The position numbers and the translations under genes were made by a program. Of a stretch of DNA of 64,000 nucleotides, positions 1 through 64,000 are shown one piece after another. How positions within the stretch are numbered: position 1 is the stretch's first letter; each line of letters starts with the position of its first letter. The stretch spans positions 66,380,788 through 66,444,787 of the forward strand of contig CM120640.1 in assembly GCA_051362555.1 (NCBI GenBank), written 5' to 3'. Origin of the DNA: Lingula anatina (Eukaryota; Animalia; Brachiopoda). Under the pieces are notes generated by a model. The model saw only the letters and a program-made list of their open reading frames with translations. It was not told the origin of the DNA and ran no database searches.

Positions 1-155
1 ACAGATATCTTTTGTAATATAATTATGCTTCTTTCTTTCCTTATTAATTCAATTCTGCTAATTTTGCTATGGTAAAAAAATCTAGTCACAGAAATGATAA
101 ATAACCCACAGCATATTCCCTGACTGTCTAGTGTAACTTAAGTTGATCACTCTAC

Positions 156-846
156 CTGGTCCAAATCCCACTGCAAATGCTGCTACATATACCATCAATG
201 CTACCATAGACAGCCATTTGGTCCAAGGGGAAACATTCCACTCTGGAGCATCCACTGTCCTGTTTTTCTCTACACTCAATGTGTCAGCTGAGTTAAACAG
301 TACTGTAGAATTAGTCTTACCACTTGTGTTATTGTCATCATATATCACATCAACCCCCATGACTAAAGGTGGGTAATTACTTCCTGATGAGTTCATGTCC
401 CGTCTCTCTCGCTGTGCTGGTATATGTGTTGTTGAGACTGGAAAAATGTCAAAACCAGCTGCAAAAGCTGGAGATTGGCTGGAGAGATTCCCTATCTCAG
501 GTCCAGCTCCACTGGTCACTGGTTCACAGCCCTGGTACCTGGACACCCCTGGACTGGTCAGGTTTTGATTTTGGCACGGACGGACATCTCTATGAGGCAA
601 GGAGAGAGTGCCTACACCCAGCAGAAATATGCTAATTCCCATACAGCAGCCACCAAACATGAGGAAGGTCCTCCTTCCTGTCCTGTCAACAGAGAGCAGG
701 GCACACACAGTGGCCAGGACCTGGAAGGGGACATCACTAATAGTAGTAGTAGTAGTAGTAGTTTAGTACACCAAGGCAACATAACATTTAAAGGTAAAAA
801 GTAAAATAGCACAATTTTTAAGTACAAAGAACCAATTCACTTTCTA

Positions 847-890
<44 letters not shown>

Positions 891-3800
891 TTCTTAATGT
901 AATAGAAGGCCTGCTGACTACACTCAATAATAGAAACTTGACATGGAGGAGAAAAAGCACTTTTGCTGAAAACTCAACTGTACTGTGATCATAAGTAAAA
1001 ACAGTTATTGCAATGTAGCATTACACCAGAATAATAAAAATCACACACAATATCAAAGGTTCTTTAAGGCAAGCACAATGATGTGATCAAATGGTAAAAT
1101 TATCCAATTTCCATTTTTCTTTTTCATTTGAATACTACAGCTGGTTGAATCAAAATATTTTAACTAAACATTTTTAACTATATCACAGATGTGTGTGTGT
1201 GTGCTAGTGTATGTCCACATGAAAATAAACTGACATACCTTGATAACACCTAGTCCAACAGTGGCCAAAGTAGCTGATGTGTCACTTTCAAAGCCAATGG
1301 ACAGAAATATAGTTGGTGCATAGTATAACACATTGGGTTGACCAGTGAACTAGAAAAAATATTCTTATAACTTTACAAAACATAAATGAAACAAATAAGG
1401 ACCATATAATCACCAAATTATTTTAGTCATGTCATTTTAGGTGGGTTTAAATTATAAACTGTTATTATTTTGTCACCCTATGTAACAATCACCATATATA
1501 TACTACAGTGTACAAGTGATAATGACAGACTCAGTCAACATGTTGAATTGTGTTGTACCTGTTGAAAAAGAACCAATCCACAGCCAATAAGGAGCCTGCC
1601 TCTCATGTTGTCTGCTCCTCGGAATAGGTCAAAGAAACTTTGCTGCTAATTAAGGACATTAAAAAATTTTAATCATAAGAATTCAGTTGTATTTCACATA
1701 CAACAGCAATTTCTATAGCATCAAAATTAAAAAGGTGAGAACACTGTATAAAAGATGTCTGGAAATAATAATTCTTCCTAAAAAATGTAATGGATACTTA
1801 AGCAAAAAAAGACATCCAAGTAACATCATTAAATGCAATAAGTTTCTTAATCATTATGTCAATGACAGACTGCTGAACTAACCCCATCTTTGTTAACAGA
1901 TGCCTTGATGGCATTCCACTCAACAGCTACATTGGAGTAACCTCTAAGCTTTTGTAAAACGTCCTGAGCCTGAAATGAAGACATCTTTATCAATCAAAAT
2001 TATGGTGAGAAGAATCAAATTAATTTTTTATCCTTTCCTTCTTATTCACATTCTATTTATAAACTTTGAATTTAAACAAAAAAGCAGTAACAGCATTTGT
2101 TACTCTAAAAAAATATGTCAACCAGAACAACAGACACATTCTATTACAAAAAAAAAGACAAAAATGTCAAACTACCTGTTGTTCTTTTCTCTTCAGCATC
2201 AAGTGTCTGGGACTAGGGGGCAGGAAGAACATACCAATGCCCTGGACCAAGGCAGGGACAATGGATAAAGCAAACATATATCTCCTGTAATAAAACCATC
2301 TTTACTCCTCAGCCAAAACTATCGCTGTTTTATAATAATATAGATAAATAAATACTACTGACAATTTCTTCATGTTACTTTATCAGTCTGACAGTTTGTA
2401 TATATCTTGCTATTGTGCAAAAGCTAACATTAATTTTTTTTATTTTAACATACTCTAATATCATATATTAAATTATTTCTAAAATTAAATGGGTATTACA
2501 TATCATTTCTATATTTTTTCATCATTTTAATATCCAGACAACTGAGCAGTTGCACAGAATGTGCAATGCTGTATGTATTCAATAGGGCCTATACACAAAC
2601 ATTTGATATATTTCAGTTATGCCTACCATCCAGCTCCAACACAGATGAATAGATAGTTGACCAAGTATGCCAGCAACAGCCCTACAGTAATTCCCAGCTC
2701 ATTTAAAGACACTAACAAGCCACGCTTGGTCTAGAAAGGAGATACATGGGTCCATATATAGAACAGGTCCAAGGACTAAATGACAACAAATATGAAATGA
2801 TGAGGAAATCTAATCTTTGCATCAATAGTAAGACGAGACATTTGCATTATAAACAAAAACTAAGCTTTAAAATAATTAAGACTTTAAAATACTGATTTAG
2901 AGATGTCACTGTATAAAAAGATTTCATACTGTTTTAGCATCAGTTTGATTATCAAGACAAAGCACTGGTTAACACAAGTATTGTAATATTTTTAAAAGTG
3001 AAATAAACAAATATGCAGATCTATAGAGAGATCCATAAATAAGTTCTTTACTTCTGACAGTTATGTCGCTCATCCAAAAACAAACCCTGCGCATTTATTG
3101 AAAAAAGAAATCTCACAATATTTTACAGTTTAGATGTTTACTAATATTGACTAATCATCATTTATGAAAGTGGTATAATTTAATTACCGGTGGAGCAATT
3201 TCTGATATGTATACACACTCTCCAATGGCTGATAGAGAAACAGCAAATCCTACAACTAGGCGACCTACAATCTGGAATCATTTGGTTTATTCAAATAAAA
3301 ACACAAACACACAAGTCGATTTTCTAAATATTTAAAGAACTGTTACCGTTTTGATATAAATAAAACAACAGATGTTCAAAGCTACAAAAGTTAACAATCT
3401 TTCAATTAGTATTTCACCTGTAAAAATAAATTTTGTTATTTTGAAGTTAACAATGGTTCTAAATTATAAGAAGAAACTTAAGAAAAAGTTGCTAAAATAA
3501 AAAAAAACACATAGCATGAATATTCAACTTAAAAGATTACTAATAACATTATATTCTTACCAAGACTGAATAATTAGGAGATAAAGCCAACACCAGAGCA
3601 CCAATGATGAAAATACCAGCATTCACCATGATGGCATATCTTCTCCCAAAGTAATCAACAATAAAACCTGCAATAAAAAAATACAAAATGTAAACTGTTA
3701 GGTTCACCGTGGCAATAGGCCAGCTGAGATTATTACAAAGTAAAGGAAAGGAAAGGAAAGAATCTCTATCAATGACCTATATCAGATTTAATATATATAG

Positions 3801-5527
3801 AAATAATTCTGCAATTAATATATTCTGTCTTGAATTATGTTCATTGCAGGAGAAAACTCAAATACAGTAAGATGTAACTGTTCATAATAATAGAACCAAA
3901 AGCCTCCTTTATTTTACACACCAAAGTCAATATAATCACTATTCAAGAGAGTATTATGACTTGCCTCCAGATAGTGATCCTATGACAGCCCCCAGAAGCA
4001 TGGTGCTCACCACCAGTTCTCTCTCTATACAGGATAGAGAGAAATCCACCTTGAGCTGGAGCAGAGCACCTGAGATTATCCCTAAATAACAGGTGATGGA
4101 TTACAATTTAAATAATATGATATTATGTAATGGATAATAATAATAATAAATAACACGGTATGATGTAATGTATTAAAATAAATAACACAATAAGATGTTA
4201 GTATGGCAGCCTGAGAATGGTAACTCTGAAGGATGAAAAACAAATATATATGCGTATGTCCGTTTTCATCCAGGTAATGTACACTCAAGAATCAAAAGTC
4301 AAAGGATTATATTGGCATTTTCAAGCCAGTCTTTAGCTATCTGGGCCAATCTCTAAACAAATCTCTCACGTAAGTGATTCCAACCCTGGGCACTGATGCA
4401 GCTGACAAGTTTCTACGATGTGGCTGAAATCAAATAACTTCATGGAAAGACTGTTGAGAGATTGGCCCAGAAAATGTAGAGCTGAGAACCACCATGAGTG
4501 AAAGAAGCATCTGCCTTTTACATGTATTAAAATCCTGGTGCCCACATCAAGTGCTGCTGCTGACTTGATGATGATTATGATGATTTACTAAATAAATAAG
4601 ATAAGATAATATTTGAAGCTAGAGTAACATGGCAATAAGATTTCAGTGATTTCATATGTAATACACCAATATGAGCAAACTGAATTTCAGCATGTCTCCC
4701 ACTACCTTTTGCAACTGTGGAACAATGGAAGGCATAAAATACTTACAAAAGAAAACAATGAGCTGAATGATAAGTAATGCCAGGGTCCCTAATTTAAAGG
4801 AGCTCAGAGATAATTAAAGAGTAATTGCATACCTTTAGCTAACATCAGATATGTAATTTAAAGGTAAATTGGAATCAATGCTTTGTGTGGTCAGCAAGAT
4901 AAACCACACACCTTACACATAAATTTAAAAACTTTTGCTTTTGACAATCCTGGAAAGTACTTCACTATGGAAAATCAGCACTGCACTTGCTAGGCTGCCA
5001 TAATGATTATTTTTGACATTTCCTTCAAATCCTGCAATATCTTCCTTGATTTTATGTTAAGTCACAAGACTTTAGGCTACCTTTGATGATCCCCATTAAT
5101 TTTCTTTCCAATCTTTTTAGTGTAGACTCTAGCACAAAAGGAGATATCTAAGAATGTAAAATATGGGTTTTAGGAACTAAGATCATACTAGAGATAGTCA
5201 TATCAGCAGTAATTAAATTAAATCAGCTCAATCAACAGATGTTATTGCATATTACTGGTATACACAAGAACTTGTTAGACCCGTTTCTGGTCCAATCTTG
5301 GAACACTTACCCACATCATATCCAAATAACACACCTCCAATAGCTGCCATAAAAGAAGCCACAAAGACATAGATACTGTTGCCACCATCAGGTGGTGCTG
5401 TTGATGGTGCCACACTGGTACCAATGCCATTGCCACTAGCACCATCTTCATTCACTCCAAGTGTCACGTTCTCTCCTTCATGCTGATTGGTAGAATATGA
5501 AGCCATATGCTCTCCTTGTCTATCCAT
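156..5527 (-). CDS. SLC2A10: Facilitated sugar transporter, class III GLUT10/GLUT12-like (MFS); multi-exon, 3' end lies outside the window
   Basis: Minus-strand exons in consistent phase: 5527(ATG; acceptor at 5541)-5311, 4081-3965, 3667-3561, 3271-3188, 2730-2627, 2284-2176, 1969-1883, 1645-1559, 1349-1239, 720-156. Translation has sugar-porter motifs [79 protein letters not shown] and FAVGFGP, plus the long TM9-TM10 loop of class III GLUTs. SLC2A10 versus SLC2A12 orthology is not resolvable by eye. Confidence 0.9.
740..762. repeat. (TAG)n microsatellite
   Basis: Direct reading. Confidence 0.85.
847..887. repeat. (TATC)n microsatellite
   Basis: About 10 TATC units. Confidence 0.9.
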
Positions 5528-6716
5528 GACCAAGAGTTCAGCTGGAAAATATTATAATTTTTAATCCATTTCATCTTCTTTCTTTACATTGAACTAAAGA
5601 AAAAAGAAATTAATATAAAAGCATGCAAACACTTTTTTGTAATGTCACACCCTAAGATGGGTTTATAAATTCATCTTTAATTGTGAAGAGTTTGCAGAAT
5701 GAAGTGCAGACATGGGGAAAACTGCCAGTCTGACAGGACCTGAAAAGCCAGAGGACTGGATTTTTGATAATGCAAGTCCTCTGGACCGACAAGATTTATG
5801 TGAAAATACAGCAAATAAAAATAACTCACATGTAAACATTTGCTTATGGAAAATAATACCGAATTCGGACCAGCACAATTTTGGGAGGACCTGCAGATTT
5901 CCTGTAGCCCAGGTCCTCAGGACCTTCAGTATCTCAAAAAAATTTCCCCATGTCTAGAAGTGTTCCATTTAGAACACTAATGCAACAACACAGGAAAATA
6001 CACAATGCTGAATCAATACCAAGTGGACTTGTGTGTGTAACATGTGACTGTTAATCTTGGTTTCATCTTTAATAGATGTATGTTTCATATAAGAAGAAAT
6101 TTGTTAAATCCATGTCCTTAAGAAACCATCTGCACTAAAATGACAAAGACCGGCACAAAACTACGAATATTATCCCAAGACAACCATCTCATCAACTTAC
6201 CCTTATCTTCTACGTATACGTACACACAGTTTTATATATGCATGCAACTTTCCTAAGCTAATACCAGATATGAGTATATCACTGGCAATGAAAACCAGCA
6301 CCATGGAAAATGTATGGATCATATACTAGTATGTACATTTACATGCAAAAAATATTCCATATTTGACTGTCTCTATCAAGTTAAATCATACTAGTGAAAA
6401 AAGATGTCTGTTTATCTAAACCAAAATCATCTATAAAACTAAACAACAAAATAATGCAATTAGGATATGTAAGGGATATACAGTTTGCTATTTCAAAAAT
6501 TTTCAATTTCTTTTCCCTACATATTTTAAACCATTCTCCTAGAATACAAACATTTTTAAAATAATTATATCTACCTGTGTCAGACAGAGATTCTTGGGAG
6601 TTAGATAGTGCTTCCATATGTCAAGCATATCATGTAGGGTTAGCACCACTCAAGCCCAGCATACAGCACCATATCGTGGTATCTATTATGAAATAAAAGC
6701 AGCTGGCTTTTAATAC

Positions 6717-6719
<3 letters not shown>

Positions 6720-6755
<36 letters not shown>
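6720..6755. repeat. (TA)n microsatellite
   Basis: Direct reading. Confidence 0.9.
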
Positions 6756-6757
<2 letters not shown>

Positions 6758-6967
6758 GCTTATTCCCATTGAAAGTATCAGTCTCAATAGATTAATTGAA
6801 GTCCACAAGGACTTTCGCTAATTGCAATCAGTTTAACAGATTAAGACGCCCCCAATCTGTTTTCAATGCCAGGAGGCATGTTAATATGTCACACTGATTA
6901 AATTTTGGAAGAGTCCCTACACAGTTGGCTGGTCTATGTAGACCAGTAGTTTCAATGGGAATGAACC
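6756..6967. mobile_element. Putative MITE, about 210 bp
   Basis: Imperfect terminal inverted repeats GGGCTTATTCCCATTGAAA ... TTTCAATGGGAATGAACC; a similar end (GTTTCATTGGGAATGAACCC) recurs near 39354. Confidence 0.5.
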
Positions 6968-7294
6968 GTACAAAGCATTAGTTGGGATAATATTAAATGA
7001 ATCTACAAAAATTTTATGTGATTCTGCATACAAAAAGCTTTTTTAGCAAACACTTTGCAATTAAATAATAGTAATGGTATTGAAAATATGAACCCGACAC
7101 TTGTTCAATTGATAATAAAATAAGCATAATAAGCATAATTCCAACAATGAAAAATTAACCACACAAATATTGCAAACATCTCCCCCCCCCCCCCCCCCCA
7201 AGCAGGGAATTTCACCAACAGCACTCCTATTCTTCACATAATATTCCTCTCTCCTCTTGCTGAGCACACACACACATGCATGTACACATGCATC

Positions 7295-7297
<3 letters not shown>

Positions 7298-7337
<40 letters not shown>
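7298..7337. repeat. (CA)n microsatellite
   Basis: Direct reading. Confidence 0.9.
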
Positions 7338-7338
<1 letters not shown>

Positions 7339-8021
7339 AGGCTCATAGGCAAGGGGGATTGGGGGTGTTTTAAAAGATCTGTCCAATTGGCCAAAAAAGT
7401 TTTTGAATCAATTTTATTGTAGGTTGTATGTCTTCTCTCAACTTAGGTCAACTATATATGGGTAAAATGGTTCACTCTTTGAGAAAACCAAAAGAAATCT
7501 CTGAAATGGTTGGCTAGTACAGCCTTGTACAAACACATCAAACCCGCCACCACCACCACCTACACCACCACTACATGCCCCTCAAATTTCAATCTAAGCT
7601 GTGAAGTTTAGGGGATGGAAATCAAGCTGGGCAACTTCTTTATCGACTCATTTTTAAAAAGAAGTTTTCAAAAATTAGAAAACATGGTGGCGTTAAATTA
7701 AGTATACTGTACATATCTCTTTTCATCCAAATGTGATAGCTTAAAACTTCAAACTGTTTATTCAACCTCAGATGTGTAGCAATCATTGTACCAAAATACG
7801 AGTCCATATCAGGGGCGGATCCAGAGATATCTTTCTGACAGTATCATAAAAGTGCCCACCAGTACCTGCACGTACTTGTGCAGCGCCCCCCCCCTCCCCA
7901 CCTAGAAGTTTTTTAAAAACTCCCAATTTTTTTACTGTGTAATAAATTGCTCCAAAGTATCCAACCGGCAGTAATTACATGACAGTTGGATGAATAATAC
8001 TGAATGCATAAGTTCACTTAC

Positions 8022-8246
8022 CATGAAACCAGTGTGGACAAAAAGAGCAGTCGCACCTACACCTTCCGCTACCACTGTTCTGCCACAGATGTTTACGTGC
8101 CACAATCCGGCCGTCAATAGATGGCACCACATTTGCCTTTTACGACAAATTTTATGATAAACAAGGCAGTTTGCGGCAGCTGTTAGTTTAAAACGTACGG
8201 CACACACGCGAAGTGCCCACGACTGTCCACTATCCAGCCGAGCACC
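8022..8246. promoter_or_regulatory. Probable bidirectional promoter between the transporter (minus) and PTER copy 1 (plus)
   Basis: Locally CpG-rich stretch in CpG-poor surroundings; minus-strand donor ATG|GTAAGT at 8022/8021; PTER ATG at 8247. Confidence 0.5.
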
Positions 8247-11200
8247 ATGTCAGGATTGAGTGGCAAGGTTCAAACCGGTAAGGAAAAAGCAAAACGAGTT
8301 TACCCCTTGACAGAAATCCCTGAAATATCTGCATAAGGTGCATATGATGATGCCCTTTTCTTTTGGCACGTACCTTACCTGAGGAAAAATACCACAGTGC
8401 GTTAGTAAGCACGGAGTACTGGTACCAACATGTGCATTTATTTGCATGTAAGGCCGATAACTGAGGCAAATGCCACATAAAATAGCCCTTTATGGTACTG
8501 AATTTTTTCCAATGCCATATTTTAATGTCTAAATTTCCTGCAAAGTAGTATGTGTACATAGCCCATGTGTTAACTTACAGGCCGGGTGTACCTCAGTTTT
8601 CGGCCTTACATGTAATGTAGGTACCCTTACTGTGAGCATGTGAGGCCGAAAACTGAGGCAAATGCGTTTACACTCCGATTGACGATTTTGGTATCTACAT
8701 GTACGCTGTGTTGACACAGTTAATAAATATCAAAATCGTCAATAAGTGTAAAATACGTTTAACATACTGTACATTAAAAGAGCCCAGCTAAACATTTTTC
8801 CAAAAAAAACTTCTTTTTGGGTTTACTGGGTATAAAACTAGCCCAGTTGCCCACCCTTCATTTTTATTAACTATGTTTCATTGTCAGTTATTTATAAGGT
8901 GGAAAGAAAAATAAGGTTTAATGTAAAACACAAAGTTGTCAATTTATATGCAGGATGTGCTTCAACAGAAATTGAGACTTGCCTTCGTGACCTACATCTA
9001 TACAAGCTTGATTTAGTTTCTTTCTTGCATATATTCTTATGCTTGAAGTCTTTGTATAAGTAAAGATTCATAGCCCATTTGCCATTCTCTGTGATAGAAA
9101 TATCACATCTTGCTTGGATATTAGAAAAATAAGAAGTGTTTTTTCATGCGCTATCAGCCAGTGTCTGAGACACATACGGGTATACTGTAGCTAAAGGGTG
9201 TAGGGTTTTGGGGATTAACAGTGGTCTTGATAGTTAAGCAGCAGTATGTCTCTGATACTGGAAGAAGACCTTTATTGAAAAAGAACATCAGTTTTGCTGT
9301 ATGAAGAATGCCTATAATTGGGTATCTGCCATCTGCCACCTGCGTGGATCATTGCTGGTACCATGTACCAGAACTACATAGGTGGGTATGGTATTTTGTA
9401 TAACTGCATTGCTCATGCTTGCATGCCTATTTACATTACAGGTTTTACTAGATACATACAGTATGTGAAATAGCTGATTTTGGTAACGTTTTGGCCTGTG
9501 AGGCACCCATACCTCATGTCTTTTTTGCAACCCCACAAAATTCCTTTATGCTTCAGTGATTACTGTTATAATAATATTTTGGTCATGCTATATTAGTAGT
9601 TAGAAGCACCCATATCAGTCTTTTCAAAATACCATTTTGAACACATGGTCAATAAGTAAAATTATGAAAATCTCACTTGGGTCTGGCATAAATAAAAGCA
9701 ACTTTGACTGGCCTACCCAGTAATATCATTGTTCTTATTAATTGAATCCTATACTAGAGGAGATGAAAAGAAGTGCTGAACACAATATAGACATAATTCA
9801 CTGCTGAAATAAGTTTTATATTTGTAAAGAATGCATTCTGAACTTTTCCTGTCAGGATCTCCATTGCCGAGGGGGTAAATTGAATATATTGTGCATGCTA
9901 CAGGACAACTCGTGATCAGTATTGTTTTAATGCACTGAATACTTGTAGGTTCAAACTCCTTCGAGATGTGGGAAACTGTAATGAATATGTATCCCTTTTT
10001 GACCTTTTGACATACTATACCTATCACCAAAATCAGTTGTATTTTGGGCAAGAGGATATGTTGATTGAACACACAAACTGATATTTGTTTAATGAGAGTG
10101 TTATCTTCAGTTGTGAGTAAATCTGTGGGAAATGTGTTTACCTTCATCAGGGTTATCTTGAAATAAACTTAGGTTATCTATAGATAATACATAAATATAA
10201 GTACAGCTGTGTTGTGTAATGTTGGACCAGTTAAGAGCTTTGCACAGTGGAGAGGATTAGCATGGCAATAGCAGCTTAAATCAGTCAGTAATATCATATC
10301 TTCTTTGGATAGCACTAATGTGCATTCCCATATGTGAGAGCTCTATGTTGAAGCAGTATTACACTGCCAAAATAATGTAATTGAAACAATTAGAGGCTTC
10401 TATATCCTTTAATATTACAATGCAATGCTTGCAAAACAATTGCTTTACTCAGGGTTAGAAATCTACAATATGTTAAATTTCATTTGTGTCTGAGATGGAG
10501 ATAATGTAGGTTTTTTATGCATGCTGGTATTTTTAGATTGGCTTTTTTTTTTCATTGGTTACCATGCTAAATCTGACACATAAAATAAACTTTGTATGTT
10601 TGTTCCAATTTGCATGGGACTTGCATGGATACTGTATTCTGTTCAGGCATTTTAGTTTTATGTAACTTATCAGATCTGATACAGATGCATCTTTCATAGT
10701 CAAGTCTTCCGAATAGATTCCATGCAGCCACAACACACATAAAGGATACCCACCAAACATTCACAGTTGCTGAAAAACCAACTCATAATGAAAACAAAAC
10801 AGTATACTCAATATACTAATATTGACCTTGAATTTAGCTGTTGCAGTACAAGGTACGTGGAAAATTTTTCTAATACAAAGACATCTTTTAGTGCTCCAGC
10901 ACAAGGTCATTGCCACTTGCTTTATATATATATTCACCAGCTGCATTCATGCAGCCTGACACCTTGTGTGCTGACATTGGCATACCCAATACTGTGGTGC
11001 AGTACTGTGGTACGTGGTGTTTTAATAGTAGCTGGGAAAGTGTTACTCAAACAGCTTACTGGAATGTTGTTAACATGTGGTACCAATAAGTCTGTAATCT
11101 TGTCCACTTATCTATATTCTTTCATAATTACTCAGTCATGTTACATGTGTTTTATTTAATAGCCCGATTATTTTTAGCATAACATTATCTAACGTGTGTA

Positions 11201-14200
11201 TACTCACATTTAGGATCTTAGGGTGAGATACGGTATGTGTTTTGATGAAACAAACATTTCAAAAAAGAAAGCAAGGAATAAAATCAGTTTCCTTCTCTTT
11301 ATCTAAGTTTATACCTGTTTCATAAATTTCCAAAAATATTACTTTGACAACAAGTGTTTTTATATTACAGTATTGGGTTGTATTGAGCCGTCTCAGGTGG
11401 GGATATGCCACACCCATGAGCACCTGTCTATGACTTATGACAACTACTATCGCCCACCACCTTCTGGCCATGAGGACAATGTCACGCTGCCATTCAAAAT
11501 GGAGAATCTGGGGTGGATTCGCCAATATCCGTAAGTTAGAGTGTTGTTGTATATTGATGATAAAAATGCTTTTCAAAATACAAAAAAAAAAAAAACATTT
11601 ATGAATATAATGAGTAAAAGTGTTATTTTTAGACTTTTTCTTTTTAGTGACTAAATAATGTGAATGGACTTATATGTGACTTTTGTTTTTAAATAATTTG
11701 CACAATGCCATATCTGGTATATTCCAGCTATAGCTGCAAGGCAAATTTGCGTTTAAATGATGAAGAGGCAAACACTGGCATCATTGAGGAATTAAAGGAA
11801 TTTAAGGTATTGTTTCAAGATGTTATTTTAACAATGAGAGTTGACAAATTAGCAAATTAGTCCTGGAGAAGATATTTGTTATAATAAAGGTGTTGGTTGT
11901 TGTTGTTACGATATGCACTACTGTGGTAATGACTCAATCTCTTCAGTGGGCATATTATCAATCCTTCAGATGCATCATTTTATAATCACAAAAATATGCT
12001 TCTGTATAGCATATGTGGTGTTTAATTTTATTACATAGAATAGAACTACACAGTAGCCTGCTTTTTTATTTTGTTGCCATCACTAAATAGAAATCTTTTT
12101 ATTTTAAGAAAGTATGACTTAAAACAAACAGTATGTGTAAAATTCACAATTTTCCCTTATTGAAAAGATGGAGTAATTACCTTACCTGTATCTTGAGTGA
12201 AACTTTTGCCATATCTTAAAGTAAAATATTGAGGGTGTTTTGGCTGTGAACATTATTCCGATCCTACAGATGTTTAGATGTTGTAAGTAAGTAGCTGGAT
12301 CTGGTTATGTAATCTCATACTTACATGTACACATACTCATTCTCCCAAAAACTGCCAAATTGATTTCTGGACAGGTTCAGTAAAAGGTGGTCAACTTGTT
12401 ATATTCAAAACTTCACAAATTTACGTCTTAGTCTTTTTAAGGTAAATCCTAACCTTGAAATGAAAATTGATTACATTTTCTGGAAAATTAAATCAAACGT
12501 CTATTAACTACAGGTATTTATCTCTGGGAAGATGCATGTTATTTATTTAATTATATATTTACTTAAAATTATTTATTCATTTATTTATTTTAAAGATATG
12601 TTTAAAGTGATAATAACTCTTTGTATGAGATGTATATTTCACAATAAAAACATTGTGAATAACTCATAGAAATATAATATATTCTGTTTTACCACAAAAA
12701 CAGCAGTTATAGCTATTATTCTGATATCTGAGCTTGTCTTCAGACCACGTGACCTCCATTGATAGCTATACTCTGTTAAATTCTCTTAAGAGATTTTAAC
12801 AAAAAACCAAACTTTTTAGAAAAAAACCAGGGACTAACTTTGAATGTAAAAATGGATTCATTAACCATTGATAAGTATGGGAAAATTGTTGTTTACTCCA
12901 GGAAAATTCATTTTTTGGCCGAAACGAAGAGTTATTATTGCTTTAATGTTATTAAATGTGCCAGACTTGTCTCATTTTCACTGCCTTTCCTTTATATGTG
13001 GATGTGTAGTTGTATAGAGAAGAGATTCTTTCTTTTACAGAGACTGGGTGGAGGCACCATAGTGGACAGTACCATCCTGGGGATCAGCAGGGACCTGGCC
13101 TTTCAGAAGAGGCTGGCCACAGAGACTGGGGTCAATATTATTTCTTCTACAGGTAAAGATATAGTGGAAAAAATTTGCCTAGAGCACTGCAATTTTATTT
13201 GATTCATAATATAATTTAAATGCTGATAGAAAACTTTACGTTAAGTGATGGTAGATGATTATTGCATAGGAAATTGGTGTAATAACTGGTGATCTTCAAG
13301 GCGAAATGTAATAATATATCTTCAGCTGTGTTTTTCCCTCTCTGCCAGGTTATTATGATGCTGTCTCACATCCATCTAACATGGACGCCATCACTGAGGA
13401 GGAAATAGATGCCATGATGAGGAATGAAATTCTGGTTGGCTGTGAGGGAACAGATGTGAAGTGTGGATCCATTGGAGAGCTTGGTTGTTCCTGGCCACTG
13501 CAAGGTGAGTGCTTGATTCAACTGTTAGCTAATGTACAGTAATGTTATTATATGTGTAGTTTGGTTGGTTGTTAGCTGGTAACTATACATCTCCATTTTA
13601 CTAAAGGAATGAAATTCACACATTTTTTTTTCAATGCACATCTTTATTGGTTTTAATTACAGTTTTTATAACTATGGTGTCATTCTGGCACTAGGTTATT
13701 ACTCTACAATCATACTCAACTTATTCTTTCTTCTTATTCTGACATGACAGATTTTTAAATGTATTACATAAGCGAAGTGTTATTGATTATTTCAGTCTGT
13801 TTAAAACAGATTTTTAATAAAAATCTATTGATATGTAGAATATTTCTTATATAGCCAATGAAAAGAAGGTCCTCAGAGCCGCTGCGGTAACTCAGACTCA
13901 GCTTGGCTGTCCTGTCATCATCCACCCAGGAAGAGGCTCGAAAGCTCCTGAAGAGATCGTGAGGATCTTACAAGAGGCTGGCGGAAATATTGGGAAGACT
14001 GTCATGTCACACATAGACAGTAAGTGACAGGTTGAGTCAGAAGCAAGTAGAATTTTTATTTAAAGATATTCTTCATGCAAGTTTGGAAAGTAACCCAAAG
14101 TTACATTTTTTAAGAATGAATATCTTGCAAAATTAGTTACAAATCTTTTCCCAGTCCATATATTGGAAATGTTAAAGCTCCCTTGAATAAAAGTACCTGA

Positions 14201-15461
14201 TGATGATATTTTTTCCTGAAATTTGAGAAAGACAGGTGGTGTTTGATATGAAACTTAATTTAAAAATTTCACATAAAATACCTTTAAAACCTTAAATATT
14301 GCTAAAAGTCATGATCACTACCAAAAATACTTGTGTAATGTTCCTGGCAGAGGTTAAGTTTGGAGAAATGGTTTTACAACATCTGAGGCATGATAAGAAA
14401 ACATTCTCAAAAAGTTCTGAAATTTTGCACAGAGAAAAGCAATTACCAATATAAAAATTATATGATATTAAGGTAAACGAGGAGTTCAGTTTCTGTTTAA
14501 CTCATTTCAGGAACTCTCCATACTGATGAGGAAATTCTGGAGTTTGCTAAATTGGGCACATACCTAGAGTATGATCTGTTTGGTATAGAAACATCCAACT
14601 ATCAATGCAACCCGACTGTTGACATGCCTTCTGATGGGGAGAGAATAAGAAGAATCCAGGTGCTATTTGCAAATGGTTTTGACAAAGTGGTGATTGCACA
14701 TGATGTGCACACTAAGCACAGACTGGTAAGTATGATTACAATCTATTTTATTCAAGCAGTGAAGTCTTATAGCTTCCAACAGTTGAGGTGTGCTGCCCCC
14801 CCCCCCTCCATCCCCTACACACACACACACGCACACACACACGCACGCATGCACGCACACACACACACTCCATTCAAACTGTTATTTTGACTGTTTTGTG
14901 GTGATGGCTTTTTATCTCAAAACACCAACACTGTAGGTAAACTAAATTAAAGAAAAAACAAGTATTTCTATCAGCCCCTCTCTTGAAGTAGTTTGATAAT
15001 ATTTTCGGTTTTTGTAGAATGCCATTAAAATGTAACTTAACGAGAACTACATTACACTATTAAGTACAAGCGTATTTGGAAAAACTGTTTGTTCACATTT
15101 TTTCTGTGTATTTTACAGTTTTTAAGACTTTAATTTAAACATTTTCATCATGGTTTTGCTACTATTTACAATAGGAATGATTTTAAAGAAAATTATCAAA
15201 CACAAGCCAAAAAACATTTATACTGTTACCGTTAGTTAGTTTTGGCTTGTATTTTATAATTTTCATTTATGGTCCAACTACCAAGCTAATGAACATTTTT
15301 GATCAGCAATGATTTTGTTTGTCTAGGTGAGGTATGGTGGTCATGGGTTCACGCACATCCTTAGCAACGTGCTGCCACAAATGCGTCGTCGGGGTGTGAC
15401 CCAGGAGCAGATTGACAAGATGTTGATTGACAACCCCAGGGAGTGGCTCACTTTCCTTTAA
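8247..15461 (+). CDS. PTER: Phosphotriesterase-related protein, copy 1 (350 aa, 8 exons)
   Basis: Exons 8247-8277, 11371-11530, 11728-11806, 13041-13152, 13349-13504, 13855-14019, 14511-14725, 15327-15461; all GT-AG and in phase. Begins [13 protein letters not shown] and carries the metal-site motifs [27 protein letters not shown] and IAHDVH, ending DNPREWL. Confidence 0.95.
8591..8658. repeat. Short palindrome in PTER copy 1 intron 1
   Basis: CCTCAGTTTTCGGCCTTACATG ... CATGTGAGGCCGAAAACTGAGG; one arm is repeated directly at about 8446-8472. Confidence 0.6.
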
Positions 15462-17032
15462 ATGACATGCCATCTGTTCCCTGTTGCTTTTGTGCACAGC
15501 TTAAGACTGTCAATCAAATAAGTTTTTTTCCATCTTGGTATGCTTTCAGCGCCTGCAATAATAATATAGATGAAAAATTGTTTTATAAAATAATTCACGA
15601 AGGAAATTGTATGTATAAGTGTTATGAGAAATTAATCATGTTTCAGTATTACTGCAATCTGTGATAGGGAAGTGCCTCAATAATTTAATGAGGTAGTCAT
15701 TCTACACAGTCTCTAAATTTATGCTCGGTGCCATAATTTTTAATCTTGAATATCTAAAGTTGATTGAATTTTTTGTTTGTATTCAACAAAATTATGCTGA
15801 ACATTTTCATTTTGTGAAGGTAAAATGTTAAAATGTCCCAAAGTATGAAATTGCTCTAAATGTACATCTTGAGAGCAGCATGATTATACCGAAGTGTAGT
15901 TTACTCTGTGAATTTATTCAAGCAAACTAAAAGATGTCCTTTAAAGTAGACAGAAAGACTGACACATATATTAACTATACTCTATAGAGTTAAAGAAAAG
16001 TTAACAAGTAGTCTAGTTAAAAGAAAACATTTGGTCAATTTTTGTGTTGACAAAAGGAACAGCATGATGTTCGATTTAGTTGTTTAAATATATGTACAAA
16101 ACAGGTTTACCCATTGCTTATGTACAGCTTTCATAGCAGCCATGCTATTTAAAATGTTGACTTGAAATGTGTGAAACATTGTTTAGTTTTGCTCTCCATG
16201 AAACCTATTTACAATACATTGTTTAATGATTTATGCGGTAATTAATAACAAGCTACTAGCAGCATATAGCTCTTGATAAATAAATTTGAAATGTTAAAGT
16301 AAAGCATTTTCATCAAATATGAAATAGTTAACATGCTAATATTATTGTTTGATGACAAATAAACTGAAAATCATTAAATGAAAATCTGAAATGCTTCCAT
16401 TGTTTGTTTATTCAAGGAGTTATAACTCCTTGGTTTATTTTACTCAATCCATATTCTCAATCATCTTATCACCCCATATAGTAAAAGGCTCAGAGCATGA
16501 CACTTCTTAGGTCTCTTGAGTAACAAACTTCTACTAAATTTATTCTGCAATGTTATTTGAAGACAGTGAAGGTGTTTGAGTATCTTGCTTTCCTAAGCTG
16601 TTATTGAAATCCTATAGAAAAGGCCATTCATAATTTGCAGAAAGCTGGATTACAACCATCTTCACTGGGAGTGCAAATCTAACATATTCCCTGATGTCAA
16701 CTTTTTCTTAACCTGTTGCTATTGCATGCAAAATAGTAGGTGTTTTAGCAAATGTAAAATAACAGTGCCAAAAGAAGCATACCTATACTCATCAGCTTCT
16801 ACCCACAGCTTATTAGGAATATTGTGGGAAGTAAATGTCCCTCTACTCTCAAAACACATTCCATTTTTACACACACAAAAAAAGAGAATAATGTAAAATA
16901 TAAAAACAAACTCTGAAGAAGTAAATTCAAGTTAGTAATGTTACCAGTTGCATAGATATATATGTACTATATGTATGTGTAAATGAATATAATCCAATGT
17001 TAAGTAATCACTCCCCATGTATTATGTTCCAG

Positions 17033-20000
17033 TCCTTGGCTGCATTGCCCCAGACCAGGTGGGGATCACACATACCCATGAGCACCTGTCCATGACATTT
17101 GAAGTGACTTATATCCCACCTCCACCAGGAGATGAGGGCAAGGTCAACCTGCCATTTGAGATGAAAAACTTGGGTTGGATTCGCCAGTACCCGTAAGTGC
17201 ACCGAACTAGCATTTGTAAGTAAAAGAAAAAAATAACGCTAGTCTGTTTGCTAATTGGGATTTTAGAATTAACTGTTAACAAGCATTTATTCAAGGTGAG
17301 CCAAGTTACAGACATCATAGATATCAAACACTTGGAAATGTAACTCAAAATGGGACAATTCAGAAATGAGTGCGTAACTCGTCTCACCTTCCTGGCATTT
17401 TTATTTCCATCAGTGAAGAGTTCTAGTTCGAAGTGCTTTATATCCAAGATGTCATTAGCTTTGCACACCTTAATTGTCATAAAATGTTTGCTTACAAATA
17501 TTTTTAAATCACAGTTTATTGTACCACCAGCGTTAGCGCTGGCGGTACACATGGTTTTAGTCCCGTCCGGTCCGTTCCGCCGGCTCCGCCGGCTCCTGCG
17601 GCTCCGCCGGCTCCGCCGCCATGTTACCGTTACCGCTTCTCCTCCTAGACGGTAAGGGCCCCCATACCCATCTCTTGGATTTAGGTCACCTATAATCTCA
17701 ACTCGTTCCACGTAAAATTTGGGCTTTGTCGGTATTGGGGTCTAGGTGTGGCATTCATTGCAATGCACCCTTGTCCAAAAATGGCAAAATTAAATGCTAA
17801 TTATCTCCCCTACGGAAGGAATTATGGGAAAAATTTCTACAGATGGCTTTCCAAAAGTCATATGTGTAGATTTCAAATATGCCCTTGGATTTGACCTTTG
17901 ACCTTTATTTCAAGGTCAAACAGGCCAAAATTTTCAAAAAAACAAAATTTTTGCCAAAAAAAATGATTTGCGCTCTTATTCAGACACCACACAGACTTAA
18001 CTAACAATATTAATGGAAAGTGTTACATTTCGGGTCATCTTTCATCTCCGTGAATTTGGGGTCAATCGGTGCATTTTCACGGGAGTAGCGGCCATAAGAT
18101 ATCGAAACTGAAAACTGTCTCTAATTCGGGAACCGTTAATGCTAGACACTCATTCTTTTTTGCATTTTGTAGAGCATGTAAAGCCCAACACTGGAGGTGG
18201 TCTCCGTTTTTTTGTATTCCATACGGTTTTCGAGTTACGCTGTATCAAAAAGTACATATTGGTGGTGAAAGCAAAATGTGCAGTACGGTAATGGATAATA
18301 AATTTTGAACTCTGGAAAAATAAAACATAAGGCTTAGCAAAGCAGACAACTTGTGGTCAAAAATGACATTATTTCATCAAATTTGAACATCTGGAACTTC
18401 AGAGCACCTCCCATTTCAAGAATTTTGACCAAAATGACCTTTTCTTTATTTTAATTAATTTTTTCTGTAGGAAATTTATGGCACATTATGGTAACTCCAA
18501 AATTATACCATTTAGTCCCTTATATCTCCAAAACTGGCAGAGATAGGTCCATAGTTACTATTGAAGTTGAATAGGAAGTCATATACTGGCAATCTAAATG
18601 TGACCTTAAAATTGACCTTTGACCTACTTTTCACCATGAACTGAACTTTGCAAATTTTGCTTCCCTTTTATCTCCAAAACTGGCAGAGATAGGTCCATAG
18701 TCTCTATTGAACTTCAATAGGAAGTCATATACTGGCAATCTACATGTGACCTTAAAATTGACCTTTGACCTACTTTTCACCATGAACTGAACTTTGCAAA
18801 TTTTGCTTCCCTTTTATCTCCAAAACTGGCAGAGATAGGTCCATAGTTTCTATTGAACTTGAATAGGAAGTCATATACTGGCAATCTACATGTGACCTTA
18901 AAATTGACCTTTGACCTACTTTTCACCATGAACTGAACTTTGCAAATTTTGCTTCCCTTTTATCTCCAAAACTGGCAGAGATAGGTCCATAGTCTCTATT
19001 GAACTTGAACAGGAAGTCATATACTGGCAATCTACATGTGACCTTAAAATTGACCTTTGACCTACTTTTCACCATGAACTGAACTTTGCAAATTTTGCTT
19101 CCCTTTTATCTCTAAAGTTACGCTGTATCAAAAAGTACATATTGGTGGTGAAAGCAAAATGTGCAGTACGGTAATGGATAATAAATTTTGAACTCTGGAA
19201 AAATAAAACATAAGGCTTGGCAAAGCAGACAACTTGTGGTCAAAAATGACATTATTTCATCAAATTTGAACATCTGGAACTTCAGAGCACCTCCCATTTC
19301 AAGAATTTTGACCAAAATGACCTTTTCTTTATTTTAATTAATTTTTTCTGTAGGAAAGTTATGGCACATTATGGTCACTCCAAAATTATACCATTTAGTC
19401 CCTTATATCTCCAAAACTGGCAGAGATAGGTCCATAGTTACTATTGAAGTTGAATAGGAAGTCATATACTGGCAATCTAAATGTGACCTTAAAATTGACC
19501 TTTGACCTACTTTTCACCATGAACTGAACTTTGCAAACTTTGCTTCCCTTTTATCTCCAAAACTGGCAGAGATAGGTCCATAGTCTCTATTGAACTTGAA
19601 TAGGAAGTCATATACTGGCAATCTAAATGTGACCTTAAAATTGACCTTTGACCTACTTTTCACCATGAACTGAACTTTGCAAATTTTGCTTCCCTTTTAT
19701 CTCCAAAACTGGCAGAGATAGGCCCATAGTTACTATTGAAGTTGAATAGGAAGTCATATACTGGCAATTTACTGTGACCTTGGAATTGACCTTTGACCTA
19801 CCTTACGATGAACTTAACTTTGATTGTACCATTTTTAGTTATATATATATTTTTTGCATATTTTGAAAATTCTTGTTGATTGCATTTTTACAGCTTGTCA
19901 AGCACAAGACTGGTGGCTGTGTTCCTTATTTTGTGTATGTGGGGGTCTGTACGAATGCGCTTGCTCCAGCTGGTGGTACAATATTCGGAGGCGGTATCGC

Positions 20001-22875
20001 CTCTCTGATCCTCTAGTTAAGATTTATTGTATTTTATTAATTTTTACTGGCCAGTCATTTAGAATGTTGTGTCTTCCTGCACATTTCAGATGTCAGGTGC
20101 TTTTTATAAGAGGTTTTATAGTTTCTAAGGTCTCAATTGGGAAAGATTACTTATAGTAGGCTTGCAGGATTTGCAGACACAGAAAATTTCTTTGGGGAAT
20201 TTTTTAATTCATATAGCATACCTTTAATATCAGATACATACTAAACTGGTAATACAGTTGACAGCCAGAAAGAAGTTATTCAGATATGGAACTGACTGAT
20301 TTATCAATGATATGTGATATTTATGATGATGAATTATACATTTTTACTTCAGATACAGCCACAAACCTAATCTGATTTATAATGATGATGATAGTCATGA
20401 AGCAGTTATCCAAGAATTGAAATACTTTAAGGTAAAGTATCAGTCTTTACCACACACATCAATGTTAGCCACACATGGTCAATATCAGCGCAGCCAAAGT
20501 TGAAAAAAACTGCAGCAAGATATTTATGTAGATTTTCAGAGACCATACAAAATAATTTTGACTCACTGTAGAATAAGGGCAAAATCAAGTTTATCAGTAT
20601 GAGTTACTTTCAAAATCCTTGTATTTCATATGAGAGAAGTTCATTCATCTTATAATGAAAAATGGATGGTTGGTATCTGGTATGGGGTAATGTTGACTAA
20701 TTTGTTGCTATTGTTGTTTTGTTTTTCTCTGCTATTCAAGGAATGTGGCGGAGGAACAATAGTTGAAAACACCACCCATGGCATCACTCGTGACATGCGT
20801 TATCTGAAGAGAGCAGCAGAGGAATCTGGAGTGAACGTCATAGCAGGATCAGGTAAAACTTTTGTAAGAAACTGGGATCTGATCTGTGCTAAATTCATCT
20901 ATTGATATTAAATGATCTACATATTAACCAAAGAGTTGGCATTTACAGAAAAATTTTTTGGTATATTTTTTGATGAGGATCTTATGCTGCATTCACAACA
21001 GCAGACTAAATAGTCTGCCAATCAGATATTGCAACCCATTTAAAAGCTTGCTGCATGGTCTTCTAATAGACACTAAATAGACTTCCTACGGGGATTACGC
21101 AACAAGCATTCAAGTGAGTCTGCCATATTTGATCCATGTCGCTGTTAGTCCAGTTTTGAATGTGGCCATAGTGTGGCTTTCGATTGAAATTGATCCTGTT
21201 CTGGTTTGGTTCTGAAATAATAATGTGCACGTTATTGTTACTCTCTACTTGAACTGTCAACTTTAAAATGTGTATTTTAATAAAATAATTCAGTGCTATC
21301 TTTTATATAACTTTCACATTTCACTTCTTCCATCAAGGATACTATGTTAGTGCTTCACACCCATCTCAGATGGATGCAATGAGAGTAGAAGACATTGTGG
21401 AGGTGATGAGAAATGATTTTCTCACTGGCTGTGATGGGACAGACATCAAGTGTGGAGTCATTGGCGAGATTGGATGTTCCTGGCCTTTACATGGTAATTG
21501 GAAATAAATATAATTAAACATATATATATACTAAATTAAATGTATTTCTTTTCTTATTTTGTTATGGTGGTTATGATTGTTAATCCAAGGCAAAATGTCA
21601 AATTCATCTTACAGGCAAAATAATGAGCACTAAGATTTTCAAATGATTGTAAGGAAAATAGGAACACCATAAGTTATTTATTTATTTTTTAACTTTACTG
21701 AAGTATTATATTCAAAAGTTGGTATGCAATTATTCCTTATCAGACAATGAAAAGAAAGTTCTCAGGGCCACTGTAGAGGCTCAGACCCAGCTTGGCTGTC
21801 CAGTTATCATCCATCCTGGCCGCCATCACGAGGCCCCGTCGGAAATTGTCCGCCTGTTGCAAGAGGAGGGCGGAAATACTGGGAAAACTGTCATGTCTCA
21901 CTTGGACAGTAAGAAAACTAGTTATATCCGCCACTCTCTCTCTCTCTTGTTTCCCCAAGTTAAATGTACAAAAACATCCAATGAGAAAATTAATTACCCC
22001 CCCCCCCTCTCTCTCTCTCTCTCTTTGGTTTGACTAATTAACAATAGCATGAATAGCACATCAGGGGCGGATTTAGGGCGTCTTCTGGGTCTTCCGGAAG
22101 ACGGTCAGATTTTTAAGTTAACATTGACAGGTATCCAATTTTTTCTGTCGGAAGACGGTCAAAAATGGAGGATGGATCAACAAAGATAATTTGGAAGACT
22201 GTCAGAAAATATCTCTGGATCCGTCCCTGCACATCATGAGAAAACTAATTACCTTCTCTCTCTCTCACCATCATCATTATCGGGTTTCTTTTAACTTTTA
22301 GGAACATTGCATGCTGATGAACTGTTGCTTGACTTTGCCAAGATGGGGACTTATTTGGAATTTGACCTATTTGGTTTTGAAAATTCCAATTACCAAACTA
22401 ACCCTGCCGTTGATATGCCTGGTGATGGCGAGCGTATTCGCAGAATTAAAATTCTCTTTGACAACGGTTTCGATAAAGTTGTGATATCACATGACATGCA
22501 TTTCAAGCATAGACTAGTAAGTGATGCATGACTCTTTTAAATGTTTTATACATTGTAAGTGTTTTTCACTGGAAATCTATCAAAAATGTAGGACACATTA
22601 GGCAAGAGACAAGTACATGTACTCAGAAACTCTAGATTTGAGGTAACTCATGCATTATTGCTTTACGAAATAATTAATGGGTTACATATTCAGGGTGTTT
22701 TTTATGAGGAATAAAATATAAATTAAATGCAATGTTCCAGATAAAATATGGTGGACATGGCTACACCCATATTCTTCGCAATGTGCTGCCGCAGATGCGT
22801 CGTCGGGGTGTGACCCAGGAGCAGATTGACAAGATGTTGATTGACAACCCCAGGGAGTGGCTCACTTTTCTTTAA
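17033..22875 (+). CDS. PTER: Phosphotriesterase-related protein, copy 2 (exons 2-8 intact; no own exon 1 seen)
   Basis: Exons 17033-17192, 20353-20431, 20741-20852, 21338-21493, 21744-21908, 22302-22516, 22741-22875. Exon lengths match copies 1 and 3, there are no stops, and HTHEHL, IGEIG, IHPGR, MSHLDR and SHDMH are retained. Confidence 0.92.
17516..20018 (+). mobile_element. Helentron-associated non-autonomous element (HINE/DINE-1-like), copy A
   Basis: 5' TTATTGTACCACCAGCG followed by a partial inverted repeat and a (CCGCCGGCT)-type microsatellite; internal 146-bp tandem units; 3' subterminal inverted repeat GCTGGTGGTACAA; hairpin GAGGCG-GTAT-CGCCTC; ends CTAGTT; no target-site duplication seen. 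Confidence 0.85.
22062..22229. mobile_element. MITE with CAGGGGCGGAT-type TIRs and 5-bp TSD (CACAT)
   Basis: cacat|CAGGGGCGGAT ... ATCCGTCCCTG|cacat; a related end lies at about 7810-7842 in the opposite orientation. Confidence 0.7.
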
Positions 22876-23175
22876 AGGATGTGGGTGTCTCAAATTCCGG
22901 GGTGAGCTAAAATGCTTTCTGACAGCATTCATTCCAGTAGCAAGCCAGAGAGCACATCAGGAGCGCACTCATTCATCAAGAAAAAATGGACAATCACTGA
23001 AAAGGATAACAGAAACAAAACTTATATGAAAAATACCAGAAGACTCGAAATTAGTTGGCATTGCAATCACTTTAAGAACTGCTTATCTTGTAATTTTTTG
23101 TTGAAGAAAAATATTAATTTTTTGGTGAAGAAAAATATTAATTTTTTGCCTCAAACAGACAAACCATTGGTTAGG

Positions 23176-26100
23176 TTATTGTACCACCAGCGTTAGCGCT
23201 GGCGGTACACATGGTTTCGGTCCCGTCCGGATCGTTCCGCCGGCTCCGCCGGCTCCGTTGGCTCCGCCGGCTCCGCCGGACGGCTACCGTTACCGCTTCT
23301 CCTCCTAGACGGTAAGGGCCCCCGTACCCATCTCATGGATTTAGGTCACCTATAATCTCAACTCGTTCCACGTAAAATTTGGGCTTTGTCGGTATTGGGG
23401 TCTGGGTGTGGCACTCATTGCAATGCACCCTTGTCTAAAAATGGCAAAATTAAATGCTAATTATCTACCCTACGGAAGGAGTTATGGGAAAAATTTCTAT
23501 AGACGGCTTTCCAAAAGTCATATGTGTAGATTTCAAATATACCCTTGGATTTGACCTTTGACCTCTACTTCAAGGTCAAATGGGCCAAAATTTTCAAAAA
23601 AATGAAATTTTTTACGAAAAAAATTTTTTTTGCCCTGTTATTCAGACACCACACAGACTTAACCAATAATATTATTGGAAAGTGTTACCCTTCAGGTCAT
23701 CTTTTATCTCCATGAATTTGGGGTCAATTGGTGCATTTTCACGGGAGTAGCGGCCATAAGATACTGAAACTGAAAACTGTCTCTAATTCGGGAACCGTTA
23801 ATGCTAGAGACCCATTCTTTTTTGCATTTTGTAGAGCATGTAAAGCCCAACACTGGAGGTGGTCTCGGTTTTTTTGTATTCCATACGGTTTTCGAGTTAC
23901 GCTGTATCAAAAAGTACATATTGGTGGTAAAAGCAAAATGTGCAGTACGGTAATGGATAATAAATTTTGAACTCTGGAAAAATAAAACATAAGGCTTGGC
24001 AAAGCAGACAACTTGTGTTCAAAAATGACATTATTTCATCAAATTTGAACTTCTGAAACTTCAGAGCACCTCCTATTTCAAGAATTTTGACCAAAATGAC
24101 ATTTTCTTTATTTTAATTAATTTTTTCTGTACGAAATTTAAGGCACATTATGGTAACTCCAAAATTATAACATCTAGTCCCTTATATCTCCAAAACTGGC
24201 AGAGATAGGTCCATAGTTACTATTGAAGTTGAATAGGAAGTCATATACTGGCAATCTTACTATGACCTTGAAATTGACCTTTGACCTACTTTTCACCATG
24301 AACTGAACTTTGCAAATTTTTCTTCCCTTTTATCTCCAAAACTGGCAGAGATAGGTCCATAGTTACTATTGAACTTGAATAGGAAGTCATATACTGGCAA
24401 TCTAAATGTGACCTTTAAATTGACCTTTGACCTACTTTACACCATGAACTGAATTTTGCAAATTTTGCTTTCCTTTTATCTCCAAAACTGGCAGAGATAT
24501 GTCCGTAGTTACTATTGAAGTTGAATAGGAAGTCATATACTGGCAATCTATATGTGACATTAAAATTGACCTTTGACCTACTTTTCACCATGAACTGAAT
24601 TCTGCAAATTTTGCTTTCCTTTTATCTCCAAAACTGGCTGAGATAGGTCCGTAGTTACTATTGAACTTGAAAAGGAAGTCATATACTGGCAATCTAAATG
24701 TGACCTTATAATTGACCTTTGACCTACTTTTCACCATAAACTGAACTTTGCAAATTTTTCTTCCCTTTTATCTCCAAAACTGGCAGAGATAGGTCCGTAG
24801 TTACTATTGAAGTTGAATAGGAAGTCATATACTGGCAATCTAAATGTGACCTTAAAATTGACCTTTGACCTACTTTACACCATGAACTGAATTTTGCAAA
24901 TTTTGCTTTCCTTTTATCTCCAAAACTGGCTGAGATAGGTCCATAGTTACTATTGAACTTGAATAGAAAGTCATATACTGGCAATCTAAATGTGACCTTA
25001 AAATTGACCTTTGACCTACTTTTCACCATAAACTGAACTTTGCAAATTTTGCTTCCCATTTATCTCCAAAACTGGCAGAGATAGGTCGATAGTTACTATT
25101 GAACTTGAATAGGAAGTCATATACTGGCAATCTAAATGTGACCTTGAAATTGACCTTTGACCTACTTTTCACCATGAACTGAACTTTGCAAACTTTTCTT
25201 CCCTTTTATCTCCAAAACTGGCTGAGATAGGTCTATAGTTACTATTGAACTTGAAAAGTAAGTCATATACTGGCAATCTAAATGTGACCTTAAAATTGAC
25301 CTTTGACCTACTTTACACCATGAACTGAATTTTGCAAATTTTGCTTTCCTTTTATCTCCAAAACTGGCTGAGATAGGTCCGTAGTTACTATTGAACTTGA
25401 ATAGGAAGTCATATACTGGCAATCTAAATGTGACCTTAAAATTGACCTTTGACCTACTTTTCACCATAAACTGAACTTTGCAAATTTTGCTTCCCTTTTA
25501 TCTCCAAAACTGGCAGAGATAGGTCCATAGTTGCTATTGAACTTGAATAGGAAGTCATATACTGGCAATCTAAACGTGACCTTGAAATTGACCTTTGACC
25601 TACTTTTCACCATGAACTGAACTTTGCAAACTTTTCTTCCCTTTTATCTCGAAAACTGGCTGAGATAGGTCCATAGTTACTATTGAACTTGAAAAGGAAG
25701 TCATATACTGGCAATCTAAATGTGACCTTAAAATTGACCTTTGACCTACTTTTCACCATTAACTGAACTTTGCAAATTTTGCTTCCCTTATATCTCCAAA
25801 ACTGGAAGAGATAGGTCCATAGTTACTATTGAAGTTGAATAGAAAGTCATATACTGGCAATTTAAATGTGACCTTAAAATTGACCTTTGACCTACTTTTC
25901 ACCATTAACTGAACTTTGCAAATTTTGCTTCCCTTTTATCTCCAAAACTGGCAGAGATAGGTCCATAGTTTCTATTGAACTTGAATAGGAAGTCATATAC
26001 TGGCAATCTAAATGTGACCTTATAATTGACCTTTGACCTACTTTTCACCATAAACTGAACTTTGCAAATTTTTCTTCCCTTTTATCTCCAAAACTGGCAG

Positions 26101-29019
26101 AGATAGGTCCGTAGTTACTATTGAAGTTGAATAGGAAGTCATATACTGGCAATCTAAATGTGACCTTAAAATTGACCTTTGACCTACTTTACACCATGAA
26201 CTGAATTTTGCAAATTTTGCTTTCCTTTTATCTCCAAAACTGGCTGAGATAGGTCCATAGTTACTATTGAACTTGAATAGAAAGTCATATACTGGCAATC
26301 TAAATGTGACCTTAAAATTGACCTTTGACCTACTTTTCACCATAAACTGAACTTTGCAAATTTTGCTTCCCATTTATCTCCAAAACTGGCAGAGATAGGT
26401 CGATAGTTACTATTGAACTTGAATAGGAAGTCATATACTGGCAATCTAAATGTGACCTTGAAATTGACCTTTGACCTACTTTTCACCATGAACTGAACTT
26501 TGCAAACTTTTCTTCCCTTTTATCTCCAAAACTGGCTGAGATAGGTCTATAGTTACTATTGAACTTGAAAAGTAAGTCATATACTGGCAATCTAAATGTG
26601 ACCTTAAAATTGACCTTTGACCTACTTTACACCATGAACTGAATTTTGCAAATTTTGCTTTCCTTTTATCTCCAAAACTGGCTGAGATAGGTCCGTAGTT
26701 ACTATTGAACTTGAATAGGAAGTCATATACTGGCAATCTAAATGTGACCTTAAAATTGACCTTTGACCTACTTTTCACCATAAACTGAACTTTGCAAATT
26801 TTGCTTCCCTTTTATCTCCAAAACTGGCAGAGATAGGTCCATAGTTGCTATTGAACTTGAATAGGAAGTCATATACTGGCAATCTAAACGTGACCTTGAA
26901 ATTGACCTTTGACCTACTTTTCACCATGAACTGAACTTTGCAAACTTTTCTTCCCTTTTATCTCGAAAACTGGCTGAGATAGGTCCATAGTTACTATTGA
27001 ACTTGAAAAGGAAGTCATATACTGGCAATCTAAATGTGACCTTAAAATTGACCTTTGACCTACTTTTCACCATTAACTGAACTTTGCAAATTTTGCTTCC
27101 CTTATATCTCCAAAACTGGAAGAGATAGGTCCATAGTTACTATTGAAGTTGAATAGAAAGTCATATACTGGCAATTTAAATGTGACCTTAAAATTGACCT
27201 TTGACCTACTTTTCACCATTAACTGAACTTTGCAAATTTTGCTTCCCTTTTATCTCCAAAACTGGCAGAGATAGGTCCATAGTTTCTATTGAACTTGAAT
27301 AGGAAGTCATATACTGGCAATTTAAATGTGACCTTAAAATTGACCTTTGACCTACTTTTCACCATTAACTGAACTTTGCAAATTTTGCTTCCCTTTTATC
27401 TCCAAAACTGGCAGAGATAGGTCCATAGTTTCTATTGAACTTGAATAGGAAGTCATATACTAGCAATTTAAATGTGACCTTAAAATTGACCTTTGACCTA
27501 CTTTTCACCATGAACTGAATTCTGCAAATTTTGCTTTCCTTTTATCTCCAAAACTGGCTGAGATAGGTCCGTAGTTACTATTGAACTTGAATAGGAAGTC
27601 ATATACTGGCAATCTAAATGTGACCTTAAAATTGACCTTTGACCTACTTTTCACCATAAACTGAACTTTGCAAACTTTTCTTCCCTTTTATCTCCAAAAC
27701 TGGCTGAGATAGGTCTATAGTTACTATTGAACTTGAAAAGGAAGTCATATACTGGCAATCTAAATGTGACCTTAAAATTGACCTTTGACCTACTTTACAC
27801 CATGAACTGAATTTTGCAAATTTTGCTTTCCTTTTATCTCCAAAACTGGCTGAGATAGGTCCGTAGTTACTATTGAACTTGAATAGGAAGTCCTATACTG
27901 GCAATCTAAATGTGACCTTAAAATTGACCTTTGACCTACTTTTCACCATAAACTGAACTTTGCAAATTTTGCTTCCCTTTTATCTCCAAAACTGGCAGAG
28001 ATAGGTCCATAGTTGCTATTGAACTTGAATAGGAAGTCATATACTGGCAATCTAAATGTGACCTTGAAATTGACCTTTGACCTACTTTTCACCATGAACT
28101 GAACTTTGCAAACTTTTCTTCCCTTTTATCTCGAAAACTGGCTGAGATAGGTCCATAGTTACTATTGAACTTGAAAAAGAAGTCATATACTGGCAATCTA
28201 AATGTGACCTTAAAATTGACCTTTGACCTACTTTACACCATGAACTGAAATTTGCAAATTTTGCTTTCCTTTTATCTCCAAAACTGGCTGAGATAGGTCC
28301 GTAGTTACTATTGAACTTGAATAGGAAGTCATATACTGGCATTATAAATGTGACATTAAAATTGACCTTTGACCTACTTTTCACCATAAACTGAACTTTG
28401 CAAATTTTGCTTCCCTTTTATCTCCAAAACTGGCAGAGATAGGTCCAAAGTTACTATTGAACTTGAATAGAAAGTCATATACTGGCAATCTAAATGTGAC
28501 CTTGAAATTGACCTTTGACCTACTTTTCACCATGAACTGAATTTTGCAAATTTTGCTTCCCTTTTATCTCCAAAACTGGCTGAGATAGGTCCATAGTTAC
28601 TATTGAAGTTGAAAAGAAAGTCCTATACTGGCAATCTAAGTGTGACCTTGAAATTGACCTTTGACCTACTTTTTATCATGAACTGAACTCTGCTAATTTC
28701 TTTCTCTTTTAACTTTAAACTTGACAGAGATAGGTCCATAGTTACTCTTGAACTTGAATAGGAAGTCATATACTGGCAATTTACTGTGACCTTGAAATTG
28801 ACCCTTGACCTACCTTACGAAGAACTTAAATTTGATTGTACCATATATATTTTTTGCAATAGTTTAAAAATTCTTGTTGATTGCATTTTTACAGCTTGTC
28901 AAGCACAAAACTGGCGGCTGTGTCCCTTATTTTGTGTATGTGGGGGTCTATACGAATGCGTTTGCTCCAGCTGGTGGTACAATATTTGGAGGCGGTATCG
29001 CCTCTCTGATCCTCTAGTT
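23176..29019 (+). mobile_element. HINE-like element, copy B, with greatly expanded internal satellite
   Basis: Same 5' (about 1 kb) and 3' (about 210 bp) modules as copy A; inserted about 300 bp after the PTER copy 2 stop codon. Confidence 0.87.
24180..28812. repeat. Tandem satellite array, 146-bp monomer, about 32 units
   Basis: Unit TTATCTCCAAAACTGGCAGAGATAGGTCCATAGTTACTATTGAACTTGAATAGGAAGTCATATACTGGCAATCTAAATGTGACCTTAAAATTGACCTTTGACCTACTTTTCACCATGAACTGAACTTTGCAAATTTTGCTTCCCTT. Period measured as 146 in copy A (18611 to 18757); repeated ORFs here are spaced 438 and 1314 bp apart. Confidence 0.97.
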
Positions 29020-30685
29020 GAGAACTCTTTTTATACATCGATAATAGCATAGTTAATCCCATGTGCAAAAATAAAGAAGTTGGCACTCAGTATACATAAC
29101 TTATCATTTTACTAATAACATGTAGGTGCTTATTATCAGTGAAAACTAAAAGGTAAATGGGGTAATTTTGGAAAGGGTGGAAGTTGTGATGTATTTGCCA
29201 TATGTGAAATGAAGTAGAATGCTTACTTAATCATAAGTTGTTATAAATTTATGAATTTTAACTTAGAAGTATTGAAAGGGGCCTTCTCATATGGAGGCAT
29301 GAAGAATAGATTTCGTCGTTGAAGTAAAGCTGAAGATGACATTCAAATTAACCAATATAAAAATAATAGTTTTTATCCATCAGCAGTACGTATTTTTAAT
29401 GAACAAAATGTATTTTAATAATACCATTGTATTACATATTATCGACAGATCATACCAATTTTCATTTTATACTTGTATAAATATGACAATAAATTATTAT
29501 ATAAATTGCAATGATTAGGAACAAATACATCTCTGCATGAGTATCAAACAAGGCAACAAAGTTATCAAATGAACAGACAAGAAAGGAAAACAGTGGTGCA
29601 CTTAATAGGTTATTATGTCAATTTTAATGCAATATTACATAATGGCATTATGCAACCAAATCATTAACAGCAATATCAACAAAAAATATCAAGTGTGCAT
29701 AACAGGTGACTAGCAAATGACCTCGGTCCCGTAAGAGTTCCAATCCACAAGTTGATAATCCCAAATGTGATAAATGAATATTTTCCAATGGAAGAACGTT
29801 TAACTGACTGGTTTTCCAACTCGAGCTGTATTTTAGTTCTAAGAATCATTTTTTGCAAGTTTGGGCATAATAATTAACATTTTATTCCCTTTATACTGCT
29901 TATGTCGACAGTGCACAATTTTTTGGTCAGTAATATATTATGCTTAACAGTATAACCATCATCAATTATTCATAATATACTATTTGTATCATGAAAATGT
30001 AAAGGCTGAGTCGTTATCAAGATCACCGACGCCATCTACGAAACTGCTCTGACTTACGGGCTTACATGTACGATTTTAAAAAAATGTAAAAAGGGCTTGA
30101 GCTTGACAAAATCGTAGCAAGCCTGTGAATTGGTATGATTTCGTACGATTTTATCTCTCCATATCGCAGTAAAACTGATTGCAATCTGCAAGAATCCACG
30201 CAGAGTTGGATCGATCTGCGGAGATAGATTGTGTCTGTTGGAATGGGGTCTAATACTCTACATGTAGTCCTGCACTGGCTTCTGTTGTATGACCAATTTA
30301 ACAAAAGTAATAAAAGAAAATGTTGTTTTATCGTTGAAAAAGAGTGTTTAGAGCGCTACCAATCAGCTGTAACCAGCGCAAAACAAGATGAATAGCATAC
30401 TAATCTTTTGCTCATGGGCGCTTCATAACAAAAATCGAAACGATTTTAAAGACGACTGCTTGTATTGATGCCTAGTGCACTTGTTATCAAAACGGTGCAG
30501 AATGACCGGCCATCAAGGGACTACGTTGTTTATGACAAGAATTCTCGCCTGACCTTGTTTACCTCTTGAGCGATAATTTATACTTATCTTCGTCAAGCAG
30601 TGACTGGGGGCTGTGACACTTCGATCAGTGAGTGGGTGCTAGTAATACACAAGTTCAGAAGTTTCTCTGGCAAGCACTTGTAGAC

Positions 30686-33600
30686 ATGGGACCGTTTCGT
30701 GGCAAGGTTCAGACAGGTAGGTTTGCTTTCACTTTCGGAAGTTGTAGTTAAAAAGGAATGCCGCGAAGGACACAGATGGTTTTCAGGTCAAAATTAAACA
30801 CACACAGATACTTGATATCGCCCTAGAGTTCTTGTGTAATTGAAAACTATGGTAAATTTTGTTTGTGCCGCCGAATATTACATCGTGTAACTTAAAGAAT
30901 CATTCCTATTGGAACTATCGATCTAACGCCGCTGTAACTCTCGCTGAATGCAGACAGATTAAGGGATTAACACGCCTCCTCCTGGAGTAGATTACAGAAA
31001 AGTAATGATTATACGAGTACGTTAGAAACAAGAGGAGGCGTGTTAATCTGACTCTATCACCCCATTTCCATAGATTTTTAGGTCGATCTATCCCTGTGGG
31101 GAGTCTCACTAGATTGCTGTCAGTTTGGCCGGCTTAAGCGTCTGTCCCGCCTACTAAAAGCTGTAAGGGGGTAATTAACTATGGTGCCCGCTCGGCTGAC
31201 TGCAATTTAGCGTGAACCCCCAGGGAGTTAGGTCGATCTAAATCTTAATCTTTAGATCGATCTAAATCTCTGGGAAAGCACCCTATGCATCGAGAGTCTA
31301 CGCGGAGTTGGATCGATCTATGTATTCCGGTAGTTTCATTGGGAGTCATCCCTAAGGCTATTAAGTTGGATGCATAAGGGGGTTATTGACAGAGTTACGG
31401 GAGAAATAAAGACTGGAAGAATTAAGGAGACAGACGAGGATTACAATGTTTATAACTAGAGAGGCAGCGAAAGTTCAGAGGCTGGAGTTTTCACATAACA
31501 TCATGTAGCTACAGAGCGTTCAGCAAATAAAACGTATCACTGGTCATTATTGTTTGTACCTGATTTTTAAAATCTTTTTTGATTTGAGTGTGTGCGGTGC
31601 GTGTGTGTGTGCGCGCCCGACTTCATACGTTTTGTCTGAGAGTACGAACCGCGGAATCTTCAGATTGCGTTTTGTGTAAAGTAAGTAATGTCTCTTTTCG
31701 AGCCCAAGCTTAAATTAACCTAATTAAGCTTTACTAAATTTACAGAAGTCAAGGACATTATGTTATATATGTAAAAGTTCATTACAGGCAGAACACCAGG
31801 TTGTATTATATTTTTCTCTTTTTACATAACCCGTATTGTATGGTAGTTACGTCCAAAGAGTTCCTTCCCTTCTCTCACTCCCGGCTTGGACCTAAATACT
31901 ATAGAGATTTATTTAGGTCCAAGCTCCCGGTCAAGGATTTCACAAGAATTATAATGCGAAAATGTTATCTTGGAATCCATATTTATCGATTAAAACCCCA
32001 AAGTGTGGGGGTCGTCTTTTTCTCCAATGTGACGCATAAGGATCTTGTAGAGACAGATTTTCGCCACATTTAGTTTATAAATACGCATAAACACGTAGGT
32101 GAATTACAAATTGGATGGCAAGTTCCTTTCTGAACAAACAACTGGTAACTGTTATAACCCCGACCCTAGTTCAAGAATACCGATAATGAGGCAGCTTTGT
32201 GTTCGTACAAGGGTTTATTTAGCCACCGTACAGCCAAATTGATAGATTTCAAGTTATTAGCTAGGATGTATGCCATGGTACAGTGTACCCTCTACCAGGG
32301 TCACAAGCGGATTTTTTCTATTCACTAGCTGTGTGCATTTCTGTTTTGTTGGTTTTTTTTCTTATTTATAATGATGGCATCATTTTTCAGCTGGCCTCTG
32401 ATGTAAATGTAAAGTAAGACCTCATTCCCATATCTAGATCGATCTAGCGGTCCATCTCCGAGGGGATTCTTACTAAATTGCACTCAAGCGTTTTACATGT
32501 CTGGCACGCCTACTGAAGCTGTTAGGGGGTACATGTAACTATCGTTTAGCAGCCTCAGTAGGTGTGCCAGACTTCCAAGCCACTTAAGTTGAGTGCAATT
32601 AAGCGAGAATCCCCTTCGAGATGGACCGATCCCGCTAGATGGGGTCTAAGTGTATAGATAACCGTATGCATTAATGCCAGCAGTCGACACAAATGGTCGT
32701 TGAAAGCATATGAAGTAACCATACTTCGAGAGTTTGTAACTCCACCGAGTAAAACGACTATTAGAACCCTCTGTTGCTACTCTCTTGCTCCAGGGTCGCT
32801 GCTAGACGGGTCAAGTGATATCATTGGGCATTTGCTACCTGTACCTATTTGGTTACAGCATTTAGACAGAATACCGATTTGGGGTAACAGTGTATAGATT
32901 CACTGTTAGAACAACGTTACCCTTATAGCAATAAAAACCAACGTATTTATTTTCTCTCTTTGTAAAATTTCGTCCTTGTTCACTTTTATATTGGTAGTGC
33001 CAGTTTAAAACCACATGGGATCTAATTTAGTTTTAGGGTGTATTGACCCCAGTGAACTGGGAATAACGCTACCACACGAACATTTATCGTCAGATTTCAC
33101 GTGTGCGTTCTCCCCACCGCATCCAGGCGATGAAGACAGGATCGACCTTCCACCGTCCCTTGAGAACATGGGCTGGGTTATGAGATACCCGTATGTATAC
33201 CACACTGCTAAGCAATTATTTTTGTAGACGTTTTGCAAGCTGCATTTGCCTTTTTTATTTATTTCATTTTTTCCAAATTATTGTACCACCAGCGTAGGCG
33301 CTGGCGGTACACATGGTTTTAGTCCCGACCCGTATGTTCCGCCGGCTCCGCCGCCAAGTCACCGTTACCGCTTCTCCTCCTAGACTACTAGAGCCTGCAT
33401 ACCCATCTCTTGGATTTAGGTCACCTATAATCTCAACTCATTCCACGTAAAATTTGGGCTTTGTAGGTATTGGGGTCTAGGTGTGGCACTCATTGCAATG
33501 CACCCTTGTCCAAAAATGGCAAAATTAAATGCTAATTATCTACCCTACGGAAGGAATTATGGGAAAAATTTCTACAGACGGCTTTCCAAAAGTCATATGT

Positions 33601-35124
33601 GTAGATTTCAAATATGCCCTTGGATTTGACCTTTGACCTTTATTTCAAGGTCAAATGGGTCAAAATTTTCAAAAAAACGAATTTTTTTACGAAAAAAAAA
33701 TTATTTGCGCTGTTATTCAGACACCACACACACTTAACCAATAATATTATTGGAAAGTGTTACCCTTCGGGTCATCTTTCATCTCCATGAATTTGGGGTC
33801 AATCGGTGCATTTTCACGGGAGTAGCGGCCATAAGATACCGAAACTGAAAACTGTCTCTAATTTGGGAACCGTTAATGCTAGAGACCCATTCTTTTTTGC
33901 ATTTTGTAGAGCATGCAAAGCCCAACACTGGAGGTGGTCTCCGTTTTTTTGTATTCCATACGGTTTTCGAGTTACGTGGTATCAAAAAGTACATATTGGT
34001 GGTGAGAGCAAAATGTGCAGTACGGTAATGGATAATAAATTTTGAACTCCGGAAAAATAAAATATAAGGCTTGGCGAGGCAGACAACTTGTGGTCAAAAA
34101 TGACATTATTTCATCAAATTTGAACATCTGGAACTTCAGAGCACCTCCCATTTCAAGAATTTTGACCAAAATGACCATTTCTTTATTTTTATTATTTTTT
34201 TCTGTATGAAATTTATGGCTCATTATTGTAACTCCAAAATTATAACATTTAGTCCCTTATATCTCCAAAACTGGCAGAGATAGGTCCATAGTTACTATTG
34301 AACTTGAATAGGAAGTCATATACTGGCAATCTAAATGTGACCTTGAAATTGACCTTTGACCTACTTTTCATCATGAATTGAACTTTGCAAATTTTGGTTC
34401 CCTTTTATCTCCAAAACTGGCAGAGATAGGTCCATAGTTACTATTGAACTTGAATAGGAAGTCATATACTGGCAATCTAAATGTGACCTTGAAATTGACC
34501 TTTGACCTAATTTACACCATAAAGTGAACTTTGCAACTTTTTAATGCTTTTATTTTCAAAACTGGCAGAGATAGATCCATAGTTACTATTGAATTTGAAT
34601 AGAAAGTCATTAGAGGCAATTTACTGTGACCTTGAAATTGACCTTTGACCTACTTTTAACCATGAACTAAACTTTGCAAATTTTGTTCCCTTTTATCTCC
34701 AAAACTAGCAGAGATAGGTCCATAGTTACTATTGAACTTGAATAGGAAGTCATATACTGGCAATCTAAATGTGACCTTGAAATTGACCTTTGACCTACTT
34801 TTCATCATGAATTGAACTTTGCAAATTTGGTTCTGTTTTATCTCCAAAACTAGCAGAGATAGATCCATAGTTACTATTGAACTTGAATAGGAAGTCATAT
34901 ACTGGCAATCTAAATGTGACCTTGAAATTGACCTTTGACCTACTTTTCATCATGAATTGAACTTTGCAAATTTGGTTCTGTTTTATCTCCAAAACTAGCA
35001 GAGATAGATCCATAGTTACTGTTGAACTTGAATAGGAAGTCATATACTGGCAATCTAAATGTGACCTTGAAATTGACCTTTGACCTACCTTACTATGAAC
35101 TGAACTTTGATTGTACCATTTTTA

Positions 35125-35221
<97 letters not shown>

Positions 35222-37890
35222 CCGTGATTTCAGAATTTTTTTTTTTTTTTTTTGCATATTTTGAGGATTCTTGTTGATTGCATTTTTTACAGCTTGTCAA
35301 GCACAAGACTGCTGGTGGTGTCCCTTTTTTTTGTGTGTGGGGGGTCTATACGATCGCGCTTACTCCAGCTGGTGGTACAATATTCGGAGGCGGTATCGCC
35401 TCTCTGATCCTCTAGTTACTAAAAGCCTTCAGTTCATGTCTACAGAGAACGTCGAAGTTTCATTACTTCCTTCTGTGTTTGTAAGTATTCTTTTTTTTTT
35501 TTTTTTTTGTAACTTGTGTCAATAAAATTGGTTTTTCTTTGAATGTGTTATGTACATATACATGTAGTTGTGTGAGTGTACATTCGTGCATTGATAAACA
35601 AAAGCGAAAATTCCACGATTTTTAAATAGATACAGCAACAAACCAAACATGATCTTCAACGACGATGCTACACATTCTGCCATACTTGAGGAAACGATAA
35701 CGTTTAAGGTAATACTGTGCTTTTGATGAAAAGAGTAAAAACAAAAGACCCGTTCTTTTGATAACTATTTGTATGCCTACTGGTATACTGTGTAGCCTAT
35801 TAATATGACATTTCTGAATTTAAACACTTTATAATTTATAATTAAGTTATTGCGATTCATTTAAATTACGTGTAGCTTTTGAAATAGACCGTTTTCGTTT
35901 CTTTTAAGGGTTTACTTACATGAACTTAGTTTATTCACGACCTATTGTTTACCATATGGATTTTACCTGTATATTATGTTTCGTATCACTATATTATTAA
36001 ACTTATTTCAGCGTCTCGGTGGAGGGACTATTGTAGAAAATACAACTGGCGATATGCTTCGCAACGTGGAATTCATGAAAAAACTTTCTGAAGAGACGGA
36101 TGTTCACATTGTAGCTGGAACCGGTACATTTTACCTAGACAAATCTAAAATTAAGTTTTACTATTTTTGAGTTCTTCAGTAAATGTGTTCTAGTAGTTCA
36201 GCGTTAGTTCATAGATAGCAAATTGATATGATCCTAAATTTTGTCGATTTTGAAAATGTCTCTACTCTCCTTTCACCCAGCAGATATTTTGTAACGCAGG
36301 TTTCTACTTGGAATCAGTTCACCCCAAGGGTATGGATACCTTTAAGGTGGAGGATATAGTAGAGATGATGAAAATGGACTTTCTGGTCGGATGTGACGGG
36401 ACAGACATCAAGTGTGGAGTTATAGGAGAAATCGGATGCTCTTGGCCATTACATGGTATACAATAGTGATACAGGTCTAGTTTTCAGATTCAGTTTTAAT
36501 TTCTTTTTTCATTAGCTTGTCACATGTATTATCTATTCGTTTATTATTACTGTATTCCATTTTTTCTTTGGGTGTGTGTGGTTGAAGAGGGTGGTCTCAT
36601 CATGCACAATTGTAAACAATAAAGTAATTGATATTCTTTAAGGATTACTGTGTTTTTCTTATCGACCGGCAGAATTCAGATTTTAACAAAATCCAGACTT
36701 CTATTTTAAGAAATGAAGTAATTTAGAATTTTAACTTTCATTTTTTAAAATGAAAGTTCCGTCCCAAAGTTAAGAGCTATTTGTTGCGCTCCAGTAAATG
36801 AAAAGAAGTGCCTGTTGGCCACGGGGGAGGCTCAGGCGGAACTTGGCTGTCCTGTTATCATCCACCCTGGGCGCCATAGCCAGTCCCCAGCCGAGGTCGT
36901 CCGAATATTACAGGAGGCCGGAGGAAACGCTGAACATACCGTGATGTCACATCTGGACAGTAAGGGACCGTTCACAATGTATTTGTCGACGTAGTTTATG
37001 AGCACTAACTCCACGGGGGCTCCGCTGGGCGCTACCAGAATAGACTAGTTAACACGCCTCCTCTTGTTTCCAACGTACTGGTATAATAACCAGGTTTTCT
37101 ACGTATTCTCTACTCAACGCCAGAACTGTCTTCTCAATTTGTTTCGGATGCTTATGTACATTCTTATGTCAACTACATAGACGCAGTAAACACCTTTTCA
37201 AGGCTAATCTTAAATTTACGATCATATCCAAACATCAATTCTACCTAACTAGTTTCAATAATAATGGCACATAAAACAACACATAAATATATTTTCTGTT
37301 AGTCAGTTAAAAAAAGACGGTTTGTTTGCCAAATAAGTTTATATGTCCGTCTTATTTCATAAATGATATTCTTTTACATTTACATTTAGGAACTTTCCAT
37401 AATGACGAGGAACTATTGGAATTCGCGGGACTAAGAACCTATCTAGAATATGATCACTTTGGTATTGAGATAGCGGACTGGCAGTGCGACCCGACCATCG
37501 ACATGCCAAACGATGGAGAGAGAATACGCAGGATAAAGAAATTGTTTGCCAATGGTTTTAACAAGGTGGTGATCGCACACGACTTGCACGCCAAGCATAT
37601 GCTGGTTTGTTCATTCAACTCCTTGGTTTATTTAAAAATAATCATGTTTTGGGAAAATTCGTCTATTATACTACCTGCTAAACCTCCTGATCATCAATGT
37701 TATATGCGAAAATGTCCACAATGAGTTAAAAAATATCTTAATTAATTTATTTCAGCAAAGGTATGGTGGACACGGGCTGACACATATTCTGAAGAACGTT
37801 TTACCGCAAATGAAGCGCCGTGGAATCAGCAGTGAACAGATCAACACGATGCTGGTGGATAACCCAAGGGAGTGGCTGACAATGATATAG
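30686..37890 (+). CDS. PTER: Phosphotriesterase-related protein, copy 3 (350 aa, 8 exons)
   Basis: Exons 30686-30716 ([10 protein letters not shown]), 33031-33190, 35630-35708, 36012-36123, 36300-36455, 36795-36959, 37390-37604, 37756-37890; motifs [26 protein letters not shown] and IAHDLH are intact. Confidence 0.95.
30966..31048. repeat. Small inverted-repeat element with a second partial copy at about 37049-37100
   Basis: ATTAACACGCCTCCTC ... GAGGAGGCGTGTTAAT; a reverse-complement copy of the right half lies in PTER copy 3 intron 6. Confidence 0.6.
32445..32630. mobile_element. Palindromic MITE-like element, with a relative at about 31075-31245
   Basis: CGGTCCATCTCCGAGGGGATTCTTACTAAATTGCACTCAA ... 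TTGAGTGCAATTAAGCGAGAATCCCCTTCGAGATGGACCG; the core CCTACT..AAGCTGT.AGGGGGTA...TAACTAT is shared with about 31150-31183. Confidence 0.6.
33278..35417 (+). mobile_element. HINE-like element, copy C (about 6 satellite units and an expanded TA tract)
   Basis: Same termini and modules as copies A and B; satellite at about 34255-35090; (TA)n at 35128-35218. Confidence 0.87.
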
Positions 37891-39102
37891 AGTCAAGTCA
37901 TATAAATACTTACCTAAACCATTTAACATAAGGACTAATAGTGCCTTGTTTCTTGTATATGAGCCAAATTTTAATGAACAATTAAATTTTGACCTTTTCC
38001 TGTATTTTAATCAGCGAAAACACAAAAACGAACTGTATGCTCAACTAACGCAATTTGCAATGCTTTATCACGAAATGTCGCTAAATATTGCATTCGCTGA
38101 GTTTTGACTTGTGTTAGATTTTCAAATAAATCAGTTGGCCATTCACTTACACCAAAGCGTTCTAACTTATTCAGATCACATTAACTGTGAATTAATGTAG
38201 GACTAGGCCTACTTAATACTGTTTTCTGGTCACCCCAACGGTAGGCCCCTATTATCAATACGAGATCTTTAAAATTGTGATTGTGTAAAAGGGGGGACAA
38301 AGACCAAAAGGGAAAATGAAAAAAAATATGTTCCATATTTCTAAGATTGTGTCAAACTGCAGTGTCATATTTTCAAGTGTTTTTCAGTTTATACACCTGT
38401 ACCTATCATGATCATAAGCGATTAAATTTTGAGTGCGTGCGTAACGTAGCCTACCTGTGTTAGCGATGCTTTCGGATACACCGTCGACTGGTAGTAGACC
38501 CAAACAATTTTTTAACAAATAATAAACGGTTTTTGTATCATTAAGATAAACTCACATCTAAGTTTTGATTTAGTGTTAAAACTTAGCTCATCTTTAGTTA
38601 TTGTTGCAGAATCGGTGTCGATATTGTTCATATTTTTGCTAGAGCACGTGTGTAGGCGCAGTAATTTTTTTCTTATGGTAAGGACATTGATTCTCGCAAT
38701 GAGGTGAGATTTTATGTATTATTTAGTTGTTTAGACAGTTAATGAAACTCTTGTAATTGCTGTAAGTCGTAATTATAAGGTAATTGAAATGATTTTTTTT
38801 CTTACTTTGTTATCTTTCGTTTATTTCAGTTTTTACGTATCGATGTCCAGAGACAGAAGAGCAATAAATTGATTAGAAAAGCATGAAAGACTAAAGAAGT
38901 TGCTTCTTCGCCACATTTAGCTTAATGACACGGATAACTATCAAATCTATTGCCATAACAACTCGGTTTGACGCTGCCGCCAGGATGAATCATGCGCACC
39001 GACATATCATATGGTTCTTCCTGTTTTGCAAGGTTCTTATTAGGCGTTAACACGAACTGAGGAATGCATTTTGATTTTAAATGTACAATCTAAATGGATT
39101 TA

Positions 39103-39141
<39 letters not shown>

Positions 39142-41399
39142 AACTTATGGTTATTCTCAGGAAACGTTCCATATTTTAGAGTGTGAGCGTGAATGTAGGA
39201 GTGGGGAGAGGTCGTTGCAATTAATGTTAAGGTCAAGCGAAAATGAAAAGTCTCCGTACATGCTATCACACGTAATTTCACTAGTTAATCTGCTAATCTG
39301 TTTGCATTCAGCGAGAGTCCCCTCTGAGTTGGATAGATGTACGTAGAACGTCAGTTTCATTGGGAATGAACCCTTAATCTAAGGCATTGTCACATTTTGG
39401 TGTGAGCGATATGCATTTGACAGCGGTTTGAATTACAGGTCGTTTATATAGAGTGAAATGGAGGCAAGTTCATCAAGGGCTAATATAAGCAAACGATTCT
39501 TGTCTAACGGTAAACAATTGGGTGCGGTCTTTTCAAAATCCGTTTATTTGTTACTCGCGCTTTCTTAATTATATGGCCACACTGATTTAACTTTATGGAT
39601 GAAGTCCTCTGGAGACCTCGGAACTCATGCAAAAAAAAAAAGCGAAAAATGCTTCTAAAGTAAACCAAAACACAGTTGGAAACGCAAATTGAACTAATTA
39701 AAAAAGAAACGGTATCAAACAACATTATCGCTGAGAAAACTACAAAATCAGCAGTCATTTGATTTATCTCAGTGTGTCAAACAAAAGTTTCTTAGCGCTG
39801 AGAATACAAAAGAATCAGCTCTGAAGTCATCTGCTTCATTTCTGTACAAACAACTGTACCACATACAGCCACTTTAAGGCCACCACACACCTCAACTCCC
39901 CTCCCATTTCTGTCATCTTTGCAAAAGAAGCGTGTGACAGCCGCTGTGGACAGAACGTCTTTTAAGTTGTCTATAGAGGATAGTCGCTCGTCGTCGCTCA
40001 TATAGTTGAGCAAACGTGATATCTCCCACGCCAAAGTCGATTGCATACCAATCTACATCCACACACCCCCTTCTTGTGAACTTATACACTTGTATGTTTA
40101 TGCATTTTGATGACGACGACGCGGCCGCCATCTTTGCATCCACAGCAGGTTATACGGTAGAAGAAAAACGAGATCTACGAAAACAATGGCTTTTCCGACA
40201 TTGTGAGTAGGCAGAGACGTAGACAACAGTCACTTCTGGACTTTGAGGAGGTGATTTTTTGTTTGTTTTTCAGAGGCGAAAATTAATGAGCGTGCTGATG
40301 TCAACCATAAAATTTAATCAGTATGGCCTAAGTAAGCGCGGGGCCTAAAGTTATCACAAATGTAAATATACACTCTCAGCTGTCACTTGATTGGTTAGAA
40401 AACAATTGTAATATTTATATTTGATTTTAAACCTGGGTGCATAAACTAAAAAACACATTAACTGCCATACAAGTCTACTATAAAGCAAAAAAAAATCTAA
40501 ATCGGTTAAAGTATTCAAAAAGAATATCGATAAATGTCCATAGGCTTTCCTAGAGCCAATGAAAAGAGAGCTCTCTCTCTCTCTCTTTATTAACTCTGTG
40601 GCAGTCAATATTGACTCTGCAGGCAGAAGTTGGGCCAAGAAAGTAACGTGACTATCTTAAATAGGAGTCCGCTAAAAATCGGAAAATTTTGGATTACATA
40701 GTTGTTAATTTGTACTTCACATTAATGAAGAGATCGCACACGTATAATTTCAGAGATGGGAAGAGGACAAAGGGAAGATTAGACAAAGGTAAGGGGAATT
40801 TACAAGTAATTTCTTTTTTTGGTAAATACGGTCCTAAAGCTCCTTTTGTATTTATGCCTGTGCGCAAGTATTCTTTCATATTTCAGGTGGTCGCGCACAT
40901 AATCGATGACAGTTGGTCAAAATCGATTACTGTTGGTCAAAACACCTGCAATTAAAATCACCGTCAGCTGTGCATTCGACTGGTAGAAGGTCTAGAGTTC
41001 TGGTGGCTTATTTCGCAACAGCTTTTGCCATTACTTCATAATCTGAATGTCTAGCGTCGACCTAGACTGGGATACACACACTGGGCACCAGGGCTTGATA
41101 GGTGTACTCTTGTACTGGTTTTAACACTGAAATAGCAGTACATACTCCGAAAGTTATAGTGATTTCGGTCTAAAGTGTATCACGCCAACTTCCCTATATT
41201 TTAATTTATTTATCCCTGTGGCCTGTTGTTAGCACGTCGTCCCCTAAAATATTTACATTGGCATATTTTGCAATTCATGTTCACTTTCTTAAATCATTGG
41301 TAAGTCACCAGCTTTATTTTTGTGGCAACTTTACGTTTTCACTTATATTTAAATCATTTATTTTTTCTTTATCTTATCTCTAAGAATATTGATGCCTTC

Positions 41400-41960
41400 A
41401 TGCCATCGACTTGTGCAGCAACATAAGATACTTTTACTTTTCCACCATTAAAAATGGTAGCCTTTTTTCAGACGTAATCCCACTGTGAGCCAGCTTTTTA
41501 TATATTGGTTTAATAACATTCATTATTCTATCTGTACCAGTGAATCCCATATTTCCCACCCTGCAAATTATCATTACCCTATTTACATCATTTAATACAT
41601 TTATCAACGTTATAAACGACCTAGTCCGACCTTTTAAACAGTAACTGTACAACATTTTTTCAGTAGGTTATTACTAGGTTAGTTGTTGCTAAGAAATCGT
41701 CCTTCCATTTTTTGTTATGCAATGCTTTAACTTGACAACCATAACACTGAAATCTCCGTAAATTACGATGACACCTATTTCTGCCTTTGCATAAATATTA
41801 ACAAACGTGAATACCAAGGCCCATATAGTTGTGACTTTGGCACCACATTAAACAGTGCGGGTTTTCGTATCTCCTGCATTCAGTTTCAAATTACCAAAGC
41901 TCTTATCGTGATATTGTACCGATACCTTTGTCCATTACAAGAAAAATCAATAAGTGTGTA
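41400..41960 (-). pseudogene. Possible degenerate L1/Tx1-type endonuclease fragment
   Basis: Minus-strand reading gives broken motif-like pieces TFVNIYA and IYGDFS (compare NIYAPN and GDFN of APE endonucleases); no intact ORF. Confidence 0.3.
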
Positions 41961-42702
41961 CATAATTATAAATAAGGGCAGGAGAGCCGTATAGGTCTTC
42001 TGTTAATGAGACTCGCGATGAACACTGATAATAAGTGAGTCTTTCTGTTGGCGATGCTGATTCTACTGTAATACTTTACCAAATCGGCTTGACGTGTGTC
42101 AACTATACGTGCAAGTTCAATGTAAGATGTCCGAATATACAAGTCAATGAATGGACAATTGCATTATTGACTAGCCAGTGAACACTGACCAGCCTCCTGG
42201 TATTACCTAACACGTTAAGCACTGCGAGCCAGCATAATGGTGAAAGGATATTCGGGTTACACGTTTTACTGAATAAAAGATGTACCCGTAACCCGGTATA
42301 TGTAAGTGGGCAATAAAGCAGAAATGTATATACAGTGTATTAGATTTTATATTATGAGATCACAATTGGAAAACGAGAACAAGTAAGCTCAAGACACCTT
42401 ACCATCTACTGACCACCAGGTTGAGAAATTAAAATGGCCGCAATCGTAAGTGAAAAAGTGTGTGTCTTAAAACAGTATCAATAATGATATTCCAAATGCC
42501 ATATTTTTAAAATTCAAATATATTACTGTTGGCCTGGGTGATAAAACCATGGTATTGTCTTCAGACATGTTTGAAAGATTATATTTAAAAAAAGAGCTAA
42601 GGTTAAAACCTGTCTGTAGCAAGACCTCAATTTAGCACGTCTAATGTAACACTCGTTGGTGAATAATTAGAAAAAAATCTCAATCAGGATTAAAAATGGA
42701 GC

Positions 42703-45418
42703 GTGGCTTAGGGTAAAAAAATGGCCAAATCGTGACACGGCGGATAAAAGCACCAAATTTTGCATGTGGGTACCTTTTGACATACTAAATCAAATTAGAG
42801 CCGTAGCCCACGGAAAAAAGTTACAGTTTGGCCAAAAAACCCAAAATGGCCGCCAATTTGTGAAATTCTGTAGAAATATATACATACCTATGTTGATTTT
42901 TATCAAATAAAGTATTTTCTCAATGTTTTCCACATCCTTATTACCCATATTATGCATATATGTCAGATAACAAACGAGTGTCCTTGGTCTTTTTGAAAAA
43001 TCCAAGATGGCCGCCGTATGGCATATGATTACTAGAACATGTACAAGGGGTTTCAACTAATGCCAACTATAGGAAGATACATTGCCCACTATCTAATTAA
43101 TTTTGTTTCTGAGTGCCTTATTACACAAATAATATATATGTGGTAAGTAACTAACGTTTATTCTCAGGCATTTCGAGAAAAATCCAAGATGGCCGCCATA
43201 TCAAAGGAATACTAGTATACTAGTACACATAGGGCTTCTTCTGCCATGGAGATATAATATCAATTGATAAATTAGGTTTGTTTCTGAGTATTTTCCCCGT
43301 CTTTTTAATCCACATAATATATGTGATGAGAATGTTATGTGTATCCTTTTTGAAAACAAAACAAAACAAAATGGCTGCCACTAGCCATAGAAGGTGGGGT
43401 TCAGTTAATACCTGCGACAGATAGGCTTCCATATAAAATGAAGCTGAATTCAGTTGTTATTCTGTTTATTATTATTATTATTGCTGTTATTATTATTATT
43501 ATTACCCATGATACGTATTTGTTAGGTAATTAATGTCCATATTTGATCATTTTGGGGAAATCCAAGATGGCCTTCTTTTCCCCGTAGGAAAACTGGTGCA
43601 TTGGATTTTACAGGCACTTCTAAGGCAAATGAGGGTAATCATGATATTTTGTCAAAATACTTAAGGGTACACACTTGTTACCCACCAGACAGATATCTCA
43701 AAGTCCAAGAAGAATGTGGGAAATACCGAGAAACAGAATTCATTTTATATTGAACCCAAAGTAGTTGACTGTAGGCCTACTAATCCTATTGTGAATTGCA
43801 GCAATCTTGAATTTTCTCAAATATGCAAGATGCACACTTGCTACACACCAGATTTATATAGAGTAAGGTTAATAAGGATGTCAACATGTTTGAATGGCTT
43901 TATTTCATGTTGGAATCAATGTCTGAACTGTTCCATTAATTGACACCTATGTGCATTTGAATGATATATTCCTATGACAACTGGCAGCTATCTTGGGTTT
44001 TCTCCGAATAGTACTCAAGGATACATACACTCTACACACACAGAGTCTTTCATAAGGATAAATAGGATATGAAAAAACATTTAAAACGATCTAAAGTTAA
44101 CTACATTTAAATTGTACTCAGTGTGTCTCTGGCATTATTTGATTATGTGTACGAATATTCTAATGACAAAAGGCAGACATCTTTATTTTTTTCAGAATAC
44201 CCAAAGATACACACATGCTACAGACCAGGTATTCATCATAGGGGTAATAATAAATGGAATGAAAAAAATATATTATTTTTAAAACAAACCCATGGGAATG
44301 TAATTGTATAGTAAACCATATGCCTCTCTAGCAGCAATTGAAACCCACCCATTAGTATTCCTATGTCAAATTGAAGCTATCTTGGATTTTCTCAAAATAT
44401 CCAAGGATGCACACTATTTACCCTCCAGATATATATCATAGGACTAATAAGGATGGGCAAAACTTGATAAGCTTAACTTGATAAGATAAACTTAATTTCA
44501 CCCTGGTATTAGACGAAAAGCCATGGACGTGCAGTTGTAATTCCAGTAGTATTCCTATGGCCAATGACAGCCATCTTGGATTTTCTCAGAATGATCAAAT
44601 ATGCACATTTATTACCTGCTAGATATGTATCACAGTGTAATAATAATGTGTAAAACACTGAAAAAATAAACTGAACTTGATAATGAATTATGTTTTTCCT
44701 AGCTGGCATTAGTTCCAACCCTTTGTAATACTAGAAGTATTCCTATGACATATGGCGGCCATCTTGGATTTTCTCAAAATGCCCAAGAATACATGTTAGT
44801 TACTCGCCACATACATATTGTGTGGGTGGAAAGGATGTGGAAAACACTCAGAAACAAACTAAATTTGATATGGGAAAATTATTCTTTTCAGTTGCCATTA
44901 GTTGAATCCCCCGTATACTAGAATTTTTGTGGCACATGGCAGCCATCTTGGATTTTCCAAAATGCCCAAGAACACTTCGTAGTTACTCACCACAAACATT
45001 GATATGTGGGTAACAAAAATCTGAGAAACAGACTTAATTTGATAGTGGACAACGTATCTTTCTAGCTGGTATTAGTTGTGCACTAGTATTCCTATGGCTG
45101 TTTGTATGGCATATGACAGCCATCTTGGATTTTTTCAAAAAGTCCAAGGGAACTTGTTTGCTATCTGACATATATGAATAAAATGGGTAATAAGGGTGTG
45201 GAAAACTCTGAGGAAATAATTTATTTGATAAAAATCAACATAGGTATGTATATATTTCTATAGAATTCCATAAATTGGCGGCCATTTTGGATTTTTTGAC
45301 CAAACGGTAAACTGTTTGAGAGGGCTACAGCTCTAATTTGATTTATAATGTCAAAAGGTAACTACATGCCAAATTTGGTGCTTTTATCCGCCGTGTCACG
45401 ATTTTTTCCTTAAGCCAC
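42703..45418. mobile_element. Foldback-like non-autonomous element with long imperfect TIRs and internal subrepeats of about 180-190 bp
   Basis: AAATCGTGACACGGCGGATAAAAGCACCAAATT near 42727 is the reverse complement of the segment near 45372-45404, and similarity continues inward for more than 300 bp. AAATCCAAGATGGC recurs forward in the left half and as GCCATCTTGGATTTT in the right half. Confidence 0.8.
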
Positions 45419-46011
45419 CGGACTAATATTGGCAGACATTAAGATATTTTTGCATATTAAAATATCAAGTGTAACAGGCAAGTAGTATTGATCAATTTCA
45501 ACATTTCTTGAAGAATATTGGAAGGCTATGCCAAGCTGTGTTTTCCAGCACTAATATGTCAGCTTTTGTACTACGTTCATATTAAACCTTGGATATAGCA
45601 TGGCAATATATGCCAAAGGAGGTTTCATAGAGGGAATGGGCGTTGGTTTCACACCCCCCCCCCTCCCAGTTTACGTGAAACTGTGTCAGACCATTAACAT
45701 TTGCCACGATTGCAGCCTTATAAAAACAGTGACAATGAGCCGAGATTTGCGATAAATTGTGTCAAAATCTAAACGTGACGCACGTGTGTTAAGATACTTC
45801 TTGGTATATTACCACTTCATGGGATACATTTCAAACCATTTCAGAGTTTGTAAACCAGACCTTTTCAAGCAAGGTTGCCATGCAATCCCCTGCAAAGGAA
45901 AATTAATGCGGTCGTTCATTTACATATAATATTCCGCATCTTTCTGTACACTTTGTGACAAGTCTGTTGAAAAGAAACGAATATTCGATTGACATCAATT
46001 TTATGTTTTAA

Positions 46012-46014
<3 letters not shown>

Positions 46015-46053
<39 letters not shown>

Positions 46054-46102
46054 TTTTTTGTATGTGTGAGTGTGTGATTGAAAACACTGATTCTCAATAT
46101 AG

Positions 46103-46139
<37 letters not shown>
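46015..46139. repeat. (TTTA)n and (TA)n microsatellites
   Basis: Direct reading. Confidence 0.85.
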
Positions 46140-46141
<2 letters not shown>

Positions 46142-47601
46142 TTCATTTGAAGAAAACAGTAAAGTGAATTAAGCTAAAGATATATATTCACCAATTCTAC
46201 TTTTTGCTAAAGCTTTGGTGACAGAAAGATAAATCTAGCTTTTTGTTTTAATCATAATCATGCATACTTTTCCCGACTCATGGGTTGCTGATATGGAGAG
46301 TTTTCGAATTCAGTAACGGAGGTTTTAGTAACAAAAGTTTTAAAAATTAAAATCCTTTTGTATAATATTTTCACGTTATTAAGGGGCCATGAGAAGATCC
46401 GAGTGTTTACTGGTCCACGGCCTAAATATGGCGGACCAACATGAAACTACATCGTCAAGTAGGTATGTATACAAAGTCAACGAAAGAATGGAAATAATTT
46501 GAATGCAAAAAAGTATTGATCCGTCGTTCCAGAATGTAGTGTGAACAACAACTACATAGGTAATCTTTTATTTATTTTTTTTTTAATTCTGGGGAAACCC
46601 GGGGAGGAACACACTTCTGGATACTTAAAATTGAATACAAAGTCTGGTGTTATACGGTAGAGGTGTCAGCAGAAATGAATCTCAGCAGCAATTATTGTCC
46701 TCACACTGGGCTGTTTAGCTTTTCAAGCTCGTCACAGAAAAAAAATGCTTCACAATCCCATATATACGATCCCATAACAAGTTTATTACAAGACTCAACA
46801 ATTTTGCTTAACACTTCCCCTTGTAAACATATGGGGTTGTTGGAGGCGAGAAGCAGCCTGCTCGAACGCGTTGTGTCCTTCCTTGCAGTAACGTGTGATT
46901 ATTTAAAATAGGCCTATTAAGTTATAATCCAAATAACAAATAACGTTTTCACGACGTTATTAGCTGGTTACATGATGGTGATGGTATAGAATAACGTCAT
47001 GGTAACGTTATGGGTGTTTTTAACTCCATGCAAAATGATGCCCTTGCAGTTTTATAAGCGTTTTATAACATTCTGGAAAAACATTATTTAATGTTTTGAA
47101 AACTTTTTTTATTAATCACCAAAACACGTCTTATGCTGTATGGACTACAGTTAGCGGTTAATTCCAAAATGGGCTTGGGTTAGTCGGCGACTAGAGCGGT
47201 GCGATTTGAAAAATATTCGGACTATCGTTACCAAAATAACCAGCATGTGATGAAAGATTAAATAAACCATTATAATGAATACCCCACCATCATCCTGATG
47301 TTCTATTGTTCATTACTTCCGGAAAAAATAAATGAACATCAATACCTTAACGCATTTTATCAAAATATGAAAAAAATGTTTTAAAGTAAAAGTAATAGTT
47401 GTTTCGTGTCTTTAGTAAACTAGTGAATTTTCTAACTTGTTTTTCAGAAATATATTCCAATTAACTTCGTCGCAAGGTCAGCTAACACAAGGATGAATAA
47501 GTCCCGCTGTAAAGATGATGTTGTGAATCAACTATGTTGACAGTTCACGGTACCCTGTTATAGATAGAGATATCTATAGCACTTAAAGGTGACCGTGTCT
47601 T

Positions 47602-47641
47602 CGCGCGCTCGCGCGCGCGCGCGCGTGTGTGTGTGTGAGAG
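47602..47641. repeat. (CG)n(TG)n alternating purine-pyrimidine tract
   Basis: cgcgcgctcgcgcgcgcgcgcgcgtgtgtgtgtgtg. Confidence 0.8.
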
Positions 47642-48475
47642 AGTGACTGTAACAGTTGAAAACGTTACAACCTTAAAGTTAAACAAATACACACTACATT
47701 TATTAGGCGTCAAGCACGTCAAAGCGTGTAACATGTTAATAGGCTAAACGTGCTTAGGTGCTAAACGCGTGGAAAAAATGAGACAAAACAGGCGCTTAGA
47801 AATGTGTCTCAGAGCTAAACACTGTTTTTACACTGTAGGATTGTGATATGATTGGATTTACTGTGGAATTTCATATAAGCAGAATAACTGTGTAATATCA
47901 TGAAGGCAGGGTGTTTGGGCATTAGCTCTCTACTATTAACACAAATTTACCCGTATATGCAGCGCAAATGTGTTTATCTCTCTTCAGGTAGGATGACGCT
48001 AATATATTTAACACACACCTGACGGTAGACATTTTGCAGTCGAAGAGGGCGTTCAGGTAAATACAAATTTATTGTGATGAAATTATAAAAGGTTCAATTT
48101 CTACAGAAATATTACATGTACTACAGAGATCAATTTCTTTCAGAACGGTATTATTGAATTATTGTTCGGACACAATCATAGGGTATGCAAACAAGATAAC
48201 TTTGCAGGACCCGATTATATTATTCATATTGTTTAGGCTAAATTCTTTTAATATCACGGGAAAAAATTTAAGATTGTAGTATTAACATGACTAATACCAG
48301 ATAATTCAAACTAATCCATTGGCTACAAGATCTCAGAGATAGGTAGACGATTCTGTGCCATGAAAGATCAACTTTCTCTTAAATATGAAATAAAAACTAA
48401 CTGTAATTATGTATTTATTCCTGAACATCATTGTATTTAAACTGGTAAATTTATTTATTTATTTGTTGTTACAGC

Positions 48476-49618
48476 ATGTCTGCAGTAGGATATCAGCAGT
48501 CCATACGGTTTCTGGGCGGGATTTGTATTGTTTTGCTTGTTGTTATGTTGGACCTCATATACTTTAATGGATCAACGCCGCAACTGAATAGAAAAGGAAT
48601 GAACGTTACTGTGCCTCAGTTTAAAAAATATCAGGCACGTGTATGTTCTCTGGACTTTTTACGGAACTACTTCGTGAAAACCGGACGCTTTTTTGGAGGT
48701 GGGAAATGGGTGAATGATAAATGGTGGCCAAAAGATTGCATGATGCCTAAATACCTTAGCCCTGAACAACTTGCACCTTGTTTAGTAAAGAAAAACATAA
48801 AGAAAATAGGGCAAGTCGGAGATTCACAATCTATGCGGTATATGGCAGCTATAAAACGGGGTGAAAATGCTTATTCGTGTAAATTGTTAAAAAGTGAAAG
48901 CACGATGTCAAGATCACCAGCTCCAAGTTACTTCAGCCCTCCTCTTGACCCCAAGTCCATACGAGTAGCCAGCAGGGACTGTAGCGGGTGTGCCGGACAG
49001 CTTGTTCGCTGTACACCTCAAGGTAGCACAGAAACGACTGACATTGAAGTGTTAATTACGGAATATACTAAAGACCATGAAATATCTACAAAAAGAAATG
49101 CCTGGAAACATGAGTGCGACGACAGGCTGAAGAATATTAGTGGAATATTTTGTCAAGAGTCGATGACAACGCAAGAGGTGTATTTCCGTGAATACTGGGC
49201 TCTTTCTGGATACCCAGATGTAATCATTATATATGCTGTTCACGCCCACGAGGCACAAAAGCGACGGCCAAGTGATTTTAGACGTGATTTCACTTGGTTT
49301 ATAGACCTTGTCGTTTCTGTGGTGCCAAAAACAACAAAGATTTTATACTGGAACTCCCCGCAGGTTAATTCTGCCAAACAACCAGTCTTTTGGAGAAATA
49401 TCACTGCCAATACATACATCAGCCAATTAAATGCAGTAAGCGCATCTGTGATAAAAAAATTCATCATTGAGAAAAAGGTAAATAATTTATACCCGATGTT
49501 TGACTTATATGGAATATCTAGGGACGTCATGAAGTGGATTGTAGATGGAGTTCACTTCTCGGGTCCGTGGTACAACCAAATTATCACGCTGTTTTGGACA
49601 ACTTTATGTGCAGATTAA
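48476..49618 (+). CDS. Type II membrane SGNH/PC-esterase-like protein (NXPE/TBL/CASD1-like acyl-esterase or acyltransferase fold), 380 aa, single coding exon
   Basis: Long ORF preceded by acceptor TTACAG|C-ATG; N-terminal hydrophobic anchor; G.W...W.P..C motif; catalytic-type GDS (VGDSQSMRY) and C-terminal DGVH. Probable non-coding exon at about 47988-48056. Confidence 0.85.
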   Translation: MSAVGYQQSIRFLGGICIVLLVVMLDLIYFNGSTPQLNRKGMNVTVPQFKKYQARVCSLDFLRNYFVKTGRFFGGGKWVNDKWWPKDCMMPKYLSPEQLAPCLVKKNIKKIGQVGDSQSMRYMAAIKRGENAYSCKLLKSESTMSRSPAPSYFSPPLDPKSIRVASRDCSGCAGQLVRCTPQGSTETTDIEVLITEYTKDHEISTKRNAWKHECDDRLKNISGIFCQESMTTQEVYFREYWALSGYPDVIIIYAVHAHEAQKRRPSDFRRDFTWFIDLVVSVVPKTTKILYWNSPQVNSAKQPVFWRNITANTYISQLNAVSASVIKKFIIEKKVNNLYPMFDLYGISRDVMKWIVDGVHFSGPWYNQIITLFWTTLCAD

Positions 49619-50749
49619 CCATTTAAAATAATAATAATAATAATAAACGTATTTATTAGGTGTTATCTATCGGATGAATATCAGTGGGGTGTCTCTTCCA
49701 CCCGTTCTCTCGGCGAGTTTTTACACAATATGACTTACTATCGGTGCAGTGGTTTTTAAAGAGCCGACCTCGGCATTGTTTGGCGTGCCATGGCCATCTC
49801 CACCTTGACACGATGAAGATAGGCTATAGTGAAGAGGTTAGTGGCAAGTTATCTCTGAAGCTCAGGGTGCCATCTCAGATTGAGTTGATAAAATTGTGCA
49901 GAGATAAACATACATGAAATTACATACATACATAGAAGAATGTCCCTCCAATTTTTAATAGTGTATGAAAAAAATGAGAAGGAAGAGAATGCAATGTGCA
50001 GTTCCACATACAGGGTATCGATAGAAGTAGATATTAACAATACGGATAATACATTCTTGGTTAAAAGGCTGTACTACTCATTTTTACTTCTATGGAAATC
50101 ATTGTGGAGAATCATATTTGAGGGGGTCCATTGTTAATTTGAATAAATCGCATAAAAACGGATATCTGCACCGGTACAATGTATGTTGGGTTTTCTTAAC
50201 CCTTAGGCATGTTAAATATGGAATAAAAGCAAAGGTTAATACCCGCATATGATCATTTGTTTACAAGAGCGCATAGGACTAATGGTGGTACTACCCTTTT
50301 GACCATGAGTGTACTTAGCAAACATTGTTGGGTAGAAGATGAAGATATTTGTATATATACTTATGCATGGGGCCCAGGCTGGTTTTTCATAATATGCTCT
50401 TTACTTAGGCTGCCCGTATTGTTTGCTAGTTTACCTCCGGCATGTGTTGAAACTCCACTGAGTACCCTCATCCAGGGTCGCAGATTAATTATGTTCACTT
50501 TTCTCACAGCAGAGAATCATGTCCTGAATTATCCAGAGACATAATATCTGTGAATATATAGTGGAAAAAATCAATCTGTGTTCCTGGTAGAGGTATCCTT
50601 GGACTTTGTTGAAAGGTTTTGCACTTTAAGCCAATAAATCGTGGAGTCCAGCATATACTGAGATCTCTATGTGACCCACAAGCAATACACATTATAGTGG
50701 TTTGATTTGAATTATGTGTCATGAAATGTCTAGTTAAAAAGTAACACTA

Positions 50750-51025
50750 CAGGGGCGGATCCAGGATTATTTGAAGGGGGGGGGGGTCCTCGGATGTGAA
50801 GCCGACCCTCCCCCCTCCCCCCCCTTCCCCCAACACACACACACACACACACTTGGCGTGGGGTTTGGGGCCCCCTGAAGGTCGGGGCCCCCTGAAGGGC
50901 CCCGGAAATTTTTGGTATTTTAGAGGGCGAACGGTGCCATTTGGTACGGTTTAGAACTATGATTCAGCTAGTCAAAATTCTAATTTCAAGAGGGGAACAG
51001 AAATCACCCTCTAAATCCGCCACTG
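50750..51025. mobile_element. MITE with CAGGGGCGGAT/ATCCGCCACTG TIRs and 5-bp TSD (CACTA)
   Basis: cacta|CAGGGGCGGAT ... ATCCGCCACTG|cacta; GC-rich interior. Confidence 0.7.
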
Positions 51026-53182
51026 CACTACAGTGTTAAATTTATACTGTCCATATACTATTCCTGTAGTTAGCAATGATTGCAAATACTTGAGCGTTTT
51101 TTTCTGTGAAACTACAAACAAATTTAATAGTCTTTTCTGTACAAAACGATTTAACTTTCAATTTGAAAAAAAAAAACATTTTTCTCGGGGTAATAAGGGA
51201 AAATGTTTAAAATGGAATATGTACACGGTAAAAGTATACAACTAAAAAATTTCCAGTAGACGGTAGATACCACTGAAGCTACAGGACTAAGGGTGATGTA
51301 TACTCCAATTATCAGAGTTGTATGAATTATATATAATCGCCTTGTAAATTATGGTTATTCAAGAGAGGGTCATCACCTCTCTGTGTATCTAACCAGCTGG
51401 ATGCAGGTATGTCACCAGAAGATTAGTATGTTACACCATATAGCCGCGAGCACTCAAATGTAGGTGTTTTATATTAATAACGACTTTGAAATAATGTGGA
51501 TGTAATCCGTGTAGATAACAGGAGGTTGGCAACCTGAATGTTAGTAGAATGACCTAGTTAATTGTGGTTTATATGCTTTTTTTTGTTTTAAACTCTAACG
51601 ATAATTTTGAGACAGTTGAAGACGTTTCCAACATCTGTATAATATTCAATGGCCAGCATTTTTATATAAAAAAAAATTGGTAAAATACACTTATGATCAA
51701 ATATGTTATCCTTCCTGCTTACCGACGAATTCAAGTGAAATTATTATTTTGAAATATTATTGGTTTCAAATAAAACTGCACTGTTGTCACGCCTAAAGTC
51801 TTGTAATGGACCACGTTATCTCTGTCCTACCCCAACATGCATACTACATTATAAACCATTCAGACAAGGCGTGGTCCAAACTTGTTTCTTTACACATGCA
51901 ATTCATAATGATTTAATGTGTGACAAGTAGAAAGAAAGCTGAAATATTTATGCTACAGTCTGGTGAGCACCAACAAACCCCTTGTGTTTAAACCACGTAA
52001 CACATGTATGCGTGCATCGACCCGAAACATCCAATCAATTCGAGGAGTTCCTCCATGACACAGACATTTTTTACGGCTCAGGTAAGTTCACCTAAAATTT
52101 ACTTAAAGGTGGAATATTTTCCTTGAGGCTTATAATTGTCATCTTGGCAATCTTTGACTGACTCAGAATATCAATATCAGTCACACAGGTTTTCCTTGCC
52201 TTGAACAATGTTTCTAGTGTTAGCAACAGGTACACACAAATAGATTTCCCCTCATTATTCGTGGAACACTTAACCCAGTGGACAAATATTGCAGTAAACA
52301 AACTTATGTAATGCTGTTGACGCCTGATCGATATTTCTGTGCCAAATATTGGCACTTAACAACTTGTGTATTATTTTCAAGGGACGCCCTTGCTGCTGTA
52401 AGAGCCAGTCAAGGGCAAAGATTATTCATTTACCTTTCTGTAACACATTGAGATAAGCGGCATTGTTGGCAGTATACAGCACATGATCCTTCAGGTTGGT
52501 ATCACTTCAACCTTTATTAATATTATATTATAATGATTGAAGTTCTGAGATAATAACTTAAATAAGCCGCTACGTATAAACGAAGATGAAAAATGTATTA
52601 ATATACACGAAAGAGATAATTCTAAATAAAATGAACATGTTGTGCATCAAGTGGCATTAAGGTTGTCATATTTAAATGAGATTTAAAAGGATATTTACTT
52701 CAGTTTACAGAGATAAGAGCTCTTCATTTTGGCGGGAAAAGTGCCATAAAACGGATTTTTTCGGGGTAAAGGACGATTTCCCATTTTTGCCGATGGATAA
52801 TTAAACCCTTCCGACATTAAAAATTACAATATAGTCGATTTTTTTAAATTGTATTTTTGTAATAATCTCTTAAGAAATCATGAGAGAGGGTAGCCATACA
52901 TGAAGGTCCACGAGGTCTGATGACAAGCATAGATTTTCAGAATAATTGCGATAACCCCCTGTAGGTGGTAAAAGGGAGTTTATTATATTACTATGTGTTG
53001 TTTACAATGTGCCCGTATGAATTGTGGAATTTTGAATCCATATGAAGAGTTGCTACCCCCTCTGGGATCGTACAGGTATTTTTCCGTTTTAATAGTTCTT
53101 TATAAGTTTTATATATGGAACATATTCGTTGGAACAGAAGAGTAGTAAATTTGATATTCTCGTTTCAGATATAGACGCTACC

Positions 53183-54451
53183 ATGCAGTCCCAAGACAAG
53201 CTGCCATTTCCAAAATGCTCCTTCTTCATTGTAGCTTCCATAATGCTCGTTTTCATCTTGATGTTAACTTTTCGCTGTAACAGCATTCAAAGGACGGCGC
53301 CTGAATTTGTTGGGATCAATATAGATGTTAGAACTCAATCACCACACAGTATATTTAAACCTGAGTTTGTTACGTTCAATACAGATGTTAGGACCAGACC
53401 ACCAGGCACCATCACTGCCAACACTGCCACCAAAACCTCCAAGGAAATAACCAAGCATGTTTCAAAGACTCGAAATTGTTCCTTATTGTATCTTCAAAAC
53501 TACTTGGCAGAAAAGGGGCGGTTTTTTGGAGAAGGGCAGTGGGTCAAGGGCCAGTGGGAACCGAGAAGTTGTCAAGTGCCTGAACGAGTGAACGCTGAAC
53601 GGCTGGCTCAATGTCTTACAGCAAAGAAGATAGAAAAAATTGGAATCCTTGGTGACTCTCAGTCCATGAGGTATGCTGCAATGATAAGAACAGGAGAAGG
53701 TGCGTTTCAGTGTAAGAAAACGAAAGCCGAAAATGGCGGGAACAGATCACCGTCCATTAATTTCTTTTCTCCACCAATTGCAGCTAATGATTTGCGAGCT
53801 ACCACACGTGACTGTTTAGGTTGCGCCGGTTTACAGGCCACTTGTACGTTTGGGAGTTCGAAAAATTCCGTGATTAAGATCGAAAACATGATTACGGAAA
53901 ACGTTAAGGACAGTGAACTAATCACACGGAGAAGTTCGGTTTAAAAAAATTGTGACGATCGGCTTACGAATAAAACTGGCATTCCGTGTCTAGAGTCTAG
54001 TACCACGCAAGAGGTGATATTTCAAGAGTACTGGTGCCTTGACGGCTACCCAGATGTGATCATCGTGTTTGCAACTCATGTCCACGAAGCTGTGAAGAGA
54101 AACGCCAGGAATTTTGAGCGAGATTTTACGTGGTTCGTCGATCTTATAACAACCGTGGTGCCCAAGACTACCAAGATTCTTTATGTGAATGCACCCAAGG
54201 TGACTCCACCACAGCCAGAAGCATGGAAGACTGAAGGTCGAAATATTTTTATAGATGAACTCAACAAAATAGCAGCGGCTGTGATTCATCGGTCAATAGT
54301 GGAGCGCAAGGTGCCAAATCTGTACCCGATGTACGATATGTTTTCTATGTCTGTAGATCGAAATGTCTGGAATGGAGATGGCGTACATTTCAAACCACAG
54401 TGGTACAAGCATGCTGCGTCCTTACTGTGGACTACTTTGTGCATGGACTGA
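53183..54451 (+). pseudogene. Paralog of the 48476 SGNH-like gene with one in-frame TAA at 53942-53944 (422 codons if read through)
   Basis: ORFs 53129..53944 and 54014..54451 are in the same frame and align continuously with the upstream paralog (LGDSQSMRY, RDC.GCAG, CDDRL, TTQEV.F.EYW, GYPDVII, DGVHF, WTTLC.D). Confidence 0.7.
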
Positions 54452-55338
54452 TCTTTTAAGACTGGTCTCTTAAGTTTAAGGTGTACGTTTTACAGGTGAC
54501 ATATTTTTTTAAATTTCAGCCTAAAGCTTGTTTAAAATATTGATTTTTTTGTGATCTCCTAATTATTTATTTTTATTAAAATTTTCTTTTGTATCAAACC
54601 AGCTGTTTCTTTCTATTTTATCAACTCCACTTTAATTACCAGAAACCTTCAGCGATCACTTTTTTATATAAATCAAACCAGCCTTGATCTTTAAACTGCG
54701 TATAACGCACTTAACACGAGATACATGTAGCGTGCAAGAAAAATCTAAAGACTACTCCAATCCTATATTGGCGAGAATACATGGCGTGTAAACTCCTAGT
54801 TGACGGGCAAAGAACTACATGTAGCTCTTATCATATATATATATATATATTTAATTTCTCGTCCAACGAAAAATCTGTCTCTATTACATGCATATTAAAA
54901 CAATTATGGTCTTGCTTGATATTTAAATAAAATCATCCCCTTTTCTTCTGTGTTAAGGATCCAGTAAGGAAAACTTCCGAAGACCTGAAACAATGTAATT
55001 GTAGGATATCATTATACTGAAGACGCCTCACCAAAGCTCACACTTTACGTACATATTCCAGAAAACGAAAAAAGAAATTCAAAATAGTAATTGTGTCAGA
55101 CTTGTTAATCCCAGCACAAAAGGCGTGTAGTTTTTTACAGATCAATGATGGGGTTCGAGATGAAAGATGAAAGAATCAGAACTCGAACTAATTAAGTATA
55201 ATGAATGTATTATCGCCCAACACATTAATGCATCCCAACATAACGGCATACTGATGTAAATAAATATATATTCATATATGATCTATTTGTAAAAATGTAT
55301 ATAAATATACATTTATAAGAATAAACTTACAAAATTAT

Positions 55339-56388
55339 TTACAGGCACTTGTATGTAAAACGTCCTGGATGTTTGTAGCAGAAGCGTGAACAGCACTGGA
55401 CATCAAAAGTGCACTTAAAACAGGAAAAAAAACATCAATGTATCCTTAAGGAATGAAATTGAAACCGTTTAAAATTATGTCTCCTCCGTCCCTCTATGTT
55501 TCAAGGTTAAGTACAGATGAACTAAATATAAAAGTGTATACATTAAAATAAAAATGAGACAAATACATTATAGACTAGTTTGTTCTGAAATTTGGCCCGC
55601 GGTGGACCGTTCTTTATTATGAACGCCACCCTGCTAATCTGATAAGAACATTTCTACAAATTATTTATGTCAAGTTCACATTGACTTGTTAGCGTGTCCA
55701 CTTACAGGACTATCTACAGTAAAGCAGCGGTCTTCCCCGGCCTCAGGAGCCGCACATCTGTACACTCCGTAACGCACGCGGTGACAGTAGCCGGAGCAAC
55801 AGTGGGAGTTCCACGAACACTATAATAAAATATAGTACTAGGTTACTTAAAGCAATATGCAGTGTCAAAAAAACGAGCATGGGTATTACAAATCAACGGC
55901 ACTCGGTGCTTGTTGTTTAGACGCATATTTGACTTTTAATCCTACCTTTTCACCATCAGCTGCACACCCGTTGCCATGGACACATCTGTAGACGCCGTAG
56001 GTTTCTCTGTGACAGTACTTTGAACAACATCTTGCGTTAGACCAACACTAGAGGAAAATCGAAATGAGTTAATGTTAATGAAGAAATGGGCATTTATATG
56101 GAAAAATAATAAATTTAAACATGTTGCAAAATGCAACAATCGATGTTTTTTTTTTCAAGTACAATAAATTCGTGTCCATTAATTTTCCCTCTCGCATAAA
56201 CGTGCATAAAGTCTATTATTATGATTAATTATATATAAAAATGACGAGAGTTTTAGATTTTTAAATTCGCAGTCACTATCATATGATTTTACCAGTTGCC
56301 CCCCTCGTATACACTGTTGGGTCATGGCGGCGTCCAACGTTCCTACCAGTGCCCAGCAACCCAGGAGTAGTGCAATCACGTAACTCAT
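55339..56388 (-). CDS. Secreted cysteine-rich protein with three tandem knottin/ICK-pattern domains (128 aa, 4 exons)
   Basis: Exons 56388-56293, 56047-55946, 55819-55706, 55413-55339, all with phase-0 GT-AG introns. Protein: MSYVIALLLGCWALVGTLDAAMTQQ-CIRGGQLCWSNARCCSKYCHRETYGVYRC-VHGNG-CAADGEKCSWNSHCCSGYCHRVRYGVYRC-AAPEAGEDR-CFTVDSPCTFDVQCCSRFCYKHPGRFTYKC-L*. Confidence 0.9.
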
Positions 56389-57616
56389 CTCGTCAGATCC
56401 AACACTCTACGTTAAATGTAAGGGTCTACCTATGTAAGAAAATTTCGTCTTCTCTATTTTCTCTTTTCTAAACAGCAAAGACTAAAAAGGTATATTAGAA
56501 GTGACGTTTTAGCTAGGTCCCTCCCTCGTGTAATCGTAGGTCGAATGACTCAGTGATGTCTTTTCCTTATGACACGGTTTTAGCAGGTGCATTAAATAAT
56601 TAAAATATATTAAGGTTAAGTCTTCGGATAGATAAAAGCCAATTCTTTAAAATTTGCAGAAAAGTGGTATGGTGCGAGATCGAAGACAAAAATGTACTGG
56701 TCTGAGGGATATAAGAAATAAGCTGAATTAAACCGAATTTGAATTGATATTTGATTAATTTTCAAATATAGATTTTTTTATCCACACGCCTGACCCTTAG
56801 TCCTGCTTTAATATAGCTAGTTAAATCTTGAAACAAATCATGCTAAATTGGATTTAGCACTGGACGCAAATAAACCCTAGTCCAGTTTTAAATAAGTCTT
56901 AGAGAAGTTTTTTTCACGAAAATTAATACAGGACATTTACAACACAATGAGGGACAAAGACACCTTCCAACACCATTCACACACTGGGAAATAGTGATTA
57001 AAAATACATGTAGAAATTTTTTAATAAAAGAATCTTAGTAGGCTTAGCCTATGACAAATGTTCTTTTCTATTCATATGAAAATTTTTCTATATACTTTTC
57101 CATTTTTTTCTTAGATCAACTACCTTTTGAGGACCCAGAAGGTATAAAGACTGAAAATCTATTTTTTTGATTTCCAAATTCTTTCGGCAGGCTAGAGAAG
57201 TTAGACTGTTGAACCAAGTGTGTGTAGTAATTTACAGTATGGGTCGCGTGCGCTAACCCCTGCACAACAAAATTTACACGACAAAGCACAAAAGCCTTCT
57301 TCAGTCTCAGCCTCTAGCTATTACCGTACCTACATCCTTAAAATAAAATCTTTTTGACACAATGATTTTTCCCAGCCGCTGCATATGGAGCTAAAGTATG
57401 GAGTTCCACTATATTTAACCAAGGAGTTATAACAGATCTGTTATAAGTCCTTGATTTAACGATAAATCGAAAATAGAAAAAAAATACATCTCCATTTTTG
57501 CCAGGAGCAATTGGGTGAACTCAAAATGTTGTAGTTATGCTGTTCGGGCGAAACTTGGGCGCCTGCCAAGCTACACAAAAATTCAAATACATGTAATTAA
57601 ATACTGAGTCAAAATT

Positions 57617-58030
57617 TTGCACTGTGATGATGGGATCCTACTTATTCTGGCATACCTAGACGAATTAAAACACTTTGATGAGTTTCATCTTCTTTCAAGC
57701 ATTAGCCTTCATAACACAAGCCATAGTATGTCGTGGAGTGAAGGAGTAAAGAAAGTATTTGAAGATAATATATTTGTCACATGTATGGCTTTAACAGAAA
57801 GAAAACAAAAACTTCATAAAAATTTAGTGTTAGGCTTAGAGACAGTAGTATACAACTTTGGCACAGTGAAATCACAAGAAAATTTCAAAGTGAGAACGTA
57901 TGAAATTTTTTAACTCAATTTCGAGAAAGTTAAAGAAAAACTTCAAACCTTAACCAGATTTAGAATCAACAGTCACAATCTGCACATTGAAACAGGTCGT
58001 GATGCCAAGGGAAAACCAACGCCAGTTGAA
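57617..58030 (+). mobile_element. Degenerate 3' fragment of a non-LTR retrotransposon ORF2
   Basis: KVRTYEIF followed by LQTLTRFRINSHNLHIETGR, which resembles the post-RT C-terminal motif of invertebrate LINEs; interrupted by stops. Confidence 0.65.
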
Positions 58031-58834
58031 AAAAAAATGCCAAAATTATTTTACTGAAATTTAGATATTAACATTGATAATACTAACATGAGCGATCTTA
58101 GTATACAATTACATCGTATACTTAGATAGCTCATGTTTGAACCGACGTCATTGTGTTTGTTGTGCACGATACCACCCCCAAAATAATTTTAACAAATGTG
58201 TCACAGCAAGCGCATTGCAGAGCGATTTCTACACTGATACGACAGCGTCCGCCACGCTTACAAATATGAACGAAGAAAAAAAGTCCCTAAATGCAAATTG
58301 CTACTCCATATGTTCTGTTTAATATATATCTATACATTCTGAAGCAAATTTAGCACCCAGTTTCAGTGATTTGACTTTGAAACAATTTCCAATCTCTTAC
58401 ATGTTCTATGTTTTCACTGAGGGTAGAGAGTGGTCGGTCAAAACTTATTGCATAATGTTAGTCTAACTCCTTTATCCAAATAATGCTAGGATTTTTATTG
58501 CATTAATCTCAATAAACAATTCTCAGGACAAAAACTTATAATCAGAGCTTAAAATACTTGTATTTAGAGGGAGATATAAAATAAATGAAAATCTCTTTTT
58601 TAAAAGGTTCATGATAATAAACTGAATTACTTCCTATAATATGCTCATACGGTTCTAAAGACTTACATGTAACAGGAGGGCAATCTAGTGCACAAATATG
58701 AAATTGCATGTCTAAGGCTAGACCTAGCTTTTGTCAGCTCCCGCTGGCCCGGGGTTATGTCATAAATATAAAGGCATACAATTCTTATGAATTAAGTAGG
58801 AGGTGTTGATATACCAATGTTCCGATCGAGTGAA

Positions 58835-58855
58835 TATAAATATGTGTATATATAA
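58835..58855 (+). promoter_or_regulatory. Candidate TATA box of the solute-binding-protein-like gene
   Basis: TATAAA at 58835 and TATATATAA near 58847, about 130-140 bp upstream of the inferred ATG at 58976. Confidence 0.35.
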
Positions 58856-58975
58856 TAGACACCGCACACAACACTTCCATAGAGAAGTCCCGGCTGGTGC
58901 GTTATGAGCGACGATCCAGAAGGGGTTATTCTGAACGAGAAACAGTCCAGTCACACCCACACCGACCAACAGCAG

Positions 58976-61900
58976 ATGACTAAAGGTATTTGTAGTTTCT
59001 TTGTGTATAGATTGTGCTTTAGAACGATTTTTTTAATTCGATGATTAGATTGCATTACTTTTTTAGCCGCATAAGTTGGTTTGATTTAACAGCATGATGT
59101 TATTTGTTTACATAATCTCTCTCTCACTCTCTCTCTCATAATTTCCATTCTGATTCATTTTGAAAATAACATCATCTAACGATTCAGTTTCAAAATATTT
59201 CATCCCGTTTTCTCACGGCGGTCTGAGACCCTGGCGCCGGCGTTAATCTCTCTTAGCCACATTAATATAGTATCCATCACCTGTAGACTTTCGCCCACCC
59301 CGTTCCTTAATCACGGGCGTGGTCCCTGAGGCCTAAGTATGCTTATTATATGTAATCCATACCTAAGGGCATCAGCACAGGTAAATTTTGACTAGAGCTA
59401 CATGACACGCCCTACGCTGCGTCATTTTAATTATTGTGAACGATGTTTTACCAAGATACGTTCGTTGGTGAGACATTGCGCGTTTGTGTGTATCGCGTCT
59501 ATCTAAAATATATATAATAGATTTTTTTATTGACATTTGACATTTTAAAGCATAAACAATAAAGAAGAAAGAAATGAAATCAGCCCGACGGTGGTTTTGA
59601 AATAAATAATTATTACTTTCAGGTGCCATCTCTCAGAGGCACTGGCATTATTAAGGTGTCAATGTACAAGTGGATGAGAGATATCATGGGGTCATGAACA
59701 CCTAGGTGTCAGTTACTGTACCCCTAGGCTGTGCCAATATAACTGCCCATAATTCTAGGCAAGGCGCATTCCATTCTAAAAACCAAATTAATTGGGTTTT
59801 TGGTGCTTTTACACCAAAGCATAATATCAGCATAAATGATTATACCAACTGTTCTGTATTCAAAAGTGCGTTCTATCATTAAATTGTATACATGTATGTT
59901 TGTGCTATGTCTTAAGTCTCGTCAAACAGATCCTCCGTGCAAAATATACCATTTTATATTTGTTATTCGTTTTAACATGAGTTTGAAACACTTTCCAATA
60001 AGAAGAATTGTTTTATTCTGACCAAAATTCACCTTCAAAAGATCTTACTTTGATTTGTTATTGTAGAAGAAAAAGGAGAGGGCAGCATGTCACGTACAGC
60101 CATAGCCATAGCCGTCCTCGCCCTGCTTATTGCCGTTGTGGCATGTGTCCTAGTTTTGTTGGTTTGGATTCGTCCTGAATTGGTCAGGTAGGTGGCGTCC
60201 CCTCATAACATTTTAGAATCTTAAAGGTGAGAACTTTGATGGCCTATAAACTTATATTCAATTGAATTTGGAGACCGTATAATTAAAACAAAATATTGTC
60301 TCGCATTGACCGCTGTGCTCATTGCATCGTCTTTTCATCTACATGTACGTGGTTGAGACATTCGTATTGGAATGAATTATTCCATAAAATAATCCTTAGA
60401 CATAATACTGAACTAAATTTCTTTAAATCGTGTTATATGATGATTTGCTCTTCTTACAAATTACAGTCCGCCAGCAACTGCCAAAGACAGTGAAGCGATA
60501 GCAAAACAGAGTGCCACTGAAGCCGCGGCACAAATCAAAACAATGGTGGACTCCATCAAAGAGGAAATGAAGAATCAAGCAAAGTCGCAGCAAACCCATA
60601 CATTTGCTTATAGTAATGACTGGCCACCTATGGATTACCTGTAAGTTTTACTGTTTCCAGTAAGTTTAAACTTACAACATTTGTATCCTATCGTGTCTAT
60701 GAGTGTCACATGAAGATGTAGCAATTTACCTAGTCATTATGCATGTCATAATTATGTGAGGTCGGGCATTTTAAAAAGCTTGAAAAACCACCTTTCAGAG
60801 ACAAAAGAAGTCTTCGATCGTGAAAAGACTATTAACTGAACAAAATTTCGTGCAATTGCTCTTGTTTTATTCTTGATATTTGTTTCATCAAAAAGATCAA
60901 CTTTATTTATCTCATCAAATTAATCTAATATCAGTTTGCGTTGATATTGTTTAACTACACGTGTTTATAAACTTTGCTTTCTTATTCAGTGATTCCCAAG
61001 GCTTCCTAAAAGGCTTAAGTATGGACCTTGTAAAAGAAGCGTGTAAAGTTGCTGAGAAAAACTGCAGCCATGTACTCAGCAATGATATATCTCAGTGTTG
61101 GGATACCAGCAAAAAGACCGGGGCAGGTAACATGGATTCTGAAAATCTTCAAATGGCAAAACAAAATCCTATAAATAAGTAAAAAAAGGGTTTAAAGCTC
61201 GTTAACGGATTGGATATGGTGGACTAGTGCTGGTATCTTAGTAATTAAGTTTTTATTTATTTATTTATTTTTTTTTTGGCTGTATAAATGTATAATGCCC
61301 ACTGTGTATCCTTAAGTAATTGGATGCCCAGATGATTTATATACTATTATAGAAATGGTATCAAACACTGGCAATGAATCTTGATAAACTTAAGGATTAA
61401 TTACTGTTTTTACACTTTTTTCTGCTCTTCCCAGGACTTGTCAACCGTTGGTACACTGCATGCGTTGGTTGGTACCCTACTCCTGAACGGCTGAATGCCT
61501 TCGACTTTGTTGGTAGTTTATACGCTCCTGAACAAGCGGCGCTGTACGTCAGGCCCGGCAGTCGAGTTACCTCTGTCACCGGGAGGAACGTCGGTAAGCG
61601 TCTGTATTGAGAATTAATAATTTTCAAAAGTTGACAAAACACCTTGACAGCGTTTTTTTAGCTGCCCTTCCTGTACTCGTATGAACAGTGATCAAATTTT
61701 GAGACGCGTTTTATAGGACCAGAAACATGAACCAGTACCAACACATCTTACAAAATAGCTGTTGCATTTTCGTCACACAGAGAGCATTCACATCGAGAAG
61801 AGCCGGGGTTTAGCAAGGCCGAGACCTAAATATGGCGGACCTACGTGAAAGAAAGACCGCGTAATCCTTTAATCCATTATAAAGGATCACGCGGTCTCCC

Positions 61901-63720
61901 TTTCATGTAGGTCCGCCATATTTATGTCTTGGCCTTGCTAAACCCCGGCTCTTCTCGATGTGAATGCTCTCATAGTGAACCAATCTTGTCACATATAATT
62001 AACTCTTCCTTTCCCTTGTGTTCTAGGTTTAAAGGTGTAATTCCTGGCAATACGTTTGGTGTAATTGTTATTTGATATGTTCTCTTTCAAGGCTTTCGCG
62101 AGGGTTGGAATACGGATGCTGCTTGTCTGGCCAGGAATAGCATTGACGTGCCAGAAGCCAACCGAGTCACTGGCTCGACTTTCACAGAATTAAGAAACAA
62201 GCTTAACAATACTGAGGTATGAGTAATTTTTTTTGTATGAAAAGCTCCTCAGCCCTTCCCAATTAGCTCACAATCTTGATTCAGTGAAAATAATTTTCAT
62301 AAAATGTTTTGACTCATACATGCATTCATACATTCGTGAATTCAGACACATCAATATTTTATTCTACATAACACATGCCACATGGCAATATTTAGATAGA
62401 AATAATTAAGTGCTATCGTACAGGTCCCTAGACTAACCACTATATACATGTATATCATTTTACATGAATTCATATTTTGACTTCAGATTGACCTTATCTT
62501 CGCCCCTGTCAACACCTTCTCTGACCTCGTGGTGTTGGACACGAAGTATGTCTGCACCCTGGGAAGCGCGGGTCTAATGATGAGAAAAGACATCAAAAAC
62601 TCCATGATGTGGTTTCACGATGCTGTTGAGAAAATGAAGACGTCTGGAAAGTTTTCTGAAATCTGTGGAAACGCGCTCAGAGACCACGGTGAGTCTTCTT
62701 TTCACAATCCTAAGGCGCGAAACTAGTGTATGCCCTTTTATTAGTTGTAACGAAATATCAGTGGCGTATTTTTACAATTGTAATAATAAGAATAAGATGT
62801 ATGCTCTTTTATTTATTCATTTTATTTAGCTTAGTTTATTAAGAGCTGTCGTGCAGACCTTACATTGATTGTACATGGACTTGAAAACTATAGAAACGTT
62901 AAGGGTATTTTAAAGTTTTATTATCATCCAGATACCAAAAAAGAGGTTTTTCCTGCTCCTAATCATTCAATAATGCATATACCTTTGTGCTGATTTACAA
63001 CAATAAAGTTCTCCTCGAAAATATAAAATATCGGCGTTTATGTTTACTCGTTTCTATGTATAAGCATAGGCAACATACAGCTTTTATTTAACACTTTGCT
63101 ATTTTGAAGTGAGATAGCAATCGGTATGTGGTGTAGTTTCATCCCTGTACAAGATTTTATCGCAGGAATTGGCATAGTTGACCACAATTGTATGGTTTAC
63201 AATCCCGTGCCTTCATTTTGGTTTAAATGATTTAATATGGAGTTATGAGCCCCATATTACAGGTTTTCATTAAACAAAGGCATAATTTGGGTTTATCAAC
63301 CATAAAATGTGAACTAAGGCTTTTAAGAAAAATAGATGGCGGGGTTTTTTACTAAATGGTGTCTTAAAATTGGCGTTAAAATAGTGTTTGTGGGCGCTCA
63401 GGTAAAGGAAAATTTTGAGAAACCGTTTTTCCGTTTTTATCCCCAAATCGTGATTATGACGTTGCCCGTAAGATGACATGTGTGTAAATGTTTATCAGTT
63501 TATTCACTGAACACTGAAGGTTTATCTGTTATCTAAAAGAATGTATGTAAGGCAGTAAATAAGGAGTTTTTTGCAAACGCGTACAATATCCTTAAGCTAA
63601 ATGAAATGTAGCTTGTTAGTTGATAATTGTTTATAGATAATTCTTCATCATTATCATCCAGATTTTATAACACCACTTTCTCCTATTTTAGGCAAGGCCG
63701 GTATTTGCGTGGCGGGCTAA
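58976..63720 (+). CDS. Membrane-anchored stand-alone solute-binding protein family 3-like (PBPb/SBP_bac_3, polar amino-acid-binding fold), about 318 aa, 8 exons
   Basis: Exons 58976-58985, 60067-60187, 60467-60640, 60990-61126, 61435-61593, 62092-62216, 62487-62688, 63692-63720 join in phase (alternative start at ATG 60087). A TM segment AIAIAVLALLIAVVACVLVLLVWI precedes TFAYSNDWPPMDYLDSQGFLKGLSMDLVKEAC, GWYPTPERLNAFDF, NNTEIDLIFAP and FHDAVEKMKTSGKFSEIC. Confidence 0.85.
61780..61971. mobile_element. Near-perfect palindromic MITE (about 190 bp) in intron 5 of the SBP-like gene
   Basis: GAGAGCATTCACATCGAGAAGAGCCGGGGTTTAGCAAGGCC ... GGCCTTGCTAAACCCCGGCTCTTCTCGATGTGAATGCTCTC; arms of about 90 bp around a short loop; a fragment CCTAAATATGGCGGACC also occurs at about 46421. 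Confidence 0.8.
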
Positions 63721-64000
63721 TCCTGTGTACACCCAGCCTCAAACTATTCTTTTCAAGAACAAATAATTTGGAAGGCAAATGGAGTCTACACCAACTTCGA
63801 ATTCTGTTTGATGCTACAATTATCCGGCATATGTCTTTTTATCAACGAAAATCCTGAAGTGTTTCTTTTGAAGTGTTAATTTTTTTTGCACTTTTAGTTA
63901 ATTAACTTGATGCATGTAGGAGTTCTTGTCCTTTTTCTATCAATATATTTAGTTTTCACTTAGGAGGAATAAAAATGTTTATCAACAGGACACATATAAA

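What the first reader, a model, noticed from the sequence alone, without database searches (positions are those of the whole stretch)
55339..56388. Hidden triple-knot gene: signal peptide plus three tandem ICK-pattern domains
Seen: invisible in the ORF track, four phase-0 exons encode a signal peptide and three C-x6-C-x5-CC-x3-C-x9/10-C units joined by 5- and 9-residue linkers without dibasic cleavage sites. Each intron falls just before the second Cys, showing exon-module duplication; units 1 and 2 share YCHR..YGVYRC. Known: C-C-CC-C-C is the inhibitor cystine knot framework of O-superfamily conotoxins, spider toxins and antimicrobial knottins, and bivalent double-knot spider toxins (DkTx, Hi1a) gain avidity from tandem domains. 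Inference: a trivalent knottin acting as a toxin, antimicrobial or glycan-binding defence protein.
Basis: partly seen in the sequence, partly recalled or inferred. Interest (0 to 1): 0.85.

Follow-up and report, generated by a model that had tools for sequence, protein, structure and literature searches.

The report
Three-knot secreted protein in lamp shell
A four-exon gene of the lamp shell Lingula, already in RefSeq under the misleading name 'fibrillin-2', encodes a predicted secreted protein of three predicted cystine knots in a row, each split by an intron, that likely serves host defence rather than venom; chains of such knots are common in other organisms.

Summary
Four minus-strand phase-0 exons with GT-AG introns translate, exon by exon, to RefSeq XP_013380302.1 of Lingula anatina (128 of 128 residues), which is misnamed 'fibrillin-2'. 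The gene is real but not hidden. One RNA read pair in 8 runs has the depth pattern of the exon 2-3 junction; the other two junctions were not seen. An alignment-based AlphaFold2 model (pLDDT 83.6, pTM 0.39) gives three independent knottin-like domains whose nearest structures are mostly ICK peptides (Z at most 3.2; disulfides not read). The protein passes Pfam UPF0506. Tandem knots are common: 52 of 63 relatives have three or more units (myxobacteria, flies, a choanoflagellate), and a triple-ICK spider toxin is in print. 'Uncleaved' is unsure, because linker 2 ends in a spider-type single-Arg processing motif. The distinctive point is that every knot is split by an intron at the same place, whereas funnel-web spider double knots lie in one exon. 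Function is untested; best guess is a cationic multivalent host-defence binder (0.4). New member of a known kind; interest 0.32.

The parts
56293..56388 (-). Exon 1: ATG, predicted signal peptide (about residues 1-20, contains Cys11), then first Cys and first loop of knot 1 (residues 1-32)
   Evidence: identical to residues 1-32 of XP_013380302.1; hydropathy at least 2.0 for 9-residue windows starting at 1-8
56048..56292 (-). Intron 1, 245 nt, GT..AG, phase 0, between Cys I and Cys II of knot 1
   Evidence: sequence; junction not seen in RNA
55946..56047 (-). Exon 2: Cys II-VI of knot 1, 5-residue linker, Cys I and first loop of knot 2 (residues 33-66)
   Evidence: partly covered by the read pair of run X9
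55820..55945 (-). Intron 2, 126 nt, GT..AG, phase 0
   Evidence: one read pair in X9 leaves bin 55876-55936 empty and gives 0.16 depth (2 reads x 5 nt) in bin 55815-55875 (my inference from bin depths)
55706..55819 (-). Exon 3: Cys II-VI of knot 2, 9-residue linker ending in a PQM-like single Arg, Cys I and first loop of knot 3 (residues 67-104)
55414..55705 (-). Intron 3, 292 nt, GT..AG, phase 0
   Evidence: sequence; junction not seen in RNA
55339..55413 (-). Exon 4 coding part: Cys II-VI of knot 3 and TAA (residues 105-128)

Best explanation
The four exons encode the Lingula protein XP_013380302.1, predicted to be secreted and predicted to fold as three separate cystine knots on short linkers, which likely acts as a protease-resistant, multivalent host-defence protein that would bind microbial surfaces through its cationic, aromatic hairpins. 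Shown: gene structure, identity to the RefSeq protein, cysteine pattern, duplication of units 1 and 2, net basic and aromatic composition. Weakly shown: splicing of intron 2 (one read pair). Predicted: signal peptide, knottin fold, independent domains. Inferred: I-IV/II-V/III-VI disulfides, avidity, and a defence role; knot 3 may be cut off at the single Arg. The gene likely grew by tandem duplication of a knot that already held an intron between Cys I and Cys II, leaving two internal phase 0-0 exons.
For: Gene and fold. With a 52-row alignment the model rose from pLDDT 52.7 to 83.6, at least 90 for 76 residues, while pTM stayed at 0.39, i.e. beads on a string. Unit 1 aligns with Aps III (1.6 A, 32 residues) and Sth1a (0.9 A, 27), unit 3 with SOTI-III (1.1 A, 31); nemertide alpha-1 matches at 0.9 A, target TM 0.81, E 4.6. 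Function (indirect only): mature chain pI 8.55, 14 K+R against 8 D+E, 14 F/W/Y in 108 residues, every unit basic; antifungal knottins are among the weak hits (Alo-3 E 0.4 by sequence; Alo-3 and PAFP-S by fold). Lingula is a filter feeder with no known venom apparatus (my own knowledge; the genome paper PMC4595640 has 0 occurrences of 'toxin' in its main text). No propeptide follows the signal, unlike spider ICK toxins (PMC13172734, PMC4881942), and no paralog lies in the 64 kb window or showed up in the protein searches, unlike expanded venom families.
Against: No result separates defence from other functions. The best sequence hit in the PDB is a toxin, DkTx (E 0.017), and most fold hits are venom peptides; no Foldseek hit reaches E 0.001 and the best Z is 3.2. 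Expression was almost nil: 1 read pair in about 84 million records from 8 runs; 7 of 8 runs were blank with no control showing the organism in them, and tissues are unknown. A constitutive defence protein might be expected to be abundant. Flatworm UPF0506 relatives are a parenchyma marker, secreted by a tapeworm or bind IGFBP1 in a primary screen, none of which is antimicrobial. Disulfide pairs were not read from the model, and AlphaFold2 was trained on ICK structures.
Confidence: 0.4

Rival explanations
1. A multivalent ion-channel ligand like DkTx, Hi1a or Xt3a: either a deterrent toxin in mucus or an endogenous neuromodulator like honeybee OCLP1.
For: Top PDB sequence hit is DkTx (E 0.017, residues 45-77); double-ICK toxins Xt3a, Hi1a and DkTx appear in the fold lists; Pfam omega-toxin and conotoxin families score below their cut-offs (E 0.006-0.02); toxin-like ICKs exist in non-venom tissue (PMC3737499; PMC13172734).
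Against: The matches rest largely on cysteine spacing; no venom system is known in brachiopods (own knowledge); no propeptide; no local gene expansion; very low RNA in the runs laid.
Confidence: 0.2
2. An extracellular binding or matrix protein (chitin of shell or chaetae, a receptor ligand, gamete or developmental signalling) with no defence role.
For: Most relatives with three or more knots look like surface or scaffold proteins (myxobacterial lipoprotein-like chains, a sulfatase fusion); Dickkopf-1 aligns over 60 residues (Z 3.0, 2.3 A) and colipase appears; schistosome UPF0506 is a parenchyma marker; low RNA fits a tissue- or stage-limited role.
Against: Dickkopf and colipase matches are weak (E above 0.2, Z 3.0); Atlas scores are all under 0.9; no anchor or further domain in the protein.
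Confidence: 0.22
3. A multi-headed protease or other enzyme inhibitor like the knottin SOTI-III.
For: Unit 3 aligns best with SOTI-III (1.1 A over 31 residues; Foldseek probability 0.94, target TM 0.76, E 1.2); tandem inhibitor heads are typical of SCREPs (PMC6262176).
Against: Only 24-32% identity; a shared fold shows no function; I did not test for a reactive-site loop.
Confidence: 0.12
4. A decaying or barely used gene with no current function.
For: 1 read pair in 8 runs; no ortholog found in other brachiopods or lophotrochozoans with a name.
Against: All 18 mature cysteines, the frame and six splice sites are intact although the introns share no similarity any more, which implies long selection on the exons.
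Confidence: 0.06

Closest known systems
RefSeq XP_013380302.1 / UniProt A0A1S3H2X9 ('fibrillin-2', Lingula anatina)
   Same: Identical, 128 of 128 residues, with the same exon boundaries implied.
   Different: The name is misleading: Pfam finds no EGF or TB domain at E up to 10, and the protein is 128 aa. No paper in the library cites either accession.
Pfam PF11703 UPF0506 (flatworm double-knottin proteins)
   Same: 29.0 bits against a cut-off of 23.2, three stretches; small secreted tandem six-cysteine units.
   Different: Three units instead of two; last loop of 9-10 residues against 9 and 4, and linkers of 5 and 9 against 2, in the tapeworm motif (10.1101/2020.02.03.932509). The model also passes a Myxococcota protein and a mosquito protein, so the hit shows cysteine pattern, not orthology.
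Multivalent ICK venom toxins: DkTx, Hi1a/Hc1a, Xt3a (double), U1-Pm2A (triple)
   Same: Tandem ICK units on short linkers; weak sequence and fold matches; a triple form is in print (PMC13172734).
   Different: In the funnel-web spider genome the whole mature toxin lies in one exon and the repeat arose inside it (PMC13172734); here an intron splits every knot. No propeptide, no venom gland, no activity data.
Unnamed four-unit protein P0002 (best non-self hit, E 1.8e-17) and fragments P0081, P0082
   Same: Same 9-residue last loop and 5-residue linker ending G-N-G; 39% identity.
   Different: Four near-identical units in one open frame with no intron between them; organism not on record.
Tandem-knot repeat proteins of Myxococcota, Diptera and a choanoflagellate (P0004, P0006, P0018, P0012, P0033, P0061)
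   Same: Same C-x6-C-x5-CC-x3-C core, 5-13 strict units each.
   Different: 231-1403 aa, lipoprotein-like, long-linker or enzyme-fused; identity to the query 35-39%, much of it cysteines, so common descent is unproven.

Membership tests
Inhibitor cystine knot (knottin) fold | C-C-CC-C-C framework with ICK spacing | tested here: met
   three strict units
Inhibitor cystine knot (knottin) fold | Small fold with a C-terminal beta-hairpin that superimposes on solved ICKs | tested here: inconclusive
   model pLDDT 83.6 with hairpins 44-54, 78-88, 116-127; rmsd 0.9-1.6 A to ICKs for units 1 and 3, 4.2 A for unit 2 alone, but Z at most 3.2 and no Foldseek E under 0.001. Consistent, below the tools' bars.
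Inhibitor cystine knot (knottin) fold | Disulfides I-IV, II-V, III-VI with III-VI threading the ring | not testable with these tools
   the structure tool returns no coordinates or bond list
Pfam PF11703 UPF0506 | Score above the gathering threshold | tested here: met
   29.0 against 23.2 bits
Pfam PF11703 UPF0506 | Two-repeat flatworm motif with a 2-residue linker and 4-residue last loop | tested here: not met
   three units, linkers 5 and 9, last loops 9/9/10 against the motif printed
Multivalent ICK venom toxins (DkTx, Hi1a, Xt3a type) | Two or more ICK domains kept in one mature chain | tested here: inconclusive
   three units, no dibasic site, but linker 2 fits the single-Arg PQM; processing unknown
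Multivalent ICK venom toxins (DkTx, Hi1a, Xt3a type) | Signal-propeptide-mature precursor with the mature region in one exon (funnel-web spider genes) | tested here: not met
   first mature Cys at residue 26; an intron in every knot against PMC13172734
Multivalent ICK venom toxins (DkTx, Hi1a, Xt3a type) | Venom-gland expression and ion-channel activity | not testable with these tools
   tissue of the runs not given; no assay
O-superfamily / I2 conotoxins | Pfam family score above cut-off | tested here: not met
   PF02950 16.3 against 25.1; PF17557 16.6 against 27
Fibrillins | EGF, cbEGF and TB domain arrays in a very long chain | tested here: not met
   128 aa; none among the 7 Pfam families listed at E up to 10
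Antimicrobial knottins (Alo-3, PAFP-S; tachystatin recalled) | Growth inhibition of, or binding to, microbes or their wall polymers | not testable with these tools
   only composition and weak hits

The most novel reading that the evidence does not exclude
Probability: 0.08. Interest if true: 0.7.

Novelty: new member of a known kind. Interest (0 to 1): 0.32.

Why it matters
It corrects a misleading annotation ('fibrillin-2') and adds a compact natural three-knot protein from a phylum in which my searches found no described knottin. Multivalent knottins are sought as drug leads (PMC13172734, PMC6262176), and at about 12 kDa this one is easy to express and test. [quoted passage not shown] It is not a new kind of system: tandem knots are widespread, and nothing here shows a function.

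Tried and rejected
Whole-genome search: none held for this window, so paralogs elsewhere in Lingula were looked for only through protein searches; single-knot paralogs shorter than 70 aa were not searched. Run search: no RNA holder listed; 8 of the 9 runs offered by species label were laid (X3 not). Seven were blank with no organism control, which is no test; no joint reached the tool's 3-read bar. Single exons gave no Pfam hit. The single-sequence fold was poor (pLDDT 52.7) and its Foldseek list is only a lead. Atlas: all scores under 0.9. Intron-intron similarity: none (120-445 of 500 shuffles reach the score); exon 4 is not significantly like exons 2 or 3 at DNA level (243 and 265 of 500). 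Metagenome scan: 1 of 221 candidate stretches confirmed, a bacterial tandem-knot gene. My lipobox pattern (36 of 63) is too loose and is not used. The match of the 9-residue loop and 5-residue linker to the commonest geometry among hits is partly circular, since the hits were chosen by likeness to the query; gene transfer from myxobacteria was considered and is not claimed. Rejected: fibrillin, conotoxin membership, chance motif. Literature searches without a paper on this protein; no paper on myxobacterial knottin repeats among the 12 of 65 listed. The SCREP paper's supplements, which may list this UniProt entry, could not be read. Earlier findings: none near this place, by sequence or by words.

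Full report
Observation. The region is AT-rich animal DNA (GC about 0.35) and shows no ORF of 100 aa or more at the finding. Exons are GC-richer (0.44-0.58) than introns (0.26-0.34). The 18 cysteines after the signal region form three C-x6-C-x5-CC-x3-C-x9/9/10-C units with 5- and 9-residue linkers, and exons 2-4 each open on the second Cys of a unit. The core motif occurs 3 times in the window against 0.01 on average in 100 resampled windows.

Identity. A search with exon 3 returned one protein, P0001: RefSeq XP_013380302.1 / UniProt A0A1S3H2X9, 'fibrillin-2', Lingula anatina, alone in its 90% cluster. Each exon matches it without a difference. So the gene is already modelled in RefSeq; that is agreement between two predictions, and I could not see RefSeq's own evidence. 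The name is wrong in substance: of 7 Pfam families at E up to 10, only UPF0506 passes its cut-off (29.0 against 23.2); omega-atracotoxin, conotoxin and colipase families fall below theirs, and no EGF or TB domain appears.

Expression. No RNA holder was listed; nine runs were offered by species label and eight were laid. Run X9 gave one read pair (95-99% alike). Its depths are 1.28, 2.0, 0.16, 0 and 1.43 in the 61-nt bins from 55693 to 55997, about 297 bases in all: 0.16 equals two reads of 5 nt up to the exon 3 edge at 55819, and the next bin is empty, so both mates skip intron 2; the first mate lies on +, as expected for a minus-strand RNA if the library is stranded. This is my reading of bin depths and one molecule; the tool lists no joint. 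The other 7 runs were blank, without a control for the organism. Junctions 1 and 3 are unseen.

Fold. Folded alone the protein gave pLDDT 52.7. With alignment A2 (P0001 plus 51 of the 63 hits; rows chosen by me, leaving out those without clean repeats or with long linkers) it gave 83.6, with pTM 0.39: three confident domains with no fixed packing, each ending in a hairpin. Against 48,161 chains, 17 reached Z 2, best 3.2; by my recalled classification 13 of the 17 are ICK peptides, among them Aps III and Sth1a on unit 1 (1.6 and 0.9 A), SOTI-III on unit 3 (1.1 A) and the double knots Hi1a and Xt3a; Dickkopf-1 (Z 3.0), LEAP-2 and Draxin are not. Foldseek had no hit at E 0.001; its 26 rows are mainly ICKs and colipase. 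By sequence the PDB gives DkTx (E 0.017) and Alo-3 (E 0.4). The knottin reading is well supported by pattern and consistent with the model, but disulfides were not read.

Relatives. HMMER over 1.84 billion representatives gave 63 non-self hits at E 0.001; 52 of 63 hold three or more strict units, up to 13. I looked up 20 of the 63: 7 clusters carried an organism, namely Myxococcota, Myxococcales, Sorangium and Deltaproteobacteria, the flies Lutzomyia and Uranotaenia, and the choanoflagellate Stephanoeca (a sulfatase fused to 13 units). The best hit, P0002, is unnamed, has four units in one frame and shares the G-N-G linker. No named lophotrochozoan ortholog and no Lingula paralog appeared, and none lies in the window. 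UPF0506 also passes a Myxococcota and a mosquito protein, so it marks the pattern rather than a lineage.

Gene history. Units 1 and 2 share 17 of 29 residues, unit 3 only 8 and 10. Exons 2 and 3 share 44 of their first 66 nt (0 of 500 shuffles), the introns nothing: an old duplication under selection. Since the intron is inside the domain, each internal exon is a permuted knot (Cys II-VI, linker, next Cys I). Its 3' end is not better kept between exons 2 and 3 (7 of 21 nt) than between exons 1 and 2 (10 of 21), so duplication of a whole intron-containing domain explains the gene at least as well as exon duplication; the numbers are small. Either way exons 2 and 3 are symmetric and could be skipped in frame (inference, untested). 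This differs from funnel-web spider double knots, which lie in one exon (PMC13172734).

Processing. No dibasic pair and no N-glycosylation site. Linker 2 ends G-E-D-R, which fits the processing quadruplet motif, Arg with Glu among the three residues before it (PMC4881942); only 1 of 289 units among the hits is preceded by such a motif. The motif is known from spiders and its use in brachiopods is not shown, but an intact trimer cannot be assumed.

Function. Nothing measured here gives it. The chain is basic and aromatic (pI 8.55; 14 K+R, 8 D+E, 14 F/W/Y), single-copy locally, without propeptide, in a filter feeder with no known venom (own knowledge). I put host defence by multivalent binding to microbial surfaces first (0.4), then extracellular ligand or matrix binder (0.22), ion-channel ligand (0.2), enzyme inhibitor (0.12) and decaying gene (0.06). 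That the gene is real and encodes three knottin domains I put at about 0.9.

Papers. Read as passages around search terms: PMC13172734 (plus its whole Discussion), PMC6262176 (supplements unavailable), PMC5357004 (not relevant), 10.1101/2020.02.03.932509, 10.64898/2026.06.27.734962 (primary screen only, validation not read), PMC3737499, PMC4595640, PMC4881942, PMC11288129, 10.1101/2020.02.03.932004, PMC5223471. They show double ICKs in spiders, a remipede and flatworms, and a triple one (U1-Pm2A) in a tarantula. Searches for Lingula or brachiopod knottins and for the two accessions found no relevant paper; the library lacks most subscription journals.

Verdict. Real, annotated under a wrong name, a new member of the known class of secreted tandem-knottin proteins.

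Noticed in passing
P0003-P0064 (many), L001:1066-2340: A large set of Myxococcota-type proteins with a short N-terminal leader and up to 10 strict tandem C-x6-C-x5-CC-x3-C knot-like units; in L001 the gene follows a TPR-like gene and lies near a Ser/Thr kinase-like gene (both judged by eye). No paper on them among the 12 of 65 listed. Possibly of more interest than the finding itself.
   Followed up: partly
P0061: Choanoflagellate (Stephanoeca) sulfatase fused to 13 tandem knot-like units.
   Followed up: partly
P0002, P0081, P0082: Unnamed family closest to the Lingula protein; P0082 looks by eye like a signal-peptide exon read through an intron into the knot region, so probably a eukaryote gene called as a bacterial ORF.
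   Followed up: partly
P0012, P0033: Dipteran secreted multi-knot proteins whose long linkers repeat an N-R-F-G motif, a possible processing or binding signal.
   Followed up: no
window 48449-49618 and 53096-54451 (+): Two tandem long-exon paralogs (51% identical over 328 residues) of a membrane-anchored protein with G-D-S and D-G-V-H motifs, SGNH-hydrolase-like by my recall, no Pfam hit; the second has an in-frame TAA at 53942-53944.
   Followed up: partly
window 14501-14890 and 37311-37724 (+): Exons of at least two phosphotriesterase-family (PF02126) genes; further likely exons at 12780-13202, 20603-20905 and 21662-22033.
   Followed up: partly
window 24724-28417 (-) and 34795-35121 (-): A tandem repeat giving near-identical 111-codon frames five times, with a related copy further on; similar repeats at 23704-24018 and 33779-34093.
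   Followed up: no
window 82-762 (-): Exon of a sugar-transporter family gene (PF00083).
   Followed up: no
window about 56430 (-): A pyrimidine-rich AG about 40 nt upstream of the ATG suggests a further, non-coding first exon.
   Followed up: no
window 57414-57459 and 58085-58137: Two short imperfect palindromes upstream of the gene.
   Followed up: no

What the first reader, a model, noticed from the sequence alone, without database searches (positions are those of the whole stretch)
58976..63720. Bacterial-type amino-acid solute-binding protein as an intron-containing, membrane-tethered animal gene
Seen: eight in-phase exons encode one N-terminal TM helix, a helical stalk and a contiguous domain with family-3 SBP hallmarks (PP..Y.D..G.L.G...DL, TPER...FDF, D.I, A...MK.SG.F.EI) and eight extracellular Cys; there are no channel helices. 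Known: in animals this fold normally appears as the split S1/S2 ligand domain of ionotropic glutamate receptors, while stand-alone forms serve bacterial ABC importers. Inference: a domesticated horizontal transfer (or ancient retention) with gained introns and disulfides, working as a surface amino-acid sensor, scavenger or co-receptor. Similar uncharacterised genes may already be predicted in other marine invertebrates.
Basis: partly seen in the sequence, partly recalled or inferred. Interest (0 to 1): 0.85.

Follow-up and report, generated by a model that had tools for sequence, protein, structure and literature searches.

The report
Bacterial-type flytrap binder on animal cells
A lamp-shell (Lingula) gene, spliced from eight exons, codes for a membrane-anchored protein predicted to fold like the capture proteins of bacterial amino-acid importers; relatives occur in six phyla of marine invertebrates, and its altered pocket likely grips a small acid such as a betaine- or ectoine-like salt-balancing molecule rather than a plain amino acid.

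Summary
Eight GT..AG exons give a 342-aa protein, the same as database model P0001 (Lingula anatina). The start codon is 58904, not 58976. Reads support four introns, and coding variants are mostly silent. The domain passes the Pfam SBP_bac_3 cut-off, is modelled as a type II periplasmic-binding fold and has no channel helices.

It is not a one-off domestication. About 150 relatives form one clade (100/100), named in annelids, a mollusc, an echinoderm, a hemichordate and amphioxus, as secreted, anchored or tandem forms. The clade groups with proteobacterial Arg/Lys/His binders (98/98), which already carry one of the cysteine pairs. Unnamed early branches, one bacterial-looking, carry all eight cysteines. 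So neither 'disulfides gained in animals' nor the timing of transfer is shown.

The carboxylate-binding Arg is kept (138 of 149). The two alpha-ammonium contacts are mostly lost, and here are replaced as in the ectoine binder EhuB. Best reading: a cell-surface capture protein for a small, probably N-substituted carboxylate, needing a partner to signal or import.

Ten exact-phrase paper searches found no description. This scan noted an Owenia member before, as worm-specific, which is too narrow.

The parts
58904..58985 (+). Coding exon 1: residues 1-27, predicted cytoplasmic tail; first ATG at 58904
   Evidence: same start as P0001; joint 58985-60067 in 6 reads of X7
60067..60187 (+). Coding exon 2: residues 28-67, holding the single membrane helix (about 60099-60167, residues 39-61)
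   Evidence: hydropathy peak 3.5; modelled helix 37-62
60467..60640 (+). Coding exon 3: helical stalk (73-108) and start of the binding domain, with Trp120
   Evidence: flanking joints not listed in reads, exon covered in X7-X9
60990..61126 (+). Coding exon 4: residues 126-171, with Gly134, Cys144, Cys151, Cys162, Trp163
   Evidence: family HMM E 5e-12 on this exon
61435..61593 (+). Coding exon 5: residues 172-224, with Cys181, Tyr185 (61473-61475) and the carboxylate-binding Arg190 (61488-61490)
   Evidence: joint near 61126-61435 in 3 reads
61773..61978 (.). 99-nt inverted repeat (MITE-like insert) inside intron 5; not part of the protein
   Evidence: 91% complementary arms; reads of other copies pile up here
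62092..62216 (+). Coding exon 6: residues 225-266, second lobe, Gly229-Trp230, Cys236
   Evidence: joint to exon 7 in 7 reads of three runs
62487..62688 (+). Coding exon 7: residues 267-333, Asp268, Pro273 (62505-62507, where bacterial binders mostly have Asp), Cys289, Cys326
63692..63720 (+). Coding exon 8: residues 334-342, Cys339 and the stop codon; reads continue into the 3' UTR
   Evidence: joint 62688-63692 in 9 reads of three runs; read variants at 63724-63747
63968..63973 (+). Candidate polyadenylation signal AATAAA
   Evidence: use not shown

Best explanation
The gene is transcribed, spliced and under purifying selection, and its product is predicted to be a type II membrane protein whose disulfide-braced, two-lobed flytrap domain likely closes on a small carboxylate outside the cell, in this paralogue most likely an N-substituted zwitterion of the betaine, proline-betaine or ectoine kind. 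Arg190 would hold the carboxylate. Trp120, Trp163 and Tyr185 would cage a bulky or delocalised cation, because the Ser/Thr and Asp that bind a free alpha-ammonium are replaced by Tyr185 and Pro273, the same swap seen in EhuB. The short, unconserved tail cannot plausibly signal, so the protein would work as a capture or hand-off factor that concentrates the solute at an epithelial surface for a separate transporter or chemoreceptor. It belongs to an old family of secreted and anchored paralogues with varied pockets, present before spiralians and deuterostomes split and ultimately derived from proteobacterial-type Arg/Lys/His binding proteins. Shown: gene, splicing, selection, family, residue pattern. 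Predicted: fold, topology, disulfides. Inferred: ligand class, partner, tissue.
For: Fold: pLDDT 89; best structural matches Z 21.4-21.7, rmsd 2.4-3.1 over 209-220 residues, are Arg/Lys/Orn/His binders and a sensor domain. Pocket: Arg190 column kept in 138 of 149 family domains and 65 of 65 bacterial domains. Acid at the 273 column: 13 of 149 against 45 of 65. Ser/Thr at the 185 column: 23 of 149 against 35 of 65. The acids at columns 117 and 136 are also mostly lost, 25 and 17 of 149 against 47 and 51 of 65. Three EhuB homologues have F, F, Y at 185 and P, P, T at 273; P0001 has Y and P. Architecture: of 148 family hits, 38 look signal-anchored, 63 signal-peptide-like and 47 neither or fragmentary; 8 have tandem domains; none has channel helices. 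Tail: 38 residues here, about 7 in paralogue P0002. Family clade 100/100, with proteobacterial Cys-pair binders 98/98. Aromatic cages bind betaine-type ammonium groups in cluster F binders (PMC9732360, passages).
Against: No binding data. The EhuB likeness rests on two alignment columns and three homologues, one of them only partly aligned. Only 40 of 149 family domains have an aromatic at 185 and 34 of 149 Pro at 273, and paralogue P0002 has Arg-adjacent differences of its own, so the ligand class cannot be extended to the family. By profile the family is closer to Lys/Arg/Orn binders (TIGR01096 matches 88 of 117 members) than to EhuB (4 of 117). Pocket geometry was not inspected in the model's coordinates. 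Expression was low and seen mainly in one study's runs; tissue is unknown. No partner transporter or receptor was identified. Membrane orientation is inferred from cysteines and two N-glycosylation sequons.
Confidence: 0.45

Rival explanations
1. It is a surface binder or co-receptor for ordinary alpha-amino acids, capturing dissolved free amino acids from seawater, with backbone groups or water replacing the lost side chains.
For: Nearest families by profile, structure and tree all bind Arg, Lys, His, Orn or Gln. Arg190 and Gly183 are kept (138 and 109 of 149). A minority of family rows, including all three repeats of P0028, keep the acid. Uptake of dissolved amino acids across the skin of soft-bodied marine invertebrates is well known (recalled).
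Against: Both alpha-ammonium contacts and both side-chain acids are missing in P0001 (S117, S136, Y185, P273).
Confidence: 0.25
2. The domain no longer cycles on a small solute; it is a rigid, disulfide-locked module that binds larger partners (peptide C-termini, sialylated or sulfated glycans, lipids) in mucus, adhesion or microbe recognition.
For: Eight Cys are conserved at 90% or more. Pocket columns vary widely across paralogues, and there are lineage-specific expansions and tandem forms. New conserved aromatics sit at 184, 230 and 271 (128, 114 and 116 of 149).
Against: The buried carboxylate-binding Arg is near-invariant. Coupled losses suggest local pairs 144-151 and 326-339 (P0128, P0131, P0084) rather than a cross-lobe lock, though the pairing of 162, 181, 236 and 289 was not determined.
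Confidence: 0.17
3. It is an ecto-enzyme that arose from the binding fold, as cyclohexadienyl dehydratase did.
For: Cyclohexadienyl dehydratases appear among the profile and fold matches; type II anchoring is common for ecto-enzymes (recalled).
Against: Apart from Cys and Gly134, only Arg190 reaches 90% conservation; no family-wide candidate catalytic residue was seen in the cleft.
Confidence: 0.07
4. It is a glutamate-receptor or IR ligand domain that lost its pore and rejoined its two halves.
For: Same fold class: rotifer AvGluR1 Z 19.0, Drosophila GluRIIB Z 18.8, ctenophore and NMDA/kainate domains Z 17.6-17.8. 3 of 117 members touch PF10613 weakly.
Against: Contiguous domain and stop codon after exon 8 in spliced reads. 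116 of 117 members match SBP_bac_3. No iGluR among the 13 sequence hits of P0001 or the 60 best of 198 profile hits in the PDB. Bacterial binders score Z 21.4 or more at about 20% identity, against 9-15% for iGluR domains. The 144/151 Cys pair is shared with proteobacterial binders.
Confidence: 0.04
5. Origin rival: the family entered eukaryotes early, persists in protists and was lost in many animals, rather than being transferred into the animal or bilaterian stem. The opposite reading is transfer from an already Cys-rich bacterial subfamily like P0028.
For: Seven unnamed proteins (P0142, P0100, P0131, P0137, P0028, P0084, P0128) branch outside the 39-row clade that holds all named animal rows (96/98). 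Four of them have a GC-rich amino-acid make-up unlike the animal rows (GARP/FYMINK 1.8-2.9 against 0.8-1.3). P0137 is signal-anchored like a eukaryotic type II protein.
Against: None of these rows has a species name and their DNA was not found; they could be animals or bacteria. A tree with P0028 as sister to all other members is not rejected (p-AU 0.42), so a bacterial donor that already had the disulfides stays possible.
Confidence: 0.45

Closest known systems
Proteobacterial polar amino-acid ABC binding proteins: LAO/ArgT (1lst), HisJ (1hsl), ArtI/ArtJ/STM4351 (2y7i), SAR11_1210 (8hqr); TIGR01096, Pfam PF00497
   Same: Contiguous type II binding fold (Z up to 21.7), carboxylate Arg, the Cys pair at 144/151, the GL..R.YD...G...T.ER...DF segment; nearest group in the tree.
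   Different: About 20% identity and far below curated cut-offs; three more Cys pairs; alpha-ammonium and side-chain acid contacts lost; signal anchor plus stalk; seven introns; no permease or ATPase gene in the window.
EhuB ectoine/hydroxyectoine-binding protein (TIGR02995, PDB 2q89)
   Same: Same fold (Z 18.2, rmsd 3.1, 216 aligned, 20% identity); aromatic at Arg-5 and Pro at the Asp position, no acids at columns 117 and 136.
   Different: Not the nearest relative by profile (4 of 117 members match), lacks the family's Cys; the pocket likeness is probably convergent and is untested.
iGluR / IR ligand-binding domains (GluR0, AvGluR1, GluRIIB, GluN, plant GLR)
   Same: Same fold class (Z 17.6-19.7), extracellular and membrane-attached.
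   Different: Here the domain is not split by a pore, has one N-terminal helix, no channel and no ATD; Pfam and PDB sequence matches favour bacterial binders.
Insect odorant-binding proteins (functional analogy only, recalled)
   Same: Small disulfide-braced extracellular ligand carriers in expanded families with varied pockets that do not signal themselves.
   Different: Unrelated fold; this family includes membrane-anchored forms and is predicted to bind hydrophilic acids.
Database gene models of this family: LOC106151505 and LOC106151348 (Lingula), XP_002732422.1 (Saccoglossus), GFS25155.1 (Elysia), XP_041462558.1 (Lytechinus), XP_066301533.1 (Branchiostoma)
   Same: The same family, already predicted and auto-named 'uncharacterized' or 'ABC transporter arginine-binding protein'.
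   Different: Names are automatic; no paper on them was found.

Membership tests
Pfam SBP_bac_3 (PF00497) | Score above the gathering cut-off | tested here: met
   44.3 bits against 26.4; 116 of 117 aligned members match at E <= 0.01
Pfam SBP_bac_3 (PF00497) | Two-lobed type II periplasmic-binding fold | tested here: met
   Predicted model pLDDT 89; Z 21.7, rmsd 2.4, 215 aligned to 8hqr; Atlas model TM 0.76-0.80 to SBP_bac_3 clusters
Polar amino-acid ABC importer binding proteins (TIGR01096, ArtI/ArtJ/HisJ/ArgT) | Curated NCBIfam score cut-off | tested here: not met
   23.5 bits against 256; ArtI 28.3 against 522
Polar amino-acid ABC importer binding proteins (TIGR01096, ArtI/ArtJ/HisJ/ArgT) | Arg that binds the alpha-carboxylate (R77 of LAO, numbering recalled) | tested here: met
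   Arg190; 138 of 149 family and 65 of 65 bacterial domains
Polar amino-acid ABC importer binding proteins (TIGR01096, ArtI/ArtJ/HisJ/ArgT) | Ser/Thr and Asp that bind the alpha-ammonium (S72 and D161 of LAO, roles recalled) | tested here: not met
   Tyr185 and Pro273; family 23 and 13 of 149 against 35 and 45 of 65 bacterial domains
Polar amino-acid ABC importer binding proteins (TIGR01096, ArtI/ArtJ/HisJ/ArgT) | Cognate permease and ATPase | tested here: inconclusive
   None among the long frames of the window; the whole genome is not held
Ionotropic glutamate receptors / IRs | Pore helices M1-P-M3 splitting the ligand domain, plus M4 | tested here: not met
   One N-terminal helix only; spliced reads run into the stop of exon 8; none of 148 family hits has such helices
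Ionotropic glutamate receptors / IRs | Match to Lig_chan-Glu_bd or Lig_chan | tested here: not met
   No match for P0001 at E <= 1; 3 of 117 members weak, best 2e-4
Ionotropic glutamate receptors / IRs | Nesting within iGluR/IR clades in a tree | not testable with these tools
EhuB ectoine binders (TIGR02995) | Curated cut-off | tested here: not met
   No match for P0001; 4 of 117 members, best E 1.5e-10
EhuB ectoine binders (TIGR02995) | Aromatic at Arg-5 and loss of the ammonium-binding Asp | tested here: met
   F/F/Y and P/P/T in three homologues; Y and P in P0001
EhuB ectoine binders (TIGR02995) | Cation-pi cage geometry and ectoine binding | not testable with these tools
   Model coordinates were not inspected; needs a binding assay
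Bacterial contaminant sequence | Intronless, bacterial neighbours, no polyA RNA | tested here: not met
   Seven GT..AG introns, oligo-dT reads across four joints, GC and neighbours like the rest of the window

The most novel reading that the evidence does not exclude
Marine bilaterians carry an unrecognised repertoire of bacteria-derived, disulfide-braced flytrap proteins, secreted or anchored, whose pockets diverged to read waterborne osmolytes and food cues (betaines, ectoine, DMSP, amino acids). They would be the aquatic counterpart of insect odorant-binding proteins and the missing high-affinity capture step in skin uptake or tasting of dissolved organic matter, acquired before the protostome-deuterostome split.
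Probability: 0.25. Interest if true: 0.85.

Novelty: new variant of a known kind. Interest (0 to 1): 0.62.

Why it matters
In animals this fold is known as the split sensor of glutamate receptors (recalled). A free-standing, expanded family in brachiopods, annelids, molluscs, echinoderms, hemichordates and amphioxus means the bilaterian ancestor had a second, independent use of it. The soluble 240-residue domain is easy to express and screen, so it makes old questions testable: how soft-bodied marine animals capture and taste dissolved solutes, and whether a bacterial gene was fixed before bilaterians split. Disulfide-stabilised flytrap domains with new pockets are also scaffolds for fluorescent biosensors.

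Tried and rejected
No whole genome is held for the window, so copy number and a permease partner could not be checked genome-wide. Single-exon Pfam scans gave only a weak SBP_bac_3 hint, E 0.15. The word-index protein searches found only 1, 2 and 4 proteins and missed the family that the full HMMER search found. No RNA holder was listed by index; the runs came by species label. Runs X1, X3 and X4 gave no exon coverage and X2 covered exon 4 only.

DNA context for the unnamed early-branching rows was not found: 21, 63 and 199 pattern matches, none confirmed. Plasmid tblastn with P0028 and P0023 gave no match. The Atlas listed only ordinary bacterial SBP_bac_3 clusters.

A Cys-rich bacterial member was sought with the family profile in 1,415 genome searches (the sets overlap; 6-25 candidates scored per genome). 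Of the 65 long domains extracted from the fetched loci, none had more than 4 Cys. This is 'not found in those searched', not absence. Three genomes's tally are marked unpublished (G498, G411, G530); they enter that tally only, and no locus or tree row comes from them.

The single-sequence fold of P0028 failed (pLDDT 38) and is not used. No complex was predicted, since no protein partner is claimed. Rejected: contamination; a recent Lingula-specific transfer (family in six phyla, several old paralogue groups in Owenia); a channel-extending transcript. Simakov et al. 2015 (PMC4729200; passages and a term search of its two text supplements) gave no hit for this family; tables held as pictures would not be seen.
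Full report
Observation. The window is AT-rich animal DNA (GC 0.31-0.42). Eight exons between 58904 and 63720 join through GT..AG introns of 270-1081 bases into one open frame of 342 codons. A search with exon 5 returned one protein, P0001, 342 aa, named by NCBI as uncharacterized LOC106151505 of Lingula anatina; its sequence matches my translation. The protein has a 38-residue N-terminal tail, one hydrophobic helix, a modelled helical stalk and a domain from about 110 to 341 with eight Cys and two N-glycosylation sequons.

Expression and selection. Seven of nine listed runs were laid. In the three oligo-dT runs of one study, joints appear for intron 1 (6 reads), intron 4 (3 reads, one base off), intron 6 (7 reads) and intron 7 (9 reads). 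Introns 2, 3 and 5 are not listed. The last joint leads into the exon with the stop codon and on into 3' UTR, so no channel-coding extension was seen. Depth is low (about 1-3). Four runs of two other studies gave almost nothing on the exons. Of 15 coding variants listed, 11 are silent (pN/pS 0.10, binomial p 3e-5); only reads at 95% likeness or more were counted.

Fold. Pfam SBP_bac_3 scores 44.3 bits against a cut-off of 26.4. The best NCBIfam matches are ArtI, ArtJ and the Lys/Arg/Orn family, far below their cut-offs. The AlphaFold2 model built on 117 sequences has pLDDT 89. Its best matches are SAR11_1210, LAO, a Silicibacter binder and a sensor domain at Z 21.4-21.7. Glutamate-receptor domains follow at Z 19.7 (GluR0), 19.0 (AvGluR1), 18.8 (GluRIIB) and 17.6-17.8, so fold alone does not exclude them. 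Sequence and architecture do: no iGluR is among the 13 PDB hits of P0001 or the 60 best of 198 profile hits, and only 3 of 117 members touch PF10613. A tree with iGluRs could not be built.

Family. A full HMMER search gave 202 representatives at E <= 0.001 and 115 at 1e-10 (150 shown). Three of the 150 look like ordinary bacterial proteins (P0143, P0146, P0150). I looked up 30 representatives; 9 carry a species name, all marine bilaterians: Elysia, Lamellibrachia, Owenia (four), Lytechinus, Saccoglossus and Branchiostoma. With Lingula that is six phyla. The other 21 are unnamed; nothing here tests cnidarians, sponges, arthropods or vertebrates. A paralogue P0002 (51% identical) has the same longest-contig length in the database but is not in the window. 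By crude hydropathy, 38 of 148 hits are signal-anchored, 63 signal-peptide-like and 47 neither or fragmentary; 8 have two or three tandem domains; none has channel helices. All eight Cys, Gly134 and Arg190 are conserved at 90% or more; 112 of 149 domains have all eight Cys. The 149 are the 163 domains longer than 150 profile columns, less bacterial rows and near-duplicates.

Origin. I collected bacterial outgroups as the best matches to the family profile in samples of four phyla, which biases them towards look-alikes. In a careful tree of 81 rows (48 family, 33 bacterial) the family is one clade (100/100, long stem) and falls with the proteobacterial Arg/Lys/His-type binders (98/98, short branch). 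All 17 proteobacterial domains have the Cys pair at 144/151, against 1 of the other 48, so that pair was likely inherited. All named animal rows lie in a 39-row clade (96/98). Seven unnamed proteins branch outside it; four have a GC-rich amino-acid make-up unlike the animal rows. P0028 has three repeats with all eight Cys, keeps the ammonium-binding Asp and has a lipoprotein-like start (the lipoprotein reading is recalled). A tree with P0028 as sister to the rest is not rejected (p-AU 0.42). No Cys-rich member turned up in 1,415 prokaryote genome searches. The ultimate source is therefore likely bacterial, but whether the gene entered the animal stem or an older eukaryote, and where the three extra Cys pairs arose, is open.

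Pocket. Bacterial binders hold the carboxylate with an Arg and the alpha-ammonium with a Ser/Thr five residues before it and an Asp in the second lobe (roles recalled; the PDB titles list LAO mutants at D11, Y14, D30, F52, S72, R77 and D161). The Arg is kept. The Asp column is acidic in 13 of 149 family domains against 45 of 65 bacterial ones, and the Ser/Thr column in 23 of 149 against 35 of 65; relatedness among rows inflates the p-values. P0001 has Tyr185 and Pro273, and Ser at both side-chain acid columns. Three EhuB homologues show F/F/Y and P/P/T at those two columns. EhuB binds ectoine (title of Hanekop 2007, seen in the reference list of PMC9732360; its aromatic cage is recalled). The same paper's passages describe aromatic cages for betaine groups in cluster F binders. 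Against this, the family is much closer to Lys/Arg/Orn binders than to EhuB by profile (88 against 4 of 117), and the two columns vary widely among paralogues.

Mechanism. Most likely the domain closes on a small carboxylate at the cell surface, here probably an N-substituted zwitterion, and hands it to or concentrates it for a separate transporter or receptor; the tail is short and unconserved. I put this at 0.45, plain amino-acid binding at 0.25, a rigid binder of larger partners at 0.17, an enzyme at 0.07 and a pore-less iGluR at 0.04.

Literature. Nine searches pairing the family, its automatic names or PF00497 with animal terms gave no paper on it. The listed papers (PMC11291939, PMC3251606, PMC3749206, PMC8195603; also PMC4955205) were seen as listings and abstract openings only. 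PMC4729200 describes microbe-like genes in deuterostomes, but the passages read and its two text supplements do not mention this family. The searches are exact-phrase and cover open-licence papers only. This scan earlier noted an Owenia member as one of a worm-specific family (e1-9714543); the named deuterostome members show a wider range.

Verdict. A real gene of an old, apparently undescribed invertebrate family: a new variant of a known fold, with the ligand and the route of origin open. Interest 0.62.

Noticed in passing
window 12780-37724, + strand: Tandem cluster of at least three phosphotriesterase-related (PTER-like) genes; two exons score above the Pfam PTE cut-off, similar exons recur at 12780, 14501, 20603 and 21662.
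   Followed up: partly
window about 18500-19800, 24200-28800, 34300-35100: Blocks of a 146-base tandem repeat, 87-98% alike, inside longer duplicated segments of the PTER cluster.
   Followed up: no
window 48476-49618 and 53183-54451, + strand: Two intronless paralogues with an N-terminal hydrophobic stretch and GDS...DGVH motifs (SGNH-hydrolase-like, recalled; no convincing Pfam hit). The second is interrupted by an in-frame TAA at 53942-53944; the part after it is 56% identical to the first.
   Followed up: partly
window 82-5551, - strand: Exons of a sugar-transporter (Sugar_tr) gene with a long loop.
   Followed up: no
window 61773-61978: MITE-like 99-nt inverted repeat in intron 5, with RNA reads from other copies.
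   Followed up: no
P0040 / P0164 (Owenia gene models): A family domain fused in front of a carbonic anhydrase domain; may be a real fusion or a merged model.
   Followed up: no
P0028 (unnamed Logan record, 14.3 kb contig): 785-aa protein with three repeats of the family domain, all Cys and the canonical Asp, and a lipoprotein-like start; possibly bacterial.
   Followed up: partly
P0080: A family member with a hydrophobic C-terminal tail that could be a GPI signal.
   Followed up: no
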